Both the position numbers and the translations under genes were made by a program. Positions 1-64,000 of a stretch of 64,000 nucleotides of DNA are shown in pieces. Numbering within the stretch: position 1 is the stretch's first letter; each line of letters begins with the position of its first letter. This stretch comes from Acidobacteriota bacterium (GTDB lineage Bacteria; Acidobacteriota; Thermoanaerobaculia; Multivoradales; JAHZIX01), in the NCBI GenBank assembly GCA_034211275.1, contig JAXHTF010000010.1:6808-70807 (forward strand), written 5' to 3'. The notes below the pieces were generated by a model. The model was not told the DNA's origin and did not search any database. It saw nothing but the letters and a program-made list of their open reading frames with translations.

Positions 1-209
1 CTCTGCACACTCCGCTGATGTCCGGCGCCAACGCCGTGTCCGGTGTCACGGTCGTGGGCGCGCTGATCGCGGCTCGGGAGGGCAACTCGGACATCAGCAG
101 CCTGCTGGGCCTGGCGGCGATCATCTTTGCCACCATGAACGTGGTGGGTGGCTTCCTGGTCACCGACCGTATGTTGAAAATGTTCAGCCAGAAGAAGAAA
201 GCCAAATGA
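1..209 (+). CDS. pntA: NAD(P) transhydrogenase alpha subunit, C-terminal membrane part (PntA part 2); 5'-truncated at window edge
   Basis: Reading frame is open from nt 3. The C-terminal sequence ...GFLVTDRMLKMF is typical of the PntAA/PntAB tail. The stop overlaps the pntB start as ATGA at 206-209. Confidence 0.65.
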   Translation, partial: LHTPLMSGANAVSGVTVVGALIAAREGNSDISSLLGLAAIIFATMNVVGGFLVTDRMLKMFSQKKKAK

Positions 210-1657
210 GCGGCCATCTGACCTCCTCCGTGGTGCCGATCCTGTACCTGGTATCGGCGGTTCTTTTCATCCTCGGCCTCAAGGGGCTGACGCGGGTGCG
301 CACCGCCCGCCGGGGCAACCTCTTGTCGTCGACGGCGATGCTCATCGCCATCCTGGCGACCCTCATCGACATCGACATCATCCACCCGCTGTGGCTCATC
401 GTCGGCTTGGTGATCGGTGGAGTCCTGGGCGCCATCGCGGCGTTGCGGGTGGCCATGACCTCCATGCCCGAGATGGTGGCCCTGCTCAACGGCAGCGGCG
501 GCGGCGCCTCGGCGCTGGTGGCCCTGTCGGTGGTCTGGTTGATGGTCTTCGAGCGCGAGGGCGGCACCGGCGGCCAGACCGTTTCCGGCTTGATGCAGGC
601 ACCTACCGCCTACACCACGGTGCTCTCGGTGCTCATCGGCTCCCTCACCTTCAGTGGCAGTCTGGTGGCCTATCTCAAGCTCAAGGGGCGCATCTCCGGC
701 CAGCCCATCCTGCTGCCCGGGCGCCACGTGGTCAACGGTCTCCTGGTGCTGGGCTCCTTGGGCGCCGGCGTGTACTTCGCCTCCGTGGTCACCGATCCGG
801 CCCTGATGGCGACGATCATCCTCGGCATCACCGCCGCTTGCCTGGTACTCGGCGTCCTGCTGGTGATTCCCATTGGCGGTGCGGACATGCCGGTGGTCAT
901 CTCTCTGCTCAACTCCTACTCCGGTTTGGCGGCCTGCGCTACCGGCTTCGTGCTGCAGAACAACGTGCTGATCATCAGTGGCGCGTTGGTGGGCGCTTCG
1001 GGCCTGATCCTCACCCAGATCATGTGCGCCGCCATGAACCGCTCGCTGGCCAACGTCCTCTTCGGTGGCTTCGGCGCCGAGGACAGCACCGGCGGCAGCG
1101 CCGGCGCTTCGGAGTACACCAACGTCAAGTCGTGCTCCGCCGAAGAGGCGGCAATGGTGCTGGAGGCGGCGTCCTCGGTGATCATCGTTCCCGGCTACGG
1201 CCTGGCGGTGGCGCAGGCGCAGCACACCGTGCGCGAGATGGCGGATCTGCTGGCGGCCCAGGGCTGTGACGTCAAATACGCCATCCACCCGGTGGCGGGC
1301 CGCATGCCCGGGCACATGAATGTGCTGCTGGCGGAGGCCGACGTGCCCTACGAGCAGCTCTATGAGATGGAGCGCATCAACTCCGAATTCCGCAACACCG
1401 ACGTGGTGATGGTGGTGGGGGCCAACGACGTGGTCAACCCCGCTGCCACCGAGGACAGCGCGAGCCCGATCTACGGCATGCCGATCCTCGAGGTGCACCA
1501 CGCCGGCACGGTGATGGTGATCAAACGCTCGCTGAGCCCCGGCTTCGCCGGCATCAAGAACGAGCTCTTCGAATACGACAACAACCTGATGCTCTTCGGC
1601 GACGCCAAGCAGATGCTTCAGGATCTGGTGTCGGAGCTCAAGGAAGCCGCCCGCTGA
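206..1657 (+). CDS. pntB: NAD(P) transhydrogenase subunit beta
   Basis: 483 aa with a multi-TM N-terminus (MSGHLTSSVVPILYLVSAVLFILGLKGL...) and a C-terminal NADP(H)-binding domain (GYGLAVAQAQH, VVGANDVVNPAA). ATGA coupling to the upstream pntA fragment. Confidence 0.9.
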   Translation: MSGHLTSSVVPILYLVSAVLFILGLKGLTRVRTARRGNLLSSTAMLIAILATLIDIDIIHPLWLIVGLVIGGVLGAIAALRVAMTSMPEMVALLNGSGGGASALVALSVVWLMVFEREGGTGGQTVSGLMQAPTAYTTVLSVLIGSLTFSGSLVAYLKLKGRISGQPILLPGRHVVNGLLVLGSLGAGVYFASVVTDPALMATIILGITAACLVLGVLLVIPIGGADMPVVISLLNSYSGLAACATGFVLQNNVLIISGALVGASGLILTQIMCAAMNRSLANVLFGGFGAEDSTGGSAGASEYTNVKSCSAEEAAMVLEAASSVIIVPGYGLAVAQAQHTVREMADLLAAQGCDVKYAIHPVAGRMPGHMNVLLAEADVPYEQLYEMERINSEFRNTDVVMVVGANDVVNPAATEDSASPIYGMPILEVHHAGTVMVIKRSLSPGFAGIKNELFEYDNNLMLFGDAKQMLQDLVSELKEAAR

Positions 1658-1794
1658 CCCGTTCCCGGTCTCCCCGCGGCGGCCTTCAGCCCTGCCGCGG
1701 AGGACCCGCTTCGGATATCCTCACGGCGGACGAGAAGAAGAGTCCGCCGTGGCGGTGAGCCCGGCGTTCAGGGTGTCGAGGTCAGGAGAGGGCC

Positions 1795-3705
1795 ATGGGT
1801 GAGCAAGAGGTTCGCAAGGACACCGACAACGAGCAGCAGCGGCGATTCATGCGTCGTCTTCTGGACGACGTGCGGGCTCTGGAGCAGATGCTCGACCAGG
1901 GCGTCATCGAGTCCGGCAAGAGCCGCATCGGGGCGGAGCAGGAGCTCTTCCTCGTCGATCACACCAGCCGACCGGTGCCCAAGGCCCTGGAAGTGCTGGA
2001 GACCATCGACGACCCCCACTTCACCACCGAGCTGGCGTTGTTCAATCTCGAATTCAACGCCGATCCCATCGACCTCCAGGGGCGTTGCCTGAGCCAGCTG
2101 GAGGAGCAGCTCAACACGCTGCTGGCGAAGGCCCGGGAGGGCGCCGCGGCCCACGGTGCCGAGGTCTTGCTCACCGGCATCCTGCCGACCCTGGTGAAGC
2201 CGGACATGGCGATGGAGAACATGACGCCGGTGCCCCGCTACCACGCTTTGGCGCGGGCGATCCAAAGCCTGCGGGGGAGTGAGTTCGAGTTCAACATCGA
2301 GGGCGTGGACGAGCTCACGCTGACCCACGACAGCGTCATGCTGGAATCCTGCAACACCAGCTTCCAGGTGCACTTTCAGGTCGATCCGGATCACTTCGCT
2401 CACCTCTACAACATCTCCCAGGCGGTGGCCGCGCCGGTGCTGGCGACGGCCACCAACTCGCCCATGCTCTTCGGCAAGCGATTGTGGCGGGAGACCCGCA
2501 TCGCTCTTTTCCAGCAGTCGGTGGACACTCGCAGCGCCAAATCCCATTTGCGCCAGGTGCAGCCGCGGGTGAGCTTCGGGGACCGCTGGCTGGACAACTC
2601 GGTGCTGGAAATCTTCCGCGCCGACATCGCCCGCTTCCGGGTGCTGCTGAGCACCGAGGTGCAGGAGGATCCGTTCGCCGAGCTGGCCGCCGGCCGGCCG
2701 CCCAAGCTTCCCGCCCTGCGGCTGCACAACGGTACGGTTTACCGCTGGAACCGCCCGTGCTACGGCATCAGCAACGGTCACCCCCACTTGCGCATCGAGA
2801 ACCGGATTTTGCCCTCGGGTCCGACGGTGCTCGACGAGGTGGCCAACGCCGCCTATTGGTTCGGCCTCATCCGTGGTCTCTCCGACGAGATGAAGGACAT
2901 TTCCCGTCATATGGACTTCGACGTCGCCAAGGAGAACTTCATCGCCGCCGCCCGCCAGGGCTTGGACGCCCACCTGGAGTGGCCCGGGCGCCGGCCGACG
3001 CCGGTGCCGGTGCTCGCCCGGGAGGTGCTGCTGCCCCTGGCCCACGACGGCCTGCGGGCGCTGGGCATCGACAGCGACGAAGCGGACCGCTTCCTCGGCG
3101 TGGTGGAGGAGCGGGTCGACAAGGCCCAGACCGGAGCCCGCTGGGCCCTCACCTCGCTGGCGGCGATGAAGCAGCAGGGCACCCCCGGAGAGCGTATGGC
3201 CTCTCTCACCCAGGCCACCCTGTCGCGGCAGAAGGAAGGCCTGCCGGTGGCGCGGTGGCAGCCGGCGCGGCTGGAAGAGGCCAACGTCTGGAAGGAGCAC
3301 TACACCCAGGTCCACCACCTGATGAGCACCGATCTGTTCACCGTCAACGCCGACGAGGTCATCGATTTGGTGGCGTCGATGATGGACTGGCAGCACATCC
3401 GCTACGTGCCGGTGGAGGACGATCAGCACCGGCTGGTGGGCCTGATGACCCACCGCATCCTGCTGCGGCTGCTGGCCCAGGGCCATGACCCGCGGACGAC
3501 GCCGACGGCGGTGCGGGACGTGATGCAGAAGGAGGTCATCACCGTCGGCCCCGAGGCCAGCAGCCTCGACGCCATCGAGCTGATGAAACAACACAAGATC
3601 GGCTGCCTGCCGGTGGTGGATCACGGCCGGCTGGTGGGCATCATCACCGAGCGCGACTTCCTCAAGATCGCTGGCAAGCTGCTGGAGGAGTTCCTCACCC
3701 GGTGA
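1795..3705 (+). CDS. carboxylate-amine ligase (glutamate-cysteine ligase family 2 / YbdK-like) fused to a C-terminal CBS-domain pair
   Basis: 636 aa. The N-terminal ~450 aa resemble GCS2/YbdK ligases. The C-terminus has two CBS-like modules (VITVGPEASSLDAIELMKQHKIGCLPVV..GRLVGIITERDFL). High GC3 coding bias. Confidence 0.65.
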   Translation: MGEQEVRKDTDNEQQRRFMRRLLDDVRALEQMLDQGVIESGKSRIGAEQELFLVDHTSRPVPKALEVLETIDDPHFTTELALFNLEFNADPIDLQGRCLSQLEEQLNTLLAKAREGAAAHGAEVLLTGILPTLVKPDMAMENMTPVPRYHALARAIQSLRGSEFEFNIEGVDELTLTHDSVMLESCNTSFQVHFQVDPDHFAHLYNISQAVAAPVLATATNSPMLFGKRLWRETRIALFQQSVDTRSAKSHLRQVQPRVSFGDRWLDNSVLEIFRADIARFRVLLSTEVQEDPFAELAAGRPPKLPALRLHNGTVYRWNRPCYGISNGHPHLRIENRILPSGPTVLDEVANAAYWFGLIRGLSDEMKDISRHMDFDVAKENFIAAARQGLDAHLEWPGRRPTPVPVLAREVLLPLAHDGLRALGIDSDEADRFLGVVEERVDKAQTGARWALTSLAAMKQQGTPGERMASLTQATLSRQKEGLPVARWQPARLEEANVWKEHYTQVHHLMSTDLFTVNADEVIDLVASMMDWQHIRYVPVEDDQHRLVGLMTHRILLRLLAQGHDPRTTPTAVRDVMQKEVITVGPEASSLDAIELMKQHKIGCLPVVDHGRLVGIITERDFLKIAGKLLEEFLTR

Positions 3706-4496
3706 AGCGTCTCAAGGCCTTCTTCGTCCGTCCCTTCCTCGACGCCTTCCACGGTCTCGACCACTGCCTCGGCGGCGGTATGCCGGCGCTGCTGAAGGTG
3801 GCTGTGGGGCTGGCGGCGGGGTGGTGGATCTATGTGCCCCTCCATGAGCTACTCCACGCCCTGGCTTGCCTGGCCGCCGGCGGCACGGTGCAGGAGCTGG
3901 AGGTCTCGCCGCTCTACGGCGGCGGGCTGCTGGCGGCCTGGATTCCCTGGGTCACCGCCGGTGGTGAGTATGCTGGGCGGCTCTCGGGCTTCGACACCGG
4001 CGGTAGCGACCTGGTCTATCTGGCGACGGATTTCGGCCCCTTCCTGCTCACCCTGCTCCCCGGGGTGTGGTGGCTGCGCCGAGCCGCCCGAGCCGCGTCG
4101 CCGCTGGCTTTCGGAGCCTCCGTGCCCTTTGCTCTGGCGCCCTTCACCTCCATCACCGGCGACGCCTACGAGATCGGTTCGATCCTCACCACCAGCATGC
4201 CGCCCTGGTCCGAGGCTTCCCGCAGCGCTCTGCTGCGCGGCGACGACGTGCTGCTCAAGCTTGAGGAGCTGAGCGCCGCCGGGGCCGGCGGGGCGCTGTG
4301 GAGCGGCCTGGTGCTGGCGGTGCTGGTGGGGCTGCTGTGGGCCTTCGCCACCTATGCCCTCGGCGGTGGGATCGCCCGACTCTTGGGGCAAGAGCCGCTG
4401 GAGCCTGTGGTGGTCGCATCCGCGGCACCCTCATCCGAGGCAGCCCCATCCGAGGGAACACCGTCTGCTCCGGCGGCGGAAGCTTCCAGGGACTAG
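3702..4496 (+). CDS. polytopic membrane protein with HExxH motif (putative membrane zincin, DUF3267-like)
   Basis: GTG start overlaps the upstream stop (GTGA). Several hydrophobic segments. HELLH motif in PLHELLHALACLAAGG next to a TM segment. Confidence 0.5.
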   Translation: MKRLKAFFVRPFLDAFHGLDHCLGGGMPALLKVAVGLAAGWWIYVPLHELLHALACLAAGGTVQELEVSPLYGGGLLAAWIPWVTAGGEYAGRLSGFDTGGSDLVYLATDFGPFLLTLLPGVWWLRRAARAASPLAFGASVPFALAPFTSITGDAYEIGSILTTSMPPWSEASRSALLRGDDVLLKLEELSAAGAGGALWSGLVLAVLVGLLWAFATYALGGGIARLLGQEPLEPVVVASAAPSSEAAPSEGTPSAPAAEASRD

Positions 4497-4514
4497 AAGG
4501 GAGCGAGCCGCGCC

Positions 4515-5033
4515 GTGTTCCTGCGTCTGCTGGGGCTGTTCATCGTCGTACCCGCCGTCGAGCTGGTGCTGCTGATCGAGATCGGCCGCCGCATTGGTCC
4601 GTTGCCTACCGTCGCGCTGATCATTTTCACCGGTTTCTTGGGCGCCGCCCTGGCGCGCCACCAGGGTTTGGGAGTGCTGCGCACCATCCAGAAGGAGATG
4701 GCCGCCGGGCAGTTGCCGGCGGGGTCGCTGGTGGATGGCGTGGTGTTGCTGCTGGCGGCGGCGGTGTTGATGACCCCCGGGGTGCTCACCGACGCCCTGG
4801 GCTTCCTATGCCTGGTTCCGGCGACCCGGCGGGTGATCAAGGCCTGGCTGTGGCGGCGGCTGGAGCGAGCGGTGCGGCGGGGCTCGGTACGGGTGACCAT
4901 GGACGGTGGGGGATTCCGCCCGCGGTCTCAGGACCGGTCGTCCCCCGAGGTTTGGGATGTCACCGCCACCCCGGTGGAGGAGGATTCGGAGGAGGACTCC
5001 GGCGATCCGCCCCCGGCGTTGCCGCCGGGCTGA
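4515..5033 (+). CDS. fxsA: FxsA family cytoplasmic membrane protein
   Basis: N-terminus MFLRLLGLFIVVPAVELVLLIEIGRRIGPLPTVALIIFTGFLGAALARHQG matches the FxsA signature. GTG start. The acidic low-complexity tail overlaps the 3' end of the convergent gene. Confidence 0.7.
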   Translation: MFLRLLGLFIVVPAVELVLLIEIGRRIGPLPTVALIIFTGFLGAALARHQGLGVLRTIQKEMAAGQLPAGSLVDGVVLLLAAAVLMTPGVLTDALGFLCLVPATRRVIKAWLWRRLERAVRRGSVRVTMDGGGFRPRSQDRSSPEVWDVTATPVEEDSEEDSGDPPPALPPG

Positions 5034-7435
5034 GGGGGCTCCACCCCTGCCCCAGATTCCCCAGAAGACAACCCAGCGAAGCCGATGTCGTCCAACAGCA
5101 CCACGCCGCTAGGGCTGCGGTCGAAAACCCATCGCAGTGCCGCCAGGTTCTGTGCTGAGAGATCCGCTCCGAGAAGCTGCTGGAGGGGCACCTCGTAGGT
5201 CTGCAGCATGGTGTGGTGGTCGGCGCCGTAGGCGTGCATCTCGTCGGGGAGCTTGGTCACCTTGACCGGCAGCACCGGCGACAGCGGCCGGATCTCGCTG
5301 AGGGCCAGGCGCCGAAGCGCGCCGCTCGCATCCTCCCACTCCAGCGTCAGGTCGAGAGGCTCTTGTTGCTCCTCGTCGGCCGTGTCGGGAGATGCCTCTG
5401 GCGAGTCCTTCGGCGGTTCTTCGTCGAGGGCCGCGATGGAGAAAACCCACCGGGAGTCCGTTGCCAGCTGGCCGGTCAGGGGGTGACCGGGCCCGAGGCG
5501 GAGCTCGAAGGCGGCGGGGGAGCCTTCCTCCGAGCGCCGCCAGCCCAGCACCACGCCGTGATCCCGGCGGTTGCCGCGGCGGCGGAATCCCTGGTCCTCC
5601 TCCCGCCACACCGCCAGACCAGAGCCCGCCAGGCGCACGCCGTTGACGCTGCCGGTGGTCACATCCAGATCTTCTTCGAAAGTCGCCAGGGGGCGGAAGG
5701 AGGCGTCCTGGTAGCGGGTGAGGAAGTGATCCCGGGGCAGCCACTCGCCGGCCCAGCGATGATCGCGGAAGAGCTGCCGGTAACGCCGGTCGCCGTGCAG
5801 GGTGTCTTCGAGGAAAGCGGAGATGTAGAGGCGGGCGATCTGCCGTTGCTCTTCCGGCGCCAGCAACGAGCGCCGGTCGAGGAGCAGGTTGCTGGGCCAG
5901 CCGACGTCGTCGGCACCCCAGACGCTGTTGAACTGGCCATGGTTGGCACGGTAGGCGAGGGCGGCGGCCTTGAAGCGGTCCTCGCCGCCGGTGCCGAGCT
6001 CCAGCCGGTGGAAGAATCGCAGGCCGGCGAAGCTCGAAACGTCGGCGTCGTGACCGCCGTGGAGGACCAGCAGGCTCAGGTCCCGGAGCGGCACCGGGTG
6101 GCCGGCGGGCCGGTATTGCCCATCCACCGGGGCGATGGCCACCAGGCTGCGGATGGAGAAACCGTAGTCGAAGGCGACGGTGGCGTCGTCGGGATAGAAG
6201 GGAAGCCGGTTGAACGCCGCCGCCACCGCCACCGCCTCGCCGCCCCGGGAGTGGCCCACCAACGCGACGTTCTCCAGATCCACTCGACCGTGGAACGGAT
6301 TGCCGGGCTCCCGATGGAAGCGCCGCCATTGGCGCAGGTGCTCCAGCAGCAGCCAGCCGCGGGCGTCGTTCTCTTCGTCCAGATTGCCGAGCCAGGACCC
6401 GTTGAGGAAGTTCTGATCGATGGACACGGCGATGAAGCCGCGGCTGGCCAGCAGCTCTCCCAGGTAGGCGTAGCCGGGGTCCGAGAGATCGAGCATGAAG
6501 TGGTTGCCGTGGACCATCAGCACCAGCGGTGCCTTTGTGTCTCCGGTGGGATACCAGACCCGGCCCGCCAGCGGCACGTGGGCCAGGTCGAAGCCCCAGA
6601 TGGCTTCCCGTACCCGCCCACGCCAGCCCTTCGGGAGACGGGCGAAGGGGGTGGCGTCGACGGTGGGGGTGAGCAGCGTTGCTTCCGGGCCGAGCTCCGG
6701 GCGCCGGGTGTCGAGGCCACTGCCATAGGTCAGCGTACGGACCTCCCGGTCGCCGGGGCGGGAAGGGTCGGGGACCTGCGGTGCCGGTCCCTGGTGCGCC
6801 GTTCCCTGGGCCGGCGGTGCTGCCGCAAGATGATCACCACTTCCGGGCCAGCGCAGCCAGGCCACCAGCGCCAGGTTCGCCGCCAGGGTGAGGACCACCA
6901 CCACGGCGGCGGAGATGCGCCGGCGGTCGAAGGGGCGGCCACGGGTGTGCAGCAAATAGCCCAGCGCTGCGGCGAGGGAGCCTTCCACCAGCGCTACCGC
7001 CACCAGCAGGAGGATCCGCTGCTGCAGGGTCAGCGGCAACAAGCTGACGATCACCGCCAGCGGCGTCACGGCGCCCAGCCCCAGCAGCGAGAACCAGCGG
7101 GGCAGCGCCAGGACGAGGTAGAGGGTCAGCTGTCCCAGGCGGGCCAGCAGCCAGCCCGCCAGCGCTCCCACCAGCAGGCCGGCGAGGTGGTCGCCGAAGG
7201 AGCCCCCGGTGCCGAGGTCGATGCCGATGAGCGCACCGCAGACCGTCGCCGTGACGGCGAGACCCCATCCCGCCCAGCGGGCCAGCTCCGGTGTCGGCAC
7301 CAGCCTGCGGCCGAGACGCTCCAGAGGGCCTTGCCACCGGACCTCGGGATCCGCCGGCCGCGAGCTGGTGGTCTCGGTTCCGGCCTGGGTGTCGGGTTCG
7401 GTCTCAGGCTCGGAGCTGTGTGCAGGATGGTCCAT
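4928..7435 (-). CDS. membrane-anchored alpha/beta hydrolase (N-terminal multi-TM domain + esterase/lipase-like domain)
   Basis: 835 aa. N-terminal TM helices, GHSRGG nucleophile elbow (GxSxG), HG oxyanion motif (MVHGNHF). SD-like GGAAGAGG lies upstream of the ATG at 7435. Confidence 0.6.
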   Translation of the reverse strand: MDHPAHSSEPETEPDTQAGTETTSSRPADPEVRWQGPLERLGRRLVPTPELARWAGWGLAVTATVCGALIGIDLGTGGSFGDHLAGLLVGALAGWLLARLGQLTLYLVLALPRWFSLLGLGAVTPLAVIVSLLPLTLQQRILLLVAVALVEGSLAAALGYLLHTRGRPFDRRRISAAVVVVLTLAANLALVAWLRWPGSGDHLAAAPPAQGTAHQGPAPQVPDPSRPGDREVRTLTYGSGLDTRRPELGPEATLLTPTVDATPFARLPKGWRGRVREAIWGFDLAHVPLAGRVWYPTGDTKAPLVLMVHGNHFMLDLSDPGYAYLGELLASRGFIAVSIDQNFLNGSWLGNLDEENDARGWLLLEHLRQWRRFHREPGNPFHGRVDLENVALVGHSRGGEAVAVAAAFNRLPFYPDDATVAFDYGFSIRSLVAIAPVDGQYRPAGHPVPLRDLSLLVLHGGHDADVSSFAGLRFFHRLELGTGGEDRFKAAALAYRANHGQFNSVWGADDVGWPSNLLLDRRSLLAPEEQRQIARLYISAFLEDTLHGDRRYRQLFRDHRWAGEWLPRDHFLTRYQDASFRPLATFEEDLDVTTGSVNGVRLAGSGLAVWREEDQGFRRRGNRRDHGVVLGWRRSEEGSPAAFELRLGPGHPLTGQLATDSRWVFSIAALDEEPPKDSPEASPDTADEEQQEPLDLTLEWEDASGALRRLALSEIRPLSPVLPVKVTKLPDEMHAYGADHHTMLQTYEVPLQQLLGADLSAQNLAALRWVFDRSPSGVVLLDDIGFAGLSSGESGAGVEPPQPGGNAGGGSPESSSESSSTGVAVTSQTSGDDRS

Positions 7436-7629
7436 CGGCCTCTTCCACGGGCTGGCCTACTGATGGGTCGCTACCGTGTAGCAGGCCGCGGTCTCCGAGC
7501 GCAGAGAATCAGGGATCGGAATGGAGTTAGAGAGAGTTTACCAGTCCGAGCCCCGTCTGCGCTGTCCCGGGGTTGCCTTGCCGAGATGGAGCGCCCCGCG
7601 CTGGGTGAGCCATCGCTGCGATGGATCGG

Positions 7630-9219
7630 CTAGTTGTGCATATGAACCGGGGTGGAATCCCAGAAAGAGCCGTAGGAGGTCAGACTCAGCTCGTAGACCA
7701 GCTCGACGCTGGTGCCGGTGGAGATTGAGCCGACACCGGTGAGCAGCAGCTCGTCGATGAGGCCGTCCTCGAAGTCCGAGATCACCGAAGTATCCGTGAT
7801 CTCGTAATAGCTGCTGCCGACCCGCAGGAGCAGAGCTGCGAGGGTTTGGCCCGAGGGGAAGCCCTCGGACTCGGGCAGCTTGATGCGCAGCCCCGGGGTG
7901 TCCTGGTAGCCGTGACACGGCACGCAGGGCCGGGTGTTGGGGAGGGGCAGGTTGTTGCTGCCGGCGAGATCCGCGGAGGAGCTGGTGGGCAGGCTCGGAG
8001 TGACGCTGGACACCGAGGTGGTCACCGTCGTCAAGGTGGAGGCGTTGCACACCGAAGAGACGTGCTCCAGCACCGGAGCCGCCACTTCGGCAGCACCGGG
8101 TAGATCGGAGCCCGACAGAGTCTGACTGTCGAGGACCAGCAGATAGTCGGTGGAAACCTTCACCGGCTCGAGGGTCGAGCTCGGGGTCAGCGAGATATTG
8201 GACGGCCGCAGGCTTTGATCCGCCATGAAGCCGCCGAGCCAGCCGCTGGCGAAGGCGCTGGCATAGGACGACCCGGGAGGCACGGGCCAGTAGGTACTGG
8301 CAGTGCCTTCCTTGAGGTAGAGACCGTAGGCGGGGAGCAACGCCTGGGCTGCGGTGGGGGCCTGCAGGGCCTTGCTCACCGTGCCGGCGTCGACATATTC
8401 CTCGATATCCATTCCGCCCACCGCCATCACATAGGAATCGGAAGCCGGGAAGAGCAGGCGCCCGTGGTTGCCGGCGGCGGCGACCAGGTGGATCCCCAGC
8501 TGGCTTTGAAGGTGCCCGAGCACCGTGTGGATCTCGTCCTGCAGCGCGACCTGACCTCGGGACTGGAAGAGCGAACTGATCCCGGAGTCGTAAAGACGGC
8601 CGAAGCTCATATTGACTACTAGCGGTGGGTCGCTGGGGTTCTGATGGACATACTCGGCCACCGCGCAGAGCTGGACCAGGACGTCGAGGTCGCTGGCTCC
8701 CTTCGTGTCGAAGGTAGAGCCTCCGGCGTCCAAGGGGTAGAGCATCAGGTCCAGACCGCTGCCGGCGACGGCGCTGAGGGTTCCGGCGACGCTCCAGCCG
8801 TGTCCTTGATTCCAATCGATGACCGCTGCCCAGGGTTGGCTGCGGCGGCCGAAGCAATTGCCTTGACGGCACGGAAACCATTCGCCGGCGCTGGGCATGA
8901 AGCGCGGGTTGTGTTGCGCCAGATAGAGCGCCGGAGCTTCCTCACCATGGACCTGATGCAGGCAGGCGCTGGTGTAGGAGAGGCCTTGGTCTCCGACATA
9001 GTAGACCCCCAGAGATCCGCAGGCGAAGGTCTCCGGCGTCTGCTGCTGGCTGGAGAAGGCGCTGGTTGAAGGGTCACAGCCGTCGAATCGGTACCAGCGC
9101 ACGACATCCGTGGCCATGGCCGGGCCGGCGAGGGCCAGGAGACCGAGGAGTACCGCGAAAACGATGGCGAGACGCGAGGACTGACGGGGAACACGAACAA
9201 CAGAAATCATGAAGAACAT
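7630..9219 (-). CDS. secreted S8 family serine peptidase (subtilase)
   Basis: Subtilase His motif HGWSVAGT, Asn/oxyanion region AAAGNHG, Ser region GSSYASAFASG. The start is set at the internal ATG 9219 (MFFMISVVRV..LLALAGPAMA signal peptide) preceded by GGAGGGAGG. The track ORF extends to 9381 without an SD. Confidence 0.7.
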   Translation of the reverse strand: MFFMISVVRVPRQSSRLAIVFAVLLGLLALAGPAMATDVVRWYRFDGCDPSTSAFSSQQQTPETFACGSLGVYYVGDQGLSYTSACLHQVHGEEAPALYLAQHNPRFMPSAGEWFPCRQGNCFGRRSQPWAAVIDWNQGHGWSVAGTLSAVAGSGLDLMLYPLDAGGSTFDTKGASDLDVLVQLCAVAEYVHQNPSDPPLVVNMSFGRLYDSGISSLFQSRGQVALQDEIHTVLGHLQSQLGIHLVAAAGNHGRLLFPASDSYVMAVGGMDIEEYVDAGTVSKALQAPTAAQALLPAYGLYLKEGTASTYWPVPPGSSYASAFASGWLGGFMADQSLRPSNISLTPSSTLEPVKVSTDYLLVLDSQTLSGSDLPGAAEVAAPVLEHVSSVCNASTLTTVTTSVSSVTPSLPTSSSADLAGSNNLPLPNTRPCVPCHGYQDTPGLRIKLPESEGFPSGQTLAALLLRVGSSYYEITDTSVISDFEDGLIDELLLTGVGSISTGTSVELVYELSLTSYGSFWDSTPVHMHN

Positions 9220-9262
9220 AATCCTCCCTCCAAAGGTGAACGGAGGAAGAGCAGGGCAATGG

Positions 9263-10102
9263 CTATCGAGGATGAGAGACCAAGTGAATGCGCTGGGCGT
9301 AGGCCAGGTGTAGCCCGTTGTCGGAGAGCACCTCCAGGGGCTGCTGGCCCTCTTCCAGCCGTTGGGGCTCCGGCAACTCACCGGGGCGGGCGACCGCTAT
9401 GAAGATGCGATGCTCTCCCGGTTCGATACCCACCAGATCGCCGGCCCGGCCTTCGAACACCGCGCTTCCGCGCCGCACCTCGAGCCGGAGCTGTGCGCCG
9501 GTGGTCAAGCGGAGGAGCCGATCCTCATCGAGCCGATACAGGCCGAACTCCACATCTTGCTCCGCCAGCTCCCGAGGGGTGACGACCAAGCGGATGGTGG
9601 TCTCGGGCAGGGCCTCGATCACCGACTCTGCCTCCGGTCGAGAGCGTTCTTGAGCCAGTCCATAAGCCTCTACCTGGTAATCCAGGCTGGGAGGCAGTGG
9701 CTCGGGGCCGTTGACCACCAGGAAAACCGCCAGCAGCAGGCTGGCGGCGAGGGCCACGGAAGCGGCCCAGCGATGCCGGAACCACGGTGCCGGGGAAACC
9801 CTGCGCACCACCGGCGGTTGCCGGCCCACGCCTTCGTCGAAGGCTGATAGTACCCGCTCACGAACCTTCGGTGAAGGTCCCCGTTCGAGTACGCCGGCCA
9901 GCTGCGCTAGTTTTTGGCGCCCTTCACGATCCTGGCTCAGCCGGGCTTCCAGGGCGCGCATCTCATCCTCTCCGAGACGCCCTAAACGGTAGGCGCTCAG
10001 CATCTCGTCGGGCAGCAACTGACCGGTACCTCGCTCTTCCAGCTGTCCCAACTCATGAAGTAGCCAATCCAAATCCTTCTCACTCATCGTTCTACCGTCC
10101 AC
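9263..10102 (-). CDS. single-pass membrane anti-sigma factor, RskA-like (non-zinc N-terminal anti-sigma domain, TM, periplasmic C-terminal domain)
   Basis: N-terminus LLPDEMLSAYRLGRLGEDEMRALEARLSQDREGRQKL fits the RskA-type anti-sigma N-terminal helix pattern without Cys/His. One TM (WAASVALAASLLLAVFLVV). An alternative ATG lies 5 codons in (about 10087). It sits 46 bp downstream of the CHAT gene. Confidence 0.5.
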   Translation of the reverse strand: MDGRTMSEKDLDWLLHELGQLEERGTGQLLPDEMLSAYRLGRLGEDEMRALEARLSQDREGRQKLAQLAGVLERGPSPKVRERVLSAFDEGVGRQPPVVRRVSPAPWFRHRWAASVALAASLLLAVFLVVNGPEPLPPSLDYQVEAYGLAQERSRPEAESVIEALPETTIRLVVTPRELAEQDVEFGLYRLDEDRLLRLTTGAQLRLEVRRGSAVFEGRAGDLVGIEPGEHRIFIAVARPGELPEPQRLEEGQQPLEVLSDNGLHLAYAQRIHLVSHPR

Positions 10103-10148
10103 TCCCTTGCTGCCGTTATGCTCCCGTCTCCCTCCACTGTTATAGGAG

Positions 10149-13070
10149 TCATGACGAGGGCCGGTTTGCCCCCGAGCTATTGGCGTCGCCGAGCAGCAGC
10201 AGGCCGGCCCAGCTCACCGCCGGGAACCTGGATTGCACGGAGGCCAAAGCCCGACGGTGGGCCAGAGGGATCGCATCCCCTGCCGCCAGACGCTGATAGA
10301 AGCTGCGATTGAAGCCCTCCGCCACCGCATCCTCCAGGTCCCAACGGCTGCCGATGACCCAGGTCACCCCGAGCCGGCTGAGCAAGCCGGCGACGCCGTA
10401 TCGGCCGCTGTCGGCGGTGGTGGGCCAGCGTCCGGTTTGGCAGCCGCTGAGATTGGCGAAGCGGAATCCCGTGGGTAGCTCCGCCAGCTCCACCAGCGGC
10501 AGCGGCCGGTCCGCCAGCTGGATTGCCGAGAGCTCCGGAAATGCCGAGTCATAGAGCCCGTGGGCGTCCACGTGCAGCCAGGCCGCCGCCGGCAGGGCGG
10601 CTCGGAAGGCCTCGGCGGTGGCCTCGCGCCCGGCCAGCACCCGGGCCTCCGGGAAGAGTTGACGATAGGTGGCCAGCAGGCCGCCGGCGCCCGCCAGGTC
10701 GCCGCGGGGATCGACCACGAAGACCGGCCGCGGAGCGCCCTCGGGCAGCGGCCGATCATCCTGGGCTGGACGCGCCGGGCTCGATGGTCGGGTGCCCGCC
10801 GGTCGCAGCACCACGGTGGTCGTGCTCGCGAACCAGCGAGGCCCGTCTTCGGTCCCGCCGTCGTCGGCGCTCGTGCCGGCATCGAGCACCGGCAACGCCC
10901 CCAGGGGCACGGTCTGGAGCAGCCCATGGAGGGCGAAGGTGAGGGGCTCGCCGGAGCTTTCCCGGTCGGCTGCTCCCCGGGGTAGAAGGGCTCTTGCCAA
11001 GGGGGTCACCAGCTGCCGCCACGCACCATCGTCCAGGTCCCGGCGGGAGAGTGCTTGCTCGATGCGTCCGGTGATCTGTACCAGGTGCTCGCGGGGTAAA
11101 TCCGTTCGTTTTTCCACCTTTACCGAGCCGTCGTGGAGGCGGTGGAGCAAGAGGATCTCATCCTCGAGGGCCACTGCGCGGAAATCGAGGCCGTTCTCCT
11201 GACGGTCCGGGGCTCGCCGGCACCCGGGCCACTGGCGCCACAGTTGACTCAAACGCTCCTGGAGCTGGCGCCGAATGGACTCCGCCTGCTCCCGCCGCTG
11301 TCCTGCCGCCGGCGTGGCCAGCTCCACCAGCTGCTGCATCAACAGGCGGGATTCGGTCTCGATCTCGTCCCAGCGCCGGAGGATCTCCGGGTCCTCTGCC
11401 TGCTCTCGACAGCGGCGTCGTTCGCTCTCGTCGGCGCTCAGCAGGTCGAGGCGGGCCAGCAGCTCCCAGGCGGCCTCGGGAGAGCCGCGTTCGACTTCCA
11501 GTCGCGCTGCCCGGGCAAAGTCGTCGGCGCGCTGGCCGGGGGCCAGGGAGAGCTGCTGATCGATGTCCTCGGGCTGACCGAACTCATGGCGCAGCAGGGC
11601 TTGATCGAACGCCCAGGCGGCGCGCTCCAGGTCGCCGGCTCGGCGATGAGCGCGGCCCAAGCAGCTCAGCGCCCAGGCCGAGAGCTGCGGATCGTTGCCG
11701 CCGGCGAGCTCGCCGCACAGGGCCACGGCGCGCTCCAGAACGCCGTTGTCCAGGGCGGCGACCCCCCGCACCAGCCCGGCCCAGTCGAGCAGCCGGCCCA
11801 CGCCTTCGCCCCGCAGGTCTTCTCCGTCGAGATCCCCGTCGTCGTGCTGCTCGCCATCTGGATGCTGTTGCCCCAGCAGACCTTCGGCCCGCTGCAGCTC
11901 CGCTGCCGGAGAGTGCCCCTGACGCACCCGCAGATAGGCGAGGTTGATCCATTGGTTGGCTACCTCCAGCGGGTAGCGGGATTCGTCCAGAACGTCGAGG
12001 CCGGCGAGGAGATTGGTCTCCGCCTTCTGCAGCTCCCTTTCCAAGGCGTAGGGATCGAGGAGGATCAGCCAGGCCAGCTCACCCCGGGCGTGAGCCAGCA
12101 GATCCTCGTCGCAGGGCATGGTGGCGCAATCGGAGATGGCCATGGACAGACGTTGGACCGCTTCCCCCCGGGAGCCGACCTGGGTCAGGATCGCCGCCTG
12201 CTGCACGGTGACCAGGAAGCGATTCGGGTCGGCGATGCGCCGGTACCGCTGCTCCGCCTGCAAGAGGAAAGTCCAGGCATCCCCCAGCCGCTGTTCGGCG
12301 TCGAGGGCGAAGAGAGCTCTCTGATACGCCGCCTGGGCGCCGCGGGCGCTGGTCTCCGGCGTCGCCAGCCACGGGGGCAAGGCGTCGAGCCGGCGCCGGG
12401 CCTCGTCCAGAGCTCGGGGACTGCCGTCGAGGGTCAGAAAGTGCACCAGGATCAGGTCGAGGCGTACCTCCAGCAGCGGCCATCCGGCCTCTTGGGCACG
12501 CTTCGACAGCCCGTCCAGCTGCTCCGCCAGCCGGAAGACATCGGTCCGATAGGAAGCAGCGAGGACTTCGTCTAACTCCTCGACCAGGCGTCGGTGCTGC
12601 GGACCGTCACCGGAGAAGAGCAAGGACCTGCAGGGGAGACGGAAACGGCGGTCGTCGAAGCGGTCCACCAGCTCGCCGCACAGCTCGACCCGGCCGGAGG
12701 CCGCTGCTTCCGGCGGTGGCAGGGCATCGAAGCAGAGGGTGCGCCCCATGCGGGCGGTGGCGGGCTGGAAGCCGTCCGGAGACGGTCGCCGGCCGAAGTC
12801 GAGCCGTGCCTCCCAGCGCGAGGTGTCGGTGGCCGGATCCACCTCGAGACAGAGCCCCAAGGGCTGCTCGGCATTCAACGCCACCGGCATTGCCTGCCCA
12901 TCGTCGAGGAGCCGTACTTCCTCGTGGCCTCGGAGTACCGTCGGCAGCTGGAGCGGCTCACCGTCACCGCAGCCCAAGAGCAGGGCCGTCAGACCGAGAC
13001 AGCCGGCGGCGAGCAGCCCCGGGCGGCCAACGGTGGGGCGCGGAGAGCCGGTTTGCGGACCATCCTTCAT
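10149..13070 (-). CDS. TPR-CHAT protein: lipoprotein with TPR-like helical repeats and a C-terminal CHAT (caspase-like) protease domain
   Basis: Start ATG 13070 overlaps the sigma stop (ATGA). Lipobox LTALLLGCG. The C-terminal CHAT signature has a His dyad WLHVDAHG and catalytic Cys FANLSGCQTG. The long central helical region has TPR-like periodicity. Confidence 0.75.
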   Translation of the reverse strand: MKDGPQTGSPRPTVGRPGLLAAGCLGLTALLLGCGDGEPLQLPTVLRGHEEVRLLDDGQAMPVALNAEQPLGLCLEVDPATDTSRWEARLDFGRRPSPDGFQPATARMGRTLCFDALPPPEAAASGRVELCGELVDRFDDRRFRLPCRSLLFSGDGPQHRRLVEELDEVLAASYRTDVFRLAEQLDGLSKRAQEAGWPLLEVRLDLILVHFLTLDGSPRALDEARRRLDALPPWLATPETSARGAQAAYQRALFALDAEQRLGDAWTFLLQAEQRYRRIADPNRFLVTVQQAAILTQVGSRGEAVQRLSMAISDCATMPCDEDLLAHARGELAWLILLDPYALERELQKAETNLLAGLDVLDESRYPLEVANQWINLAYLRVRQGHSPAAELQRAEGLLGQQHPDGEQHDDGDLDGEDLRGEGVGRLLDWAGLVRGVAALDNGVLERAVALCGELAGGNDPQLSAWALSCLGRAHRRAGDLERAAWAFDQALLRHEFGQPEDIDQQLSLAPGQRADDFARAARLEVERGSPEAAWELLARLDLLSADESERRRCREQAEDPEILRRWDEIETESRLLMQQLVELATPAAGQRREQAESIRRQLQERLSQLWRQWPGCRRAPDRQENGLDFRAVALEDEILLLHRLHDGSVKVEKRTDLPREHLVQITGRIEQALSRRDLDDGAWRQLVTPLARALLPRGAADRESSGEPLTFALHGLLQTVPLGALPVLDAGTSADDGGTEDGPRWFASTTTVVLRPAGTRPSSPARPAQDDRPLPEGAPRPVFVVDPRGDLAGAGGLLATYRQLFPEARVLAGREATAEAFRAALPAAAWLHVDAHGLYDSAFPELSAIQLADRPLPLVELAELPTGFRFANLSGCQTGRWPTTADSGRYGVAGLLSRLGVTWVIGSRWDLEDAVAEGFNRSFYQRLAAGDAIPLAHRRALASVQSRFPAVSWAGLLLLGDANSSGANRPSS

Positions 13071-13672
13071 CGATCGATACCCAGCAGGTCGGCGCAATGC
13101 TCGACGGCTTCGTTGAGGGCCTGCTTGAGTTTGTACGTGGCCTTGCGAGACCAGCCGGTGGTGTCGGCGACCTCCTGCGGGGCCAGGCCGTCTCGATAGC
13201 GCAGCTTGTAGTAGAGGTACACTCGCCGGTTGCCGCCACGCAGGCATTCGTCCAGGCGCAGCAGCGCGTCGCGGTCGATGGATTGGCGTTCGGCGTTGGG
13301 GCGTGGGGAGGTGGTGCGCACCTCGTCGATGGGCTCGACGGTGCGCAGCGCGGCGGACCGGCGCCGATTGCTGGCGATGCCGCAGGCTAGATCCCAGAGA
13401 TGGCGCAGCAGAGCCGCCCGGGTCTGGGCGTCCGGCGGGGTGCGCTCGAGGAAATCCCGGAGCACCTTGGCCTCACGCTGGAAGTAGAAGAGGAAGGCAT
13501 CCTGCAGCAGGTCGTCGGGGTCCAGGCCGCCCGGATAGCCGTAGCGGTGGCGTAGACGGACGAAGAGATCCTCCGAAAAGGTGTCGAAGAGCCAGGCGGC
13601 GGCGGAGCGATCCCCGTCCGTGATGCCCGTCAGCTGTCGATGAACTTCCATCGTTTCGTCGTCCTGGCTCAT
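13067..13672 (-). CDS. ECF (sigma-24/sigma-70 family) RNA polymerase sigma factor
   Basis: 201 aa. Region 2 (DLLQDAFLFYF) and region 4 HTH (LAPQEVADTTGWSRKATYKLKQAL). Its stop overlaps the CHAT start. Confidence 0.85.
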   Translation of the reverse strand: MSQDDETMEVHRQLTGITDGDRSAAAWLFDTFSEDLFVRLRHRYGYPGGLDPDDLLQDAFLFYFQREAKVLRDFLERTPPDAQTRAALLRHLWDLACGIASNRRRSAALRTVEPIDEVRTTSPRPNAERQSIDRDALLRLDECLRGGNRRVYLYYKLRYRDGLAPQEVADTTGWSRKATYKLKQALNEAVEHCADLLGIDR

Positions 13673-14468
13673 TGCTCCTTTCCGATGCCCGATACGCCGG
13701 TTCTGGTTGCGTGCAGGAGGGCCGCAAGGAGCTCCTCCATGCCATCCGTTCGCTGCATGGAAGTCGTTACTCTACACAGGAAACTTGCCGGCGGCGGCGC
13801 GCTGCATTTCCGCCACCGCGCAGTCCATCCCCGATCCAGAGGATATGCCATCCCCGCGGGCGATGAAGCCCCCGGTCTTTCCTGACCCTCCACCGGCCTG
13901 ACCGTTGCCGTCAGCCGTCTTCGTTCGGCCGTTTGCCGTCTTCATCGGAGGCCGTCGGTAAGCCTTGCAATCGTTCTGTAGAGTTTTCGCGTAGCCTTTC
14001 ATAGATACTTATGCTAAAATACACATTGTTGGCTATGTATCTAGAGCTAACTATCCTCGGGCTATTCGGGCTCTTGGGTAGCACTACCGCTCAGATTGAG
14101 AAAGGAGATGGATTGTGTACGAGCTCTGGAAGACCACTCTTGCCCTGACAGCCTTCGGTTGTTGCTCGCTGGCCTTGGCGGCTCCCGCCTTGGATTCGGT
14201 GCCGACGCCGCATGCCGTCGAGGCCACCGACAGTGTTCGGTGCGCCGGAGGGCACTATGGTGCCGGCGTCGATCCTGACGGCTAGTCGTCGTTAGGGTCG
14301 GGCTCAGGGCGTTCCGGGCAGGGCCCACCGGAAGCCTGCCCTGAGCCCATGCCGGAATGACCGTCAGCATGGGGTAAACTCCCTGAAAACGTAGAAGCTA
14401 GAATCGTTCAGTCAGCGCCCGCTCGCGGCACTCAGCTGCGGCAGGGGAAAACGGGGGGAGGAACTTTC

Positions 14469-15986
14469 TTGAAGGGTCAGCAGCATAGGCATCTCAGCCT
14501 CGCAACCTGGGAACGCCTCGCTTCATATCTGGAGCGTCATGTCACGCCCTCGACTGCAGCCCCCCTGCTGCATCTAGTGCAGCGATGCGAAGTCTGTGCC
14601 ACTCTGCTCGAAACACGGCCCCCGGCTCTCGCCGTGGGAGCCGCCGATGGAGACCACTTTGACGACGACTCCATGGCGGATTTGATCTGGAAGCTCTTGC
14701 AGGAGGCCGATCCTGAGGCCGCGGCGGCGGTGCGCGATCTCTGTGGGTTGTGCGAGCGTTGCGACAGCCTTCTCGGCCGCTTCTTCTTCCGCAGCCCGGT
14801 GAACCGGCCCGAGCCCAATCGCAAAGCGTTGCAGCACCGCGTGCAACGCCTGGTGCGCAACTGGCTCACCGACAACCAGCAGGAACGGGAAGTGGCGATG
14901 CGTTTGACCCGCGAGCTGGTCAGCCATCCGCCGGCCCGGCGTCAGCTCTTGGTGCGCAACAGCGAGACCTACCGCACCTGGGCGGTGTGCGGCGAGCTGT
15001 GCGAGATCAGCCGCCGGCTGGCCCCCCAGAGTCCCCGGGATTCGGTGGAAGCGGCGGAGCTGGCGGTGCAGGTGGCAGAGCTCATCGATCCCGTCGCCTA
15101 CGGACCGGACATCCTGGAGGACATCCGCGCCACCGCCCAGGCGTTTCGGGGCAACTCCTTGCGGGTGCTGGGAGATCTGCGCTCCGCCGACGGCGCTTTC
15201 ATCGCTGCCCGCCGCCACCTCGCCGCCGGCAGTGGTGCCGGGGTGGCCCGCATCCAGGTGGCGGAGTTGGAGTCGAGCCTGCGGGCGGCTCAAGGGCGCA
15301 CGGAGGCAGCGTTGGCGCTGCTCGACGAAGTGCTGACGCTCTGCCGGCGCTATGGCGACTCCCACCGCCAGGGCCGCAACCTGATCAAACGGGCGGAGAT
15401 TTGCCGCATGGCCGGCCGGGTGGTGGAGGCGGTGGAGATGCTGGAAGCCTCCCGGGACGTCATCGATTCCTCCCTCGAGCCCCGTCTGGAGTTCATCATC
15501 GAGCACACCCTGTGCTTTTGCCTCATCGAACTCGGCCGATTCGACGAGGCCGCCCGGCTCTTGCCCGACGCGCGGCGTTTGGCGGCGTCGGTGGGGAAGT
15601 ACCTCGATGGCGTCAAGGTGGAGTGGTTGGGGGCGAAGATCGACGCTGCCCGCGGCCGAGCGGCGGCGGCGGCCATGAGCCTGCGGGAAGTGCGCGATGC
15701 GTTTTTGGCCGCCGGCGTCGGCTTCGATGCAGCTCTGGCATCCCTCGAGCTCTCGGTGCTGTACCTGGAACGGGGGATGACCGAGCAGGTGAAGAAGTTG
15801 GCTCGGGAGATGCTGCCGCTCTTCGACAGCAGCGACCTGCATCGGGAAGCCATGGCGGCCCTCATCGTCTTCCAGAAGGCTGCGCTCATGGACCAAGCCA
15901 GCGTCGGCATCGCCCTGGAGGTGCAGGAATTCCTCAGCCGGGCTCGGCGGGACCGCTGCCTGTCCTTCCGCGGCGAGAGCTCTTAA
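14469..15986 (+). CDS. hypothetical protein with N-terminal anti-sigma-domain-like segment and C-terminal TPR-like helical domain
   Basis: TTG start preceded by GGGGGGAGGAA. N-terminus LASYLERHV...LLHLVQRCEVC resembles an anti-sigma domain (LxxYLdgeL...HxxxxCxxC), but the spacing is H-x4-C-x2-C rather than the canonical H-x3-C-x2-C. The remainder is helical and repeat-like. Divergently transcribed from the ECF sigma operon. Confidence 0.45.
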   Translation: MKGQQHRHLSLATWERLASYLERHVTPSTAAPLLHLVQRCEVCATLLETRPPALAVGAADGDHFDDDSMADLIWKLLQEADPEAAAAVRDLCGLCERCDSLLGRFFFRSPVNRPEPNRKALQHRVQRLVRNWLTDNQQEREVAMRLTRELVSHPPARRQLLVRNSETYRTWAVCGELCEISRRLAPQSPRDSVEAAELAVQVAELIDPVAYGPDILEDIRATAQAFRGNSLRVLGDLRSADGAFIAARRHLAAGSGAGVARIQVAELESSLRAAQGRTEAALALLDEVLTLCRRYGDSHRQGRNLIKRAEICRMAGRVVEAVEMLEASRDVIDSSLEPRLEFIIEHTLCFCLIELGRFDEAARLLPDARRLAASVGKYLDGVKVEWLGAKIDAARGRAAAAAMSLREVRDAFLAAGVGFDAALASLELSVLYLERGMTEQVKKLAREMLPLFDSSDLHREAMAALIVFQKAALMDQASVGIALEVQEFLSRARRDRCLSFRGESS

Positions 15987-16056
15987 GGGCGCTGAGCTCT
16001 CGGTCGCGTTCCACGTCGCTGCGCCCGGGCCGGCGATCGATGGCAAAATAGGCTCC

Positions 16057-17373
16057 ATGAGAGCTGAAAAAGATTCCGATCCAGGCCTTCCGGGGCGCTT
16101 CCGGCGTCGCTGGGACGCGCTTTCCCCGGTAGGTTCTTGGAGCATCGCGGTCTGGGGCGCCGCGGCGCTCCTCGCCGTCCTCCTCGCCGCCCTCTTCCCG
16201 GCGGGCTCGATGTTCGCGGCGGAAGCCGGGGCTACCTGGCACCTCGACCTCGCCGAGACCGAGCTGCCGGAGGCGCCGGGCATCACTCACACCCATTGGA
16301 CGCTGCAGCGGCCGCCCGGCGGCGACTACGACCGCATCGGCGTCCATCGCTACCGCGCGGCCGAGACCTCCGAGCCGAGCGATGCGTCCCCGGATAGCGG
16401 ACAGGTTCTCTTCTACCTTCCCGGCACCTTCATGCACGGAGCGCCCAGCGGGCTGAGCGAGAGCTACGACCCGTGGCTCTTCCTGGCCCGCCGTGGGGTG
16501 GAGGTCTTCACCCTCGACTATCGGACCCACGCGGTGCCGGTGGCGGCGGAGGATCTGAGCCCCCTGGCGGCCTGGGGCGTCGACCTCTTCGCCGAGGACG
16601 TGCACTCGGGGGTGCGCTGGGCTCTGGAGCAGAGTGGTGTCTCGTCCCTCTTCGTCGCCGGCTTCAGCCGCGGTGCCGGCTTCGCCTACGGTCAGGCCGC
16701 CGCCCATCCGGAGACGGTGGCGGGCATCGTGGCCCTCGACGGCTATTTCAAGAGCTGCGCTGGGCCGGCCAGCAGCGAAGACGGAGAGCTCGAACAACGG
16801 CTGGAGGCCTGGCGCGCCACCGGCGATTGGGCCTCCGACGTTGCCGGCTCCCGCGGTTGGGAAGCTCGCGCCGCACTCATGGCCCGGGCTTTGGAGGCGT
16901 CGGACGGTGCCCGGGAAGCCTCGGCGCAGGAAAAGCACAGCCAAGTGCTCGCCCAGGTGCTGTTCAAAGCCTGGGGGCCCGGAGTCTTGGCCCACCCCCG
17001 GGAGGTTTCTCCCCGGGGGGTGTCCCGGGCGCCGGTGCTGGCGGAGCTGATGGACGACTACGATCGCTATTACCCGAAGGTCCAGGATCTCGAAGCCCGC
17101 GCCGCCGCGGCGGTGATGGATCATCCGGCCCTCGCCGTGGACGACGGTTGGTCCGAGCTGCGCAAGCCGGTGATCTTCTTCGGCTCTACCGGGATGGGTT
17201 CCGAGTTCCTCCTCGGCGGTGTGCACTCTGCCGCCCACGTTGGCGGTCCGCGGGCGCAAATCCACGTGCTGGAAGGCTATGGTCACCTCGATGTGCTGGT
17301 GGCCGAGGAGGCTCGCCAGGAAGTTTTCGAACCGCTGTTGGAATGGCTCCAGGGGCAGTCCACCCAACGATGA
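16057..17373 (+). CDS. secreted alpha/beta hydrolase family protein
   Basis: Hydrophobic signal-like segment (IAVWGAAALLAVLLAALFPAGS). GFSRGAG nucleophile elbow. The C-terminus HVLEGYGHLDV is consistent with a catalytic His region. Confidence 0.55.
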   Translation: MRAEKDSDPGLPGRFRRRWDALSPVGSWSIAVWGAAALLAVLLAALFPAGSMFAAEAGATWHLDLAETELPEAPGITHTHWTLQRPPGGDYDRIGVHRYRAAETSEPSDASPDSGQVLFYLPGTFMHGAPSGLSESYDPWLFLARRGVEVFTLDYRTHAVPVAAEDLSPLAAWGVDLFAEDVHSGVRWALEQSGVSSLFVAGFSRGAGFAYGQAAAHPETVAGIVALDGYFKSCAGPASSEDGELEQRLEAWRATGDWASDVAGSRGWEARAALMARALEASDGAREASAQEKHSQVLAQVLFKAWGPGVLAHPREVSPRGVSRAPVLAELMDDYDRYYPKVQDLEARAAAAVMDHPALAVDDGWSELRKPVIFFGSTGMGSEFLLGGVHSAAHVGGPRAQIHVLEGYGHLDVLVAEEARQEVFEPLLEWLQGQSTQR

Positions 17374-17404
17374 ATCACCCGTGATGAACCCCGAGGAGCT
17401 CACC

Positions 17405-19201
17405 ATGACTCTAGGAGCCCGGTCGTTCCTTTTCCGCCCCCGCTGGGGGCTCTCCCGGGCCCCGGAGCGGGCGCGGTGCGCCGTGCTCACCCTGCTGTTG
17501 GCCGCTCACCTGGGAGTGACGGTGGCGGCGGTGCCGCCGCCGGTGCATGGCCATGGCGGCGCGGTGGCGGCGGAGCACCCCTTGGCGACGGAGGTGGGCC
17601 TGGACGTCCTGCGCGCCGGTGGCAACGCCGCAGACGCCGCGGTGGCTGCGGCCCTGGCGCTGGCGGTGGTCTTTCCCGAGGCGGGCAATCTGGGGGGTGG
17701 CGGCTTCGCCGTGGTGCGCTTCGGCGAGCGGGTGACCAGCCTCGACTTTCGCGAGACGGCTCCCGCCGCCGCCACCGCCGACATGTACCTCGACGAGAGC
17801 GGCGAGCCGGTGCGGGAGCGTTCGTTGGTCGGTCCGCTGGCGGCGGGAGTGCCCGGATCCCCGGCGGGGCTCTTCGAGCTTCACCGCGAGCTCGGCGCCC
17901 TGCCCTGGGCGGTGGTGGTGGAACCGGCACGGCGGCTGGCCCTCCAAGGGTTCGAGGTGGACGAGCACCTGCACCGGGTGCTGGCGAGTCATCGGGCTTT
18001 GCTGGAGCGCTTCCCGGAGAGCGCGGCGGTCTGGCTGCCCGCTGGTGAGCCCCCTCCGGTGGGCTCACGGCTCCGCCTGCCGGATCTTGCCGACACCCTC
18101 AAGGGCTATGCCGAGCACGGTCCCGAGGCCATCCTCAGCGGCCCGGTGGCGAAGGCCGTGGAGGAGGTTTCCCGCCGTCACGGGGGCATCCTCACCGCCG
18201 CCGACCTCGAAGCCTACCGCCCCCATTGGCGTGAGCCGGTGCACTTCCAGGCCTTCGGTTGGGACGTCGCCTCCATGTCCTTGCCGTCCTCCGGTGGCAT
18301 CATCCTGGGGCAGGTCAGCCAGGCCCTCGAGGATTTGGGCTGGTCGGAGATGCCGCGCTTCGGTGCGCAGCGTGCTCACCTGATGACGGAGATGCTGCGC
18401 CGCGCCTACGCTGACCGCTATCTGTTGGGCGATCCCGATACCACCGAGGCGCAGCCCGCGGAGTTACTGGCGCCAGAGCACCTGGCGGCGTGGGGCCGAT
18501 CCTTCGATGCCGGCCAGGCCACCGCCTCCCGCCAGGTGCGTTCCCCGGCCGCCGAGCCGGTGGAAGGCAGCGCCGACACCACCCATCTGTCGGTGATCGA
18601 CGCCGACGGCAACCTGGTGGCCCTCACCACTACCATCAATGGGCTTTTCGGCTGCGGCCTCTATGTGCCGGGGGCGGGCTTCTTCCTCAACAACGAGATG
18701 GACGACTTCGCCGCCGCTCCGGGGCGGCCCAACCTTTTCGGGCTGGTCCAAGGTGAGGCCAACAAAGTGCGCGCCGGCCGGCGCATGCTCTCCTCCATGA
18801 GCCCGACGGTGGCGTGGAACGGCGAGGGTGCGGCGGTGGCCTTGGGGGCCCGCGGCGGCTCGCGCATTCCCACCAACACGCTGCAGGTGCTGCTCCACCT
18901 CATCGTTGACGGCGATGACCTGCAAGAGGCCCAGGCGCGGCCGCGGCTGCATCATCAATGGTTACCGGACCACCTGGAAGCGGAGCCCGACGCCCTGGCG
19001 CCGGAGACCCGGGGCGTGCTCGAAACCTACGGTCACGCTCTCCAGATCAGCGCTCGTACCGCCAAGGTGGTGGCGGTGTGGCGGGGCGAGGAGGGGGAGC
19101 TGGCGGCGGCCACCGACCCCCGCGGCACCGGTGCCGGCGGGGTGCTCGAAGAGCCGCCCGCCGAGGTTGTGGCTGAGGACGACGACTCGGGAGATAGCTA
19201 G
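17405..19201 (+). CDS. ggt: gamma-glutamyltranspeptidase
   Basis: GGT family throughout. The autoprocessing/catalytic Thr is in SADTTHLSVID. Signal peptide after the chosen ATG 17405 (GAGGAG 6 nt upstream). The track ORF starts at 17219 and an alternative ATG lies at 17384. Confidence 0.85.
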   Translation: MTLGARSFLFRPRWGLSRAPERARCAVLTLLLAAHLGVTVAAVPPPVHGHGGAVAAEHPLATEVGLDVLRAGGNAADAAVAAALALAVVFPEAGNLGGGGFAVVRFGERVTSLDFRETAPAAATADMYLDESGEPVRERSLVGPLAAGVPGSPAGLFELHRELGALPWAVVVEPARRLALQGFEVDEHLHRVLASHRALLERFPESAAVWLPAGEPPPVGSRLRLPDLADTLKGYAEHGPEAILSGPVAKAVEEVSRRHGGILTAADLEAYRPHWREPVHFQAFGWDVASMSLPSSGGIILGQVSQALEDLGWSEMPRFGAQRAHLMTEMLRRAYADRYLLGDPDTTEAQPAELLAPEHLAAWGRSFDAGQATASRQVRSPAAEPVEGSADTTHLSVIDADGNLVALTTTINGLFGCGLYVPGAGFFLNNEMDDFAAAPGRPNLFGLVQGEANKVRAGRRMLSSMSPTVAWNGEGAAVALGARGGSRIPTNTLQVLLHLIVDGDDLQEAQARPRLHHQWLPDHLEAEPDALAPETRGVLETYGHALQISARTAKVVAVWRGEEGELAAATDPRGTGAGGVLEEPPAEVVAEDDDSGDS

Positions 19202-21060
19202 TCTCGAATCTGCTCCCGGACGCGATCCAGGTCCCACACCTGGATCGTCTCGTCCGCCACGTCCGGCGGTCCCCACAGCTGGTTGAGCCGCTGGCCCATG
19301 GCGGTCCCCTCGCGGTCCATCCAATCCCATTCCCGGCCCCGCAGCTTCCATCCCCGCCGGGGAGAGCGGTGGTCGCCGTCCACCCGGTCCTCCAGCGCTC
19401 CCCGATCCGCGAAGACCACCAGCCAGCGGGCGGGGCTGCGCAGGAAGTCCCGGGGTCGGCCGGGGATCATCTTGTGGATCTGGATGCGCGGATCCCAGAG
19501 CATGCGCTGCATGGGGGCCAGATAGACCGGCCGACGGTGGATGCGCTGCAGGATGTAGGGCGTGCGGGCGAGCCGCCAGCTGGTATGCCAGGGATACTCC
19601 AGCACCGCCTCCTCCTGGGCCTCGGAGCCCTGCTCGGTACCGTTCTCGGCGGCCCTATTTTCGGCGGCCCTGTTCTCGGCGGCTAGACGGAGGTAGAACT
19701 TCGGCACATCCTCCTCGGCCAGCTGCCCCCGAGGGCCGTAGAAGCCCAGGAAATCCTTGTGGTGGGTGAACTCGCTGGTGCGGAAGTCGGTCTGGAGCAG
19801 GGGGCTGGTGAGCACCAGCGCGGCCAACAGTCCGGCGCAAGCGGTCCAACGCAGGCCCTGCTCGGTGCGGGAGGGGCCTCTTCCGCCGCGCCACCACGGC
19901 AGCGTCACCGCCGCCGCCACCCACAGCAGGAGAATGGGGATCAGCACCAGGTTGTAGCGGGTGAATTGGGGTGGCAAGTGCAGGTTGAGGGGTCGCAAGA
20001 CCACCATGCCCACGGCATGGCCCAGCACCAGGGTCAGGGTGTAGAGCCCCAGCCGGCGCCGGTGGCGCAGCAGGAGCCAGAGTCCGGCGACGGCCACGGC
20101 GTAGAAGAGCCCTGCCAGCAGGTTCGAGGTGGAGCCGGATTGCAGGTGGATCACGCCGGCGACGGTGTCGGCGTTGGGCAGCACCAGCTGACGCTTCTCG
20201 CCGATCATCGGTCCGAGGCTGAACCAGCCCGGGATCAGGAAGAGGGCCATGATGCCCAGCACGCCTCCGGCCAGGGCCGCCAAGGGCTGCAGCCGGGTCT
20301 TCAGCGCCGCGATGGTGAAGCCCTCGCGCCGGACGGTGGCCAGCCGCTCGAGGCCGGCGAAAGCCACCGGTGCGAGGACGAAGGCGGTGACCACCAGATG
20401 GAAGTAAATGGCTAGTCCCGCCAGCAGCACATAGACCACTGCCAGCCGGCGGGTGGGAGCCTCCAGCCAGCGATAGAAGACCGCCACGGCGGCGAAGGAG
20501 ATGAGCACCACCGGGGCGTAAGAGCGGACGATGCGTCCATAGAGCACGAAGATCGGCGAGATCGCCAGCAGGAAGGCGAAGACCGCGGCGGTGGAGCGGG
20601 GGATGGATCGGCGCAGCAGCCACGGCCCGCCGACCACCAGGGCCAGGGACGACAGCAGAATGGGCAGCCGCAGCGCCATCTCGCTGAAGGGCACCGGCGA
20701 GACCAGCAGCAGACGATAGAGGGACGAGAGGGGAAGGCAGGCGTCCTGGGGCCGGTAGGTGACGAGGATCTCCGGGAAGGAGAGCTCGAGCACGGCGCGC
20801 ACGGCGTGGAGCTCGTCGCCACCGAGGATCTGGCCCGGCAGCCCCCAGAAGCGCACGAAAGCTCCCAAGCCCAGGATGGGCAGTAGGGTCAGCAGCAGCC
20901 TCCGGCCGCCGCTCTCGCCCTCGGTGTGCACTGACGGATTTTGCTTCAAGAGCGACTTCCCCGGGGCAGCTGGGCGACCCGATCCGGTGCCAGCCGGCGG
21001 ATCTTGGGGAGGATGGCCCGCTGGCCGTCGTCGTCGACGTGGGGGCTGTAGTACTCCCAC
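19198..21060 (-). CDS. GT-C fold membrane glycosyltransferase (ArnT/PMT superfamily, GT39/GT83-like)
   Basis: Multi-TM protein with the N-terminal loop motif FVRFWGLPGQILGGDELHAVRAV. Large C-terminal periplasmic domain. Contains an AAENRAAENRAAEN tandem repeat. The start is uncertain: GTG 21060 overlaps the upstream gene by 114 bp, and an alternative GTG lies at about 20931. Confidence 0.6.
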   Translation of the reverse strand: MGVLQPPRRRRRPAGHPPQDPPAGTGSGRPAAPGKSLLKQNPSVHTEGESGGRRLLLTLLPILGLGAFVRFWGLPGQILGGDELHAVRAVLELSFPEILVTYRPQDACLPLSSLYRLLLVSPVPFSEMALRLPILLSSLALVVGGPWLLRRSIPRSTAAVFAFLLAISPIFVLYGRIVRSYAPVVLISFAAVAVFYRWLEAPTRRLAVVYVLLAGLAIYFHLVVTAFVLAPVAFAGLERLATVRREGFTIAALKTRLQPLAALAGGVLGIMALFLIPGWFSLGPMIGEKRQLVLPNADTVAGVIHLQSGSTSNLLAGLFYAVAVAGLWLLLRHRRRLGLYTLTLVLGHAVGMVVLRPLNLHLPPQFTRYNLVLIPILLLWVAAAVTLPWWRGGRGPSRTEQGLRWTACAGLLAALVLTSPLLQTDFRTSEFTHHKDFLGFYGPRGQLAEEDVPKFYLRLAAENRAAENRAAENGTEQGSEAQEEAVLEYPWHTSWRLARTPYILQRIHRRPVYLAPMQRMLWDPRIQIHKMIPGRPRDFLRSPARWLVVFADRGALEDRVDGDHRSPRRGWKLRGREWDWMDREGTAMGQRLNQLWGPPDVADETIQVWDLDRVREQIRD

Positions 21061-22319
21061 ACCACTTCACCGTCGGGGGTCACCTCCAGCGCTCGGCCGT
21101 CCTCCGATTCGGCGAGGAGGGTGTTGCCGTTGGGCAGCCGCTGGCTGGAGCCCCGGGCGATGGTGTAGAGCTCCGGCGCCCGGTACTCCCAGACGATCTC
21201 GTCGGTGCGGGGGTCGATCTCCACCACCCGCGACCACCCTCGCCCCAGACCGTTGTCGAAGAGCAGGACGTGGCCGTTGTCCAGTAGCGTGGCGTCGTGG
21301 GGTCCGGAGATCTCTCCCTGCCCCCAGGCCCACAGGAGCTCGCGCCGGGGCCAGTCGATGATCGCCACGACGTCCTGGTGGCGGCAGGTGAGGAGCAGGT
21401 TGTCCGGGCTGTAGAGGGCATCTTCGGCGGCGAGCTCCGGCGACGGTGTCAGCCATTCGAGGCCGTTGCAGTGCAGCAGCCCGATGCTCTCGACGCCGTC
21501 CTCCTTCTCCCGCGCCTCCACCTTCTGGAGCTGAAAGCGCTCCGGCTGGCTGCGCAGCAGGTCGAGGATGGAAGCACTCTCAAGCTTCTCGCCGTCGGCG
21601 CTCAAGAGCTGGATGCGGTTGTCGTGGATGCGGGCGGTGGGGTGGATGCTCTCGTCCCAGCGGCGCCGGGAGGTGAGCACGGCGATCCTTCCGTCGGGGA
21701 GCACGTCCATCTCGTGATGGGCCCGCAGCTGCCGCTTCCACAGCACCCCGCCGTCCCAATTCAGCTTCATCAATACGCGGCTCTTGCGGCCAGTGGCCGA
21801 GCTCCCGGGGGTGGATTCGGCCTCTTCCGCGTCCTCGTCGTCGACCTCGTCCTCGTCCGACTTCGCTGCGGCGGAGCGGGCTCTCTCGGTGGTGACCTTG
21901 CCCTCGGTTGCGATGACCAGCAGGGTGTTGTCCTCCAGCAGCTCCGCGTGGCCCCAATGAGCGCAGGGGGACTTCTCCCAGCGGTGCACGACCTTGCCTC
22001 GGGGGCTTATGAGCTCGGCGGCGCAGTCCTCTTCAATCACCACCAGGTTGTAGCCGGGGAAAGAGCGCTGCGGGTCGAAGACGGTCACCTTCTGGAGATT
22101 CGGATCGGCGGCGCCGGCACCGCCAGCGTAGGGCAGGGCGCGTAGAGCATCCAGGTCCTGGGGGTCGACGGCTCCGGGGCTCGCCGCGGCGCTGTCCGGT
22201 TCCGTCGGCGGAGTGTCTTGCGGAGCTCCGGAGGGAGCGGGACCGCAGGCGAAGAGCACGCCCGCGAGGAGGAGCATCGAGACGGACGGCAGCGAGATCT
22301 GGCGCAAAGTCGGCATCAT
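20946..22319 (-). CDS. arylsulfotransferase (ASST)-like beta-propeller lipoprotein
   Basis: Start ATG 22319 overlaps the upstream stop (ATGA). Lipobox LLLAGVLFACG. ASST-like motifs HDATLLDNGHVLLFDNG, VVEIDPRTDEIVWEY and LLLTCRHQDVVAIIDW. The track ORF runs upstream to 22904 without support. Confidence 0.6.
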   Translation of the reverse strand: MMPTLRQISLPSVSMLLLAGVLFACGPAPSGAPQDTPPTEPDSAAASPGAVDPQDLDALRALPYAGGAGAADPNLQKVTVFDPQRSFPGYNLVVIEEDCAAELISPRGKVVHRWEKSPCAHWGHAELLEDNTLLVIATEGKVTTERARSAAAKSDEDEVDDEDAEEAESTPGSSATGRKSRVLMKLNWDGGVLWKRQLRAHHEMDVLPDGRIAVLTSRRRWDESIHPTARIHDNRIQLLSADGEKLESASILDLLRSQPERFQLQKVEAREKEDGVESIGLLHCNGLEWLTPSPELAAEDALYSPDNLLLTCRHQDVVAIIDWPRRELLWAWGQGEISGPHDATLLDNGHVLLFDNGLGRGWSRVVEIDPRTDEIVWEYRAPELYTIARGSSQRLPNGNTLLAESEDGRALEVTPDGEVVWEYYSPHVDDDGQRAILPKIRRLAPDRVAQLPRGSRS

Positions 22320-24199
22320 CTTTGGGTTCGACAGGAGGGCAGTGGATTCGATGGGTCGGAGGACGCGGGGGCCGAAGCCGGGCTTTGGAAATAGAGCGGG
22401 TTGGTGAAGGCCAGGCCGCGGCCTCCCTGCCAGACCTCCACCCGGATGAATCCCGGATCCCCCACCGTGGTCAACAGCTCGGAACGATAGATCCTTGGGC
22501 TCCCGTCGCCGGGCCCGTTGCTGGTTGGACCACCGGCGTCCTGCCCGGCCGCCGAGGTCTCTTCCTGAGCCACTCGCCCGTCGACGATCCAGCGGATACG
22601 GCTGTTGGTGGGCAAGCCCGTGGCTTCCAGTACCAGCTCTTGGGACGCGCCGTTGGGCTCGATGACCTGGCCCATGGGGCGTCCGTCGGCGGTGGTCAGC
22701 TCCAGGGTGCCGCGGAAGCGGGCCGGATCGGCGAAGAAGGCGCGGCCGCACCGCAATCCCTCGATGAGCCCCGGGCGGCTGGTGTCCTTCGCCCACACCC
22801 AGGTCAGGAAATTGTTGCCTCCTCGCCAGCCCTCGTCTTGGTCGTGGGAGTCGCTGGTGCCGATCCCCGTGACCACGGTGCCGGCGGCGCTCAGCCGGTC
22901 CCACACCGCCAGGTGCTGGGACAGCGGCAGCACTCGTTGCGGATACCCCACCTCCAGCAGGTCGGCGCCGTAGAGGCGTTCCCGGACGGCGAGCTCACCG
23001 CGCTGGGCGAGCTCTTCCTGAACCTCTTCCTCCGGCTCGTCGCCGGCGCCGAAGATGTGATTGTAGCTCACCACCCCGCCCCGTTCGTGCACCCAGTCGA
23101 CGGTTGCCTGGGGCTCCATGCCGTGGGGGAACGTGTCGAAATCCGGTAGCTCCACCCGTGGCAGAAAGGCGTTGAAGTGGACTCCGTAGCTGATTTCCAG
23201 GCCCACGTGCTGGACGATGCCCGACGCCGCCTCCAGCTCTTGCGCCCTCTCCTCTTCCAAGGCGAGGACCGCCGTGCCGTCCCGCAGGGTTTGGAGGCGC
23301 AAGTCGTCCACCAGGACCCGCGCCTCGGCGCCTCGGCGCACCCAGAGTCGCACGTCGACCCGCCGCAGGCTGTTGTCCCCGTCGCCCAGGTCCAGCTCCT
23401 GGGCATCCTGGGACACCGGCAGGGTCAGGCGGGTCCACTGCTCCGGGGGCGCTGCCACCGGTACCACGCCCACCACCTTGCCGCCTTGGGTTCGCCGCCG
23501 CCGGGGGCCGGTCTCGCCGACCCGGTACACCAGCTCCGCCAGTCCTTCTTCCTGCCGCGACAGGGCCAGGCGGATCTCCAGCTGAGCGTTCTCCCCCAGC
23601 GCCGTCTCCGGCCGCACCGCCAGCTCGACGGTGACCTCGGAGCTCAGCGGGCGGGTGTAGCGGCCGCCGCTGGCGTCCACCTCGCCGCCGGTCCAGCCCC
23701 AGGAGAGCTCGCCGGGGCGGGCGCGGGCGGTCAGTTCCAGCGCGCCGTCGCCCTGGAGTGCCTCACGGCTGATCTCCTGCTCCGCCACCGCCAGCGCCTC
23801 GCCGCCGTCCCGGCGATGCCAGGCGGTGAGGATCTTGCGCGGGCGCTTGCTCCAGGGGGCGCCGCGATGGGGGATGGGGACGCGCCGGCGCAGCTGATCG
23901 AAGTCGAAGCTGTCGACGAAGGTGTGGCGGGCGATGCGCCAGTCGTGATCGGTCCACCACAGGACGTCGACACCGCCCAGCTCCTGGGCCGCGCGGGTCT
24001 GTCCGGCCATGGTGCCGACACCTTCGCTGAGGCTGCCGTGAAGGTGCAGCTGCACCGAGTAATAGCGGCCGGATGACGCCGTCGACTCCGGCTCGGGGGC
24101 TCCGCAGGCGGCGAGGAGGACCATCCCCGTCAGCAGGCTCCCCAACAACAGGCCCTTCGACCATAGACCCGCGTCGATCCATCGGGAAGCGGCGGTCAT
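22316..24199 (-). CDS. PHP-domain (CehA/McbA-like) metal-dependent phosphoesterase lipoprotein
   Basis: Start ATG 24199 (GGAGAAG upstream) overlaps the upstream stop (ATGA). Lipobox LLAACG. PHP motifs LHLHGSLSEG, WWTDHDW and IGTSDSHD. Confidence 0.6.
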   Translation of the reverse strand: MTAASRWIDAGLWSKGLLLGSLLTGMVLLAACGAPEPESTASSGRYYSVQLHLHGSLSEGVGTMAGQTRAAQELGGVDVLWWTDHDWRIARHTFVDSFDFDQLRRRVPIPHRGAPWSKRPRKILTAWHRRDGGEALAVAEQEISREALQGDGALELTARARPGELSWGWTGGEVDASGGRYTRPLSSEVTVELAVRPETALGENAQLEIRLALSRQEEGLAELVYRVGETGPRRRRTQGGKVVGVVPVAAPPEQWTRLTLPVSQDAQELDLGDGDNSLRRVDVRLWVRRGAEARVLVDDLRLQTLRDGTAVLALEEERAQELEAASGIVQHVGLEISYGVHFNAFLPRVELPDFDTFPHGMEPQATVDWVHERGGVVSYNHIFGAGDEPEEEVQEELAQRGELAVRERLYGADLLEVGYPQRVLPLSQHLAVWDRLSAAGTVVTGIGTSDSHDQDEGWRGGNNFLTWVWAKDTSRPGLIEGLRCGRAFFADPARFRGTLELTTADGRPMGQVIEPNGASQELVLEATGLPTNSRIRWIVDGRVAQEETSAAGQDAGGPTSNGPGDGSPRIYRSELLTTVGDPGFIRVEVWQGGRGLAFTNPLYFQSPASAPASSDPSNPLPSCRTQR

Positions 24200-25617
24200 A
24201 ACTTCTCCAGAGCTTTGAAGGCGGGCTCCATGCTGCGCTGCCAGCCCGCCGCTACGAGGAGCAGGAAGAGTCCCACGGTAGCGGCTGCACCGGCCCAGCG
24301 CCATCGCTGAGCCCTGCTCAACAAGCCAACGGAGCCGGAAAGGGCACCCAGTAGAGCACCCGCGTAGAGCATCAGCAGGGGCAATATCGGTACGTGGAAG
24401 CGGGGGATGGCGTTGGCCAGCACGTGCACCCCGATGGTGAGCAGCAGCGCCGCCAGCATCAGCGGTTTGAAATGAGGATCCGGCACCAGCCACAGGCCGG
24501 CTAAGGCGGCCACCATCAACAGCAGGTAGAGGCCCACTTCGGTGCTCAGCAGGACCACGGCGGTGGAGCGGGAGAGGCCGGGGATCCACTCATTCTCCAC
24601 GAAGCGCACTGTCTGGCTGTGCACCGACCACAGGCGCACATTGTTGCGCGCCAGCTTCTTGAACAGCCAAGCGGGCTGCTCGGCGCCGATGGACTCCAGC
24701 GCGATCTGCCGCCAATAGGCTTCCGCCTCCAGCTCGCTCATACCCTCCGGTGCCGCCTTGCGCAGAGGACCGCCCAGACCGTCCCCTAGCAGCCAGTCGT
24801 CTTCCGGCAGCAGATTGCCCACGGCGATGGGCATCCAGCGGCAGGTGGAGATCACCACCGGCGCGCCGTGGACCGCGGTGTTGCGCACCGTCCATGGCAG
24901 CACCACCGCCGCGGCGGCGGCGCAGAAGAGGAGGGCCGGCTTCCAGCCTTGGCGCAGGCCCGCTCGTAGCGTTTGGGGGATCTGGCGGAACGAGAGCCGG
25001 TCGCTCCCCGGGGCGAGCTGCCAGACGACCCACAGCGCGCCCACGGCGGTGAAGAAGAGCCAGACCTCCTTGGTCAGGGCGGTGAGGCCGAGGGCGGCGC
25101 CGGCGGCGAGGAGGAAGCCCCGCTGCCGGCTCGTACGCCAGCGCTCCAGCAGCCACAGGGTGAGTACCAGCAGCGCTGCCGCCAGTCCCTCCGACCATAG
25201 GAAGTGGCTGTAGTGCACCAGCGCCGGCTGCAGCGCGCAGGCCAGACCAGCGGCGAGGCCTGCCGCTGGGCCGAAGCGGCGCCGGGCGAGGTCGTAGACT
25301 CCCGCCACCAGCGCCGTGGAGAGCAGAATCTGCACCAGCCGTATAGCGTCGAGGCCGCCGCCAAGGCGCAGCACGACGGCCATCAGGGTCGGATAGAGGG
25401 GGGGGCGGAAGGAGCCTGGGTGGCCCTCGCCGGCGGCGATGGACTCGGCCATGCGCACATAGTAGGACTCGTCGCCGCGCAGATCCTCCACTGGCGCGAA
25501 GGGTAGCCAGGCCAGGAGACGGACGGCGAAGGCGAAGAGCAACAGCCCACCGACCCACCAGCGGTACCGGTGGGTCGGTGAGGATGAAGAAAGCTGATCT
25601 GGAGCTGATGCGGACAT
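24196..25617 (-). CDS. GT-C fold membrane glycosyltransferase, ArnT-like (GT83/GT39 family)
   Basis: 473 aa, about 11 TM segments. ArnT-like first-loop motif GDESYYVRMAESI (compare DExRYAE). Confidence 0.7.
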   Translation of the reverse strand: MSASAPDQLSSSSPTHRYRWWVGGLLLFAFAVRLLAWLPFAPVEDLRGDESYYVRMAESIAAGEGHPGSFRPPLYPTLMAVVLRLGGGLDAIRLVQILLSTALVAGVYDLARRRFGPAAGLAAGLACALQPALVHYSHFLWSEGLAAALLVLTLWLLERWRTSRQRGFLLAAGAALGLTALTKEVWLFFTAVGALWVVWQLAPGSDRLSFRQIPQTLRAGLRQGWKPALLFCAAAAAVVLPWTVRNTAVHGAPVVISTCRWMPIAVGNLLPEDDWLLGDGLGGPLRKAAPEGMSELEAEAYWRQIALESIGAEQPAWLFKKLARNNVRLWSVHSQTVRFVENEWIPGLSRSTAVVLLSTEVGLYLLLMVAALAGLWLVPDPHFKPLMLAALLLTIGVHVLANAIPRFHVPILPLLMLYAGALLGALSGSVGLLSRAQRWRWAGAAATVGLFLLLVAAGWQRSMEPAFKALEKL

Positions 25618-25648
25618 GAAGGGGCCGCCACCGGCGGCCGGAGGGCAG

Positions 25649-27370
25649 CTAGGCTACCGTCTCGCGCACCACCTCTTCGATGGTGGTGACGCCGTCGCGG
25701 ATCTTCTGCAAACCACTCTGGCGCAGGGTGAGCATGCCCAGCTCGATGGCGCGCTGGCGCAGCTCGTAGGAGCTGGCGCCGGAGAGGATCATCTCGCGCA
25801 TGTCGTCGCCCACGCCCATCACCTCGTAGAGGCCGACGCGGCCCTTGTAGCCGGTACCGTTGCAGCGGTCGCAGCCGCGGCCCCGGAAGAGCTTCAGCCC
25901 CTTGGCCTCGCGCTCGTTGAAGCCGACGTTGACCAGCGCCGCCGGCGGTGCCTCCGAAGGCTCCTTGCAGTAGCTGCACACGCGCCGCACCAGACGCTGG
26001 GCCACCACCATATGCACCGAGGTGGCCACCAGGAAGGGTTCGATACCCATGTTCATCATGCGGCTGATGGACGACGGAGCGTCGTTGGTGTGTAGGGTGG
26101 AGAGCACCAAGTGACCGGTCATGGCGGCCTTGATGGCGACCTCGGCGGTTTCGAAGTCGCGGATCTCACCCACCAGGATGATGTTCGGGTCCTGGCGCAG
26201 GAAGGAGCGCAGGGTCGAGGCGAAGTTGAGGCCGATCTGCTCCTTCATCTGCACCTGGTTGATGCCCGGCAGGTTGAACTCCACCGGATCCTCGGCGGTC
26301 ATGATGTTGACCTCCGGGGTGTTGATGCGGGAGAGGGCGGAGTACAGCGTGTTGGTCTTGCCCGAACCCGTGGGGCCGGTGACCAGAACCATGCCGTAGG
26401 GCTTCAAAATGGCTTGCTCGAAGGAGCGCAGGGAGTCCGGCTCGAACCCCAACTTGGTGAGGTCGAGCATCAGGTTGTCCTGGTCCAGCAGCCGCATGAC
26501 GATCTTCTCGCCGAAGAGCGTCGGCAGCACCGAGACTCGGTAGTCCAGGGACTTGATCTTGCCGGAGATGCGGGTGCGGATCTTGATGCGGCCGTCCTGG
26601 GGAAGCCGCTTCTCGGCGATGTCCAGCTTGGCCATGATCTTGGCGCGGCTGGTGATCGCCTCGCGCAGCTTGAGGGGCGGCCGCATCACTTCGTAGAGAA
26701 TGCCGTCGATGCGGTAGCGGACGCGGAATTCCTTCTCGTAGGGCTCGACGTGGATGTCCGAGGCGCCGCGCTTGATGGCGTCGGTGAGCACCAGGTTCAC
26801 CAGCTTGACCACCGGCGCCGTCTCCGACTCCTCCTCGAGGCTGGAGAGATCCAGATCCTCGTCTTCCTCCAGCACCTCCAGGTCCGACTCGTCTTCCTCC
26901 GTCAGGTCGTCCATGACCTTCTTGAGCTCGACGGCGTGGGTGCTGCCGTAGTAGCTGTCGATGGCGGTGCGGATGGCGTTGTCCGAAGCCAGCACCGGCT
27001 GCACCTGGTAGCCGGTCATGAACTTGATGTCGTCCATGGCGAAGACGTTGCTGGGATCGCTCATCGCCAGCGTCACCTTCGCTCCCGCCTTGGAGACCGG
27101 CAGGACCGTGTACTTGCGCGCAATGTCGGCGGGGATGATGCCGATCACCGACTCGTCGACTTCCATGTTGGTGAGATCTACCGCCGGAACACCGAAGTGC
27201 TTGGAGAGGAACTCGGTGAGCTCGGCTTCGGTGAGCAGGCCCAGGCTGACCAGCGCGGCGCCCAGGCGCCCGCCGTGCTCCTTCTGATGCTGCAGGGCCT
27301 GCTTCAGCTGGCTCTTGTCGATCTTGCCGGCGCTGAGCAGCGCCTCGCCGAATCTTTCTTGTATTGCCAT
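25649..27370 (-). CDS. pilB: type IV pilus assembly / type II secretion ATPase (GspE/PilB family)
   Basis: 573 aa. N-terminal GSPII_E_N-like domain, Walker A GPTGSGKT, Asp and His boxes, tetracysteine motif CSYC...CDRC. A lone gene with no adjacent pilT/pilC/pilM genes. Confidence 0.8.
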   Translation of the reverse strand: MAIQERFGEALLSAGKIDKSQLKQALQHQKEHGGRLGAALVSLGLLTEAELTEFLSKHFGVPAVDLTNMEVDESVIGIIPADIARKYTVLPVSKAGAKVTLAMSDPSNVFAMDDIKFMTGYQVQPVLASDNAIRTAIDSYYGSTHAVELKKVMDDLTEEDESDLEVLEEDEDLDLSSLEEESETAPVVKLVNLVLTDAIKRGASDIHVEPYEKEFRVRYRIDGILYEVMRPPLKLREAITSRAKIMAKLDIAEKRLPQDGRIKIRTRISGKIKSLDYRVSVLPTLFGEKIVMRLLDQDNLMLDLTKLGFEPDSLRSFEQAILKPYGMVLVTGPTGSGKTNTLYSALSRINTPEVNIMTAEDPVEFNLPGINQVQMKEQIGLNFASTLRSFLRQDPNIILVGEIRDFETAEVAIKAAMTGHLVLSTLHTNDAPSSISRMMNMGIEPFLVATSVHMVVAQRLVRRVCSYCKEPSEAPPAALVNVGFNEREAKGLKLFRGRGCDRCNGTGYKGRVGLYEVMGVGDDMREMILSGASSYELRQRAIELGMLTLRQSGLQKIRDGVTTIEEVVRETVA

Positions 27371-27754
27371 GTACCTACCAGACGGATCCTGCGTCAGCGC
27401 TTCCTGAAGAATTCCCGAAGGGAGTATTCAGCCTGACGGTTGTTTGGGTGACCCGGCCGCGAAGCGACGCTCCGGTGTTCCACCTTGGCGCGCCGAGCCT
27501 CCTGCCGGAGATTCCCTGTAGCCCCACAAACCGCACGACTACCTCTGCGCCCGAGAAAGGAGCAGTCTAGCAACCGGTGCGGAGAAGGGTCAACGCGCGG
27601 CGGTTTGGCGTGGCAGGCCACCCTTAGCGTTTCTTTAGCCAAACCTCGGCCAATCCTCGGGATCCGAAGGCGGTGACTGGCCCATGCTCGCGAGTGCCCG
27701 CTATGGCGAGGCGACCCATGGGCCTATGGACCAACCGCCAAGGAGATCCGAAGC

Positions 27755-37466: not shown

Positions 37467-38549
37467 TCATTCGGTCCAGCGCAGCGCTTCCAGCGGTTCC
37501 GGATCCGCCAGCACCGCCTGCCGCAGCTCTTCCGGGCCGAGGGTGGCGGTGCCCATCTTCATCACCACGATGCCGCCGGCGTAGTTGGCTAGCGCCGCCG
37601 CTTCCAGGGGCGTGGCGCCGGCTGCCACCGCCAGGGCGAAGGTGCCGATGACCGTGTCGCCGGCGCCGGTGACGTCCGCCACCTGATCTGTGCCGTGCAC
37701 CGGCATCTGCCAGACCCCCCGTGGGTCGAAGAGGGCCATGCCCCGGCTGCCCCGCGTGATCAGCAGAAAGCGTGCGGAGAGGCGTTCCACCAGCCGCCGG
37801 CCGGCTTCCGCCAGGGCGTCGTCGGTCTCCGACAGCGGTCCGCCCAGGAGGTTCTCCGCCTCCTCCTCGTTGGGGGTGGCGCCGTCCATGGCGACGAAAT
37901 CCGCCAGGCGATAGCGGCTATCGCACAGGATGGTGCCGCGGCCGCCGCCCTGGCTCTCGAACTCCCGGCGCAGCCCATCGGCGAAGACGGGCTCGGCGGT
38001 ACCGTAGCCGTAGTCGCTGAGTACGGCGACGGAGGCACCGGCGGCGGCGGTGCGCAGGCGGCGGCGGAGCTCCTCGGCACGGGCCGGGTCCGGCGGCAGG
38101 GATTGCTCGATGTCGTAGCGCACCACCTGCTGCTTGATGGCATGACGGCCGCCGGCGAGGATGCGGGTCTTGGTGGGGGTGCGGTAGCCGGAGAGGCGCA
38201 GGATGCCGTCGGTGGCGATGCCTCGCTCGGCGAAGACCTGCAGCAGGCGTTGGCCGCTGGCGTCGTCGCCCACCACCCCCACCGGCCGCGGTTCCCCTCC
38301 CAGGGCGCGGACGTTGGCGACGGCGTTGGCGCCGCCGCCGGGAATCACGCTCTCGCTCTCGTAGCTGAGGATCAGCACCGGAGCCTCGCGGCTGATGCGT
38401 TTGGGAGCTCCGGTGATGAAGTGATCCGCCACCAGGTCCACCAGCATCACTACCGGCTGGCCGGCGAGGGCGTCGATGAGCTCCAGCAGCCGTTCCTGAG
38501 ACGGCGGAGCTCCGAGGGTCGAGCTGGTGGGGGGATGGGCTGAGGTCAT
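37467..38549 (-). CDS. hldA: D-beta-D-heptose 7-phosphate kinase (RfaE domain I type, PfkB family)
   Basis: 360 aa ribokinase/PfkB fold with the C-terminal motif DVTGAGDTVIGTFALAV. Co-oriented with hldC and the heptosyltransferase. Confidence 0.75.
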   Translation of the reverse strand: MTSAHPPTSSTLGAPPSQERLLELIDALAGQPVVMLVDLVADHFITGAPKRISREAPVLILSYESESVIPGGGANAVANVRALGGEPRPVGVVGDDASGQRLLQVFAERGIATDGILRLSGYRTPTKTRILAGGRHAIKQQVVRYDIEQSLPPDPARAEELRRRLRTAAAGASVAVLSDYGYGTAEPVFADGLRREFESQGGGRGTILCDSRYRLADFVAMDGATPNEEEAENLLGGPLSETDDALAEAGRRLVERLSARFLLITRGSRGMALFDPRGVWQMPVHGTDQVADVTGAGDTVIGTFALAVAAGATPLEAAALANYAGGIVVMKMGTATLGPEELRQAVLADPEPLEALRWTE

Positions 38550-38821
38550 GACAGCGATGGCGGAGGAGGCCCCGAACTTGGAGCAAGAGTCCCGGTCGAT
38601 TGCAAATTTCGCCGCTCAGCATATCTCACCGTCGCTGAGACGGGTCTCTCCGAGAGCCGTCTCGATAGCTTGCCGGCAGCTTCTCGGGCGTCCTCCGGTG
38701 AGGACGAGAAGCGGCTGCCGGCGACCTCTGGAGCGGACGATCAAGGGTTTTGCGCCGCCGTAACGAGACGAGCAAAACTGCTGGCACCGGTTGTGCGTAT
38801 ACTGAGGACGGGAGCTTTTGT

Positions 38822-39457
38822 ATGACCTCAGCCGAAAAGATCGAATACCAGGACAACCAGCCGCGAGCCTGGAATTTCGAGGACGCGACAATGCCGTACC
38901 TCGACGCGCTGTACAACACCGCCTACCGGATGACGCGCAATTCCGAGGACGCCGAGGATCTGATCCAGGAGACCTACCTCAAGGCCTACAAGTACTACGA
39001 CAAGTTCCAGGAAGGCACCAATCTCAAGGCCTGGCTGTTCAAAATTATGAAGAACACCTTCATAAATGCGTATCGCAAGCGCCAGCAAGTGCCGCCGGAA
39101 ACGGATTTCGGTGAGATCGAGGGGTCTTTCGAGAGCCTGGTCAGCGAAGAGGTCATCCGCAGCATCAAGGACCCGGAGGAAGAGCTGGTCGCCGGGGTTC
39201 TGGACGAAGACATCCAGAGCGCCCTGGAAGAGCTTCCGGAGGACTTTCGCATGGTCGTGCTGCTGGCGGACCTGGAAGGCTTCAGCTACAAAGAGATCGC
39301 GGGCATCCTCGACGTTCCGGTGGGGACGGTGATGAGTCGCCTCTACCGTGGTCGTCGTCTGCTGGAGGCCGCGATGCTCGAATATGCTCGGGAGCATGGA
39401 TATTTGCGCGACGGCGAGCCGCCGGCGAAGATGCGCAGCCGCAACGGCGATACCTGA
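38822..39457 (+). CDS. ECF RNA polymerase sigma factor (RpoE-like)
   Basis: Region 2 (EDLIQETYLKAYKYYDKF) and region 4 (FSYKEIAGILDVPVGTVMSRLYRGRRLL). Start set at ATG 38822 (GGGAG 7 nt upstream). The track ORF starts at 38750. Confidence 0.8.
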   Translation: MTSAEKIEYQDNQPRAWNFEDATMPYLDALYNTAYRMTRNSEDAEDLIQETYLKAYKYYDKFQEGTNLKAWLFKIMKNTFINAYRKRQQVPPETDFGEIEGSFESLVSEEVIRSIKDPEEELVAGVLDEDIQSALEELPEDFRMVVLLADLEGFSYKEIAGILDVPVGTVMSRLYRGRRLLEAAMLEYAREHGYLRDGEPPAKMRSRNGDT

Positions 39458-39837
39458 GCCGCTTTCGTCACCAGCCCCGGCGGGTCCGTCGGGCACCCTC
39501 CTTTTCTCGATCCTCACGCCGAGCCGATGCCGATTTGGCAAAGCGAGGCGCGTCTCGGTCACAGATCGGCATGGGGCGCCCCGGGGAGGCCTCCGGCGCC
39601 GGGTGGGATGGCCAGCCTTCTCGGAGGATTCCAACAAGAGCGGAATATCCCGCCCCCAAGCCATCGTTTAGAGTAGAGAATCGGGTCAACAAGCCGGCGC
39701 CCTCGCAGCATCGGATAGACGACCCCTGGAAGAATCTGAAGCAACCGAGTCATAGATCACTGAGTTTTAGATCACCGAGTCTTAGGTCATCGATAGAGAG
39801 CTCGAAGCCTGCGAACGACGCGAGCAGAGGATTGGGT

Positions 39838-40176
39838 ATGGAGTGTAAGCGGATCATCGACGCGACTTTCCTGTGCTTGGACAACGAGATGGACGCTGGG
39901 GCGCGGCAGGAATATGAAGCGCACCTTCGAGTCTGCGCCGCTTGCAGTCAGCGTCGCGCCATCATCGTCGCCTGTGTAGAGGCGATTCGGCGAAGCCCCG
40001 GGTGCCGTTGTCAGGCGCCCCGTGCTCTGGAGGACCGCATCCGAAAGTGCCTCAAAGATCGGGGCCTCAAGGATCGGGGCCTCAAAGATCGGGGCCTCAA
40101 GGGCCGGGGGCCCGACGAGCGTAGCGGAGGCGAGCGCAGCCTTTCGGACACCCACCCAGCGATTCCAAACCCTTGA
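39838..40176 (+). CDS. zinc-finger (ZAS-type) anti-sigma factor, small and soluble
   Basis: HxxxCxxC motif in EAHLRVCAACS plus additional Cys residues. AGAGGA SD 6 nt before ATG 39838. Contains a KDRGLKDRGLKDRGLKGRG repeat. Lies 380 bp downstream of the ECF sigma. Confidence 0.6.
   Translation: MECKRIIDATFLCLDNEMDAGARQEYEAHLRVCAACSQRRAIIVACVEAIRRSPGCRCQAPRALEDRIRKCLKDRGLKDRGLKDRGLKGRGPDERSGGERSLSDTHPAIPNP
40048..40107 (+). repeat. 15-bp tandem repeat x4 (GCCTCAARGATCGGG) inside the anti-sigma gene, encoding (KDRGL)n
   Basis: Direct tandem copies read from the sequence. Confidence 0.7.
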
Positions 40177-40673
40177 TCTCCCGGCTCCAGCGCAAGCTCC
40201 CCTCCCGCAGCTCGTGGCTTTCGGCGTGGGCGCTGGTGGTCCTGGTGCTGACCTTGCTGCCGGTCCACCCGGCGCAGGGGCAGACCGGCTTGGTGCTCCC
40301 GGGGGCCGATGGAGGGGAACTCGCCACAGGCCGTCTGAGCGCTGGCGATGCGGTGGTGGTGGTCTGGGCCTCCTGGTCCCCCCGGTGCCGCGACATCGAC
40401 CGCTCGATCAATCAGATCGCGGACCGCTGGGGCGGTCGGGCGCGGGTGGTCTCCATCAGCTTCCAGGAAGATCGAGCCGCGGTGCGGGAGTTTCTGGCCC
40501 GCCGCTCCATCTCGGTTCCCACCTATCTCGATGCCGAGGGCACCTTTTCCAAGCGTCACGGCGTGACCACCCTTCCCAGCCTTTTGGTGTTGCGCCAGGG
40601 CTCGGTGGCTTACCGTGGCGGTCTGCCAGCGGACTTCCACCGGACCATCGGTGACGCCCTCGGCGGGTCCTGA
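40173..40673 (+). CDS. secreted thioredoxin-like (TlpA/redoxin fold) protein with a single Cys in the CxxC position
   Basis: TTG start overlapping the upstream stop (TTGA). Signal peptide. VVVWASWSPRCRD has WxxWxxxC in place of the canonical WCxxC. Confidence 0.5.
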   Translation: MISRLQRKLPSRSSWLSAWALVVLVLTLLPVHPAQGQTGLVLPGADGGELATGRLSAGDAVVVVWASWSPRCRDIDRSINQIADRWGGRARVVSISFQEDRAAVREFLARRSISVPTYLDAEGTFSKRHGVTTLPSLLVLRQGSVAYRGGLPADFHRTIGDALGGS

Positions 40674-40917
40674 TTCTCCCAGTTCGCCAAGATTTACACA
40701 GTCTGAGTATTTGCTGAGCGCTCGCAAATTGCCTGAAATAGGGGCTTTGTGGCGCCTTTGACCAAATTCTTGTGCTACCATTTCCCGGTTCGGCAAGCCG
40801 GTTCTTTTCTTTCCCGAAGATGTAGAGGCTCGTGAAGAGCTCGTCCTAAGAGCTCGAGGAACCAGCCCAGGGGAAGAGCCCGCCCAAGCAGCCCATTGGA
40901 GGAGGCCGTTGGAGGAA

Positions 40918-42330
40918 ATGGTGAAGACGATGGCACGACACCGGAAGAATGTCCTGCACCCTAAGAATCTTCTGCGCTTCGGGGTTGCTCTCGCACTTTT
41001 GATCACCGGTTTGTGGCTGCACTCCAGCACGACACGGCTCCAAGCCGAGACCGAGGCCTTGAGCCCGCTGGCTCAGGCCCCCCGATTTGACGCCACCCTC
41101 GCCCGCCATCTTCCCCATCCCCAGGACTCCGCAAGCTTCGACACTTCCCGCGTTCCCCTGATCCAGACCTTTGCCCCCGGCGAGACTCTGGGCACGGTGC
41201 TAGCGCGCTTCGGCGTCGAGGGGGCGCCGGCTCGGGAGCTGGGAGCCACTCTCGCCGATCACGTGGACCTGCGGCGCCTGCGCGCCGGGGACCCCTACTC
41301 CGTCTTCTTCGACGAGCAGGGTCAGCTGGAGGCCTTTCAGGTCGCCGTCGCCAACCGCGGCCGCATTCGCATCGAACGAGCCGTCGGCGACAGCGGCTGG
41401 CGGGATGTTTGGCATCCCTTCGAGCGTCGGGTGCACCTGCAGGTGATTTCCGGCGAGCTTGAGGGTTCGCTAGAGGGTTCCATCCAGCTCGCCGGGGGCC
41501 CGGCGACCCTCGCGTATCGCATGGCCGATGCCCTGCAGTGGGATCTGGACTTCACCCGCGACCTGCGGCTGGGAGATCGCTTCCAGGCTCTCTACGAGCA
41601 CGTCTACCTGGACGGCCAGGATCGCGGACCGGGTAAGCTCCTGGCGCTGCGCTACGAGACCCGCGGCAGCGTGCTGGAGGCCTTTGCCTTTGGCGAGGAC
41701 GGCGGCTACTACGACGGTGAGGGCCGGCCGCTGCGCAAGATGTTCTTGCGCTCCCCCATGCGTTACTCGCGAGTGACCTCTCAGTTCACCCACCGCCGCT
41801 TCCATCCGGTGCTCAAGGTCTACCGCCCCCACTATGGCGTCGACTACGGAGCCCCGCGGGGTACGCCGGTGCGGGTCACCGCCAGCGGCACCGTTTCCTT
41901 CGCCGGCTGGAATCGCGGTGGCGGTCGCACCATCAAGGTGCGCCACCCCAACGACTACGAGACCGCTTATCTGCACCTGTCCAAATTCGCCGACGGCATT
42001 CGCCCCGGCCGCCGGGTCACCCAGGGGCAGGTCATCGGCTTCGTCGGTTCCACCGGTCTGTCCACCGCCCCGCATCTCGACTACCGGGTCAAGCACCACG
42101 GTCGCTACCTCAATCCGCTAAACATCAAGAGCGTTCCGGCGCGGCCCATCGCACAAAAAGATCTGCCGGAGTACATCGACTGGCGGGACGTGCTGCGGCG
42201 GAGCCTCGAGTCGGGGACCGTCACGCCGCTGGAGACCGCCGGCGCGACACAGCTGGCGAGTCTGCGCTCCACTCCGGAGGCGGAATCGGCCACCACCGCA
42301 TCTTCTTCTCAAGCCTCCACAGCTCGCTGA
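40918..42330 (+). CDS. LytM/M23 family peptidase-domain protein (possibly degenerate active site)
   Basis: N-terminal TM or signal segment. M23 HxxxD motif HYGVDYGAPRGTPV. The second motif reads APHLDY rather than the canonical HxH, suggesting an NlpD/EnvC-like non-catalytic variant. The start is ambiguous among TTG 40909, ATG 40918 and ATG 40930. Confidence 0.7.
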   Translation: MVKTMARHRKNVLHPKNLLRFGVALALLITGLWLHSSTTRLQAETEALSPLAQAPRFDATLARHLPHPQDSASFDTSRVPLIQTFAPGETLGTVLARFGVEGAPARELGATLADHVDLRRLRAGDPYSVFFDEQGQLEAFQVAVANRGRIRIERAVGDSGWRDVWHPFERRVHLQVISGELEGSLEGSIQLAGGPATLAYRMADALQWDLDFTRDLRLGDRFQALYEHVYLDGQDRGPGKLLALRYETRGSVLEAFAFGEDGGYYDGEGRPLRKMFLRSPMRYSRVTSQFTHRRFHPVLKVYRPHYGVDYGAPRGTPVRVTASGTVSFAGWNRGGGRTIKVRHPNDYETAYLHLSKFADGIRPGRRVTQGQVIGFVGSTGLSTAPHLDYRVKHHGRYLNPLNIKSVPARPIAQKDLPEYIDWRDVLRRSLESGTVTPLETAGATQLASLRSTPEAESATTASSSQASTAR

Positions 42331-42346
42331 GCCAACCTTCGCCGGC

Positions 42347-43363
42347 ATGACCACCACCGCCCGCGCCTGGTGCCGCGTGGATCTCGCCGGCGGCACCCTG
42401 GATATCTGGCCCCTGGGACTGCTGCATCCCGGCGCGGCCACCGTCAACCTTTCCATCGATCTACCGGCGACGGTGGAGCTACGCCGGGTGGAGCGAGGCT
42501 GGGTGGTGCTCCAAGGGGACGAGAAGCATCGATGCGAGCATCGGCGGGAGCTGCTGGAGCGGCCGGAGACCTCGTTGGTGGGGGTCGTGGCGGAGGCTTT
42601 GGACCTGCCTCCGATGGAGATTCGCCTCGCCAGCGCGTCACCCCGGGGCGGCGGTCTAGGAGCCAGCTCGGCGTTGGTGGTCGCGCTACTGGCAGCGGTG
42701 GATGCAGCGCTGGGCAAGCCCACCGCCTCGCCCTATGAGCGTGCCGCCGTCGCGCGGGATCTGGAGGCTCAGCTGATGTCCCTGCCCACCGGCACCCAGG
42801 ATCACTTCGGGGCGCAGCTGGGCGGCGTTCTGGAGATCCGCTATCCCCCCGGCGGCATCGTCGTCCGGCGCCTGGAGGGAGTCGATTTGCCGGCTCTGGG
42901 GCGCAGCCTGGTAGTGGCCTACACCGGCCAAAGCCATTTCTCCGCCGGCAGCAACTGGCAGGTCGTGCGTCGGCGGCTGGACGGGGAGGCGGAGGTCCTG
43001 CGGCATTTCGAAGGTATCGCCGCTGCCGCCAGCCGCGTGGCGGAGGCGCTCGAGGCGGGGGATCTACCGGCGGTGGGGCGGGCGGTGAGCGACGAGTGGA
43101 GTCATCGGCGGCAGCTGGCGGAGGGTGTCTCGACCGCGCAGATCGAGGACATGCTGAGCGCCGCTGCCAGCGCCGGTGCCTGGGGTGGCAAGGCCTGTGG
43201 AGCCGGTGGTGGAGGCTGCCTGGCGGTACTCTGCCCGCCTTCCGCCCGTCCGGCGGTGGAGGCTGCGTTGGCACGCCACGGTGGGCGCCTCATCGCCGTT
43301 CAGCCCATCGCCGAGCCTCTGGCCGTCGATGGCCGGCCGGTGATCGATCCGGCACAGCTCTGA
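42347..43363 (+). CDS. GHMP kinase family sugar kinase (HddA-like candidate)
   Basis: GHMP ATP-binding motif PRGGGLGASSALVVALL. 338 aa. Confidence 0.6.
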   Translation: MTTTARAWCRVDLAGGTLDIWPLGLLHPGAATVNLSIDLPATVELRRVERGWVVLQGDEKHRCEHRRELLERPETSLVGVVAEALDLPPMEIRLASASPRGGGLGASSALVVALLAAVDAALGKPTASPYERAAVARDLEAQLMSLPTGTQDHFGAQLGGVLEIRYPPGGIVVRRLEGVDLPALGRSLVVAYTGQSHFSAGSNWQVVRRRLDGEAEVLRHFEGIAAAASRVAEALEAGDLPAVGRAVSDEWSHRRQLAEGVSTAQIEDMLSAAASAGAWGGKACGAGGGGCLAVLCPPSARPAVEAALARHGGRLIAVQPIAEPLAVDGRPVIDPAQL

Positions 43364-43500
43364 GATCAGCGTCCGCCTCTGACGCCTGCGAGAATCTTCA
43401 ACTCAGAACGGGCCCCAAAAAGCGACGAGCCCGCGATCGATCGCGGGCTCGGTAGCGCGGCCAGGTAAGGGGCTAGCCGACGGCGGAAGGTCCGCTGGAT

Positions 43501-44898
43501 TCAGCGGGTGCTGGTGCGGGACTCGAGGATCCGGTAGCCGTCGCCCGCATCCATGTGGTCGCCCAGCGGCAGAGAGCGGACGGTGGTCCACTCCTCGCCG
43601 GCGCTTTCCACGTAGAGCAGCTCGTCCTCGCCCTCCCAGGCGATGAGCACGTTCTGGCCGGACTCGGAAACGAAGATGGCGGAAGCCGGGTCCGCGAGGG
43701 CGGGCAGCGGCCGGTCGGTCACCACGCGCATGCTCAGGATGTGGCTCAGAGCCTGGGGTGGCGCGGCGTCCGGCGTGGGCACCTCGGTGATGTGGAAGTC
43801 GTCGGCGTTGTACAGGCGAGTGACCTCACCGCCGAAGAGGTTGGAGCCGATGTCGATGATGTTGCCGCGGATGGTGCCGGCGAAGGACTCCAGGGCGCCG
43901 GTCCACTCGCGGCCGATGTCGATGATGTTGCCGCGAATGCCGCCGCCCAGGAAGGAGACGTTCTGCTGGTTGAGGTTGCGGCCGATGTCGATGATGTTGC
44001 CGCGGATGGTACCGGCGAAGGCTTCCAGATCCCCACTATCGAACTTGAAGCCGCTGTCGAGAATGGTCTGCTCGACGCCGTCCGCCAGCAGCCCCAGCTC
44101 CGCCGGCAGCACCGTGATCTCCAGGGAAAGGAAGCGGCCGCTGGAGGCGTCGGTGAAGCCGATCACCACGGAGCGATGCTCCAGGCCCGAGTGCAGGGTG
44201 GGCATGCGGGCGAAGTCTTCCGTCACCGCCGCCAAGGGGCCGCCGTCGTCAACCATGTGGAAGTCGTTGAGGCGGAAGATCAAAGGCTCGGTGTTGGGGT
44301 AGGAGCCGTTGTCCAGCACGATGGGGGAGTACAGGACCTCGGTCTCGTCGGCGCCTTCCTCCCACCACACCAGGTGCAGCACCGCCCGGTGCAGGGACTG
44401 CGGCTCGCCATCCACATCCACGGTGTAGTTGTCGTGGGTGATGGCCAGCCGCGGCGAGCCCTTGAGGGCGAAGAAGTTGCTCATGATGACCAGCGGCTCG
44501 GACCAGGTCTCACCGTCGAAGCTGATCAGGTTGAGCATCCGGTGGATGACGTTGCGCCGGCTCTCCCACACCAGGAAGACGGTGCCGGAGCGATCTTCGA
44601 AGACCAGCGAGGACGAGCCTTCGAGATCCCCGAACGCGTCGTCGGTACCGGGTACCAGGAGTCGGCGGGTCTCAGCGCCGGGCTGGGCGATCTCCAGGGC
44701 CAGAACCGAGGCTTCCGCGGCGGCGCCGCTGCTCTGCGGGAAGAGCTCGCCGTAGGTTCCGGAGAACACCGAATAGAGCTCGCCTTCGGAGCCCAGGGCA
44801 ATCTGGCCGCGCTCCGCCGCCGGGGCGGCGGAGACGCCGGTAGCGCCGGCGAGGAGCAGGCCGATGAGAGCGAAAACGAAGAGGGAAGAAAAGCGCAC
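43501..44898 (-). CDS. secreted hypothetical protein, paralog A (internal GNIIDIG-type tandem repeats)
   Basis: GTG start 4 nt after the upstream stop. Signal peptide MRFSSLFVFALIGLLLAGATGVSA. About 35-40% identical to the product of 47814..49226 along its full length. Three 22/23-codon tandem repeats. Confidence 0.55.
   Translation of the reverse strand: MRFSSLFVFALIGLLLAGATGVSAAPAAERGQIALGSEGELYSVFSGTYGELFPQSSGAAAEASVLALEIAQPGAETRRLLVPGTDDAFGDLEGSSSLVFEDRSGTVFLVWESRRNVIHRMLNLISFDGETWSEPLVIMSNFFALKGSPRLAITHDNYTVDVDGEPQSLHRAVLHLVWWEEGADETEVLYSPIVLDNGSYPNTEPLIFRLNDFHMVDDGGPLAAVTEDFARMPTLHSGLEHRSVVIGFTDASSGRFLSLEITVLPAELGLLADGVEQTILDSGFKFDSGDLEAFAGTIRGNIIDIGRNLNQQNVSFLGGGIRGNIIDIGREWTGALESFAGTIRGNIIDIGSNLFGGEVTRLYNADDFHITEVPTPDAAPPQALSHILSMRVVTDRPLPALADPASAIFVSESGQNVLIAWEGEDELLYVESAGEEWTTVRSLPLGDHMDAGDGYRILESRTSTR
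43846..44046 (-). repeat. imperfect 66/69-bp tandem repeat x3 inside secreted paralog A (encodes the xGxIRGNIIDIGxN motif)
   Basis: Copies of GCCGATGTCGATGATGTTGCCGCG begin at 43846, 43912 and 43981. Confidence 0.7.
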
Positions 44899-44902
44899 TG
44901 GG

Positions 44903-45913
44903 TTAGGCCTTGATGTTGATCAGCGGGCGGATGTCCACCGCGAGCAGAAAATTGACGATCTCCGGCGAGTCCGGGTAGTACTCCCGTTGCAGCTCCAGGA
45001 GGTAGTCCCGGGCCGTTTCGGCGTCGCCGCTCAGATTAGCGGCTTCCCCGAGCAGGAAGAGGGCATATTTGATCGACTCGGAGTCGCTCACGCGATGGGC
45101 CAGGGCGAGAGCCCGGGTGCCATGGCGTAGGGCGTCGCGATGCCGACCGGCCTCGATGTGGGCGTAGCAGAGGCTGAGGTGCGGGTATGCCTGGAAGCCG
45201 CGGGCCTTCAGCCGGCGGAGCATGCGCAGGCCGCGGTAGAGCAGCTCGAAGCCCTCTTCCAGGCGGCCTTGGACGACTCGGCAGTAGCCAACGTTCTCCA
45301 GCAGAATGGCGCGCTGCACGCTGGGCATGGGCTCGAACAGGCGCAGAGCCACGTCGTACTCGGTGCAGGCTTCCTCGAAGTAGCTTTCCGCCATCAACAG
45401 GTTGCCGATGCGGTTGTGGCTGGAGGCGATCCAATCCGGCCGGCCCAGCAGCTCGGAGAGGTCCAGAGCGGTGCGGGCGTAGAACAGGCCCTTCTTGTAC
45501 TGCTTGGTCCGCTCGTGGATGCGGGCGATGTTGTAGGCGGCCAGACGGCTGTTCTCCAGATCCTTCCGGGCGGTGAGAATGCAGCGCAACTGCTGGAGCG
45601 GCTCCTGGGGATCCATGATCTCGATGGCCACGGCAGCACGGTTGCAGAAAGCCCGGTCCTGGAGTGTGCTGTCGCCGAGGCGGCGAGCGGTCTCCAAGGC
45701 CTCGTCGAAGAGCCGATAAGCCTCGCCGAAGTGGCCGCCGTTGAGGGCGTCCAGGCCAGCTTCACGGAGGCTTTCATAAACCTCGCGAGTGTCGCCGGCA
45801 ACCATCTCCGGATGCTCCAGCCCCGGCAGCTCGTCCGAGAGCAGGGGGTGTTGCGGTCGGCCCGAATTCGGGTGGACGGGCTCGTTGGCTTGCGGGAAGC
45901 TGACGACACTCAT
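44903..45913 (-). CDS. cytoplasmic TPR-like helical repeat protein, paralog A
   Basis: Start ATG overlaps the stop of the XRE gene (ATGA). No signal peptide. Helical repeats. Paralogous to 46837..47817 (shared C-terminus ...LLGEAA.L.GD...AR.Y...LQ..YYPD......L..VD.R...N.KA). Confidence 0.55.
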   Translation of the reverse strand: MSVVSFPQANEPVHPNSGRPQHPLLSDELPGLEHPEMVAGDTREVYESLREAGLDALNGGHFGEAYRLFDEALETARRLGDSTLQDRAFCNRAAVAIEIMDPQEPLQQLRCILTARKDLENSRLAAYNIARIHERTKQYKKGLFYARTALDLSELLGRPDWIASSHNRIGNLLMAESYFEEACTEYDVALRLFEPMPSVQRAILLENVGYCRVVQGRLEEGFELLYRGLRMLRRLKARGFQAYPHLSLCYAHIEAGRHRDALRHGTRALALAHRVSDSESIKYALFLLGEAANLSGDAETARDYLLELQREYYPDSPEIVNFLLAVDIRPLINIKA

Positions 45914-46305
45914 GCCTTTTGCTCCTTGCGGTCGGCCTCGCGGGGCGCCGCCGGCTCCGTGCCGTCGGTGAGGGCTTGGGCTCGCTTGAAGGCCACGAAC
46001 TCACTCACTTCCCGCTGGGCATCCTGGGGCAGGGAGTTGAATTGGTTGACCAGGTTGACGTCTCGAACGGAGAAGCTGTCCTGGGCCATCTCGTCGAAGA
46101 ATTCGCCGATGCCCATGCCGAACTGCGCCAGGATCTTGAACAGCGTGTCGAGGCTGACCCGATATTCGCCCTTCTCCATGCGGGAGAGGTCGGATTGCTG
46201 GATGCCGATTCGTCCGGCGAGCTCGGTCTGGGTCAGGCTGCGCTGTTTGCGCAGCTGACGAATCTTCTGACCGACGAGCTGTACCTGGCGGATTTTCTGG
46301 GTCAT
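45910..46305 (-). CDS. XRE family helix-turn-helix transcriptional regulator
   Basis: HTH QRSLTQTELAGRIGIQQSDLSRMEKG. Start set at ATG 46305 (AAGG SD). The track ORF extends to 46383. Confidence 0.7.
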   Translation of the reverse strand: MTQKIRQVQLVGQKIRQLRKQRSLTQTELAGRIGIQQSDLSRMEKGEYRVSLDTLFKILAQFGMGIGEFFDEMAQDSFSVRDVNLVNQFNSLPQDAQREVSEFVAFKRAQALTDGTEPAAPREADRKEQKA

Positions 46306-46836
46306 AGCGTTCTGCCTTCGCTCAAGACTTCCATGCTCGAAACGTTCGCGCTCAGTTCCGGTGCCCGGGGGCGTGGAGTTCACTGAGCGGATAGACTTAG
46401 AGAGTACGGAGTTTAAGGGCGCGCGGGCTATGTGTCAACCCCATAGCCCCGTCTTCCCGCCCACCGGCGCTCCGGTCGTGCTCAACGAAGCTTACTGCGC
46501 CTGATAAACTAGAGCTAGTCGGGAGGAGTTTGCGGAAGAATCGTTGACACTCTCCGAGATGCTGTCGTAGCATGAAGTGAGTCATCGAGTTTCGCAGCAA
46601 TTGACAGCCTCGCGACGAGCGGGAGAGTATTGAGAGCTGCTGTGCTATGCGGCGCCGCAATGTTTCGGCCGGAGCTCGACAGGAATGGACGAGTCTCGCA
46701 GGCAGATTTTTTCGGCAGCCCATCGAGGATCCACTTTCTCGAGCAGCCTAAAAAGAGCGGAGAGATCCGTCTACGGGATTCCAAAAACCGGGAATTCCAA
46801 GAGCACAGCCCTCTCGGGTGAAGAAAGCTGAGGCCC

Positions 46837-47817
46837 ATGCCCCAATCAACAGAGCCCCGATCGACCGAACGCCAGGATGCCGAGCTCCAAGCCAGTAAGC
46901 CCAGCATGCAGGCCAACGACGCCATGAGCCCGCCAAGCCACTACGAGGCGATCAAGGAGCAGGCTCTCGACTGCATGCGCGAAGGGCGCCTGCGCGAGGC
47001 CTTGAGCCTCTTCGACCGGGCATTGGCGCTGGCGGGGGAGCTCGGAGATTCCAATTTGGTGGATCGGGCCCTGTGCAACCGCTGTCGAGTCGCCATCGAG
47101 CTGGGCAGCAGCCGGCGAGAGCTCGGCGAGCTGGGCAAGGTGTTGTTGCGCAATCGGGACCCGGAGATTCGCTTCCTCGCCGCCTACAACCTGACCCGGG
47201 CTCATCTGCTGCGCAAAGACGCCGACAAGGCGTTGTTCTATGGCGGCGTCGCCCGGCAAGAGGGCGAGCGGGCTGGCAAGGCCGGATTGGTCTCGGCGGC
47301 ACACAACGGCATTGGGCTGGCGTTGCTCGCCTCGAGCTACTTCGAGCAGGCGGAGGCGGAGTTCGAACAGGCTTTGGGGATGTTGCCGGAAGATCATCGC
47401 CGCCGGCGCGCAGTCATCCTCGACAACTACGGTTACTGCAAGATCATCCGCGGGTCGGTGCCGGAAGGCTTCCAGGCGCTCTTCGAGAGCCTGCGCACCC
47501 TCTGCCGCACCGGCGAGTTGTGGTTCGAGATGATCACCCGAGTCAGCCTTTGCTTCGCCTATCTGGAAGTGGACAAATATCGGGCGGCCTTGCGCCACGG
47601 GCGCCGGGCGCTGGAGATGGCGGAGCGCTTCGAGGACCGTTCGACCCAGAAGTCGGCCCTCTTCTTGCTGGGAGAGGCGGCCAAGCTCGCCGGCGATGAC
47701 TTCGGAGCTCGCCGATACTTTTCCCGGCTTCAGGAGGTCTACTACCCTGACGCTGATTATCTGCCCGACATGCTGATGGTGGTGGACGCCCGCAGCATGG
47801 TGAATCTGAAGGCATGA
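46837..47817 (+). CDS. cytoplasmic TPR-like helical repeat protein, paralog B
   Basis: Paralog of 44903..45913. Its stop overlaps the start of the downstream secreted paralog (ATGA at 47814-47817). Confidence 0.55.
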   Translation: MPQSTEPRSTERQDAELQASKPSMQANDAMSPPSHYEAIKEQALDCMREGRLREALSLFDRALALAGELGDSNLVDRALCNRCRVAIELGSSRRELGELGKVLLRNRDPEIRFLAAYNLTRAHLLRKDADKALFYGGVARQEGERAGKAGLVSAAHNGIGLALLASSYFEQAEAEFEQALGMLPEDHRRRRAVILDNYGYCKIIRGSVPEGFQALFESLRTLCRTGELWFEMITRVSLCFAYLEVDKYRAALRHGRRALEMAERFEDRSTQKSALFLLGEAAKLAGDDFGARRYFSRLQEVYYPDADYLPDMLMVVDARSMVNLKA

Positions 47818-49226
47818 AGATGTTCAAGCGCTACCCCCTTCTGACTACGCTTTTCGCCGTCGGCCTCGCCCTCGTGGTTTGCGGGACGGCTCTCGCCGCC
47901 GAGTCCACCGCGGTGCTCGACCACCAGGGGACTCTCTACACCCTGCTCAGCGGTCGCCGTGGCGATCTCTTCACCGGGGTCAAAGGTCCGGCGGCCAATG
48001 CGCCGGTGCTCGCCCTGGAGATTCGTCAGCCGGGAGAGACTCCCGAGGACACGGAAATTCGTCGGCTGCTGGTGGCGGACACCGGTGATGCCGCGCAGGA
48101 AGAATCCGCCAACCTGGTGCTGGAAGAGGCGGCCGGCACGGTCTATGTCGTCTGGTCCCGAATCCCTGCCGAAGGCCCGGTCGAGCTGCGGGTCTCCGGA
48201 TTGGTAGAGGATCAGTGGTCCGAGCCGGTGAGCTTGGAGGCCATGGGCGACCTGACCGTAGCGCCGCAGCTCTTGGTCACCCGGGATCGTATGGCCAAGC
48301 CGGACCCCGACACTGGAGTGCTGCGGAGCACCGCCCGCACCGTTTTGCATTTGCTGTGGGCCGAGGATGCCGCCGAGGGGGAGCGAGTGCTGTACTCGCC
48401 GCTGGTGCTGGAAGACGGCGCCTACGTCGGCGAGGCGCCGCGGATGGTGCTCAACGACTTCGACCCCACCACGACGCCGGGGGACAAGGGCGCGACCTCC
48501 ATCAGCGCTCCGACCCTCGCCGCCGGAGTCGACAATCAATCGGTGATCGCCGGCTTCGTCAACATGGCCACCGGTCGCCAGCTGAGCATCGAGCTGCGCA
48601 TGCTGCCCTTTGCCCTGGGCACCTTGGCCCGCGACGTTCGCGACTTCATCCTCGACGAAGGGGTCGGCATCGTCGGTCCCGGAAGCGTTGAGTCCCTCGC
48701 CGGCGGCGTCGGCGGCATGATCATCGAGACGGGCCGTGAGTTCCATCCCGGCGTACGCTTCTACTTCGCCTCGGTGGCGCAGGAGGCGGTGCTCGAAGAG
48801 GCCCTGGCCAGTGACGGCCCCGGCGTCGGATTGCAGAGCTTGGCCGGGGGAGTCGGCGGCATGATCATCGAGGTCGGCTCGCGGTTCTTCGGCACCGATG
48901 GCCTGGACCGCAACTTCGTCGCCTCGCGCCTTAGCCTGGTGGAGATCGGCAGCGCCGTCGAGCTCGATCCGGACACTCTGGTCAATCACCTCTTGCGGGT
49001 CTACGTGGTCTCCGACCGCGAAGCTCCGGACGTCGGCGGCGACGCCGCTTTGTTGGTGTCGGAGGATGGCGAGGAGGGCATGGTGGCCTGGCCCGAGGGC
49101 GAGGAGCTGCGCTATCGCGAGACCAGCGGTGCGATTTGGTCGGACGTGCGGGCCGTGCCTCTGGACGAGGGCTTCGATCTCGAGCAGGCCCGCCAGCTGC
49201 TCCGGCAACGTCTCCAGCGGCGCTGA
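47814..49226 (+). CDS. secreted hypothetical protein, paralog B
   Basis: Signal peptide MKMFKRYPLLTTLFAVGLALVVCGTALA. Shares conserved blocks with 43501..44898 (VLALEI.QPG, VLHL.W.E, VLYSP.VL..G.Y). Two GGVGGMIIE.G repeats. Confidence 0.55.
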   Translation: MKMFKRYPLLTTLFAVGLALVVCGTALAAESTAVLDHQGTLYTLLSGRRGDLFTGVKGPAANAPVLALEIRQPGETPEDTEIRRLLVADTGDAAQEESANLVLEEAAGTVYVVWSRIPAEGPVELRVSGLVEDQWSEPVSLEAMGDLTVAPQLLVTRDRMAKPDPDTGVLRSTARTVLHLLWAEDAAEGERVLYSPLVLEDGAYVGEAPRMVLNDFDPTTTPGDKGATSISAPTLAAGVDNQSVIAGFVNMATGRQLSIELRMLPFALGTLARDVRDFILDEGVGIVGPGSVESLAGGVGGMIIETGREFHPGVRFYFASVAQEAVLEEALASDGPGVGLQSLAGGVGGMIIEVGSRFFGTDGLDRNFVASRLSLVEIGSAVELDPDTLVNHLLRVYVVSDREAPDVGGDAALLVSEDGEEGMVAWPEGEELRYRETSGAIWSDVRAVPLDEGFDLEQARQLLRQRLQRR

Positions 49227-49407
49227 GCAACGCCCGCCCGGCTAGTCTCGTCCAGCTAGCTTGATCTGCTAGCCTCCCCTGACTCGCGCCTCGAGGGGGC
49301 GGTAGCGGTTGAACCATTCGTCCGAGCCAGCGGTTTTTTATCGGCCGCTGGCTCTTCTGCTTTCAGCCCGCGGCGCCCGGCGGTAGAGACTCCGGAGCGG
49401 CGGCGGT

Positions 49408-50199
49408 GTGCCTCGGGAGCCATCGGTCTTGACCCAACACCTCTTTCTTCTCCGCGAGCTCGTGCGTCGGGACTTCCGTGGCCGGTACGCTGGTAGCGTC
49501 CTGGGCTTTTTGTGGTCCTTCGTGCAGCCTCTCTGGCAGCTCCTCCTCTTCAGCTTCATCTTCGGTAGCCTGATGAAGATCTCGCCGCTGGGAGAACGCA
49601 CCGACAATTTCGGCGTGTTTCTCTTCTGCGGGCTGCTGCCCTGGACGGCCTTCCACGAGGGCATTGTCCGCGCGTCCACGGCGATCACCGAGAACGCCAG
49701 CCTGGTCAAGAAGCTCAACTTCCCCTCCGAGCTGCTGATCCTGGCGGTGGCGTTGGGGGCTTTGCTCCACGAAGCCATCGCCGCGGCGATCTTCGTCGTG
49801 GTCCTGGTGCTGATGGGTGAGCTGGTGCTCACGGGCCTGCCGCTGCTGTTGGTGGCCCTGCCGCTGCAGCTGGCGCTGACCCTCGGCCTGGGGCTCCTCC
49901 TGTCGGCGGTCCACGTCTTTTTCCGCGACACCGCGCAGGTGGTCACCATGGTGTTCACCGGCTGGTTCTACTTCACCCCCATCGTCTATCCCATGAGCCT
50001 GGTGCCCGAGCGCTTCTTGCCCTGGATCGAGGCCAATCCCCTGACCGCCTTGGTGGCCCTGTATCGGGCTGCCTTCCTCGGCGGCCCGCCGGTGGACCCT
50101 TCGGGAGTGCTGCTGCTGGCGCTTTGGTCGGTGGCTTCGGCTGCTCTCGGCTTATTTCTCTTCTTGCGCTTGAAGCCCAGCTTCGCCGACGAAATCTAG
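49408..50199 (+). CDS. ABC-2 type exporter permease (Wzm/KpsM/TagG-like)
   Basis: 263 aa, 6 TM segments. N-terminal RELVRRDFRGRYAGSVLGFLW motif typical of ABC-2 polysaccharide/teichoic acid export permeases. GTG start. Confidence 0.75.
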   Translation: MPREPSVLTQHLFLLRELVRRDFRGRYAGSVLGFLWSFVQPLWQLLLFSFIFGSLMKISPLGERTDNFGVFLFCGLLPWTAFHEGIVRASTAITENASLVKKLNFPSELLILAVALGALLHEAIAAAIFVVVLVLMGELVLTGLPLLLVALPLQLALTLGLGLLLSAVHVFFRDTAQVVTMVFTGWFYFTPIVYPMSLVPERFLPWIEANPLTALVALYRAAFLGGPPVDPSGVLLLALWSVASAALGLFLFLRLKPSFADEI

Positions 50200-50283
50200 C
50201 CGGTGCTCATCGCACGTTGAACACCGGCGAGGTGTCCGGTGCTCATCGCGCTCTCTCGCCGCGTTTCGCGCACGGCAGGCTGA

Positions 50284-53133
50284 TCAGTTGTCGGTGACGC
50301 TGGTGGTCCAGCCGCCCAAGGTCCCTGCCTCGAAACCGTCGGTAAAGACCACCGTCGCGCTGCCGCTGACGTTCACCGTCAAGCTGTCGCTGGCGGCGCC
50401 GCAGGCGCTGTTGGAGACCTCAACGGTCTTGGCGCCGTTGGAGAACCAAGCCACCGTCAACTGCGAGGTGCTGGAGGATCCGACGCCTCCGGAGGTGGTC
50501 CAGGTCCAGCCGTCGGCGTTGGGGGTGCAGTTGGTGGTGGAGGCGTTGAAGGTCACCGCGTGCCCCCTGTCGGCGGTCGTGGGGCCGGTGACGGTCACCG
50601 ACGGCTCCGGGGCTCCTCCGACGTTGATGATCGGATGGCCCTCGTAGATGTCCGAGGCGGAGTTGCGGCGGACCCGCAGCCGCGGGTGGAAGGTGCCGGT
50701 GGAGGTGTAGGTGAAGAGAGTCACCGGCGCGGGATTGTCTTCGTCCTCGAAGCTGCCGTCGCCGTCCCAGTCATAGTCCCAGAAATCCGGCTCGCCGATG
50801 CTCTCGTCGATGAAGGTGATGGGGACGTTGACGTCGGCGAAGCAAGTTCCGGCGGCGCAGAAGAGCGAGGCGCGGAAATCGGCGATGACCGGCTCCGCGT
50901 TGCTCGCGTCCACCGCCAAGATGGCGCTGGTGCGGGGCACCTCGGCGCAGTTGCGCACCATCACCTGGACGTCGTAGGTGGCGGCGACGTCATAGGTGTG
51001 AACCGGATTCGGGCCGTCGACGGGGTCGCTGGTCCAGCCCTCGAAGCCGTCGTTGTTGGGGCCGCCGCCGGGGTTGTCGCCGAAGCTCCAATTCCACTCC
51101 GTCGCTCCGGACACGCCGGCGTGGAATTGCACCGTGCCGGTGGCCGGAGGATCCGGCTGGCCGTCGTAGGTGGGCGTGAAGGCGCCGTTGGCGGGCAGCG
51201 GATCCAGTGGATTCAGGGTCACCGCCGCGGAGGTCGCGGTGTCGATGCCGGCGGAGTTGGTGACCGTGACCTCGGCGGTGTAGGTGGTGCCGGTGGTCTG
51301 CCCCGGCGTCGAGGTCCACACGAAGGGGTTGACGTTGCCGCCGGAGGCCACCACGCCCCCGCCGTTCTGGCTGATCTGCCAGCTGAACGTCAGCGGCGGT
51401 TGCCCGGTGACATTCTGGGCGGTGAAGGTCACCGGCTGGCAGAGCAGTGCCGGGTTGGGCGATGAGGCGACGCCGGTGACCACCGGCTCCGGTTCCAAGA
51501 CCGTCAGATTCTTCTGGGTGCTGTTGCTGCCGGCTCCGTTGCTGGCTTGGAGAGCGACGGTCTTGCTGCCGGCGCCGTCAAAGGCGATGTTGGCCGGGTT
51601 CTGACTGGTCGAGCCGCCGGGATTGCCGTCGGGGAGGAAGTCCCAATCCCAAGCGGTCGGTCCGCCGGTGCTGGAGTCGAAGAAGTCCACCTGGGTGCCG
51701 GGATAGATCTGCGCCGGGGTCCAGGTGAAGTCCGGGTTCGGCGGCGCGCCGCCGGTGCGCCGGTGGACGTCGAAGATGGCATGGCCTGCGCGGAAAAAAT
51801 AGTCGCCGGAGAACTTGCCCACTCGCGGCGCGACCCGATTGAAGCCGTGGACTCCGTTCTGACGGTAATACCAGCCCCAATAGCTCACCGGTGCGCCGTT
51901 GATGACCACGGTGCCCTGGGGGCTGATATCCGTCGGCGAAGAGGGATTGCGAACGTCGTAGAGCCATTCCTTCTGGTTGCCGCTCTGGCAATAGCCGCTG
52001 TCGCCGAAATAGAGGAACGGAATATCGCCGGTGGAGCGGCTGAAGGTCACCAGCGGGTCGCCCACCGGATCCATGCTCCGGGACCACATGGGAGAGCCGG
52101 GAGAGCAGAAGCCATCGGTGATGCAGGAGACATCGTAGATGCGCGCCTGGGTGTCTGTGCGAGCGGCCAGGTAGTAGTCGGCGCCGTCCTGCCAGAGCGC
52201 GACACCGTAGATGCTGTCGCCGCTCAAAGCGTCCATCACCATCGAGGGCTGGGACGGGTTGGAGACGTCCCAGATCTCGAAGCCGCGGGGCGAGAAGGTG
52301 GAGCTGAGAACGATGAAGTCGCCGGCGCCGTCAAGGTAATTGGCGCGGATGCGCGAGCCGATCTTGCCGAGGTAGATCCCCGGGCAGAAGGTGGTGCCGG
52401 GCTGGTTCTCGTTGCAGCGGCCGGTGAGGTTCATGGCGGCGGTCATGTCGTAAGCGAAGACGCCACCCTCGCGGTTGGCGGCGACGAAGACATAGTCGCG
52501 GGAGTCGATGGTGGTGGTGTAGACGGCCCGCACCTCGCGGCTGGCGAGGGTGCCGGTGTCCTGGTACTTGATCCTCGGAGTGTCTTTGATGCTGGTATCT
52601 ACGATGGCGACGCCGAGGCCATAGACGCCGCCGATGGCGACGCGGTCCGCCTTGCCGGGCGGAGCGTCGATGTCGGTGAAGACCGAGAAGGCGTGAGCGT
52701 CGGGAGTCCAGTTGAACGGCAGGCTGTTGATGCCCGAATCGAGGAGAGCGGAGGGGGAGCCGGGATTGAAGCGGGCATCCCAAATCTGGAAGCGCATGCT
52801 GGTGGCAGCAAAGACGAAATTCTGCTCTACATCCAGCGACAGCCAGTAGGGGTTCAGCTCGAAGCTGCCCACGCCGTTGAAGTCGGTGGAGTCGCGATTG
52901 CCCGGCAGGGTCGTTGTGGAGGCGGGCTCTAGGCCGTTCCACAGCGCCGACGGGACCGGTACGGCGGGAGTGGCAAAATCACAGTAATTGCAGGTGGTGT
53001 CGCAGTTCTGAGCCACCGCCGGCAGCGCTGCCGAAGCCGTCAGAATCAAGACTGCAGCCAGAGTCAGCCGTCGTCGGGAGGCCGGCCGGGCTTTGGGTAC
53101 AGCGCATGCAAAGAGTTTCGAGGTCCAGCACAT
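50284..53133 (-). CDS. giant secreted protein: N-terminal LVIVD-repeat beta-propeller followed by multiple PKD domains
   Basis: Start set at ATG 53133 (AGGAG 6 nt upstream, signal peptide ...LTLAAVLILTASAALPAVA). LVIVD-type blades (GVAIVDTS, GVFAYDMT, FEIWDVSNPSQP, ARIYDVS, WLYDVRNPSSP). PKD signatures (WDWDF.DG, WNWSFGDN, HTY). Paralogous over about 800 aa to 57561..62324. Confidence 0.65.
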   Translation of the reverse strand: MCWTSKLFACAVPKARPASRRRLTLAAVLILTASAALPAVAQNCDTTCNYCDFATPAVPVPSALWNGLEPASTTTLPGNRDSTDFNGVGSFELNPYWLSLDVEQNFVFAATSMRFQIWDARFNPGSPSALLDSGINSLPFNWTPDAHAFSVFTDIDAPPGKADRVAIGGVYGLGVAIVDTSIKDTPRIKYQDTGTLASREVRAVYTTTIDSRDYVFVAANREGGVFAYDMTAAMNLTGRCNENQPGTTFCPGIYLGKIGSRIRANYLDGAGDFIVLSSTFSPRGFEIWDVSNPSQPSMVMDALSGDSIYGVALWQDGADYYLAARTDTQARIYDVSCITDGFCSPGSPMWSRSMDPVGDPLVTFSRSTGDIPFLYFGDSGYCQSGNQKEWLYDVRNPSSPTDISPQGTVVINGAPVSYWGWYYRQNGVHGFNRVAPRVGKFSGDYFFRAGHAIFDVHRRTGGAPPNPDFTWTPAQIYPGTQVDFFDSSTGGPTAWDWDFLPDGNPGGSTSQNPANIAFDGAGSKTVALQASNGAGSNSTQKNLTVLEPEPVVTGVASSPNPALLCQPVTFTAQNVTGQPPLTFSWQISQNGGGVVASGGNVNPFVWTSTPGQTTGTTYTAEVTVTNSAGIDTATSAAVTLNPLDPLPANGAFTPTYDGQPDPPATGTVQFHAGVSGATEWNWSFGDNPGGGPNNDGFEGWTSDPVDGPNPVHTYDVAATYDVQVMVRNCAEVPRTSAILAVDASNAEPVIADFRASLFCAAGTCFADVNVPITFIDESIGEPDFWDYDWDGDGSFEDEDNPAPVTLFTYTSTGTFHPRLRVRRNSASDIYEGHPIINVGGAPEPSVTVTGPTTADRGHAVTFNASTTNCTPNADGWTWTTSGGVGSSSTSQLTVAWFSNGAKTVEVSNSACGAASDSLTVNVSGSATVVFTDGFEAGTLGGWTTSVTDN

Positions 53134-53531
53134 AAAGACTCCTTCGATCAGCCATGGGGGGGCGATCTGCGGAGGTCGCGACAAGCGCGCGTTCCAGTTC
53201 ATTCAAGCAAGTCGATCCCGCGCACCGGGAGGAATTTATGGATTATGCCATTATCCTATTGCTCGGCGCAATCCTGTCTTCTTCGTTCTTCAGCCGCCAA
53301 CGGGGGCCGCCACTCTCGACGCACAGTGAAGGCGGAGAGGCGACGGTGCTTGACCTCGAAGCTGCTTCTGTTACCATTCGCCCTCTGGAGGCGGCGGCTT
53401 CAAGCCCATCGCTGCTGCCGGAGACCTCGCCGAAGCGAATATCGCAAAACAGCATAGCTCCGCAGACCATCCAGCCACCTCAGCTTTCAATGCCCGACGC
53501 GCTTCGGGCCCTCCAGCAAGGGAGACGATCC

Positions 53532-55310
53532 ATGATTCCAGCCCTCTCGACTTGGCCGCTGCGCGGCCGAATCGCCGTCGTGGCTTTCCTGCTCAGTGCG
53601 CTCTTCGCCCTGCCCCTGGCGCTTCCCGCGGAAGGCCAAATGGGGATGCAGCGGGGAGAGGACCCCATGGACGACCTCGGCTCCTTGGAGCCGGAGGACG
53701 GGAAATGGCTTACCGACGACGAGGGTGAGGAGTACTTCGTCAAGAAGTTGCCGAAGAAAGAGGGGACCTACCAGTACTACGGAGAGAACCAGGTGCGCTA
53801 CAAGCATTGGTTCATCTTCGATCTGGTCAAAGAAGATGACGAGAACCTCTACATCAAGATCTACAAGCCCCGCGAGCACCGCCCTGGGTTCACCCGAGAA
53901 GAGGTGGAGGCCCGGCGAGCCAAGGAGGAAGCGGCCGTCGCCGCCAGCTACCAGGTCGAGGTGGGGGAGAGCGACCGCTTGACCTACATCCCCTTCGATC
54001 AGGGGTTGCCGCGCCGGGGCATGTGGCGCAACGGTTTCGACATCGCCGATGTCAACGGCGACGGTCATCTGGACATCGTTCACGGCCCGGCCCGCAAGGG
54101 GGCTCCGGTGCCCCGCATCTTCCTCGGGGACGGCGAGGGCAATTGGAAGCTCTGGCGCGAGGCCCGCTATCCCCGGGCGCCCTACGACTACGGTGACGCC
54201 GCTGCTGCCGATTTCGATGGTGACGGCCTGACCGACCTGGCTTTCGGTTTCCACCTGCGGGGGCTGCTGGCACTTCGCCAGAGCAGCCCCGGTGTCTTCG
54301 AGGTGTGGAGCGAGGGCCTCGATCTGCAGGTTCCCGGCGCTGGCTCCGACGCTTCCGGCTTTTCCACTAGGGCCATCGAGCTCGCGGACTGGAACGGCGA
54401 CGGTCGTATCGACATCTTGGCCGCGGGGGAGGGCCCCCGGCCCGCCGGGCAAAAAGGCGACAAGACCACCGGCATGGTCTCTTCCCAGGCCTTTGGGGTC
54501 GCCGTCTATCTCAATCACGGGGACGGCACCTGGGAGCGCCTCGGCGCCGACAAGAAGACCTCCGGGCTGTTCGGGGACTACCTCGCCTATGGCGACGTCA
54601 ACGCCGACGGGCGCCTGGACCTGGTGACCTCTTCGAATCTCTTGGGGCGTCAGAACATCCTGCACCTCGGGAGCGAGGACGGAGAGTGGGAGCGCTACAC
54701 GGTGGATCAAATACGCCCCAACGCCTATCTCCAGTCCGTGGGGATTGCCGACTTCGACGGCGACGGTCGGGACGACATCGCCATCGGTTACGCCAGCTGG
54801 CAGCTGAAATTCTGGCGCACCGGCCTCGACGTGCTGTTCTCTCGCCCCGACGATACCTGGGAGCGGCGCACTCTCTTCCTCGAGGAGAGTCGGCTGAGCC
54901 TATGGGCGCTCGGTACCGGTGATGTCGACGGAGACGAGAACGCGGACATCGTCGTGTCCACCGGTGACGGCGGGGTGATGGTGTTCTTGGGCACCGGCAA
55001 GGGCACCTTTACGCGGGAAGCGGCCACTTCTTTGCACAGCGCCCGCGGCTGCCGGGGTTACGCAGTGCGCTTGGCGGATCTCAATGGCGACGGGAAGGAC
55101 GAAATCGTGGCGGCCTTCGCCGACGAGGGCTCGGCTCTGCCCATGACGGAGTTCCCCGTCACCTGCACCAGCGCCGGAGCGATCATGGCTTGGCGTACCG
55201 AATCGTCCCAGGCCGAGAAGGCTGCGGCTGACTCTGCGCAAACCGAGGCTTCGCAAAAAGATCTGGGAGCGAGCGAAGGCCTTGACATGTCGACTGAGGA
55301 AGGCCTATAG
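53532..55310 (+). CDS. secreted FG-GAP/VCBS-repeat (integrin-alpha-like beta-propeller) protein
   Basis: Seven Ca-binding repeat motifs (DVNGDGHLD, DFDGDGLTD, DWNGDGRID, DVNADGRLD, DFDGDGRDD, DVDGDENAD, DLNGDGKDE). Signal peptide after ATG 53532 (AGGGAGA SD). An alternative upstream ATG lies at 53238. Confidence 0.65.
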   Translation: MIPALSTWPLRGRIAVVAFLLSALFALPLALPAEGQMGMQRGEDPMDDLGSLEPEDGKWLTDDEGEEYFVKKLPKKEGTYQYYGENQVRYKHWFIFDLVKEDDENLYIKIYKPREHRPGFTREEVEARRAKEEAAVAASYQVEVGESDRLTYIPFDQGLPRRGMWRNGFDIADVNGDGHLDIVHGPARKGAPVPRIFLGDGEGNWKLWREARYPRAPYDYGDAAAADFDGDGLTDLAFGFHLRGLLALRQSSPGVFEVWSEGLDLQVPGAGSDASGFSTRAIELADWNGDGRIDILAAGEGPRPAGQKGDKTTGMVSSQAFGVAVYLNHGDGTWERLGADKKTSGLFGDYLAYGDVNADGRLDLVTSSNLLGRQNILHLGSEDGEWERYTVDQIRPNAYLQSVGIADFDGDGRDDIAIGYASWQLKFWRTGLDVLFSRPDDTWERRTLFLEESRLSLWALGTGDVDGDENADIVVSTGDGGVMVFLGTGKGTFTREAATSLHSARGCRGYAVRLADLNGDGKDEIVAAFADEGSALPMTEFPVTCTSAGAIMAWRTESSQAEKAAADSAQTEASQKDLGASEGLDMSTEEGL

Positions 55311-55597
55311 TTCCATGAAGTAGCCGACTTAACTGCGGGATTCCAATAGGTGCTTGTTTTTACCTGGTGCCCGCGGGAGAGGCTGCTGACCAAGAAGATC
55401 ACTAGACCTTTTAGGTTTTCGAGTTTTTGACCGGGAGGTGATGCGCCCTTAGTCTTTGAGAGGAGAAGGAGATTCACTGCGAGATTAGGTTCGCCGATGG
55501 GCATAGTGTCCGTCCGGTGGCCGTAAGACTTTCGTAGTGCGTTTTTACCGGGTCCCGTCGTTGGGACCAAAAAAAATTGAATTGGAGACTGTTAGTA

Positions 55598-56920
55598 ATG
55601 AGGAAGTTCATCGCCTCTATCGCCATCGTCGGGCTTCTCGTGCTCGGCGGCTCGGCGTTCGCCGAGATCGGCGCCATCGACTCCGTGCCTGCGGCTACCC
55701 TGCTGTTGCCGTACTTCGAGGTCGCTCCGGCTGCCGGTGTCACCACCCTGTTCTCGATCAACAACGCTTCGGCCGCCCCGGTCCTGGCCCACGTCACCCT
55801 GTGGACCGACCTTTCCCGGCCTACGCTTGACTTCGACGTCTACCTCACCGGTTTCGACGTCGTGACCATCAACCTGGGCGACCTGTTCACCACCGGCGCG
55901 ATCCCGCAGACCGGCCCGAACTTCGACCCGGGCGACGACGCCATCTCCCCGAACGCTCCGGGTGAGTTCTCCTTCGCGGATGTCAACTTCCCGGCTTGCG
56001 CTTTCCCGCTGCCGGCCAACATCCCGGGTTCGCTGCTCACCTACATCCAGAACCTGCACTCCGGCGGTGCGGCTCCGGCCGGCTTCGCCAACAGCGGTCT
56101 CTGCGGTGGTGTGGACTACGGTGACGGCGTCTACCGCGGTTACGTGACCGTCGATGTCGCCAACGCCTGCTCCCTCGAGTTCCCGGGCAGCCCCGGTTAC
56201 TTCGTGAACGGCGGTCAGGGCATCGCCGGCAACGCCAACGTCCTTTGGGGCGACTACTTCTGGGTCGACGTGCCGAACGCGTTCGCCCAGGGTGATTCCC
56301 TCGTCCACATCGAGGCCACCGACACCGGCTTCTGGACGCCTGGCGACTACACCTTCTACGGCCGTTACGTCGGCTACGACGGCAGCGACAACCGCGAGCC
56401 GCTGGCGACCACCTGGGCCGCCCGCTACTTCGCCGGTACCGTCGGTGCCTTCGATGACGACACTGACGTCGTCTGCTGGCGCGACACCGGTCGCGACGAG
56501 AGCGGCTTCTTCACTTGCGGCTCCGCCGTTGCTGGCGCCGTGTCCGTGGATCCGTTCCCGCTGTCCCAGAACCAGATCGTCATCTTCGACGAGCAGGAGA
56601 ACCCGGTTGTCGTGGAGGGCTCGCCCTTCTCGCCGCCGCCGACCCTGGAAGGCGTCCTTCCCTGCCCCTACGAGGCGACTCGGGCTGACGCCAACGACTT
56701 CGGTTCGATCTTCGACTTCGGTTGGTTCTACATGAACCTCAACACCACGACCGGTAGCGTCGTCGATCCGATCAAGCAGTCCTTCGTGACCACCGTGCAC
56801 AGCGCCTCCGGCCTGTTCAGCGTTGGTTACCAGGCGGTTCACCTCGACAGCGCGCTGGCCAAGACCTTCACGGTCACCACCGCTCCGAGCGACGTGATCC
56901 TGCCGCTGGGTGTCGAGTAA
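55598..56920 (+). CDS. secreted hypothetical protein, candidate abundant cell-surface (S-layer-like) protein
   Basis: Signal peptide MRKFIASIAIVGLLVLGGSAFA. Preceded by about 280 bp of AT-rich sequence and followed by a strong intrinsic terminator. The N-terminal region (LLLPYFEV..TLFSINNAS..HVTLWTD) is related to two segments in the C-terminal part of 57561..62324. Confidence 0.55.
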   Translation: MRKFIASIAIVGLLVLGGSAFAEIGAIDSVPAATLLLPYFEVAPAAGVTTLFSINNASAAPVLAHVTLWTDLSRPTLDFDVYLTGFDVVTINLGDLFTTGAIPQTGPNFDPGDDAISPNAPGEFSFADVNFPACAFPLPANIPGSLLTYIQNLHSGGAAPAGFANSGLCGGVDYGDGVYRGYVTVDVANACSLEFPGSPGYFVNGGQGIAGNANVLWGDYFWVDVPNAFAQGDSLVHIEATDTGFWTPGDYTFYGRYVGYDGSDNREPLATTWAARYFAGTVGAFDDDTDVVCWRDTGRDESGFFTCGSAVAGAVSVDPFPLSQNQIVIFDEQENPVVVEGSPFSPPPTLEGVLPCPYEATRADANDFGSIFDFGWFYMNLNTTTGSVVDPIKQSFVTTVHSASGLFSVGYQAVHLDSALAKTFTVTTAPSDVILPLGVE

Positions 56921-56954
56921 GACAAACCCAGTTAGGTAAAGCCTGACAAGAAAA

Positions 56955-56988
56955 GGGGACGGATCCTTCGGGGTCCGTCCCCTTTTGT
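56955..56988 (+). terminator. rho-independent terminator (GGGGACGGAtCC-TTCG-GGgTCCGTCCCC followed by TTTT)
   Basis: GC-rich hairpin with a 4-nt loop and T-tract, 35 nt downstream of the stop at 56920. Confidence 0.6.
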
Positions 56989-57560
56989 CTGTTTCGGCCC
57001 CACCGCGGCCGACTTCTCAGCGAGCTTTCTGTACCCGCACTTTGGGCGATTCCTGCTCTTCCATTGCTCGCTCCGATACCTCTCCGCCAAGAATCCGATC
57101 TCCCGGCCTGTTCCCTTTGCCCTCGGTCGTCCGCATCGCCTCCCTCGTTACTTGGTAAAAGGCGCCAATTTCTTCCAGCGAAGATCTCCCGCCGGCAGCA
57201 CTTTGTTGATACGGTTATCAACTATCCCGCGAGAGGGCAGATCAAAAATAGCCAAGACGGGGCTGGACTGGGCGCTTTAAGCTGTGGCAGCATAGAGCCC
57301 TCCCGCAAGCGGCGACGAGCTTCGGTTCGTCAGAAAGCCCAGGAGCCCCCTAGGTCAGGCTTTGCAGAGGGGGTTCCGCCCCTTCGCGAGATTCCGGGCC
57401 CCGCTTGCGTGAATCGGTCGATTTTGCTATAAAAGCATCTCGACTCTTGAAGAGCCTACTGTCCGCTGTAGCCATCATGATGCCGAGCGTCATGTCGCCT
57501 TCTTTTCATCGTCTCTTCTCGATCTGCTCGCGTTTTCGATCCACAGGAGCCAAGTTGGTT

Positions 57561-62324
<4,764 letters not shown>

Positions 62325-62367
62325 CGTTGGTGCCGGCCGGGGCCCTGCGGGGCCTGTGAATCCAAGC

Positions 62368-62399
62368 GAAGGCCGCCGGTCTACCTGCCGGCGGCCTTC
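62368..62399 (+). terminator. perfect 12-bp stem hairpin (GAAGGCCGCCGG-n8-CCGGCGGCCTTC) downstream of the giant gene, without a clear U-tract
   Basis: Inverted repeat read directly from the sequence 44 nt after the stop at 62324. Confidence 0.4.
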
Positions 62400-62444
62400 C
62401 GCTCGTCTGAACGGATTCGGCCAAAAGGGCTAGAATAAGAGCTC

Positions 62445-63761
62445 ATGAAACAAGTTGTGGTCGAAGCCAGCGGGCTCAGCAAGACCTACCGTGTCTACCA
62501 GCGGCCGTGGGATCGCCTGGTGGAAGCCTTGTTGCGCCGACCCCGTCACAAAGAGTTCCGCTCTCTCCAAGACATCGACTTGCAGCTGGCAGCGGGAGAC
62601 TCGCTGGGCATCATCGGCGAGAACGGCGCCGGCAAGAGCACCTTGCTCAAGATTCTCGCCGGAGTCGCCGCTCCCACCAACGGCGATGTCCAGGTACAGG
62701 GCAAGGTCGCCTCGATCCTGGAGCTGGCCTCCGGCTTCCACCCGGAATTCACCGGCCGCCAGAACATTCAGCTCAACGCTGCCATGCTGGGTCTGAGCCA
62801 GAAAGAGGTGGAGGCCAAGACTCCCAACATCATCGCCTTCAGCGAGCTCGGGGACTTCATCGACCAGCCCGTCAAGGTGTACTCCACCGGCATGGCGATG
62901 CGCCTGGGTTTTGCCATCGCGACCCAGGTGGAGCCGGACGTGCTGATCATCGACGAGGCCCTGTCGGTGGGGGACGGCTACTTCCAGAAGAAGTGCGTCG
63001 ATCGGCTGATGGAGTTCACCCGCGGCGGTGGCACCCTACTCTTCTGCTCCCATGCGATGTACTACGTCACTTCCTTCTGTCAGCGAGCCCTGTGGCTCAA
63101 GGACGGCAAGATCGCGGCCCTGGGGCCGGTGGAGGAGGTGGTGCGCAGATATGAGAACTTCCTCATGCGCAAGCAGCCGCAGGACCCGGTGGAGGTGGCC
63201 GAGCGGCCTGCTGGGCCGGCTCGCATCGTGGAAGCCAGGCTGCTCGATGACGGGCAGGCCGGCGGAACGGCGCCGGTCCTCTACCGGCATCTCCAGCCCC
63301 TGAGTTTGGAAGTGAGCTGGGAGACCACCGAGCCCCAGCGAGCCTTCCACCTGGGCGTGGGCATCGACCGCACTGACAGCGTACAGGTAGCCGCTCTCTC
63401 GACCTACCACGATGGATTGGAGCCTTTCCGGGGCCGCCATCGGTATTCTGTGCGGCTGGACATTCCGCAGCTTCCGATGCTCAAAGGGGAGTACTCCCTG
63501 TATGTCTTCCTGATGGACGAGGAGGCGCTTCACCCCTACGACTCCAAGGTCGTCCACGGCGCCTTCGAAGTGGCCACGGAGGGCTATCGCTTCGGCCTGA
63601 TCCACATCCCCCATCGCTGGCAAACCGAGGAGAGTTCGGGCTCCGTGGTGACGCTGTCCGCCCCTGTGGAAGCGCCTTCTGCGGAGACGGCCGCCTTCGA
63701 GGCCGGCTCCCTGGAAGCTGGCGGGGCGGCTCTCTCGGCGAGCTCAAGGAGTCGCTGGTAG
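62445..63761 (+). CDS. ABC transporter ATP-binding protein (Wzt/KpsT/TagH-like) with a C-terminal extension
   Basis: Walker A GENGAGKST, signature YSTGMAMRLGFA, Walker B VLIIDEAL, H-loop. A C-terminal ~190-aa extra domain as in Wzt-type O-antigen exporters. It is the partner of the permease at 49408..50199 despite 12 kb of separation. Confidence 0.8.
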   Translation: MKQVVVEASGLSKTYRVYQRPWDRLVEALLRRPRHKEFRSLQDIDLQLAAGDSLGIIGENGAGKSTLLKILAGVAAPTNGDVQVQGKVASILELASGFHPEFTGRQNIQLNAAMLGLSQKEVEAKTPNIIAFSELGDFIDQPVKVYSTGMAMRLGFAIATQVEPDVLIIDEALSVGDGYFQKKCVDRLMEFTRGGGTLLFCSHAMYYVTSFCQRALWLKDGKIAALGPVEEVVRRYENFLMRKQPQDPVEVAERPAGPARIVEARLLDDGQAGGTAPVLYRHLQPLSLEVSWETTEPQRAFHLGVGIDRTDSVQVAALSTYHDGLEPFRGRHRYSVRLDIPQLPMLKGEYSLYVFLMDEEALHPYDSKVVHGAFEVATEGYRFGLIHIPHRWQTEESSGSVVTLSAPVEAPSAETAAFEAGSLEAGGAALSASSRSRW

Positions 63762-63851
63762 GATGGCCAGCCGACGCTCTCCAGGAGAGCTTCCCGCTGG
63801 CCACTCCTTCGCCGGTCTTTCTCCGTCCAATCTTCGTTTCCGAGGTCCCTC

Positions 63852-64000
63852 ATGACGCCTACCGCATCTCTCCCCATCCTCGACCAGCCCGCCGCCGCGG
63901 CGAGTCCCGCCGCGCGCCTCAATCCTTTCCTCCACGTCGGGCCGGACCGGCTCTACAATCCGCTGACCGACCAAGCTCTGGTTCAGGGGGAGGAGCATTA
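63852..64000 (+). CDS. hypothetical protein, 3'-truncated at window edge
   Basis: ATG with a GAGG SD 6 nt upstream. High GC3 over 49 codons (MTPTASLPILDQPAAAASPAARLNPFLHVGPDRLYNPLTDQALVQGEEH). Open to the window end. Confidence 0.35.
   Translation, partial: MTPTASLPILDQPAAAASPAARLNPFLHVGPDRLYNPLTDQALVQGEEH

Follow-up and report, generated by a model that had tools for sequence, protein, structure and literature searches.

Why should the gene for a caspase-like protease lie between that for a sigma factor and that for a protein resembling an anti-sigma factor? The question is raised by positions 7630-13672 of the window (the whole stretch of 64,000 nucleotides of Acidobacteriota DNA that was analysed). 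Reading of its open reading frames gives four genes, all on the minus strand, as had been predicted originally (Table 1), and the ATGA in which the sigma stop codon was predicted to overlap the start of the CHAT gene can be read directly from the sequence. The intergenic gaps, predicted to be 43-46 bp, need partial revision. With its start at ATG 9219, preceded by the ribosome-binding site GGAGGGAGG, the S8 gene encodes a protein of 529 residues and leaves a gap of 43 bp, but the gap between the CHAT gene and the third gene is 61 bp instead of 46 bp if the third gene starts, as is most likely, at ATG 10087 and not at GTG 10102. The former start is preferred because the resulting product, with 274 residues, is as long as the NCBI protein SX243_03525. 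A second cassette was not found within the 64-kb window, scans for tRNA genes and Rfam families gave no matches there, and a sigma-70 consensus scan of positions 7300-14500 found no promoter.

Table 1. Coordinates of the four genes and their principal features, counted from the first nucleotide of the window
Feature	Position	Strand	Properties
Divergent ECF-like sigma factor	13067..13672	-	201 aa; sigma-2 and sigma-4 regions only; C97, C143 and C193 invariant
ATGA, overlap of sigma stop and CHAT start	13067..13070	-	Direct sequence reading
TPR-CHAT lipoprotein (predicted)	10149..13070	-	973 aa; signal peptide with lipobox, N-terminal beta-sandwich, TPR-like solenoid, CHAT caspase-like domain
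Signal peptide ending in lipobox L-L-G-C (Cys34)	12969..13070	-	Hydrophobic segment at residues 17-37
N-terminal beta-sandwich of CHAT protein (residues 44-152)	12615..12941	-	Secondary structure of the model; four conserved cysteines
TPR-like alpha-solenoid of CHAT protein (residues 156-612)	11235..12605	-	Model and profile matches
CHAT protease domain (residues 630-961)	10188..11183	-	Coordinates checked by translation
CHAT catalytic His837	10560-10562	-	Translation check
CHAT catalytic Cys877	10440-10442	-	Translation check
Anti-sigma-like single-pass membrane protein	9263..10087	-	274 aa; cytoplasmic helical domain, TM helix 102-125, periplasmic Ig-like beta-sandwich
Arg148 of third protein, motif GLAxxR[S/D/A/G]	9644..9646	-	Invariant; speculative candidate for a protease cleavage site
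Secreted divergent S8 subtilase	7630..9219	-	529 aa; Sec signal peptide (AMA|TD); C-terminal extension with conserved CxxC
Hairpin pairing with Shine-Dalgarno of S8 gene	9223..9250	-	10-bp stem, TCTTCCTCC...GGAGGGAGG

The first protein is weakly recognisable as an ECF sigma factor from its sequence. By itself it has no Pfam match at E<=0.01, and its matches to NCBIfam ECF models (4e-5 to 8e-3) lie far under the cut-offs of those models. A profile of 22 homologues, however, finds the ECF sigma factor 6dxo at 6.9e-5 and aligns over its full length to RpoE (1or7) at 0.017; Sigma70_r4_2 is detected in 15 of the 22 homologues and Sigma70_r2 in 10 (E<=0.1), and the length of the protein fits that of ECF (group 4) sigma-70 factors. 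A phmmer search with the sigma factor reached only 61 clusters among 1.84 billion representatives at E<=1e-3, and almost no ordinary ECFs, which marks it as a very isolated lineage.

The second protein belongs to the CHAT family (Pfam PF12770, clan CD), with the caspase-like fold and His-Cys dyad of that family; the Pfam CHAT model matches residues 684-962 with 92.3 bits (cut-off 24). The catalytic motifs are intact, as predicted: HVDAHG contributes His833 and His837, SGCQTG contributes Cys877, and none of these three residues varies among 22 homologues with identities as low as 36% (alignment A1). The TPR part has no match in the Pfam search, but the structure model, together with profile matches to TPR consensus proteins, places a TPR-like solenoid immediately before the CHAT domain, as in separase, Csx29 and DdvA. 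DdvA is the top Foldseek match of the window CHAT model, the fold match to Csx29 is strong, and for the CHAT domain separase has the most similar fold; the link to DdvA and Csx29 is at the level of fold only, since a sequence-profile search of the family against the PDB found only consensus TPR proteins.

Export of this protein is suggested by its N terminus. The lipobox pattern of bacterial lipoproteins is [LVI][ASTVI][GAS]C, and in the CHAT protein a positively charged N-region and a hydrophobic segment are followed by LLLGC, a lipoprotein signal from which lipidation at Cys34 is predicted. The lipobox cysteine is kept in 20 of the 22 homologues, including all six in alignment A1 that are fused to the sigma factor. 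Among the cysteines of the beta-sandwich, C74 and C113 are invariant and C131 and C147 nearly invariant.

The third protein appears to be anti-sigma-like, as judged from sub-threshold HMM matches and from its architecture. A class I anti-sigma domain (ASD) is helical, lies at the N terminus ahead of a membrane helix and binds sigma-2 and sigma-4; in the ZAS subclass it carries the motif HxxxCxxC. The window protein is predicted to have its N terminus inside the cell, a single TM helix and about 145 residues outside the membrane. NCBIfam NF052375 ('antisigma') matches it at 4.5e-9 but with 36.6 bits against a cut-off of 100; sub-threshold matches of this kind occur in 12 of 21 members, and matches to PRK13920 in six of the 21. 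The protein also aligns in register with RslA (3hug_B; E 0.26), and its motif LAxSxxGRxRL sits where HLxxCxxCR would be in a ZAS domain, the His and Cys ligands being absent. 'RskA-like', the name originally given to it, does not hold: none of the 21 members matches RskA (Pfam PF10099) at E<=0.1, and a fold search with the C-terminal beta-sandwich returned only generic Ig-like (nanobody) matches. The sole invariant residue of the periplasmic part is Arg148 (21 of 21 sequences), about 23 residues past the TM helix. In the structure model, which was built on a four-sequence alignment (homologue searches with the single sequence and with a profile gave three proteins each), the Arg148 loop, residues 147-151, has a pLDDT below 50 and the N-terminal helices one of 40-65.

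The fourth protein was predicted to be a secreted S8 subtilase, and both a Sec signal peptide and a Pfam Peptidase_S8 match above the cut-off (4.9e-7; 29.8 bits against 21.8) agree with this, but the match is partial, covering profile positions 50-251 only, and one catalytic residue is in doubt. A profile of the family matches subtilisin BPN' at 3e-7, in an alignment that pairs up the AAAGN and GTSMAS motifs, and the HGW motif is present. The probable catalytic residues are His140 and Ser318, with Asn251 as the likely oxyanion residue. Asp135, the sole conserved candidate for the aspartate, is uncertain, lying five residues before the His where about 30 is usual. His and Ser are conserved in 16 of 17 members and both lost in one (L013), and two other loci (L005 and L006) have a beta-helix protein as fourth gene in place of the S8 protein; the module can therefore do without S8 catalysis.

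About 24 independent loci, almost all of them in Acidobacteriota and with flanks unrelated to one another, have the order sigma, CHAT, anti-sigma-like, S8, so this recurrent arrangement is far beyond chance. The linkage of the sigma, CHAT and anti-sigma-like genes, on whose conservation among homologues the original prediction had been staked beforehand, is thus upheld. A scan of the genome collection with a single CHAT query found nothing, and the scan succeeded when a CHAT alignment was used as the query; one sequenced isolate, Acidobacteria bacterium Mor1, has the cassette. The genes are tightly packed. At 16 of the 23 sigma/CHAT junctions an in-frame start codon permits the same 4-bp overlap as in the window, and at four more the two genes are fused in frame, all in one derived clade, so that sigma is translationally coupled or fused to CHAT in 20 of the 23 loci. 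The CHAT and anti-sigma-like genes overlap at 10 of 21 junctions (all but two of the rest are <=12 bp apart), and the anti-sigma-like and S8 genes at eight of 19. At one locus (L010) the sigma-CHAT pair alone is kept. A Streptomyces locus (L027) has only the CHAT domain in common with the window family. As a side observation, 13 of 22 loci have a TAnnnT hexamer 6-45 nt before the sigma start, with start codons chosen by the analyst, at about four times the upstream background; it is absent in this position in the window.

Of particular interest for the topology of the system are the fusions, in which the sigma factor is joined to the CHAT protein through the signal/anchor segment of the latter. 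The anchors have a hydropathy of 1.9-2.4, and a second hydrophobic segment comparable to them is absent. Since a single hydrophobic segment separates it from the cytoplasmic sigma factor, the CHAT part of the fusions is predicted to be extracytoplasmic. The lipobox signal peptide, the conserved cysteines and this single anchor together place the CHAT protein outside the cytoplasm, and by the predicted topology the subtilase lies there too, as does most of the anti-sigma-like protein. We found no earlier description of a sigma-CHAT fusion in the literature searched.

A protease-gated sigma factor is the most economical reading of these observations. Our tentative proposal, to which we give a likelihood somewhat short of even, is that the module serves envelope signalling: the CHAT lipoprotein, possibly with the subtilase, would cut the periplasmic part of the anti-sigma-like protein, perhaps at the invariant Arg, and intramembrane proteolysis would then release sigma. 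In the resting state the small, divergent ECF-like sigma factor would be held inactive in the cytoplasm, at the inner membrane, by the zinc-less ASD-like N terminus of the 274-residue protein. The TPR-CHAT lipoprotein would sit on the periplasmic side, with its beta-sandwich and TPR solenoid acting as sensor or substrate-docking modules, and the secreted subtilase might mature or activate the CHAT protein or trim the substrate. A signal would activate the CHAT protease, which would cut the anti-sigma-like protein outside the membrane, the best candidate site being the invariant Arg in an exposed GLAxxR|S loop. The short stub left behind could become a substrate for an RseP-type site-2 protease, after which cytoplasmic proteases would liberate sigma, which would turn on its regulon. 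In the fused clade, sigma would also be tethered physically to the sensor protease within the same polypeptide.

An unlikely alternative is that the sigma factor and the 274-residue protein form an ordinary ECF/anti-sigma pair that controls the production of the CHAT lipoprotein and the subtilase, both of them exported cargo with which the cell feeds, remodels its surface or attacks competitors. Target genes are common in ECF operons, the exchange of the fourth gene for a beta-helix protein fits a cargo role, and many further exported adhesin or toxin-like genes lie in the window. Distant quartets (around P0024, P0025 and P0027) point the same way: they encode a sigma factor, a small protein (in one case matching CarboxypepD_reg at 3.2e-5), a cytoplasmic TPR-CHAT protein and a secreted S8 protein, which in that setting resembles an output more than a regulator and so counts against the protease-gated reading. 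Comparison by hhalign of the window sigma and third-protein profiles with their counterparts in these quartets was not significant. Against a cargo role is the position of the CHAT gene, which lies between the sigma and anti-sigma-like genes and is coupled or fused to the former in those 20 loci; it would be hard to see why a membrane anchor should join a sigma factor to its own cargo if that cargo had no part in the switch. In addition, the sigma-CHAT pair of L010 stands without an anti-sigma gene, and no shared ECF-type promoter precedes the operon: a search for a two-block promoter upstream of 22 sigma genes gave nothing above shuffled controls. This result, and the fact that no target genes were found, also count against the protease-gated reading.

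The tight bond between sigma and CHAT can also be read to mean that the CHAT protein is itself the membrane partner of sigma. On this account, which we regard as distinctly unlikely, the polypeptide of the fused clade would be cut within or close to the lipobox, either through signal peptidase II or through self-cleavage by CHAT, with signal-peptide or site-2 proteolysis to follow, and the 274-residue protein would be a securin-like, substrate-mimicking inhibitor of CHAT or a co-sensor, not an anti-sigma factor. The in-frame fusions retain the lipobox Cys, sigma and CHAT together form the most conserved core of the module, the matches of the third protein to anti-sigma models are sub-threshold, and separase, nearest to CHAT in fold, is itself controlled by a pseudosubstrate. 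In the split form, however, which is the majority, the CHAT precursor has about 16 cytoplasmic residues before its hydrophobic segment, too few to hold sigma; the third protein is still retained in the fused clade, and no ASD-like element is better conserved than its cytoplasmic domain. A more specific proposal for the fused clade, that sigma release depends on cutting the single polypeptide of sigma, lipobox anchor and TPR-CHAT, is improbable in our estimate. The cut would come either through lipoprotein maturation (Lgt/LspA at the conserved Cys) and then signal-peptide or site-2 proteolysis, or through caspase-like self-cleavage. This would make the fusions a one-polypeptide, SREBP- or Notch-like transmembrane switch built on a caspase-family protease, with the split operons, including that of the window, as the ancestral multi-subunit form.

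A further possibility concerns physiological role and not mechanism. Like DdvA/DdvS, which controls a CBASS/CRISPR island (PMC11506125), the module might sense phage or envelope attack and turn on immune genes elsewhere in the genome. TIR-domain genes occur within 8 kb at three independent loci and AAA_15/AAA_21 fragments at two, and Type I restriction and SNF2 genes adjoin the locus L002. We give this only a slender chance, as the flanks at most loci are ordinary, the TIR genes are found at three of about 24 loci, no recognisable defence genes lie near the window cassette, and PADLOC gave no credible match for any of the four proteins.

Highly improbable is the cytoplasmic, Craspase-like arm of the original prediction, in which TPR-CHAT would cut the cytoplasmic anti-sigma domain to free sigma: Csx29 does cleave Csx30 and thereby relieve inhibition of an ECF-like sigma factor (PMC10028731), the window CHAT protein matches Csx29 strongly in fold and distant sigma-linked CHAT relatives have no signal peptides, but the predicted topology (lipobox signal peptide, conserved cysteines, single fusion anchor) contradicts it, and the array scan and the ORFs sampled in the window revealed no Cas7-11, Csx30/31 or CRISPR array. 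The broader idea of a proteolytic cascade licensing sigma release fares better, given the conserved linkage and the invariant catalytic residues; it is the cytoplasmic cut that does not fit. The original remark that a CRISPR array and Cas7-11 are absent agrees with the results: no array was found in the 64 kb, and none of ten large ORFs sampled across the window and three genes flanking the cassette is Cas-like.

If the protease-gated reading is true, caspase-family proteases would be a recurrent input device for transmembrane control of transcription in bacteria, and the family would offer a natural split-versus-fused pair for dissecting sigma release, together with a defined candidate cleavage site. 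Orthogonal sigma/anti-sigma pairs of such a kind are useful in synthetic circuits.

Several known systems share parts of this design. In the RpoE/RseA/DegS/RseP pathway, as summarised in PMC8103513 and PMC10028731, a single-pass anti-sigma factor with a periplasmic domain is cut at site 1 to leave a short stub for the site-2 protease, as proposed here; the site-1 enzyme there is a PDZ serine protease, whereas the candidates in the window are a lipoprotein of the caspase-like cysteine protease type, a subtilase, or both. IutY, ECF48, ECF52 and ECF53 (PMC8999054, section 3.5.3) are sigma factors with a membrane-spanning C-terminal extension. The fused clade resembles them in that its sigma part leads into a membrane segment and then into a large extracytoplasmic domain, an arrangement that implies proteolytic release. 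Their extension contains an anti-sigma domain, whereas that of the fused clade consists of a lipobox anchor and TPR-CHAT, and a separate anti-sigma-like gene is kept.

CHAT proteins have also been linked to sigma factors before. According to one sentence in section 3.3 of the review PMC8999054, citing Huang et al. 2015, ECF54 neighbourhoods in Actinobacteria contain genes for a carboxypeptidase, a subtilase and CHAT domains and no anti-sigma factor. As far as that sentence goes, the resemblance is a partial one, in the combination of ECF sigma factor, CHAT protein and subtilase, to which the distant quartets around P0024, P0025 and P0027 also correspond; the link is a bioinformatic note, and the window family differs in its exported CHAT protein, its anti-sigma-like membrane protein and its sigma-CHAT fusion. 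In the Type III-E Craspase system (Cas7-11, Csx29, Csx30 and CASP-sigma; PMC10028731), as in the window, a TPR-CHAT protein is genetically linked to an ECF-like sigma factor and an inhibitor. The Craspase arm, however, is cytoplasmic, is activated by RNA through Cas7-11 and uses a soluble inhibitor, whereas the window protease is predicted to be exported. The hallmarks of Type III-E (Cas7-11/gRAMP, an array, and Csx30/Csx31 by Csx29) were not found, and no Cas genes occur at related loci.

The closest characterised system is DdvS/DdvA of Myxococcus xanthus (PMC11506125, PMC6061681), where an ECF-type sigma factor is linked to a periplasmic TPR-CHAT protein with a His-Cys dyad and the architecture of separase and craspase. 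DdvA is an anti-sigma factor for which self-cleavage has been proposed before RseP acts (PMC11506125), and the proposed logic, a periplasmic CHAT cut and then RseP, is the same as that suggested for the window. The original note, whose author knew of no described CHAT-gated ECF sigma/anti-sigma module with this architecture, overlooks DdvA/DdvS and, on the word of that one review sentence, the ECF54 context. The two differ in how the parts are joined. In DdvA a single polypeptide contains a zinc-binding ASD, a membrane helix and a TPR-CHAT part in the periplasm, whereas the N terminus of the window CHAT protein is no more than a signal peptide or anchor (preceded by sigma in the fusions), and the ASD-like domain lies on a separate protein without the His/Cys ligands. 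The family may represent a second, independent solution, in which a periplasmic caspase-like protease is wired through the sigma gene, by coupling or fusion, and not through the anti-sigma factor, and to which a subtilase is added.

The strongest result of our analysis is the conservation of the four-gene linkage. Neighbourhoods of nine CHAT homologues and an alignment-based scan in which each species was represented by one genome together give about 24 independent loci in which the sigma, CHAT, anti-sigma-like and S8 subtilase genes remain linked, as the original prediction had described them in the window, and tblastn with the four window proteins recovers the identical gene set, in unchanged order and orientation, on every contig of sufficient length. 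Since the flanks vary between loci, the cassette is a self-contained unit. The hosts are nearly all Acidobacteriota MAGs, several of them labelled Thermoanaerobaculia; the exceptions are a single isolate, Acidobacteria bacterium Mor1 (subdivision 22), and a MAG under a Deltaproteobacteria label. The cassette is present twice in some MAGs. With the downstream start codon chosen to favour an overlap where one existed, a 4-bp overlap is possible at the sigma/CHAT junction in 16 of 23 loci (four have an in-frame fusion), the CHAT and third genes overlap in 10 of 21 (of the other loci, only two have a gap of more than 12 bp), and the third and subtilase genes overlap in 8 of 19.

In the window, the four ORFs share one orientation on the minus strand (7630-13672), with a G+C content of about 67% around them. 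The coordinates, the sigma/CHAT overlap (the CHAT start codon lies within the ATGA that terminates the sigma gene) and the catalytic motifs were read correctly in the original prediction; only the start of the third gene moves, from GTG 10102 to the ATG in the table. The 43-bp gap ahead of the subtilase gene contains a 10-bp hairpin, in which TCTTCCTCC pairs with the ribosome-binding site GGAGGGAGG and which could make translation of the subtilase weaker than that of the preceding genes. A 29-codon upstream ORF (MQRTDGMEELL...), with a TAGAGT hexamer about 12 nt ahead of its ATG, terminates at an ATGA in which the sigma gene begins; it may be spurious because the sigma gene has its own ribosome-binding site, GGAAAGGAG. 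The divergent neighbour of the sigma gene encodes a 505-aa MalT-like TPR protein with an N-terminal C-x2-C element, and is not kept beside the cassette in other loci. Elsewhere in the window, a 944-aa protein with cadherin/Big_9 repeats precedes one of 1759 aa with RHS repeats, the layout typical of polymorphic toxin loci.

Features of the cassette, its surroundings and related loci (L numbers are loci with CHAT homologues in other genomes)
Feature	Location	Strand	Remark
Gene 1, divergent ECF-like sigma, 201 aa	13067-13672	-	Weak NCBIfam and profile matches
Gene 2, CHAT protein, 973 aa	10149-13070	-	Pfam CHAT, 92 bits
Gene 3, anti-sigma-like, 274 aa	Most likely start ATG 10087	-	Length equals deposited protein
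Gene 4, S8 subtilase	Start ATG 9219	-	Strong ribosome-binding site before it; partial pass of Pfam S8 threshold
Hairpin	9223-9250	-	
Upstream ORF	13669-13758	-	
Divergent TPR protein	14469-15986	+	
Cadherin/Big_9 and RHS pair	27677-35729	+	
CHAT protein, anchor	N-terminus		AlphaFold model
CHAT protein, beta-sandwich	Residues 44-152		AlphaFold model
CHAT protein, all-helical TPR-like solenoid	Residues 156-612		AlphaFold model
CHAT protein, CHAT domain	Residues 630-961		AlphaFold model
Small soluble protein adjoining sigma gene, distant quartet	L029:3613-4233	-	CarboxypepD_reg-like beta-sandwich, 3.2e-5
Small soluble protein adjoining sigma gene, distant quartet	L028:4475-4996	+	
Caspase-like gene cluster	L030:224-10638		
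TIR-domain gene	L001:2208-4223		
TIR-domain gene	L002:17361-19504		Same as L003
TIR-domain gene	L010:12323-13300		
TAnnnT hexamer	L001, L008, L009, L011, L014, L020, L022, L025, L026, L002, L015, L017, L021		

The AlphaFold model of the CHAT protein, built from a 22-sequence alignment in which His833, His837 and Cys877 are invariant, is confident (pLDDT 85.5, pTM 0.83). Its best Foldseek match in the PDB is the Myxococcus anti-sigma DdvA (8rot_A, 3.9e-12), slightly above Csx29 and separase, so that it is a bona fide TPR-CHAT protease. The solenoid also resembles the peptide-binding TPR receptors NprR, Rap and PlcR, a generic TPR property that offers only a hint.

The placement of this protease follows from natural fusions. 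Sigma and CHAT form one polypeptide in six longer homologues from the protein search (1111-1169 aa) and in loci L002/L003, L015, L017 and L021, and the fusions constitute a single derived clade. In these proteins the sigma carboxy terminus continues directly into the hydrophobic stretch that serves split CHAT proteins as signal peptide, and no other part of the fusions is strongly hydrophobic; because the sigma must be cytoplasmic, the TPR-CHAT part must be outside the membrane. The split form agrees: the window protein begins with a positively charged region, followed by a hydrophobic core and the lipobox L-L-G-C (Cys34), whose cysteine 20 of 22 homologues retain, among them all six aligned fusions. 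A dozen further cysteines, invariant or nearly so across the 22 sequences, would fit disulfides, as expected of an exported protein. The subtilase has a predicted Sec signal peptide (AMA|TD), and the third protein crosses the membrane once, through a helix preceded by arginines, which leaves about 145 residues outside. The analogy with Craspase proposed in the original prediction thus stands for the parts list and is wrong about the compartment of proteolysis, since the CHAT part is outside the membrane.

Sequence comparisons point, with moderate confidence, to an anti-sigma as the third protein. NCBIfam 'antisigma' NF052375 matches 12 of the 21 members (best 4.5e-9, well under its cut-off), PRK13920 matches six, and the family profile aligns in register, non-significantly, with the anti-sigma RslA. 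The classical ZAS segment ends in HLxxCxxCR; the conserved cytoplasmic segment LxAYRxGRLxxxE...LAxSxxGRxRL parallels it with the zinc ligands replaced. None of the 21 members matches Pfam RskA, and the earlier 'RskA-like' label is not supported. The outside domain is a confidently modelled beta-sandwich with only generic Ig-like matches. The sole invariant residue outside the membrane, the Arg of GLAxxR[S/D/A/G], lies about 23 residues past the helix in a low-confidence loop, and we put it forward, speculatively, as the cleavage site.

The sigma factor is divergent. Pfam gives no match to the window protein at E<=0.01 and NCBIfam ECF models match far under their cut-offs, while a profile of 22 homologues matches the ECF sigma structure 6dxo (6.9e-5) and aligns over its whole length with E. 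coli RpoE (1or7, E 0.017); Sigma70_r4_2 is found in 15 of these homologues and Sigma70_r2 in 10. Among 1.84 billion cluster representatives, a full HMMER scan returned only 61 relatives at E<=1e-3, which indicates a small, isolated lineage. Invariant cysteines seem unusual in ECF sigmas. Here C97, C143 and C193, located in the sigma-2 LWDLACG motif, at the start of sigma-4 and near the C-terminus, are invariant in all 22, and could together constitute a metal or redox site joining both domains.

The subtilase is probably active in most members. Its motifs AAAGN (oxyanion Asn251) and GSSYAS (Ser318) align with subtilisin BPN', and an HGW motif supplies His140, although the only conserved Asp (Asp135) lies an atypical five residues ahead of it. 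It is the most dispensable component, because a few loci lack it, have another gene in its place or carry a degenerate copy: L010 retains sigma and CHAT only, L005/L006 have a beta-helix protein as fourth gene, and the L013 subtilase has lost His and Ser.

The most economical model, to which we give somewhat less than an even chance, is a regulated-proteolysis switch across the inner membrane, in which the CHAT lipoprotein would be both sensor and site-1 protease. There are two main rivals: the CHAT protein and the subtilase may be cargo rather than regulators, or the CHAT protein may itself tether the sigma, with the third protein inhibiting CHAT. The interest of the cassette lies in its conserved sigma-protease coupling and in the natural fusion.

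A search upstream of the sigma genes found no ECF-type promoter common to them. In 13 of 22 loci, the window not among them, a -10-like TAnnnT hexamer (TAGGAT, TAGAAT, TACGCT and others) precedes the sigma start by 12-45 nt, at a density about four times that further upstream; it hints at a housekeeping-type promoter whose leader is short or missing, as opposed to ECF autoregulation. Three independent loci have TIR-domain genes no more than 8 kb from the cassette; L001 and L005 contain AAA_15/AAA_21 fragments, and genes for type I restriction and an SNF2 helicase adjoin L002. These may reflect a defence-island association, which is only a hint; none is seen in the window.

The nearest CHAT proteins beyond the cassette family (P0024, P0025 and P0027) are similar in the CHAT domain only and lack signal peptides; their genes are accompanied by a sigma gene with Sigma70_r2, one for a small soluble protein and one for a secreted S8. 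A further distant relative, P0026, lies at L030 in a cluster of several caspase-like genes (CHAT with Peptidase_C25, Peptidase_C14 and a second CHAT), which lacks a sigma gene and represents another type of CHAT locus. The distant quartets match the context that a review reports for ECF54, where its account names carboxypeptidase, subtilase and CHAT genes and no anti-sigma (PMC8999054), so that the sigma/CHAT/subtilase association is recurrent and already noticed bioinformatically. The ECF re-classification paper does not mention CHAT in its main text. The small protein of L029 echoes both the 'carboxypeptidase' context of ECF54 and the layout of the window third protein, helical with a beta-sandwich. 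Profile comparison of the sigmas and third proteins of the two groups shows no significant similarity. The window family differs in its exported CHAT, its membrane-spanning anti-sigma-like protein and its sigma, which can be fused to CHAT.

Literature searches returned no characterised case other than DdvA, whose kinship with the window CHAT is one of setting (periplasmic, sigma-linked) rather than of special structural closeness. The proposed CHAT-gated switch would have its analogues in DegS/RseA/RseP and in the mechanism suggested for DdvA.

What the first reader, a model, noticed from the sequence alone, without database searches (positions are those of the whole stretch)
19198..25617. Four-gene ATGA-coupled envelope operon: ArnT-like GT-C transferase, PHP phosphoesterase lipoprotein, arylsulfotransferase-like lipoprotein, second GT-C transferase
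Minus strand, in order: GT-C (24196..25617), PHP lipoprotein, ASST-like propeller lipoprotein, GT-C (19198..21060). The first three are joined by ATGA stop-start overlaps at 24196-24199 and 22316-22319. The last pair overlaps or abuts. The combination of two lipid-linked-sugar-dependent GT-C glycosyltransferases with a periplasmic sulfotransferase-like propeller and a PHP metallophosphoesterase is not a pathway I recognise. It suggests a periplasmic glycosylation/sulfation or phospho-editing system acting on a lipid, glycan or protein acceptor.
Basis: partly seen in the sequence, partly recalled or inferred. Interest (0 to 1): 0.55.

Follow-up and report, generated by a model that had tools for sequence, protein, structure and literature searches.

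The report
Periplasmic glycan-editing operon in Acidobacteriota
An uncultured Acidobacteriota bacterium carries a tightly coupled operon of two membrane sugar-transferases and two periplasmic lipoprotein enzymes. Its conserved core, a sugar-transferase paired with a metal-dependent hydrolase and fused into one protein in some relatives, looks like an undescribed module for remodelling a cell-envelope molecule.

Summary
On the minus strand lie G1 (GT-C, 24196-25617), G2 (PHP-type CehA/McbA metallohydrolase lipoprotein, 22316-24199), G3 (ASST-fold lipoprotein, 20946-22319) and G4 (divergent GT-C, 19198-20949). They are joined by 4-nt overlaps ATGA, ATGA and TTGA. G4 starts at TTG 20949, not 21060.

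pilB lies 31 nt upstream on the same strand in every orthologous locus.

The four-gene order recurs in at least four diverged Acidobacteriota lineages. G3 keeps the residue that aligns with the catalytic His436 of E. coli AssT, plus the partners of His252 and Arg374.

The emphasis shifts, however. G3 is accessory, being absent from two orthologous loci. The conserved core is GT-C plus PHP hydrolase: adjacent in 8 further genomes, including Myxococcota-labelled MAGs, and fused into one ~1100-aa protein in two independent assemblies.

The "sulfatases" near relatives mostly carry an NPP-like Thr nucleophile, and PhoD also occurs, so the theme is phosphoester rather than sulfate.

Most likely this is a periplasm-facing module that removes a phosphate or ester from an envelope glycoconjugate, glycosylates it, and optionally sulfates it. 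The acceptor is unknown; LPS or pilin are candidates. I rate it a new variant of a known kind, of moderate interest.

The parts
27564..27593 (-). Only sigma-70-like promoter match in the region, about 195 nt upstream of pilB. A weak lead only.
   Evidence: 1 site found against 0.6 expected from shuffles, so not significant on its own.
25649..27370 (-). pilB, the type IV-A pilus assembly ATPase with an N-terminal MshEN (c-di-GMP-binding type) domain. It is the conserved upstream neighbour and a possible first gene of the transcription unit.
   Evidence: Pfam T2SSE E 1e-140 plus MshEN E 2e-25. TIGR02538 PilB equivalog, 795 bits against cutoff 676. Directly upstream of G1 orthologues in L001 (99% identity), L002 (87%) and L087 (89%).
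25618..25648 (-). 31-nt pilB/G1 spacer holding a 7-bp G+C hairpin (GGCCGCC-GGT-GGCGGCC) with no T-run.
   Evidence: MFE -29.3 kcal/mol for 61 nt, z = -2.8. Partly conserved in L001. No terminator-like hit.
24196..25617 (-). G1: a 473-aa GT-C glycosyltransferase of the PMT/ArnT clade. It has at least 8 hydrophobic segments and a GDE motif (D49-E50) in the first external loop.
   Evidence: PMT_2 E 1.8e-15. Profile A3 hits Pmt1 6p25 (E 1.2e-11) and ArnT 5ezm (E 7.2e-10) with the DE motif aligned. TM scan.
22316..24199 (-). G2: a 627-aa lipoprotein. It is a PHP-type (CehA/McbA family) metallohydrolase barrel interrupted by a beta-jelly-roll domain (about residues 100-305), with a C-terminal beta-sandwich.
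   Evidence: NF038032, 103.7 bits against cutoff 80. Invariant H54, H85, E335, H341, H381, D450, H452 and near-invariant H52. The only PDB profile hit is PHP phosphoesterase 9etk, with the HxH / DH / H motifs aligned. AF2 pLDDT 89. Foldseek top hits are GH12/CBM11 jelly rolls. ATGA overlap with G1.
20946..22319 (-). G3: a 457-aa lipoprotein with a six-bladed beta-propeller of the PAPS-independent aryl-sulfotransferase (ASST) fold and the catalytic His retained. It is an accessory member of the operon.
   Evidence: PF14269 E 3e-15 and PF05935 E 4e-9. AF2 pLDDT 85. Foldseek top hits are Cpz4 (9kf6, E 1.7e-16) and E. coli ASST (3elq/4p04, about 1e-10). The profile alignment puts H341 on AssT H436, H202 on H252 and R313 on R374. 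Absent in L087/L088 and L005.
19198..20949 (-). G4: a 583-aa divergent GT-C with at least 9 hydrophobic segments in residues 18-352, a GDE motif at D45-E46, and a family-specific soluble C-terminal domain of about 200 aa. TTG start in a TTGA overlap with the G3 stop.
   Evidence: P0230, 583 aa, 100% identity; NCBI name 'glycosyltransferase family 39 protein'; hhalign against the G1 family, probability 97.6%. PMT_2 is sub-threshold. No PDB profile hit.
35838..38549 (-). Context only: ADP-heptose synthesis halves (PfkB 37467-38549; cytidylyltransferase-like 36933-37412) and an LPS heptosyltransferase-I-like GT9 (35838-36905). These genes lie directly upstream of pilB in L002. In the window they are separated from pilB by two plus-strand genes.
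   Evidence: (TIGR02193 E 2.4e-51, below its cutoff).

Best explanation
The genes form one functional unit. It works on the periplasmic face of the inner membrane and edits a phosphorylated envelope glycoconjugate.

Shown:
- Two polyprenyl-phosphate-sugar-type GT-C transferases (G1, G4) flank two exported lipoprotein enzymes.
- All junctions are 4-nt overlaps, which implies co-translation.
- G1-type GT-C and G2-type PHP hydrolase are an evolutionarily locked pair, adjacent across phyla and fused in one polypeptide in some Acidobacteriota.

Inferred mechanism:
- The PHP metallohydrolase is held at the membrane by its lipid anchor, or by fusion to the GT-C. Its inserted lectin-like jelly roll guides it to a glycan.
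- It removes a phosphate or phosphoester (or another ester) from the acceptor.
- The GT-C(s) then install sugar(s) from a lipid-linked donor at or near that site. This is a 'phosphate-for-sugar swap', in the logic of LpxE/LpxF + RgtD/RgtF on lipid A.
- Where present, the ASST-fold enzyme G3 adds a sulfuryl group to the new sugar through a sulfo-His341 intermediate, from an as yet unknown sulfate-ester donor. Cpz4 sulfates a sugar hydroxyl in a comparable way.

The acceptor is unknown. LPS lipid A/core is my first guess and pilin or another exported protein the second.
For: Coupling.
- ATGA/ATGA/TTGA overlaps are present in the window and conserved in L001 and L087.

Synteny.
- pilB-G1-G2-G3-G4 occurs in L001 (84-99% identity) and L002/L003 (38-87%).
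- G2-G3-G4 occurs on a 5.9-kb Logan contig, with G2 at 60% identity.

GT-C/PHP core.
- A G1-like GT-C lies directly upstream on the same strand in L005, L012-L015 and L017-L019. That is 8 of the 15 best-scoring genome loci, and they include Myxococcota-labelled MAGs. The same holds in L087.
- An in-frame GT-C::PHP fusion occurs in L006 (1140 aa, PMT_2 E 1.7e-6) and in P0319 (1111 aa, PMT_2 30.1 bits, above cutoff). The two are 69% identical over their full length, so this is not an assembly artefact.

Independent third lineage, L020.
- The order is AP-family gene, GT-C, ASST (4-nt overlap), GtrA-domain gene, PHP, AP-family gene (4-nt overlap).

Catalytic competence.
- DE motifs are conserved in both GT-Cs.
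- G2 keeps a full PHP ligand set.
- G3 keeps the AssT His436, His252 and Arg374 equivalents. EcAST active-site residues are taken from PMC13426309.

Glycan and phosphoester theme in the G2 family.
- G2 has a jelly-roll insert. Relatives carry Malectin fusions.
- One relative has an overlapping PhoD next to pstSCAB-like genes.
- Neighbouring PF00884 genes mostly carry the NPP-like T-x-P-S-H Thr motif.

LPS hint.
- The hldE halves and a heptosyltransferase-like GT9 lie directly upstream of pilB in L002 and on the same strand in the window.

Precedents.
- Cpz4 sulfates a sugar hydroxyl (PMC13426309).
- The Lpx/Rgt logic, and 'unknown phosphatases' in lineages lacking LpxE/F, are described in PMC7663294.
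Against: - No biochemical data exist for any member.
- G2's named relatives, CehA/McbA, hydrolyse a carbamate ester, not a phosphoester. G2 does not reach Pfam PHP (PF02811). Its PDB PHP hit is weak (E 0.027).
- No lipid-linked-sugar synthase (GtrB/ArnC type) or flippase is in the operon, and none was found among the window ORFs I scanned.
- No sulfate-donor pathway is visible.
- The full four-gene order is confined to one Acidobacteriota clade. More distant G4-like genes (44% identity or less; 80 metagenome loci) are not linked to PHP or ASST.
- Many G2-family members stand without a GT-C: 63 of the 79 genome loci had no G1-like GT-C within 10 kb.
- The LPS link rests on gene order in two genomes only.
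Confidence: 0.5

Rival explanations
1. Type IV pilin (or general secreted-protein) O-glycosylation system. G1/G4 act as PMT- or TfpW-like protein glycosyltransferases on pilin as it is assembled by the co-transcribed PilB machinery. G2/G3 trim or sulfate the pilin glycan or phospho-form.
For: - pilB is the invariant upstream neighbour in the Acidobacteriota clade, with a gap of 35 nt or less or an overlap.
- A prepilin gene (GFTLIELMIVVAIIG...) lies directly upstream of PHP in L010 and L049, and upstream of GT-C-PHP in L019.
- The G1 profile's best solved relative is the protein O-mannosyltransferase Pmt1.
- A GT-C that glycosylates pilin is known: TfpW (bioRxiv 10.1101/2020.04.19.049825).
Against: - No pilin motif was found anywhere in the 64-kb window.
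- pilB is far more conserved than G1-G4 (87-99% against 38-88%), as expected for a housekeeping gene that merely sits upstream.
- A strong hairpin separates pilB from G1.
- Most GT-C/PHP loci have neither pilB nor pilin.
Confidence: 0.15
2. There is no shared substrate. G2 and G3 are periplasmic scavenging or detoxifying enzymes (phosphoester or aryl-ester hydrolysis, phenol sulfation). They merely share an operon with unrelated membrane glycosyltransferases through inherited gene order.
For: - G2 relatives sit with PhoD and pst genes and with AP-superfamily hydrolases.
- G3 relatives are a large multi-copy family in varied contexts.
- CehA/McbA and classical ASSTs both act on small aryl esters and phenols.
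Against: - The GT-C::PHP fusion is conserved at 69% identity.
- GT-C/PHP adjacency is found in loci labelled Acidobacteriota and Myxococcota.
- 4-nt overlaps are conserved at every junction.
- GT-C-ASST-PHP has been assembled independently in L020.
Confidence: 0.15
3. One reading: the operon's main purpose is periplasmic, PAPS-independent sulfation of a glycan built by the two GT-Cs, with G2 as a helper.
For: - G3 has the ASST fold and a conserved catalytic His with sulfuryl-binding partners.
- G3 is present in most members of the clade.
- Cpz4 is a precedent for sugar sulfation.
Against: - G3 is absent in L087/L088 and L005, while G1-G2-G4 stay intact and overlapped.
- The cross-phylum core lacks an ASST.
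- The neighbouring 'sulfatases' are mostly Thr-type, NPP-like.
- No donor-forming genes were found.
- G3 is only 13-16% identical to characterised ASSTs, so sulfuryl rather than, say, phosphoryl transfer is unproven.
Confidence: 0.12

Closest known systems
Lipid A phosphate-to-galacturonate replacement: LpxE/LpxF phosphatases plus RgtD/RgtF GT-C transferases (Rhizobium, Caulobacter, Aquifex-type lipid A)
   Same: A periplasm-facing phosphatase step is coupled to two ArnT-like GT-C transferases that use a polyprenyl-phosphate sugar (PMC7663294). There are two GT-Cs and one hydrolase, as here. LPS core genes lie in the same gene neighbourhood.
   Different: - LpxE/F are integral-membrane PAP2 enzymes, not PHP lipoproteins.
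- No RgtE-like donor synthase is present here.
- No ASST is known in that system.
- Homology of G1/G4 to Rgt proteins was not tested, as no sequences were available.
- The acceptor here is unknown.
ArnT (GT83) and PMT (GT39) GT-C glycosyltransferases
   Same: G1 shares the PMT_2 domain, a multi-TM N-terminal catalytic module and a DE motif in the first external loop. Its profile hits both 5ezm and 6p25.
   Different: - G1 is small (473 aa). It lacks the MIR domains of PMTs and the Arn operon partners.
- G4 is so divergent that only profile-profile comparison links it.
- The GT39/GT83 assignment is unresolved.
Gtr-type three-component periplasmic glycosylation (GtrB synthase, GtrA flippase, GT-C), including the pentofuranose systems of Kelly et al. 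2024
   Same: Both involve post-assembly, periplasmic addition of sugars by a GT-C from a lipid-linked donor (PMC11127046). The related locus L020 does carry a GtrA-domain gene between ASST and PHP.
   Different: The window operon has no synthase or flippase. Instead it carries two soluble periplasmic enzymes, PHP and ASST, that have no counterpart in Gtr systems.
PAPS-independent aryl sulfotransferases: E. coli AssT (3ELQ) and Cpz4 (9KF4/9KF6)
   Same: G3 shares the six-bladed propeller, with best Foldseek hits of E 1e-16 to 1e-10. The catalytic His and the His/Arg sulfuryl-binding residues are aligned and invariant. Like AssT it is periplasmic.
   Different: - Identity is 13-16%.
- G3 has no N-terminal beta-sandwich domain.
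- It is lipid-anchored.
- No dsbL/dsbI partners were found.
- It is embedded between GT-C genes.
- Donor and acceptor are unknown.
PHP-superfamily phosphoesterases and the CehA/McbA carbaryl hydrolases
   Same: G2 scores above cutoff against the NCBIfam CehA/McbA domain. The HxH ... H ... E ... H ... H ... DxH ligand pattern is conserved. Motif-level alignment to PHP phosphoesterase 9etk was obtained.
   Different: - The barrel is split by a jelly-roll insertion of about 200 aa.
- G2 is a lipoprotein.
- It is paired with or fused to a GT-C.
- There is no Pfam PHP hit.
PlcP-Agt phosphate-sparing lipid remodelling pair (cited from my own knowledge, not checked here)
   Same: A metallophosphoesterase gene adjacent to a glycosyltransferase gene replaces a phosphate-containing head group by a sugar.
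   Different: That pair is cytoplasm-facing. It uses a GT-A/GT-B-type transferase and nucleotide sugars, with unrelated folds.

Membership tests
GT-C glycosyltransferase, PMT/ArnT clade (G1) | PMT_2/PMT domain above the curated threshold | tested here: met
   PF13231, 57.9 bits against cutoff 26.1. PF02366, 23.4 bits against 22.7.
GT-C glycosyltransferase, PMT/ArnT clade (G1) | Polytopic membrane protein with a catalytic Asp-Glu motif in the first extracytoplasmic loop | tested here: met
   At least 8 hydrophobic segments. GDE (D49-E50) follows TM1 and aligns to the DE of Pmt1 and ArnT. D49 is conserved in at least 90% of 20 sequences.
GT83 (ArnT) as opposed to GT39 (PMT) | Clearly better match to one family's solved members or models | tested here: inconclusive
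   Pmt1 E 1.2e-11 against ArnT E 7.2e-10. No CAZy models were available.
GT-C glycosyltransferase (G4) | PMT_2 domain above the curated threshold | tested here: not met
   23.2 bits against cutoff 26.1. No PDB hit with profile A4.
GT-C glycosyltransferase (G4) | Homology to a bona fide GT-C family with the catalytic DE motif in register | tested here: met
   hhalign A3 against A4: probability 97.6%, E 4.6e-12, 339 columns, GDE aligned. D45 and E46 are invariant in 27 sequences. At least 9 hydrophobic segments.
PHP-type / CehA-McbA metallohydrolase (G2) | Family model above the curated cutoff | tested here: met
   NF038032, 103.7 bits against cutoff 80, residues 320-604.
PHP-type / CehA-McbA metallohydrolase (G2) | Conserved metal ligands (HxH, H, E, H, H, DxH) | tested here: met
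   H54, H85, E335, H341, H381, D450 and H452 are invariant, and H52 is conserved in at least 90% of 36 sequences. The HxH / DH / H motifs align to 9etk.
PHP-type / CehA-McbA metallohydrolase (G2) | Match to Pfam PHP (PF02811) | tested here: not met
   No hit at E <= 0.1.
PHP-type / CehA-McbA metallohydrolase (G2) | Phosphoesterase (or other hydrolase) activity | not testable with these tools
   Needs an enzyme assay.
Bacterial lipoprotein (G2, G3) | Signal peptide ending in a lipobox with an invariant Cys | tested here: met
   G2 ...LLAAC|GAPEP and G3 ...VLFAC|GPAPS. One N-terminal hydrophobic segment each. C25 of G3 is invariant.
PAPS-independent aryl sulfotransferase (ASST) (G3) | Six-bladed beta-propeller of the ASST type | tested here: met
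   PF14269 and PF05935 above cutoff. Foldseek top hits are Cpz4 and E. coli ASST.
PAPS-independent aryl sulfotransferase (ASST) (G3) | Catalytic histidine (EcAST His436) | tested here: met
   The profile alignment places the invariant G-P-H341-D-A on Q-H436 of 3elq. The residue's role is taken from PMC13426309.
PAPS-independent aryl sulfotransferase (ASST) (G3) | Sulfuryl-binding residues His252, His356, Asn358, Arg374, Thr501 | tested here: inconclusive
   H202 on H252 and R313 on R374 are aligned. H283/N285 and T400 are invariant and in the right order, but no alignment to H356/N358/T501 could be obtained.
PAPS-independent aryl sulfotransferase (ASST) (G3) | N-terminal beta-sandwich domain and DsbL/DsbI partner genes, as in E. 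coli assT | tested here: not met
   In the AF2 model, residues 26-75 are a low-confidence linker and the rest is propeller only. No dsb-like genes were found among the window ORFs scanned.
PAPS-independent aryl sulfotransferase (ASST) (G3) | Sulfuryl transfer from aryl sulfates | not testable with these tools
   Needs an assay with pNPS or MUS donors.
Gtr/Arn-type periplasmic glycosylation system | Adjacent polyprenyl-phosphate sugar synthase (GT2) and flippase | tested here: not met
   None in the operon or among the scanned window ORFs. A GtrA-domain gene is present only in the distant locus L020.
Type IV-A pilus ATPase PilB (upstream gene) | Equivalog model above the cutoff | tested here: met
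   TIGR02538, 795.4 bits against cutoff 675.65.

The most novel reading that the evidence does not exclude
GT-C plus PHP-lipoprotein, fused in some species, is a previously unrecognised two-enzyme machine. It swaps a phosphate on an outer-envelope lipid such as lipid A for a sugar. This would fill the role of the 'unknown phosphatases' in lineages lacking LpxE/LpxF. In this clade an ASST-fold enzyme then re-installs negative charge as sulfate. If so, this would be the first physiological, envelope-building role for a periplasmic PAPS-independent sulfotransferase, and a phosphorus-sparing route to an anionic outer membrane.
Probability: 0.15. Interest if true: 0.8.

Novelty: new variant of a known kind. 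Interest (0 to 1): 0.5.

Why it matters
Periplasmic GT-C systems such as Arn, Rgt and Gtr set outer-membrane charge, antimicrobial-peptide resistance and serotype. None is known to be hard-wired to a PHP-fold hydrolase or to an ASST-fold enzyme.

The conserved GT-C/PHP pair and its natural fusion give a concrete, testable two-enzyme module in Acidobacteriota and Myxococcota-labelled MAGs, which are poorly studied.

For most periplasmic aryl sulfotransferases the natural acceptor and physiological role are unknown (PMC13426309). An ASST wedged by 4-nt overlaps between envelope enzymes offers a defined genetic context in which to look for a natural substrate.

If the phosphate-for-sugar (and sulfate) reading is right, it bears on how bacteria build anionic envelopes under phosphorus scarcity.

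Tried and rejected
- Direct sequence searches of G1, G2 and G4 against PDB found nothing. Profiles were needed.
- The G4 profile found no solved relative.
- A sub-fragment search meant to align G3 H283/N285 with AssT H356/N358 failed.
- My first crude gene caller and single-linkage clustering were unreliable. ORF starts ran too far upstream in high-GC DNA and swallowed neighbouring genes. The 'sulfatase' cluster was contaminated with GT-C ORFs. I replaced the caller with stop-to-stop ORFs plus iterated HMMs and with motif checks. The earlier figure of 'sulfatase in 15 loci' is withdrawn. About 10 loci carry PF00884-type genes, and most of those genes are Thr-type.
- The metagenome scan with the G4 profile returned only distant paralogues (44% identity or less) with no PHP or ASST linkage. 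They sit after 4HBT-TPP-enzyme genes.
- I rejected a true-sulfatase theme as support for sulfation.
- I rejected the idea that the GT-C::PHP fusion is a frameshift artefact, because two assemblies 69% identical keep it.
- Literature searches for PF14269, for ASST with Acidobacteria, and for PHP with GT-C found no prior description.
- No prepilin motif was found in the window.

Full report
**1. What is there**

The window is high-GC DNA (about 67%) from an Acidobacteriota MAG. Proteins P0001, P0121 and P0230 are 100% identical to three of its products and come from a 74,302-bp NCBI contig.

Five genes lie in a row on the minus strand:
- pilB, 25649-27370
- G1, 24196-25617
- G2, 22316-24199
- G3, 20946-22319
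- G4, 19198-20949

All have coding-type composition, with GC3 0.84-0.92.

G4 does not start at 21060. Its start is TTG 20949, the start of the deposited 583-aa protein. The third junction is therefore TTGA. The same three overlaps are kept in L001, and two ATGA overlaps in L087.

Downstream, a convergent gamma-glutamyltranspeptidase gene ends 4 nt inside G4's stop. Upstream of pilB is a divergent Big_9/cadherin gene.

**2. Gene identities**

G1 is a 473-aa GT-C.
- It hits PMT_2 at E 1.8e-15.
- A profile of 20 relatives hits yeast Pmt1 (E 1.2e-11) and ArnT (E 7.2e-10) with the catalytic DE motif aligned.
- GT39 and GT83 therefore cannot be told apart.

G4 falls below the PMT_2 threshold and finds no solved relative.
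- Its family profile aligns with the G1 family profile at hhalign probability 97.6%, with the GDE motifs in register.
- It has at least 9 hydrophobic segments followed by a family-specific soluble C-terminal domain of about 200 aa.

G2 is a lipoprotein (lipobox LAAC).
- It scores 103.7 bits against NCBIfam's CehA/McbA metallohydrolase domain, above the cutoff of 80.
- A full PHP-like ligand set is conserved: H52, H54, H85, E335, H341, H381, D450 and H452.
- Its only PDB profile hit is a PHP phosphoesterase, with the motifs aligned. That hit is weak, at E 0.027.
- The AF2 model (pLDDT 89) shows the barrel interrupted by a beta-rich domain of about 200 aa. Foldseek matches that domain to GH12/CBM11 jelly rolls, so it looks like a carbohydrate-binding insert.

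G3 is a lipoprotein whose Cys25 is invariant in 36 homologues.
- It hits both ASST Pfam families.
- Its AF2 model (pLDDT 85) matches Cpz4 (E 1.7e-16) and E. coli AssT (about 1e-10) best.
- The profile-to-AssT alignment puts invariant H341 on the catalytic His436, H202 on His252 and R313 on Arg374. The residue roles come from PMC13426309.
- H283/N285 and T400 are invariant and in the right order to match His356/Asn358 and Thr501. I could not obtain that alignment.

**3. Synteny**

The second refutation criterion, 'not syntenic elsewhere', is also not met.

| Locus | Genes present | Identity to the window |
|---|---|---|
| L001 | pilB-G1-G2-G3-G4 | 99 / 85 / 85 / 84 / 88% |
| L002/L003 (GCA_039191605.1 and a Logan contig) | pilB-G1-G2-G3-G4 | 87 / 46 / 38 / 51 / 50% |
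| 5.9-kb Logan contig | partial gene-G2-G3-G4 | G2 60% |
| L087/L088 | pilB-G1-G2-G4, no G3 | pilB 89, G1 60, G2 56, G4 68% |
| L005 | G1-G2-G4, no G3 | G2 56% |

In addition, a 5.4-kb JGI contig appears to carry G2, G3 and G4 at 79-85% identity. I infer this from the shared contig length reported.

L087/L088 have the same downstream GGT, hydrolase and TPR genes as the window, and ATGA overlaps at both junctions.

G3 is therefore an accessory gene. It was probably ancestral in this clade and lost once, or else gained more than once.

**4. The conserved core**

I scanned one genome per species with the G2 profile. This gave 264 tblastn-confirmed stretches, of which 79 loci were kept. Iterated HMM searches over all stop-to-stop ORFs followed.

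- A G1-like GT-C ends within about 15-150 nt upstream of the G2-like gene, on the same strand, in L005, L012, L013, L014, L015, L017, L018 and L019.
- These loci all lie among the 15 best-scoring loci. They carry Acidobacteriota, Myxococcota, 'Deltaproteobacteria' and other MAG labels.
- In L006 (Acidobacteriota OFTM223) the two are one 1140-aa ORF: an N-terminal PMT_2 GT-C (E 1.7e-6), the usual periplasmic tail, then the PHP module in place of a lipoprotein signal.
- The exhaustive 1.84-billion-protein search returned a second fusion as its best non-self hit. This is P0319, 1111 aa, with PMT_2 at 30.1 bits (above cutoff) and the G2 match at residues 545-1095.
- P0319 is 69% identical to the L006 ORF across the whole length. 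It comes from a different NCBI contig, so the fusion is genuine.

A further independent assembly is L020, a MAG with 74% GC. Its gene order is AP-family gene, GT-C, ASST (4-nt overlap), GtrA-domain gene, PHP, AP-family gene (4-nt overlap). Two more PMT_2 genes and a G4-like gene lie nearby.

Together these results argue that GT-C and PHP hydrolase act on the same substrate, and that ASST can join them.

**5. Clues to chemistry**

- G2 relatives are fused to Malectin or CARDB domains and T9SS tails.
- One 48%-identical relative has its start overlapped by a PhoD gene, next to pstSCAB-like genes.
- PF00884 'sulfatase' genes flank the module in L002, L006, L020 and others. Most carry T-x-P-S-H-x-S-x-x-T-G rather than C-x-P-x-R (13 Thr against 7 Cys among those with a recognisable motif).
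- From my own knowledge, that is the NPP-type Thr nucleophile motif of phosphodiesterases.

The recurring theme is therefore phosphoester chemistry on a glycan, not sulfate-ester hydrolysis.

**6. Clues to the acceptor**

(a) LPS.
- In L002 the two ADP-heptose synthesis genes and a heptosyltransferase-like GT9 lie directly upstream of pilB.
- In the window the same trio is on the same strand at 35838-38549. It is separated from pilB by two plus-strand genes, an RHS-repeat gene and a Big_9 gene.
- Wzm- and Wzt-type genes are also in the window.

(b) Type IV pili.
- pilB is always upstream in this clade.
- A prepilin gene lies directly upstream of PHP or GT-C-PHP in L010, L019 and L049.
- However, the window has no pilin motif.
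- pilB is far more conserved than G1-G4.
- A stable hairpin sits in the pilB/G1 spacer.

Neither acceptor is established.

**7. Mechanism proposed**

Shown:
- The enzymes are periplasm-facing and the genes are translationally coupled.
- The GT-C/PHP pair is evolutionarily locked.
- Catalytic motifs are intact in all four proteins.

Inferred:
- The PHP hydrolase removes a phosphate or ester from an envelope glycoconjugate.
- The GT-Cs then add sugars from lipid-linked donors. This parallels LpxE/LpxF with RgtD/RgtF on lipid A (PMC7663294). That paper also notes that lineages without LpxE/F must use unknown phosphatases.
- G3, where present, sulfates the product through sulfo-His341, much as Cpz4 sulfates a sugar hydroxyl.

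I put about 0.5 on the general statement that this is one unit editing one periplasmic glycoconjugate. Within that, I put about 0.25 on LPS/lipid A and about 0.15 on pilin or another protein as acceptor.

Rivals are pilin glycosylation as the main purpose, unrelated scavenging enzymes sharing an operon, and sulfation as the core function. They are set out with their tests in the rival-explanations section.

**8. Novelty and verdict**

The parts belong to known superfamilies, and the general logic of periplasmic GT-C tailoring is known (PMC11127046).

Three things were not found described in the searchable literature:
- the obligate GT-C/PHP pairing and its fusion
- the jelly-roll-split PHP lipoprotein
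- an ASST-fold gene translationally coupled between two GT-Cs

I rate this a new variant of a known kind, with interest 0.5.

Noticed in passing
L006:8273-11695 (+); protein P0319: A natural in-frame fusion of a PMT_2 GT-C to the G2-type PHP hydrolase (1140 and 1111 aa, 69% identical to each other). In L006 it is flanked by four PF00884 genes and two GDSL lipase genes.
   Followed up: yes
window 27755-35729 (+): A Big_9/cadherin gene (918 aa) and an RHS-repeat gene (1756 aa) lie between the LPS heptosyltransferase-like GT9 and pilB. In L002 the GT9 gene is directly upstream of pilB, so this pair looks like an insertion in the window's lineage. The Big_9 gene also sits directly upstream of pilB in L001; that contig ends inside it, so the RHS gene is not visible there.
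   Followed up: partly
window 25618-25648 (-): A perfect 7-bp G+C hairpin (GGCCGCC-GGT-GGCGGCC) sits in the 31-nt spacer between pilB and G1, ending 7 nt before the G1 ATG, with no T-run. It could uncouple or stabilise the downstream message.
   Followed up: partly
window 19198-19201: The stop codons of G4 (minus strand) and the convergent gamma-glutamyltranspeptidase gene (plus strand) overlap in the palindrome CTAG. The same 4-nt tail-to-tail overlap occurs in L001.
   Followed up: no
L002:11388-12833 and 15383-16801; L006:4002-5495 and 6934-8325; L020:11839-13194; L004:6514-8001: Genes called 'Sulfatase' (PF00884) next to GT-C/PHP or ASST-like genes carry T-x-P-S-H-x-S-x-x-T-G (an NPP-like Thr nucleophile) instead of the formylglycine C-x-P-x-R motif. 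Many have lipoboxes. They are probably phosphodiesterase-like enzymes rather than sulfatases.
   Followed up: partly
L010:~9141, L019:~7598, L049:~9129: Type IV prepilin genes (GFTLIELMIVVAIIG...) lie directly upstream of the PHP-like gene or of the GT-C-PHP pair in Myxococcota-type MAG loci.
   Followed up: partly
L011, L012, L013, L017, L018, directly downstream of the PHP-like gene: A conserved cysteine-rich secreted protein of about 250 aa, with no family assignment and repeated C-P-x-G...G-V-S...L-x-C units, follows the GT-C-PHP pair in Myxococcota-type loci. It is a possible substrate or partner.
   Followed up: no
P0005; L174:3581-11495: The ASST-like lipoprotein family is expanded. One protein carries two tandem ASST domains (792 aa), and one locus carries three copies within 8 kb, next to molybdopterin oxidoreductase genes.
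   Followed up: no
L090:4364-8004, L092 and L093: More distant G4-like GT-C genes (35-41% identity) sit after a conserved 4HBT thioesterase and TPP-enzyme pair. In L090 they occur as tandem duplicates. They have no PHP or ASST neighbours.
   Followed up: partly
window 49408-50199 and 62445-63761 (+); 50284-53202 (-); 57405-62324 (+): Wzm-like (ABC2_membrane) and Wzt-like (ABC_tran + Wzt_C) polysaccharide exporter genes are interspersed with very large PKD- and FG-GAP-repeat surface proteins.
   Followed up: no
P0380, P0408, P0417, P0437: G2-family hydrolases in other phyla are fused to Malectin domains with T9SS sorting tails, or to CARDB domains. This fits glycan-directed, cell-surface roles for the family.
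   Followed up: partly

Follow-up and report, generated by a model that had tools for sequence, protein, structure and literature searches.

Genes for an XRE-family HTH regulator, a cytoplasmic TPR protein and an exported protein form a cassette which, as judged from sequence comparison, is widespread and conserved across the Thermoanaerobaculia (Acidobacteriota MAGs) and whose layout recalls the peptide-sensing switches of Gram-positive bacteria. The window, as we call the whole stretch of 64,000 nucleotides that was analysed, contains two diverged copies of a gene pair, which encodes a TPR protein like a peptide receptor and an exported protein modelled as a beta-propeller, putatively under one small DNA-binding repressor. 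Our preferred reading, to which we assign a probability of about 0.4, is that XRE represses its own expression and is modulated by a TPR protein which binds a ligand, the propeller being the co-evolving exported partner. Just as tentatively, we regard it as a class-wide regulatory cassette of the Thermoanaerobaculia, whose duplicated form in the window is specific to this lineage.

Gene order and paralogy of the two modules

On the minus strand, the XRE gene (45910..46305, 131 aa; Pfam HTH_3 and an alignment of 72 orthologues) is followed by tprA (44903..45913, 336 aa) and secA (43501..44898, 465 aa). The plus strand carries tprB (46837..47817, 326 aa), identified by its reading frame, paralogy with tprA and Pfam, and secB (47814..49226, 470 aa), identified by its reading frame and paralogy with secA. 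TPR proteins A and B are cytoplasmic, and the two sec products are exported. All five reading frames listed in the first-pass annotation are present at these coordinates, and the junctions that it had claimed (ATGA overlaps, a 4-nt gap) were found on direct reading of the sequence. The XRE stop codon overlaps the tprA start (ATGA: ...AAGGCATGA) and the secB start overlaps the tprB stop (ATGA: ...AAGGCATGA); tprA and secA are separated by 4 nt (TAA-CCCA-GTG), with GTG as the secA start codon.

The gene-by-gene paralogy that had been proposed holds: pairwise alignment gave 41% identity over 325 aa for tprA and tprB (E 9e-79) and 35% over 465 aa for secA and secB (E 2e-67). No further TPR or sec copy was found across the window. 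The A clade and the B clade are each monophyletic in the TPR tree as well as in the sec tree, so the modules are true paralogues which were duplicated as a unit. The two trees are congruent, and the pair has been co-duplicated independently at least twice. The divergent A/B arrangement is an old lineage-specific duplication; in other lineages the cassette was duplicated independently, in tandem. Among 16 complete loci, 14 have a single cassette and two are tandem doubles. Thus the layout described earlier as two modules pivoting around the XRE gene is real, but it is a lineage-specific rearrangement and not a general feature.

The XRE regulator and its candidate operators

The XRE protein matches HTH_3 with 51.5 bits (cutoff 23; 1e-13). 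Its HTH is almost invariant among the 72 orthologues, and a C-terminal extension of about 35 aa is also conserved. Homologues favour the ATG start at 46305 over a longer GTG-initiated reading frame. An HTH_3 match above the Pfam threshold together with a palindrome at its own promoter, the predicted operator, places the protein in the XRE/Cro-C1 class. In silico, it is shown to be a dedicated local regulator with a candidate 17-bp dyad operator at its own promoter. A type II toxin-antitoxin module with XRE as the antitoxin is not supported: the domain matches PADLOC HTH models and the antitoxins HipB, HigA and MqsA only below their cutoffs (e.g. HipB 43.6 versus 79), and the neighbouring genes have no toxin or defence match.

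Throughout the class, in 52 of 56 regions upstream of XRE genes, a TTGACAG-N17/18 promoter is followed by a 17-bp dyad, (T)ATGCCA-N3-TGACATA (about 4% of shuffled controls reach the same dyad match); TTGACAG is found in 41 of the 56. In 584 kb of loci, matches to the operator matrix (PWM) occur almost exclusively upstream of XRE genes, and about 0.4 matches of at least 12 bits are expected by chance per shuffled window.

In the window, the XRE-tprA-secA operon is preceded by a promoter-like site (TTGACA-17-TAAACT, 46410..46445, minus strand) whose -35 element falls within dyad O1, TATGGGGTTGACACATA (46429-46445, minus strand, 12.5 bits), the candidate XRE operator. The O1 block is invariant in the window and in loci L009, L001 and L002, and is also found in L013. 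The tprB-secB promoter-like site (TTGACA-18-TAGCAT, 46544..46573, plus strand) has its -10 element within a second dyad and candidate operator, O2 (ATGCT-N5-AGCAT, 46559-46573, plus strand), invariant in the alignment; this architecture, too, recurs in L013. Both dyads are invariant over five A/B-type loci although the sec proteins of these are only 37-64% identical. As O2 scores poorly against the class-wide matrix, its binding by the same XRE protein is uncertain. A second block invariant among the aligned loci, ATTGACAGCC (46600..46609, plus strand), resembles the -35 element of the class-wide XRE-type promoter and may mark a tandem promoter.

Two further operator-like dyads precede neighbouring genes for surface proteins. 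O3, TATGCCATTATCCTATT (53244..53260, 14.7 bits), is 42 nt upstream of the start of a gene for a PKD-domain surface protein of 972 aa (PKD972; 50284..53202, minus strand; Pfam PKD) and is conserved in both L009 and L002. O4 (53440..53456, 15.2 bits), which reads TATGCTGTTTTGCGATA on the minus strand, is about 76 nt upstream of the likely start of an FG-GAP gene and is conserved in L009. PKD972 is likely to belong to the XRE regulon in this lineage.

Conservation and surroundings of the cassette

Whether the TPR and sec families occur together elsewhere had been left to a search of other genomes. They do: 80 loci were collected with the TPR gene as the sole criterion, and the sec gene comes directly after the TPR gene in all 59 that could be tested (median gap 7 nt), and 73 of the 80 pairs overlap or are no more than 15 nt apart. 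The XRE gene is directly upstream of the TPR gene in 62 of 64 cases, and three loci (L014, L006 and L073) have the pair without any adjacent XRE gene. Since such pairs exist, the obligatory partner of the TPR gene is sec and not XRE, and by gene order the conserved core is the TPR-sec pair.

Usually a single cassette is situated between a divergent run of genes for a Wzm-like permease, FG-GAP and PKD surface proteins, and a GHMP-kinase gene, on whose side an M23 peptidase and an ECF sigma factor are also encoded. The locus lies in the chromosome rather than in a mobile element, and its synteny is stable across the class. An ABC-2 permease gene, first in the canonical run, is divergently upstream of XRE in 30 of 33 loci, the spacer of about 100-250 nt in canonical loci being occupied by the promoter and candidate operator. 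In the window, this permease gene (49408..50199, plus strand; ABC2_membrane, 7e-21, 75 bits) lies beyond secB. The gene for the FG-GAP repeat protein with signal peptide (53532..55310, plus strand; FG-GAP_3, 5.8e-39), for which we infer the start at 53532, directly follows the ABC-2 gene in canonical loci (synteny in about 25 loci). The remainder of the canonical run (55577..63761, plus strand) encodes a 447-aa protein without Pfam match (55577-56920), a PKD protein of 1639 aa (57405-62324) and a Wzt-type ABC ATPase (62445-63761; ABC_tran 75 bits, Wzt_C 33.5 bits versus a cutoff of 30.4). An ABC2_membrane permease and an ATPase with Wzt_C, the two components by which a Wzm/Wzt exporter is recognized, are thus both encoded here.

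Synteny is conserved on both sides of the cassette: one flank encodes the Wzm-like permease, the FG-GAP protein, the 447-aa protein, PKD and Wzt, the opposite one GHMP kinase, M23 peptidase and an ECF sigma factor. Such surroundings may point to an envelope-biogenesis operon without a signalling link. The propeller would bind or cleave glycan at the periplasm or surface alongside Wzm/Wzt, FG-GAP and PKD proteins, with the TPR protein as a cytoplasmic scaffold and XRE as a mere local repressor. At L073, the XRE-less pair adjoins a GT4 glycosyltransferase gene, in line with this proposal, but those at L014 and L006 follow patatin genes away from Wzm/Wzt. Strong terminator-like hairpins also part the modules from the flanking genes, one with 11 pairs and a T-run just past the secA stop (43426..43451, minus strand), the other, with 12 pairs and a T-run, after secB and before the ABC-2 permease gene (49324..49354, plus strand). 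Further, the proposal leaves unexplained both the invariable coupling of the TPR gene to the gene for the exported protein and their co-duplication. We consider it possible, though doubtful.

The exported proteins

Pfam scans of secA and secB matched no family. In the secA model, a Sec-type signal peptide precedes a beta-propeller body; residues 266-355 form an insert of four helices, and a further helix lies at the C-terminus. The modelled fold of the exported protein is thus a beta-propeller into which a helical bundle is inserted, representing a previously undescribed family. The repeats had been taken for internal beta-strand repeats; instead, the repeated motif, FAGTIRGNIIDIG at residues 294, 317 and 339 of secA, falls in the four predicted alpha-helices of the insert. 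The corresponding secB motif, LAGGVGGMIIExG, is at residues 295 and 343.

The family has a length of 445-490 aa in 150 listed members. A hydrophobic N-terminal signal is present in 172 of 173 members (by a heuristic test, not SignalP), and 169 of the 173 have K or R within the first 12 residues; lipobox-like signals occur in only two, and a twin-arginine motif is not general. The signal peptides themselves are not conserved between members.

Residues W111, H175, W178 and Y190 are invariant and R171 and E180 near-invariant; they could form a sugar-binding or catalytic site, as the envelope operon would need. However, matches to propeller folds are weak (best Foldseek E 5e-4, TM 0.28-0.34, identity at most 13%), and no BNR, sialidase or glycosidase Pfam match was obtained at E up to 1 in 42 members, which speaks against that proposal.

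Residues 126-132 of secA read S-x-D-G-x-T-W, a degenerate Asp-box-like pattern. This likens secA to the sialidase/BNR-like six-bladed and other glycoside-hydrolase or lyase propellers. Unlike these, the family gives no BNR/sialidase match in the 42 members, does not exceed a TM of 0.34 and has a four-helix insert without counterpart. Membership among the BNR/sialidase propellers was therefore rejected.

The TPR proteins

Both TPR proteins match Pfam TPR_12/TPR_2 and share the N-x-K-A terminus noted before (NIKA in tprA, NLKA in tprB). The best 120 homologues are 275-343 aa long; none has an N-terminal export signal or an HTH fused to the TPRs. Pfam and profile searches resolved the protein to no housekeeping family; an assignment of that kind would have counted against the first-pass annotation. 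In the tprA model (AF2, pLDDT 89.6), residues 1-37 are disordered and are followed by 15 helices, corresponding to about seven TPRs and a cap. The model is closest to peptide-binding receptors (Rap, NprR, the pLS20 Rap anti-repressor), with generic TPR superhelices scoring equally high. N91, N128, N167 and N207 are near-invariant and occupy the same helix-A position in four consecutive repeats, TPR2-5. Backbone binding through Asn is a conserved feature of peptide-binding TPR/RNPP proteins, and in RapF the strictly conserved N227 of the groove contacts the backbone of the peptide (PMC3601957).

The TPR protein might instead be a dedicated cytoplasmic chaperone: by binding the propeller precursor while this is unfolded or nascent, or the signal peptide of the precursor, it would keep the precursor fit for export, and it may feed back on XRE upon export, as T3SS TPR chaperones do. 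Chaperones and their substrates are typically encoded in strict one-to-one pairs that are tightly coupled in translation and duplicate together, as TPR and sec are. Extended polypeptides fit into TPR grooves, and the T3SS chaperone SctY is matched weakly (E 7e-4 and 1e-2). These scores are far under the family cutoff, however, and T3SS class II chaperones are about half the size of the TPR proteins. Substrates with ordinary Sec-type signal peptides, as in the 172 members above, normally need no private chaperone, and no secretion-system genes are linked to the TPR-sec pair. A chaperone function appears unlikely to us.

Comparison with peptide-sensing systems

On plasmid pLS20 of Bacillus subtilis, the XRE-type repressor Rco is a protein separate from its TPR anti-repressor Rap, and Phr* is the secreted partner (PMC7430634). 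Like that system, the cassette has separate HTH and TPR proteins, a TPR gene directly preceding the gene for a product with secretion signal, and a repressor acting at a divergent promoter region, here as predicted from the dyads. In place of the 44-aa pre-pro-peptide of pLS20, the cassette has a folded beta-propeller with a length of 445-490 aa; it is found in diderm Acidobacteriota rather than Firmicutes, and the locus is chromosomal rather than plasmid-borne. At the sequence level, similarity to pLS20 Rap is that of generic TPRs only.

The RRNPP(A) receptors (Rap-Phr, NprR-NprX, PlcR-PapR, AimR-AimP, Rgg, PrgX) resemble the TPR proteins in a receptor size of 296-343 aa and in the TPR superhelix, in genes which adjoin and co-evolve with that for a Sec-exported product, in repeated duplication of receptor-partner cassettes, and in conserved Asn residues on groove-forming helices, whose equivalence to RapF N227 is putative. 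They differ in that the HTH here is always on a separate protein (no fusion in the best 120 homologues), and the cassette is outside their known taxonomic range. Four of the five signature features of RRNPP systems (PMC10075063) are found: a receptor of 250-500 aa, TPRs forming a peptide-binding superhelix (in the predicted structure), a Sec/SPI (or PptAB) export signal on the partner (by the heuristic test) and adjacency of both genes (59 of 59 testable loci). The fifth, a propeptide of 10-100 aa, is replaced by partners of 465 and 470 aa, and a search of the locus gave no small ORF that is conserved. With a partner other than a small propeptide, the cassette falls outside the canonical RRNPP systems. 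The likeness to split RNPP-type regulators seen at first extends to receptor size, TPRs, export signal and adjacency; a small propeptide, already set aside in the first-pass annotation, and an HTH-TPR fusion were not found. No Opp-type oligopeptide importer is among the window genes scanned.

Four shared features and the sub-threshold antitoxin and PADLOC matches of XRE might be taken to indicate that the small propeptide gene of a canonical RRNPP system has been overlooked, or else that XRE is the antitoxin of a toxin-antitoxin or defence module. In canonical loci there is no room for a small gene, however, either in the TPR-sec gap or in the filled ABC2-XRE spacer, and the only long spacer, at 46640-46836 of the window, lacks conservation in both L001 and L002. 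Neither TPR nor sec proteins match a toxin or defence family beyond generic TPR, and the stable chromosomal synteny also argues against such a module. We regard both variants as very improbable.

Enterococcal sex pheromones are cut from the signal peptides of lipoproteins, e.g. cCF10 from CcfA, and sensed by PrgX. The ligand of an RRNPP-type receptor can thus come from a full-size exported protein, as is conceivable here. In that case, however, receptor and precursor are not known to be adjacent or co-evolving, unlike TPR and sec, and the sec signal peptides are not conserved and show no sign of processing.

A model for the cassette

According to our preferred reading of a TPR-modulated repressor, XRE would repress its own operon and, in this lineage, also transcription from the divergent tprB-secB promoter and of the PKD and FG-GAP surface-protein genes nearby. 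The TPR protein, with the predicted architecture of a peptide-binding receptor, would be a ligand-responsive modulator of XRE, by analogy with pLS20 Rap acting on Rco. The propeller would constitute the extracytoplasmic half of the TPR-sec pair, and may be the source or processor of the ligand sensed by the TPR protein, or the main output of the pair at the cell surface. Several points weigh against this reading. The partner is a conserved folded protein, which suggests an independent function for the propeller, and in diderm hosts any signal would need to cross two membranes. The XRE-less pairs, the poor score of O2 and the negative results for a small conserved ORF, an HTH-TPR fusion among the best 120 homologues and an oligopeptide importer in the window count against it as well. 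The tprB-secB module would be a diverged second sensor/partner pair sharing the single XRE.

It is conceivable, if rather improbable, that the diderm Acidobacteriota possess a Rap/Rco-like switch with a full-size propeller as its exported half. The TPR protein would then sense a propeller fragment, or an envelope product generated by the propeller, and relay this via the separate XRE to a regulon for surface proteins and glycan export. The duplicated pairs would be parallel input channels of diverged specificity.

Results

All five genes described in the first-pass annotation are present in the ORF table. On the minus strand, the gene for the HTH regulator XRE (45910–46305) is followed by tprA (44903–45913), which encodes a cytoplasmic TPR protein of 336 residues, and by secA (43501–44898), our handle for the gene of exported protein A (465 residues). 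On the plus strand, tprB (46837–47817, 326 residues) is followed by secB (47814–49226, 470 residues). A longer XRE ORF with a GTG start reaches 46383, but the orthologues begin at ATG and favour that start. Direct reading of the sequence also bore out the proposed junctions: XRE and tprA as well as tprB and secB overlap in ...AAGGCATGA, and secA starts 4 nt past the tprA stop codon (TAA-CCCA-GTG). The A and B copies are paralogues, as had been claimed, with 41% identity over 325 residues for the TPR proteins (E 9e-79) and 35% over 465 residues for the exported proteins (E 2e-67); no further copies of either gene occur elsewhere in the window. Pfam identifies XRE as a bona fide member of HTH_3 and also detects TPR_12/TPR_2 in tprA and tprB. 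The secA and secB proteins had no match in Pfam, NCBIfam or PADLOC.

The TPR proteins have a common C-terminus, N-[L/I]-x-A, in 118 of 120 members (NLHA in 60, NLRA in 26, NLKA in 25 and NIKA in 6), which is encoded at 44903–44914 in tprA and at 47803–47814 in tprB. This motif is only partly explained by its overlap with the ribosome-binding site of the gene that follows. In the exported proteins, the last residue is mostly Arg (110 of 173).

The first-pass annotation had made its proposal depend on the co-occurrence of both families elsewhere. We collected 80 metagenome loci (L001, L002 and so on) via the TPR gene alone, using a narrow TPR alignment as profile. A sec homologue was found just downstream of the TPR gene on the same strand in 59 of 59 testable loci. 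An XRE gene just upstream of the TPR gene (62/64), an ABC-2 permease gene divergent from XRE (30/33) and a GHMP-kinase gene convergent after sec (17/24) complete the picture. In 73 of 80 pairs, at most 15 nt separate the TPR stop from the sec start, or the genes overlap (median 7 nt). In silico, the gene of the exported protein, a predicted propeller, is genetically inseparable from the TPR gene. A hydrophobic N-terminal signal is present in 172 of 173 sec members and in none of 120 TPR members, so that the split into a cytoplasmic and an exported protein is a property of the whole family. A Rosetta-stone fusion test revealed no HTH domain in any of the 120 best TPR homologues.

At 90% identity, the TPR family has no fewer than 287 clusters; tprA of the window corresponds to MDY7092042.1 from an Acidobacteriota MAG. 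The sec family had seemed very rare in a word-indexed search with secB (eight relatives), a view overturned by an exhaustive profile search, which gave 828 representatives (50% identity) at E ≤ 1e-3, of which 407 reach E ≤ 1e-30. The 150 listed relatives are 423–493 residues long, and nearly all span almost the full profile. Those with a named source come from MAGs of Thermoanaerobaculia or Acidobacteriota, as hypothetical proteins. The exported proteins, which at 50% identity form at least 400 clusters, are a large family without Pfam model or annotation.

The usual gene order is PKD giant, 447-residue protein, FG-GAP protein and ABC-2 permease in one direction, the XRE-TPR-sec cassette in the other, followed by convergent genes for GHMP kinase, M23 peptidase, redoxin, anti-sigma factor and ECF sigma factor. 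Of 16 loci complete from ABC-2 to GHMP, 14 have a single cassette and two a tandem double cassette, each copy with its own XRE gene. The first-pass annotation had described an inverted, duplicated module. This stands; the divergent arrangement is a lineage-specific variant of the class-wide cassette, recurring in L001, L002, L009 and the more distant L013. Neighbour-joining trees of the TPR and of the sec proteins both recover A and B as monophyletic clades. The tandem copies in L019, L020, L035 and L049 group in clades of their own, which indicates independent tandem duplication, and a third layout (tpr-sec-XRE-tpr-sec) exists in L005 and L010. The TPR-sec pair has therefore undergone repeated duplication as a unit. 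Evolution is faster in the B copies, with 46% identity between the secB proteins of the window and L001 against 64% for the secA proteins. TPR-sec pairs also occur without XRE in other neighbourhoods: in L014 and L006 behind a patatin gene, in L073 beside a GT4 glycosyltransferase gene. The conserved core is therefore the TPR-sec pair rather than XRE.

In the XRE-less clade, the pair is located right after the patatin-like phospholipase gene on two unrelated contigs (L014, 5424–9350; L006, 7362–11320), and in L014 two phasin genes lie upstream as well. This setting hints at a different, possibly lipid-related, context of the pair. For L013, the public gene call is a 145-residue ORF on the wrong strand (6343–6780, minus, no Pfam match); the true gene is XRE (6418–6807, plus), 69% identical to that of the window.

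The cassette is central in a supra-locus conserved across Thermoanaerobaculia (38750–63761 in the window; also in L012, L015, L040, L060, L082 and others). On one side are genes for an ECF sigma factor, a zf-HC2 anti-sigma factor, a redoxin, an M23 peptidase and a GHMP kinase, on the other those for a Wzm-like permease, an FG-GAP protein, the 447-residue protein (no Pfam match), the giant PKD protein and Wzt. Within the window, surface-protein genes are located in the 12 kb that separate Wzm (49408) from Wzt (62445). One of them, encoding a PKD surface protein of 972 residues (PKD972; 50284–53202, minus), stands between the ABC-2 gene and the FG-GAP gene in the window's lineage only, where it is inserted in the opposite orientation. 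PKD972 is a paralogue of part of the 1639-residue PKD protein (57405–62324, plus); each recovers the orthologues of the other in phmmer and tblastn searches. Other large genes in the window encode a CHAT-domain protein (1032 residues; 10149–13247, minus), a T2SS/T4P-type ATPase (T2SSE and MshEN; 25649–27370, minus), a cadherin-like/Big_9 protein (918 residues; 27755–30511, plus) and, directly after it, an RHS-repeat protein (1756 residues; 30459–35729, plus).

The spacer between the two operons contains a promoter-like site facing each of them (0.5 expected by chance in the spacer), and strong terminator-like hairpins are found behind secA and secB. Across the class, the XRE promoter has the form TTGACAG-N17/18-TA(G/C)NAT, followed by a 17 bp dyad, (T)ATGCCA-N3-TGACATA. 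This dyad is matched at 10 or more of 14 positions in 52 of 56 XRE upstream regions, compared with about 4% of shuffles. In 584 kb of loci, an operator matrix built from these sites has nearly all of its matches upstream of XRE genes. The window has an XRE-proximal dyad, O1 (TATGGGGTTGACACATA, 46429–46445), which overlaps the −35 element, and a second dyad, O2 (ATGCT-N5-AGCAT, 46559–46573), which overlaps the −10 element of the tprB promoter. Both are invariant in the window, L009, L001 and L002, and are kept in the same architecture in L013, where the sec proteins are only 37–44% identical to those of the window. O2 shares the ATGC-N7-GCAT core and its spacing with the class consensus, yet scores poorly with the matrix. 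The HTH of XRE hardly varies among 72 orthologues, in keeping with a conserved operator; behind the HTH is an extension of about 35 residues that is likewise conserved. In silico, XRE thus emerges as a dedicated regulator whose own promoter has a conserved dyad, its putative operator.

Two further candidate operators, O3 (53244–53260, 14.7 bits) and O4 (53440–53456, 15.2 bits), lie between the PKD972 and FG-GAP genes and are conserved in the two closest loci, L009 (7373, 7569) and L002 (9022). Three matrix matches of at least 12 bits were observed, against about 0.4 expected per shuffled window. These dyads, with matches above chance, point to an XRE regulon that may include the neighbouring surface-protein genes. 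A near-palindrome between the ECF sigma and anti-sigma genes (GATGCCGATTTGGCAAA, 39526–39542, 10.3 bits) is not conserved in L001, L012 and L013 and is probably a chance match.

No known RNA families or tRNAs were detected in the control region or the whole window (isrG, E 0.15, was far below the gathering score). A 63-residue ORF in the 530 bp spacer (46630–46821) was rejected as a conserved small ORF, since it is located in a stretch of the spacer that does not align with L001 or L002.

The AlphaFold model of the secA protein (pLDDT 77.5, pTM 0.79) consists of a signal peptide, a beta-rich body, a four-helix insert (residues 266–355) and a C-terminal helix. The internal repeats, taken for beta-strands in the first reading, sit in helices of the model instead. 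The secA motif FAGTIRGNIIDIG is at residues 294, 317 and 339 (spacing 22–23 residues), its secB counterpart LAGGVGGMIIExG at 295 and 343. In the PDB, the sec profile matches a single sequence, apolipoprotein A-IV (E 1.8e-4), and does so in the helical insert (residues 256–350 of secA, about 43850–44130). An apolipoprotein-like amphipathic repeat was rejected, with hydrophobic moments of the helices not above those of shuffles (mean z 0.2–0.8) and a weak periodicity at lag 22–23. The secB orthologue of L001 (P0005, 9934–11169, 411 residues) lacks about 50 residues in the middle of the insert, at least part of which is therefore dispensable or variable.

Foldseek searches with the secA model lean weakly to sialidases and GH32/GH43/PL25 enzymes, the best match being NanH (E 5e-4; TM 0.28–0.34), and a Wzm/Wzt-type exporter is among the cassette neighbours. 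The cassette could be read as part of an envelope-glycan pathway with no link to signalling, its propeller being a lectin or an enzyme. We regard this as unlikely, though the strongest of the alternatives: 42 individual family members gave no BNR, sialidase or any Pfam link, and membership of the propeller in the BNR or sialidase families is not demonstrable. Residues W111, H175, W178 and Y190, invariant in the family, suggest that the propeller may have a function of its own.

The tprA model is confident (pLDDT 89.6), with residues 1–37 disordered and fifteen helices thereafter. Near-invariant N91, N128, N167 and N207 occupy equivalent helix-A positions in four consecutive repeats. In RNPP and other TPR peptide receptors, Asn-mediated binding of the peptide backbone is a conserved feature (PMC3601957). 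APC subunits and MalT score like the peptide receptors against the model, so the likeness is a resemblance and not proof. Sequence searches gave generic TPR similarity only, with RapF (E 1.8e-4) behind many designed and eukaryotic TPR proteins. Identity with a housekeeping family, which the first-pass annotation had named as contrary to its proposal, was not found. The modelled fold is that of a predicted peptide-receptor architecture for the cytoplasmic TPR protein.

Discussion

The feature is real, conserved and uncharacterised, and its layout is suggestive. In our best reading, to which we assign a probability of about 0.4, XRE would repress its own and linked operons, the TPR protein would be a ligand-responsive modulator of XRE, and the propeller would be the extracytoplasmic half of the TPR-propeller pair. 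Against it, the pair lacks XRE in some lineages, and the partner folds into a protein of about 465 residues whose conserved residues suggest a function of its own. The TPR protein might also be a private cytoplasmic chaperone of the propeller precursor. The tight pairing of a cytoplasmic with an exported protein is compatible with this, but we consider it somewhat less probable still than the glycan pathway.

The closest precedent for the cassette is the Rap/Rco system of plasmid pLS20, where a separate TPR protein, Rap, binds and antagonises the XRE-type repressor Rco, and a peptide released from a secreted 44-residue precursor in turn inactivates Rap (PMC7430634). By analogy, the cassette may work like a split Rap/Rco variant. 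Compared with the five signature criteria of RRNPP systems, the Gram-positive peptide-receptor families (PMC10075063), it has the receptor size, the TPR content, the adjacency and the export signal on the partner, but not the small propeptide. Since, in addition, HTH and TPR are on separate proteins throughout and the hosts are diderm Acidobacteriota, we do not file the cassette as an RRNPP member. A canonical small-peptide RRNPP system, despite the shared features, or a toxin–antitoxin module is very improbable; for a defence or toxin–antitoxin role, PADLOC and NCBIfam gave generic or sub-threshold matches only.

In the RRNPP literature cited, cytoplasmic peptide receptors of this type and split Rap/Rco pairs have been reported solely for Firmicutes and their mobile elements. 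The cassette shares their logic of an XRE repressor, a separate receptor-like TPR protein and an adjacent, co-evolving exported partner, but is chromosomal and belongs to a poorly studied, mostly uncultured class of Acidobacteriota. The combination of XRE repressor, separate TPR partner and exported partner is a known kind of arrangement; the exported protein family has not been described previously. The layout yields testable predictions for the operator, the TPR-XRE interaction and the regulon. Even if the pair is an envelope enzyme with a cytoplasmic helper, a family definition would be merited for the propellers with helical insert and for their obligatory TPR partner. If the regulatory reading is true, the predicted operator would be open to direct in vitro testing, the regulon would comprise giant surface proteins (FG-GAP, PKD) and the Wzm/Wzt exporter, and this signalling architecture would extend to diderm bacteria.

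What the first reader, a model, noticed from the sequence alone, without database searches (positions are those of the whole stretch)
49408..63761. Wzm/Wzt-type ABC exporter genes separated by a 12-kb block of giant LVIVD-PKD proteins, an FG-GAP propeller and a putative surface protein
The ABC-2 permease (49408..50199) and its cognate ATPase with a Wzt-like C-terminal extension (62445..63761) are normally adjacent genes. Here they bracket four genes. Two are inverted paralogous giants, 50284..53133 on the minus strand and 57561..62324 on the plus strand, sharing about 800 aa of LVIVD propeller plus PKD domains. Between them lie an FG-GAP/VCBS propeller protein and a 440-aa secreted protein. 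Either a surface-protein island has inserted into the transporter operon, or the whole segment is a single export/assembly locus in which the ABC exporter serves the intervening proteins (for example export of a glycan or lipid anchor for them). The inverted paralogues could mediate inversion or deletion of the intervening segment by homologous recombination.
Basis: partly seen in the sequence, partly recalled or inferred. Interest (0 to 1): 0.7.

Follow-up and report, generated by a model that had tools for sequence, protein, structure and literature searches.

The report
Split glycan exporter flanking surface-protein genes
In this acidobacterial genome the two halves of a sugar-polymer export pump are separated by genes for secreted, probably sugar-binding surface proteins; the same layout recurs in dozens of related genomes, so it is an old inherited cell-envelope locus, not a recent insertion or a DNA-inversion switch.

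Summary
Wzm (49408-50199) and Wzt (62445-63761, with a Wzt_C domain) bracket four genes: a 949-aa protein on the minus strand, an FG-GAP propeller, a 440-aa secreted protein (p447) and a 1587-aa protein. The two large proteins share about 900 aa at 61% identity.

The split layout is conserved. Seven genome or long-contig loci from Thermoanaerobaculia and Holophagales have it, as do 33 of 64 classifiable metagenome loci. In a Wzm tree all 33 fall in one clade. The other clade has wzm-wzt adjacent, followed by the same rSAM-GT4 genes. The cassette therefore looks like an old acquisition, probably a single one, kept ever since.

The inverted paralogues are 70% identical in DNA, with a longest exact match of 17 nt. 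Inversion by homologous recombination is implausible.

p447 has its own conserved promoter and terminator. It belongs to an unannotated family of 2,321 clusters. p447 and the C-terminal domain of the long protein both model as TM1070/ASRT-like beta-sandwiches, a fold predicted to bind sugars. In some relatives p447 modules replace that C-terminal domain.

Best reading: secreted proteins that bind the glycan exported by Wzm/Wzt. This is inferred, not shown. It is a new variant of a known kind, of moderate interest.

The parts
43501..44898 (-). Secreted 465-aa protein with no known domain. Paralogue of the 470-aa protein at 47814-49226. Last gene of the divergent HTH-TPR-unknown unit.
   Evidence: Has a signal peptide. 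35% identical to the 470-aa protein, E 1e-63. No Pfam hit. Syntenic in L022, L023, L024 and about 20 metagenome loci.
44903..45913 (-). Cytoplasmic TPR protein, 336 aa.
   Evidence: Pfam TPR_12 and TPR_MalT. No signal peptide. Conserved upstream of Wzm in the loci with the split layout.
45910..46383 (-). Xre-type HTH regulator. The likely start is 46305, giving 131 aa.
   Evidence: Pfam HTH_3, E 1e-13. 58-73% identical in the Thermoanaerobaculia-type split loci (47% over a short stretch in the Holophagales locus L024), always divergent from Wzm.
46837..47817 (+). Second cytoplasmic TPR protein, 326 aa. Paralogue of 44903-45913.
   Evidence: Pfam TPR_12 and TPR_MalT. Present in L007, L022 and L025.
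47814..49226 (+). Secreted 470-aa protein with no known domain.
   Evidence: Has a signal peptide. No Pfam or NCBIfam hit. Orthologues lie upstream of Wzm in L007 and L022.
49324..49354 (+). Terminator-like hairpin (12-bp stem) between the 470-aa gene and wzm.
   Evidence: Consensus scan only.
49408..50199 (+). Wzm, the ABC-2 permease of an O-antigen/teichoic-acid-type glycan exporter.
   Evidence: PF01061, E 7e-21. Best solved hit is A. aeolicus Wzm (6m96_B), E 8e-24. Only copy in the window.
50284..53133 (-). Large protein A, 949 aa: signal peptide, about 450-aa N-terminal domain (weakly LVIVD-like), PKD region, and a conserved C-terminal tag ...FTDGFEAGTLGGWTTSVTDN.
   Evidence: Belongs to a class of 928-953-aa homologues, nearly all ending in DGFE(S/T/A)G..(S)xW. 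Found in the inverted position only in the window, L006 and L007.
53532..55310 (+). FG-GAP/VCBS-type propeller protein, 592 aa, with a signal peptide. It is the first FG-GAP/p447/large-protein cassette gene downstream of wzm in every split locus read far enough; the window, L006 and L007 carry inverted large-protein paralogue(s) before it, and L087 and L028 an unexamined 1.5-1.9 kb gap.
   Evidence: FG-GAP_3, E 6e-39. Start assigned. 41-63% identical orthologues in the same position.
55282..55311 (+). Sigma-70-like promoter TTGACA-N18-TATAGT for p447, leaving a leader of about 290 nt.
   Evidence: Best promoter match in 46-64 kb, 11 of 12 positions. The same hexamers are conserved in L006, L007 and L105, and all five aligned leaders share an invariant GGAGGTGAT box.
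55598..56920 (+). p447: a 440-aa secreted, very acidic (pI 4.05) all-beta protein of an unannotated family. It forms its own transcription unit.
56951..56986 (+). Strong intrinsic terminator (16-bp stem, then a T-rich tail) directly after p447.
   Evidence: An equivalent GC-rich hairpin plus T tract follows the first p447 copy in L006, L007, L022, L024 and L008.
57561..62324 (+). Large protein B, 1587 aa: signal peptide; N-terminal domain (about 57666-59024); PKD region with two poly-Gly linkers (about 59025-60974); C-terminal all-beta domain of 449 aa (60975-62321).
62445..63761 (+). Wzt, the ABC ATPase with a C-terminal carbohydrate-binding domain.
   Evidence: ABC_tran and Wzt_C. NCBIfam TagH and Wzt/RfbE models match below their cut-offs. 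PDB hits: TarH and full-length A. aeolicus Wzt, E 3e-68, covering residues 12-354.

Best explanation
This is a vertically inherited cell-envelope locus of Acidobacteriota (Thermoanaerobaculia and Holophagales).

Shown:
- An O-antigen-type ABC exporter (Wzm plus Wzt, the latter with a carbohydrate-binding C-domain) belongs to a glycan-synthesis cluster. That cluster continues beyond the window. In relatives it holds rSAM/SPASM, GT4, GT2, methyltransferase, acetyltransferase, sulfatase-like, PIG-L/GT2 and YfhO genes.
- In one Wzm clade a cassette of three Sec-exported proteins lies between wzm and wzt: an FG-GAP propeller, p447, and an N-domain/PKD/C-domain large protein. That clade also has an HTH/TPR/secreted-protein module upstream. 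This layout has been kept across class-level divergence.
- Large protein A is a lineage-restricted extra paralogue in inverted orientation.

Inferred:
- The exported, end-capped glycan is the ligand or anchor for these proteins.
- p447 is made in large amounts from its own promoter and terminator, and coats or binds the glycan.
- Large protein B docks through its conserved C-terminal array of TM1070/ASRT-like beta-sandwiches. Its PKD stalk and faster-evolving N-terminal head project outward.
- The HTH/TPR genes regulate the unit.

The split in the operon is therefore a fixed feature of a composite glycan-plus-protein surface system. It is not a disruption and not a switch.
For: **Layout.**
- The same gene order is found in L007 (Wzt 66% identical), L006, L022/L023, L024 (a complete 5.2-Mb Holophagales genome) and L105 (a 534-kb Thermoanaerobaculia contig). 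L001 and L002 show the part next to Wzt.
- Of 80 metagenome loci found with Wzm, 33 are split, 31 are adjacent and 16 are cut off by contig ends (the tally also includes the window and genome loci).
- All 33 split loci fall in one NJ clade, together with 2 adjacent loci. The other clade holds 29 adjacent loci.
- The adjacent loci carry the same Wzt-rSAM-GT4 continuation. They lack both the cassette and the HTH/TPR module.

**Partnership of Wzm and Wzt.** Each is the only copy in 64 kb. Both match the A. aeolicus Wzm-Wzt structure among their top solved hits (best for Wzm, second to TarH for Wzt).

**Age.** GC3 is 0.79-0.90 throughout the locus.

**Link between p447 and the large proteins.** P0302 and P0364 consist of the large-protein N-domain, PKD repeats and two p447 modules, which sit where protein B has its C-domain.

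**Expression unit.** The p447 promoter, leader box and terminator are conserved across loci. p447 is acidic (pI 4.05) and is the most conserved protein of the locus.

**Rates.** The C-domain is 58% identical in L022, against 35% for the N-domain. This fits a constrained anchor and an exposed head.
Against: - No binding, localisation or expression data exist.
- The proteins have Sec signal peptides only. No outer-membrane secretion or anchoring component is visible in the locus, so they could be periplasmic.
- The similarity to TM1070/ASRT covers about 100 residues of a common beta-sandwich. The sugar-binding role of that superfamily is itself a prediction.
- hhalign finds no sequence-profile relation between p447 and the C-domain.
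- The DUF5719 hit is just below Pfam's cut-off.
- p447 paralogues also occur away from any Wzm/Wzt (L008, L011, L014, L016, L017).
- The Holophagales version of the large protein lacks the C-domain.
- The NJ tree is unrooted by outgroup and has no support values. The two Wzm clades could be paralogous clusters within the same genomes rather than different lineages.
- The promoter and terminator calls are consensus matches only.
Confidence: 0.5

Rival explanations
1. Glycoprotein model. The intervening proteins are acceptors, not binders, of the exported glycan. After export by Wzm/Wzt the lipid-linked glycan is transferred onto p447 and/or the large proteins. This would resemble the S-layer glycoprotein glycan (slg) clusters of Geobacillus and Paenibacillus.
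For: The synteny evidence is the same as for the best explanation. slg clusters with wzm/wzt and a capped glycan are an established precedent (PMC2943079, listed). A GT-C-type YfhO gene lies in the cluster in L005 and L105, and upstream of it in the adjacent-type loci. p447 looks like an abundant acidic surface protein.
Against: No Wzy_C/PglL/WsaB-type or STT3-type oligosaccharyltransferase appears in the annotated 10 kb downstream of Wzt in L001, L003, L005, L024 or L105. YfhO enzymes are known for modifying teichoic acids, not proteins (my own knowledge). The sugar-binding-type fold points to recognition rather than acceptance.
Confidence: 0.2
2. Periplasmic machinery model. FG-GAP, p447 and the large protein are periplasmic enzymes or scaffolds. 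They modify, polymerise, trim or hand over the glycan after export, rather than forming a surface structure.
For: Only Sec signals are present and no outer-membrane translocation component is visible in the locus. p447 has 49 invariant positions among 39 homologues, many of them D, E, H or R. The cluster encodes other extracytoplasmic modifiers, sulfatase-like and arylsulfotransferase-like.
Against: Neither model resembles a known enzyme fold; the best matches are small non-catalytic beta-sandwiches and CBM/lectin-like domains. PKD arrays of 600 aa or more with poly-Gly linkers are typical of extended surface proteins. A monocistronic unit with a strong promoter and terminator, tandem copies and very high conservation suit an abundant structural protein.
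Confidence: 0.15
3. Recent, functionally unrelated island. A surface-protein island landed by chance between wzm and wzt in this genome and has nothing to do with the exporter.
For: Wzm relatives with directly adjacent wzt and no cassette exist.
Against: The same cassette in the same order is present in 33 metagenome loci and 7 genome or long-contig loci, at 35-65% protein identity, including a different class. GC3 matches the flanking genes. No integrase, transposase or repeat boundaries were seen. In the Wzm tree the split loci form one clade.
Confidence: 0.03
4. Invertible segment. The two inverted paralogous genes act as recombination substrates that flip or delete the 4.4-kb FG-GAP/p447 segment, giving phase variation.
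For: The two genes are inverted relative to each other and homologous over about 2.3 kb.
Against: DNA identity is 70.4% and the longest perfect match is 17 nt. This is well below what RecA-type recombination needs (my own knowledge). L006 and L007 have the same orientation as the window. No site-specific recombinase gene lies in the locus. Most split loci have no inverted paralogue at all.
Confidence: 0.02

Closest known systems
Wzm-Wzt O-antigen ABC transporter (Aquifex aeolicus structures 6M96/7K2T/8DKU; E. coli O9a and Klebsiella O-PS systems)
   Same: ABC-2 permease plus an ATPase with a C-terminal carbohydrate-binding domain. The A. aeolicus Wzm-Wzt pair is the best solved hit for Wzm and second to TarH for Wzt. 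The genes lie next to glycosyltransferase and methyltransferase genes, as in ABC-transporter-dependent O-PS clusters.
   Different: wzm and wzt are separated by 12 kb holding four genes for secreted proteins, one on the opposite strand, with terminators in between. The substrate and its final acceptor are unknown.
S-layer glycoprotein glycan (slg) clusters of Geobacillus stearothermophilus and Paenibacillus (PMC2943079)
   Same: A Wzm/Wzt-dependent glycan pathway dedicated to a cell-surface protein layer. In some species it is genetically close to the surface-protein gene.
   Different: Those are Gram-positive systems with a WsaB-type oligosaccharyltransferase and SLH-anchored S-layer proteins. 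Here no such transferase was seen, the organism is a diderm, the proteins are unrelated, and lattice formation is untested.
ASRAH (ASRT/TM1070) superfamily, including actinobacterial cell-surface lipoproteins linked to a glycosyltransferase and WhiB (De Souza, Iyer and Aravind 2009, PMC2739507). I think these probably correspond to Pfam DUF5719; this equivalence was not checked.
   Same: The same small beta-sandwich is the best structural match for both p447 and the C-domain of protein B. The setting is extracytoplasmic with tandem copies. The genes are linked to glycan-synthesis genes. The earlier authors proposed that such proteins bind the polysaccharide made by the linked enzyme.
   Different: There is no lipobox. 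The lineage (Acidobacteriota) and partners (Wzm/Wzt, PKD, FG-GAP) differ. The sequence relation is at or below threshold (DUF5719 25.8 against 26.2 bits; p447 has no hit at all). p447 is about 4 times the size of one ASRAH domain and carries large insertions.
Mycobacterial galactan exporter Wzm/Wzt (Rv3783/Rv3781), separated by glfT1 (from memory; structures 9QFX etc. appear)
   Same: A precedent for wzm and wzt not being adjacent while still forming one transporter.
   Different: There a single cytoplasmic glycosyltransferase gene intervenes. Here it is a 12-kb block of secreted non-enzymatic proteins.
Caulobacter crescentus RsaA S-layer anchored non-covalently on an ABC-transporter-dependent O-antigen (from memory)
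   Same: A working analogy for the proposed mechanism: a surface protein array held on a specific O-polysaccharide.
   Different: RsaA is secreted by a type I system, is unrelated in sequence and fold, and is not encoded inside the exporter operon.

Membership tests
Wzm/Wzt-type (ABC-2) glycan exporter | Integral membrane ABC-2 permease | tested here: met
   PF01061 at 75.2 bits against a cut-off of 26.9. A. aeolicus Wzm E 8e-24.
Wzm/Wzt-type (ABC-2) glycan exporter | Cognate ABC ATPase of the TagH/Wzt subfamily | tested here: met
   ABC_tran at 75.3 bits. TarH E 1.5e-69 and A. aeolicus Wzt E 3e-68. The NCBIfam equivalog cut-offs are not reached (239 against 538; 200 against 400), so no specific substrate can be assigned.
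Wzm/Wzt-type (ABC-2) glycan exporter | Wzt C-terminal carbohydrate-binding domain that recognises a capped glycan end | tested here: met
   PF14524 at 33.5 bits against a cut-off of 30.4. The alignment to full-length A. aeolicus Wzt reaches residue 354. Cap recognition itself cannot be tested here.
Wzm/Wzt-type (ABC-2) glycan exporter | Export of an undecaprenyl-linked polymer made by cluster glycosyltransferases | not testable with these tools
   The window ends 239 nt after wzt. Relatives carry GT4, GT2, methyltransferase and other genes downstream.
LVIVD-repeat beta-propeller (PF08309) | Repeats scoring above Pfam's gathering threshold | tested here: not met
   12.9-13.3 bits against a cut-off of 20.2. 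4 of 9 family members have a sub-threshold hit, best E 0.02. One distant homologue, P0313, has a precomputed PF08309 hit. The fold was not modelled.
PKD domain proteins | PKD/PKD_4 domains above threshold | tested here: met
   Protein B: PKD_4 at 182 bits in 6 stretches. Protein A: 57 bits in 2 stretches.
FG-GAP/VCBS propeller | Multiple FG-GAP repeats above threshold | tested here: met
   FG-GAP_3 at 132.9 bits in 4 stretches; FG-GAP at 71.9 bits.
ASRAH / ASRT-TM1070 superfamily (and DUF5719) | Eight-stranded beta-sandwich superimposable on TM1070/ASRT | tested here: met
ASRAH / ASRT-TM1070 superfamily (and DUF5719) | Significant sequence-profile match | tested here: inconclusive
   C-domain against DUF5719: 25.8 bits against a cut-off of 26.2. 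Three homologues carry a precomputed PF18986 hit. p447 has no Pfam hit at E up to 10. hhalign of p447 against the C-domain gives probability 1.5%.
ASRAH / ASRT-TM1070 superfamily (and DUF5719) | Sugar binding | not testable with these tools
   This is a prediction in the literature (PMC2739507).
S-layer glycan (slg)-type cluster | Dedicated O-oligosaccharyltransferase (WsaB/PglL/Wzy_C type) | tested here: not met
   None among the precomputed Pfam annotations up to 10 kb downstream of Wzt in L001, L003, L005, L024 and L105. Genes further away were not examined.
S-layer glycan (slg)-type cluster | Self-assembling surface-layer protein | not testable with these tools
   Only indirect hints exist for p447: an acidic protein, its own strong promoter and terminator, tandem copies.
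Recombination-driven invertible segment | Long, near-identical inverted repeats, or a site-specific recombinase with its sites | tested here: not met
   70.4% identity over 2,258 nt, longest exact match 17 nt. All ORFs of 43-64 kb are accounted for and none is a recombinase.

The most novel reading that the evidence does not exclude
p447 is the main building block of a previously unrecognised cell-surface coat (S-layer-like or sheath-like) of Thermoanaerobaculia and Holophagae. The coat would be held on an O-antigen-type glycan exported by the flanking Wzm/Wzt. The N-domain/PKD large proteins would be plugged into the same coat through interchangeable C-terminal beta-sandwich arrays, either DUF5719-like or p447-like. 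On this reading the locus encodes a self-contained 'glycan anchor plus protein coat plus projecting adhesin' system with its own HTH/TPR control.
Probability: 0.25. Interest if true: 0.7.

Novelty: new variant of a known kind. Interest (0 to 1): 0.5.

Why it matters
Acidobacteriota are abundant in soils and sediments, but their cell envelopes are almost unstudied.

This locus ties a recognisable glycan exporter to three conserved secreted proteins. One of them founds an unannotated family of 2,321 clusters at 50% identity. Some members of that family are fused to the large-protein scaffold.

If the glycan-anchor model holds, it would give a first molecular description of a surface coat for this group. 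It would assign a function to a large 'hypothetical' family. It would also provide a natural case of genes for a glycan and for its protein ligands evolving inside one operon.

If the model fails, the result still stands that a split wzm...wzt is a stable inherited state here. It should not be read as an annotation error, a disruption or a phase-variation device.

Tried and rejected
- Looking up the window's own Wzt by exact sequence found nothing, both as the window reference and as P0001. I could therefore not read the remaining 10 kb of the source contig. The downstream cluster is inferred from relatives.
- BLASTP and hhalign between p447 and the C-domain of protein B showed no sequence relation. 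The link rests on fold and on fusion proteins only.
- A profile of the N-terminal domain searched against PDB sequences gave no hit.
- The afdb50 fold library was unavailable. Foldseek against the PDB added nothing beyond TM1070/ASRT.
- Rfam search of 43-64 kb gave no match.
- Literature searches for DUF5719, for Acidobacteria with wzm/wzt, and for Thermoanaerobaculia with S-layer found nothing relevant. A Synechocystis preprint mentioning wzm/wzt was not informative.
- The FG-GAP protein against the PDB gave only a marginal hit to a secreted esterase, E 3e-4.
- I searched the window for further copies of the C-terminal DGFE.G...W tag. Only protein A has it.
- The homologous-recombination inversion idea is rejected on DNA identity.
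- The recent-island idea is rejected on synteny depth and GC3.
Full report
**1. What is in the sequence**

The window is high-GC DNA. Its Wzt protein is 100% identical to a database protein (P0001) that NCBI names as from an Acidobacteriota MAG; that protein's longest contig is 74,302 bp.

Between 49.4 and 63.8 kb the following genes are present:

| Gene | Coordinates | Strand | Size and features |
|---|---|---|---|
| Wzm | 49408-50199 | + | ABC2_membrane |
| Large protein A | 50284-53133 | - | 949 aa |
| FG-GAP propeller | 53532-55310 | + | 592 aa from the likely start |
| p447 | 55598-56920 | + | 440 aa, no Pfam or NCBIfam hit |
| Large protein B | 57561-62324 | + | 1587 aa |
| Wzt | 62445-63761 | + | ABC_tran plus Wzt_C, 33.5 bits against a cut-off of 30.4 |

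- The four intervening proteins all begin with Sec-type signal peptides.
- Proteins A and B align over 904 positions at 61% identity.
- Wzm and Wzt are each the only copy in the 64 kb.
- Both have the A. aeolicus Wzm-Wzt O-antigen transporter among their top solved matches. It is the best hit for Wzm. For Wzt it is second to TarH and is the best match covering the C-terminal domain. TarGH and TagGH also score well.
The 'LVIVD' label for the N-terminal domain rests only on sub-threshold Pfam hits.

**2. The split is conserved, not accidental**

Relatives of Wzt at 85%, 73%, 66%, 63% and 53% identity all have an orthologue of protein B immediately upstream, or one gene away.

Loci that span the whole region show the same order:

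- L007 ('Deltaproteobacteria' MAG P_S1_bin.14, probably misnamed): TPR, 470-aa unknown, Wzm, two inverted large-protein paralogues, FG-GAP, two copies of p447, protein B, Wzt, then glycosyltransferases.
- L022/L023: GHMP kinase; 468-aa unknown (-), TPR (-), HTH (-); TPR, 459-aa unknown, Wzm, FG-GAP, p447, a 1699-aa PKD protein, arylsulfotransferase, Wzt, rSAM/SPASM, GT4.
- L024 (complete 5.2-Mb Holophagales genome): M23 peptidase, GHMP kinase, unknown (-), TPR (-), HTH (-), Wzm, FG-GAP, two copies of p447, a 1090-aa PKD/fn3 protein, Wzt, rSAM/SPASM, GT4 and onwards.
- L105 (534-kb Thermoanaerobaculia contig): the same order, continuing into GT2, GT4, GT2, methyltransferase, YfhO and PIG-L/GT2.

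In the window, M23 (40909-42330) and GHMP kinase (42347-43363) occupy the equivalent positions. Synteny with a different class therefore runs from about 40.9 kb to the window's end.

**3. A wider sample**

A metagenome scan with a Wzm alignment returned 80 loci whose Wzm is 57-71% identical to the window's. I classified them by tblastn with the window's proteins.

- 33 have Wzm followed by FG-GAP. Where the contig is long enough, p447, the N/PKD/C large protein and Wzt follow.
- 31 have Wzt within about 10-35 nt of Wzm in most loci; two (L094, L027) have gaps of about 85 and 270 nt.
- The rest end too soon to classify.

In a neighbour-joining tree of Wzm, all 33 split loci lie in one clade, with 2 adjacent and 10 unclassifiable loci. 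The other clade holds 29 adjacent and 6 unclassifiable loci.

The adjacent loci continue Wzt, rSAM/SPASM, GT4 ... GT2, like the split ones. They lack the cassette and the HTH/TPR/unknown module, and most of the long ones examined have a YfhO gene upstream.

The cassette looks like a single old gain that has been kept since. The less likely alternative is one old loss.

Caveats:
- The tree has no outgroup and no support values.
- The two clades could be paralogous clusters in the same organisms.
- GC3 is uniform across the locus, 0.79-0.90.
- No mobility genes are present.

**4. The inverted paralogue**

Among the loci I read, an inverted A-type protein between Wzm and FG-GAP is seen only in the window, L006 and L007.

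Database homologues fall into two size classes:
- About 1555-1760 aa, with the C-domain, ending ...NDPAY.QGE.R.
- About 928-953 aa, without it, nearly all ending in a conserved tag F.DGFE(S/T/A)GD.S.W.

At the DNA level A and B are 70.4% identical over 2,258 nt, with a longest perfect match of 17 nt. That is too diverged for homologous recombination to be a realistic source of inversion. The orientation is also the same in L006 and L007.

**5. What the unknown proteins look like**

*p447*
- At least 4,488 homologues, all unnamed.
- A profile search of 1.84 billion representatives finds 2,321 clusters at E up to 1e-3, and 1,094 at E up to 1e-30.
- It is the best conserved protein of the locus: 84% identity in L006, where its neighbours are 62-66%.
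- It is very acidic (pI 4.05) and has six cysteines.
- Foldseek agrees and finds no whole-protein match.

*C-terminal domain of protein B (449 aa)*
- It models very well (pLDDT 91.6, pTM 0.90) as an all-beta domain; from the secondary-structure pattern I read it as roughly four beta-sandwich modules.
- It touches Pfam DUF5719, at 25.8 bits against a cut-off of 26.2. Three homologues carry a precomputed PF18986 hit.

*The ASRT/TM1070 connection*
- De Souza, Iyer and Aravind defined the ASRT/TM1070 ('ASRAH') superfamily and argued from context and structure that it binds sugars.
- Their cases include actinobacterial cell-surface lipoproteins linked to a glycosyltransferase. They proposed that these bind the polysaccharide made by that enzyme (PMC2739507).
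- There is no detectable sequence relation between p447 and the C-domain.
- In P0302 (1897 aa) and P0364 (1833 aa), however, the large-protein N-domain and PKD region are followed by two p447 modules, exactly where protein B has its C-domain. This is direct genomic evidence that p447-type and C-domain-type arrays are interchangeable parts of one system.
- Within protein B the C-domain is much better conserved than the N-domain or the PKD region: 58% against 35% and about 30-36% in L022.

**6. Transcription signals**

- The best sigma-70-like site in 46-64 kb is TTGACA-N18-TATAGT at 55282-55311, about 290 nt upstream of p447.
- A 16-bp-stem terminator (56951-56986) follows the p447 stop codon.
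- The hexamers recur in L006, L007 and L105. All five aligned leaders share an invariant GGAGGTGAT box.
- A comparable hairpin plus T tract follows the first p447 copy in five other loci.
- These are consensus matches. Their conservation suggests that p447 is a separate, strongly expressed unit.
- A second hairpin (49324-49354) separates the upstream genes from wzm. With protein A on the other strand, wzm and wzt cannot be co-transcribed here.

**7. Most likely mechanism**

*Shown:* a conserved composite locus in which an O-antigen-type exporter and its glycan-synthesis genes enclose genes for Sec-exported beta-rich proteins.

*Inferred:*
- The exported glycan is the ligand or anchor of these proteins.
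- p447 is the abundant component.
- Protein B docks through its C-terminal sandwich array and presents a PKD stalk and a variable N-terminal head.
- The Xre-type HTH and the two cytoplasmic TPR proteins regulate the unit.

I give about 0.8 to the statement 'one conserved functional locus'. I give about 0.4 to the specific glycan-anchor mechanism, hence 0.5 overall.

*Rivals:*
- The proteins are glycosylation acceptors (0.2). No oligosaccharyltransferase was seen.
- They are periplasmic glycan-handling machinery (0.15). No catalytic fold was seen.
- It is an unrelated recent island (0.03).
- It is an invertible switch (0.02).

*Weak points:*
- There are no localisation data.
- No route across the outer membrane is visible.
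- The inference depends on a small, common fold whose sugar-binding role is itself predicted.
- p447 paralogues exist outside such loci.

**8. Comparison with known systems and novelty**

- The exporter is an ordinary member of the Wzm/Wzt family.
- Split wzm/wzt pairs are known elsewhere. From memory, the mycobacterial rfbD/rfbE pair flanks glfT1.
- Glycan clusters serving surface proteins are known from S-layer glycan clusters (PMC2943079).
- What I could not find described is this conserved cassette of FG-GAP, p447 and an N/PKD/sandwich large protein inside the exporter pair, nor the p447 family itself.
- I therefore rate it a new variant of a known kind.
- Interest is moderate. The finding is not surprising in principle. 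It does define a testable hypothesis for the surface architecture of a widespread, poorly known group, and it gives context to a large unannotated family.

Noticed in passing
window 43501-44898 (-) and 47814-49226 (+): Two secreted paralogues of about 465 aa (35% identical, E 1e-63) with no Pfam or NCBIfam hit. Each lies directly downstream of a cytoplasmic TPR paralogue, arranged divergently around an Xre-type HTH gene. The module is conserved upstream of Wzm in the split loci (only the minus-strand copy in many of them) and absent from the adjacent-type loci.
   Followed up: partly
window 50284-50343 (C-terminus of large protein A); homologues P0249-P0313: Nearly all of the 928-953-aa A-type homologues examined (two exceptions) end in a conserved short tag F.DGFE(S/T/A)GD.S.W(S/T)..V.P. 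It looks like a sorting or attachment signal but matches no library model. In this window only protein A carries it.
   Followed up: partly
window 55312-55597 (p447 leader); L006, L007, L022, L105: The roughly 290-nt leader of p447 contains an invariant GGAGGTGAT box about 170 nt upstream of the start codon in all five loci aligned. A purine-rich GAGGAGAAGGAG block follows, well conserved only in the three closest loci. There is no conserved small ORF and no Rfam match. It could be an mRNA-stabilising or regulatory element.
   Followed up: partly
P0302, P0364, P0447, P0452, P0415 and others: p447 modules occur as tandem fusions (proteins of about 765-900 aa) and at the ends of proteins of 1,500-2,400 aa. 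Two of these have the large-protein N-domain and PKD scaffold. The architectures of the other long fusions were not examined.
   Followed up: partly
L024 8346-9740 and 9896-11293: The two p447 copies of the Holophagales genome share near-identical upstream and downstream flanks, including the terminator. This suggests a recent tandem duplication or gene conversion.
   Followed up: no
window 27755-30511 (+) and 30459-35729 (+): A 918-aa cadherin-like/Big_9 protein is followed by a 1756-aa RHS-repeat protein. This may be a polymorphic toxin or surface-protein pair, unrelated to the finding.
   Followed up: no
window 35838-36905 (-) and 37467-38549 (-): A GT9 heptosyltransferase and a PfkB-family sugar kinase (LPS-core-type genes) lie about 11 kb upstream of wzm. 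This hints that the region is devoted to the outer envelope.
   Followed up: no
window 25649-27370 (-): A type II/IV secretion ATPase (T2SSE plus MshEN domains, E 1e-140). I did not check whether a complete secretion or pilus system lies nearby that could export the locus proteins.
   Followed up: no
window 60300-60950 (within large protein B): Two runs of 10-12 glycines separate the last PKD-like modules. They are probably flexible linkers and a possible source of assembly or alignment trouble.
   Followed up: no
L022 16859-18211, L065 19806-20768, L106 8811-10004: In several split loci an arylsulfotransferase-like gene (PF14269) is inserted between the large protein and Wzt. A sulfatase-like protein of about 750 aa recurs downstream. 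The glycan may carry sulfate or a related modification.
   Followed up: no
L038 3811-6319: One adjacent-type metagenome locus carries extra Wzm-like fragments and a second rSAM gene upstream of the intact Wzm-Wzt pair. This suggests local duplication or decay.
   Followed up: no
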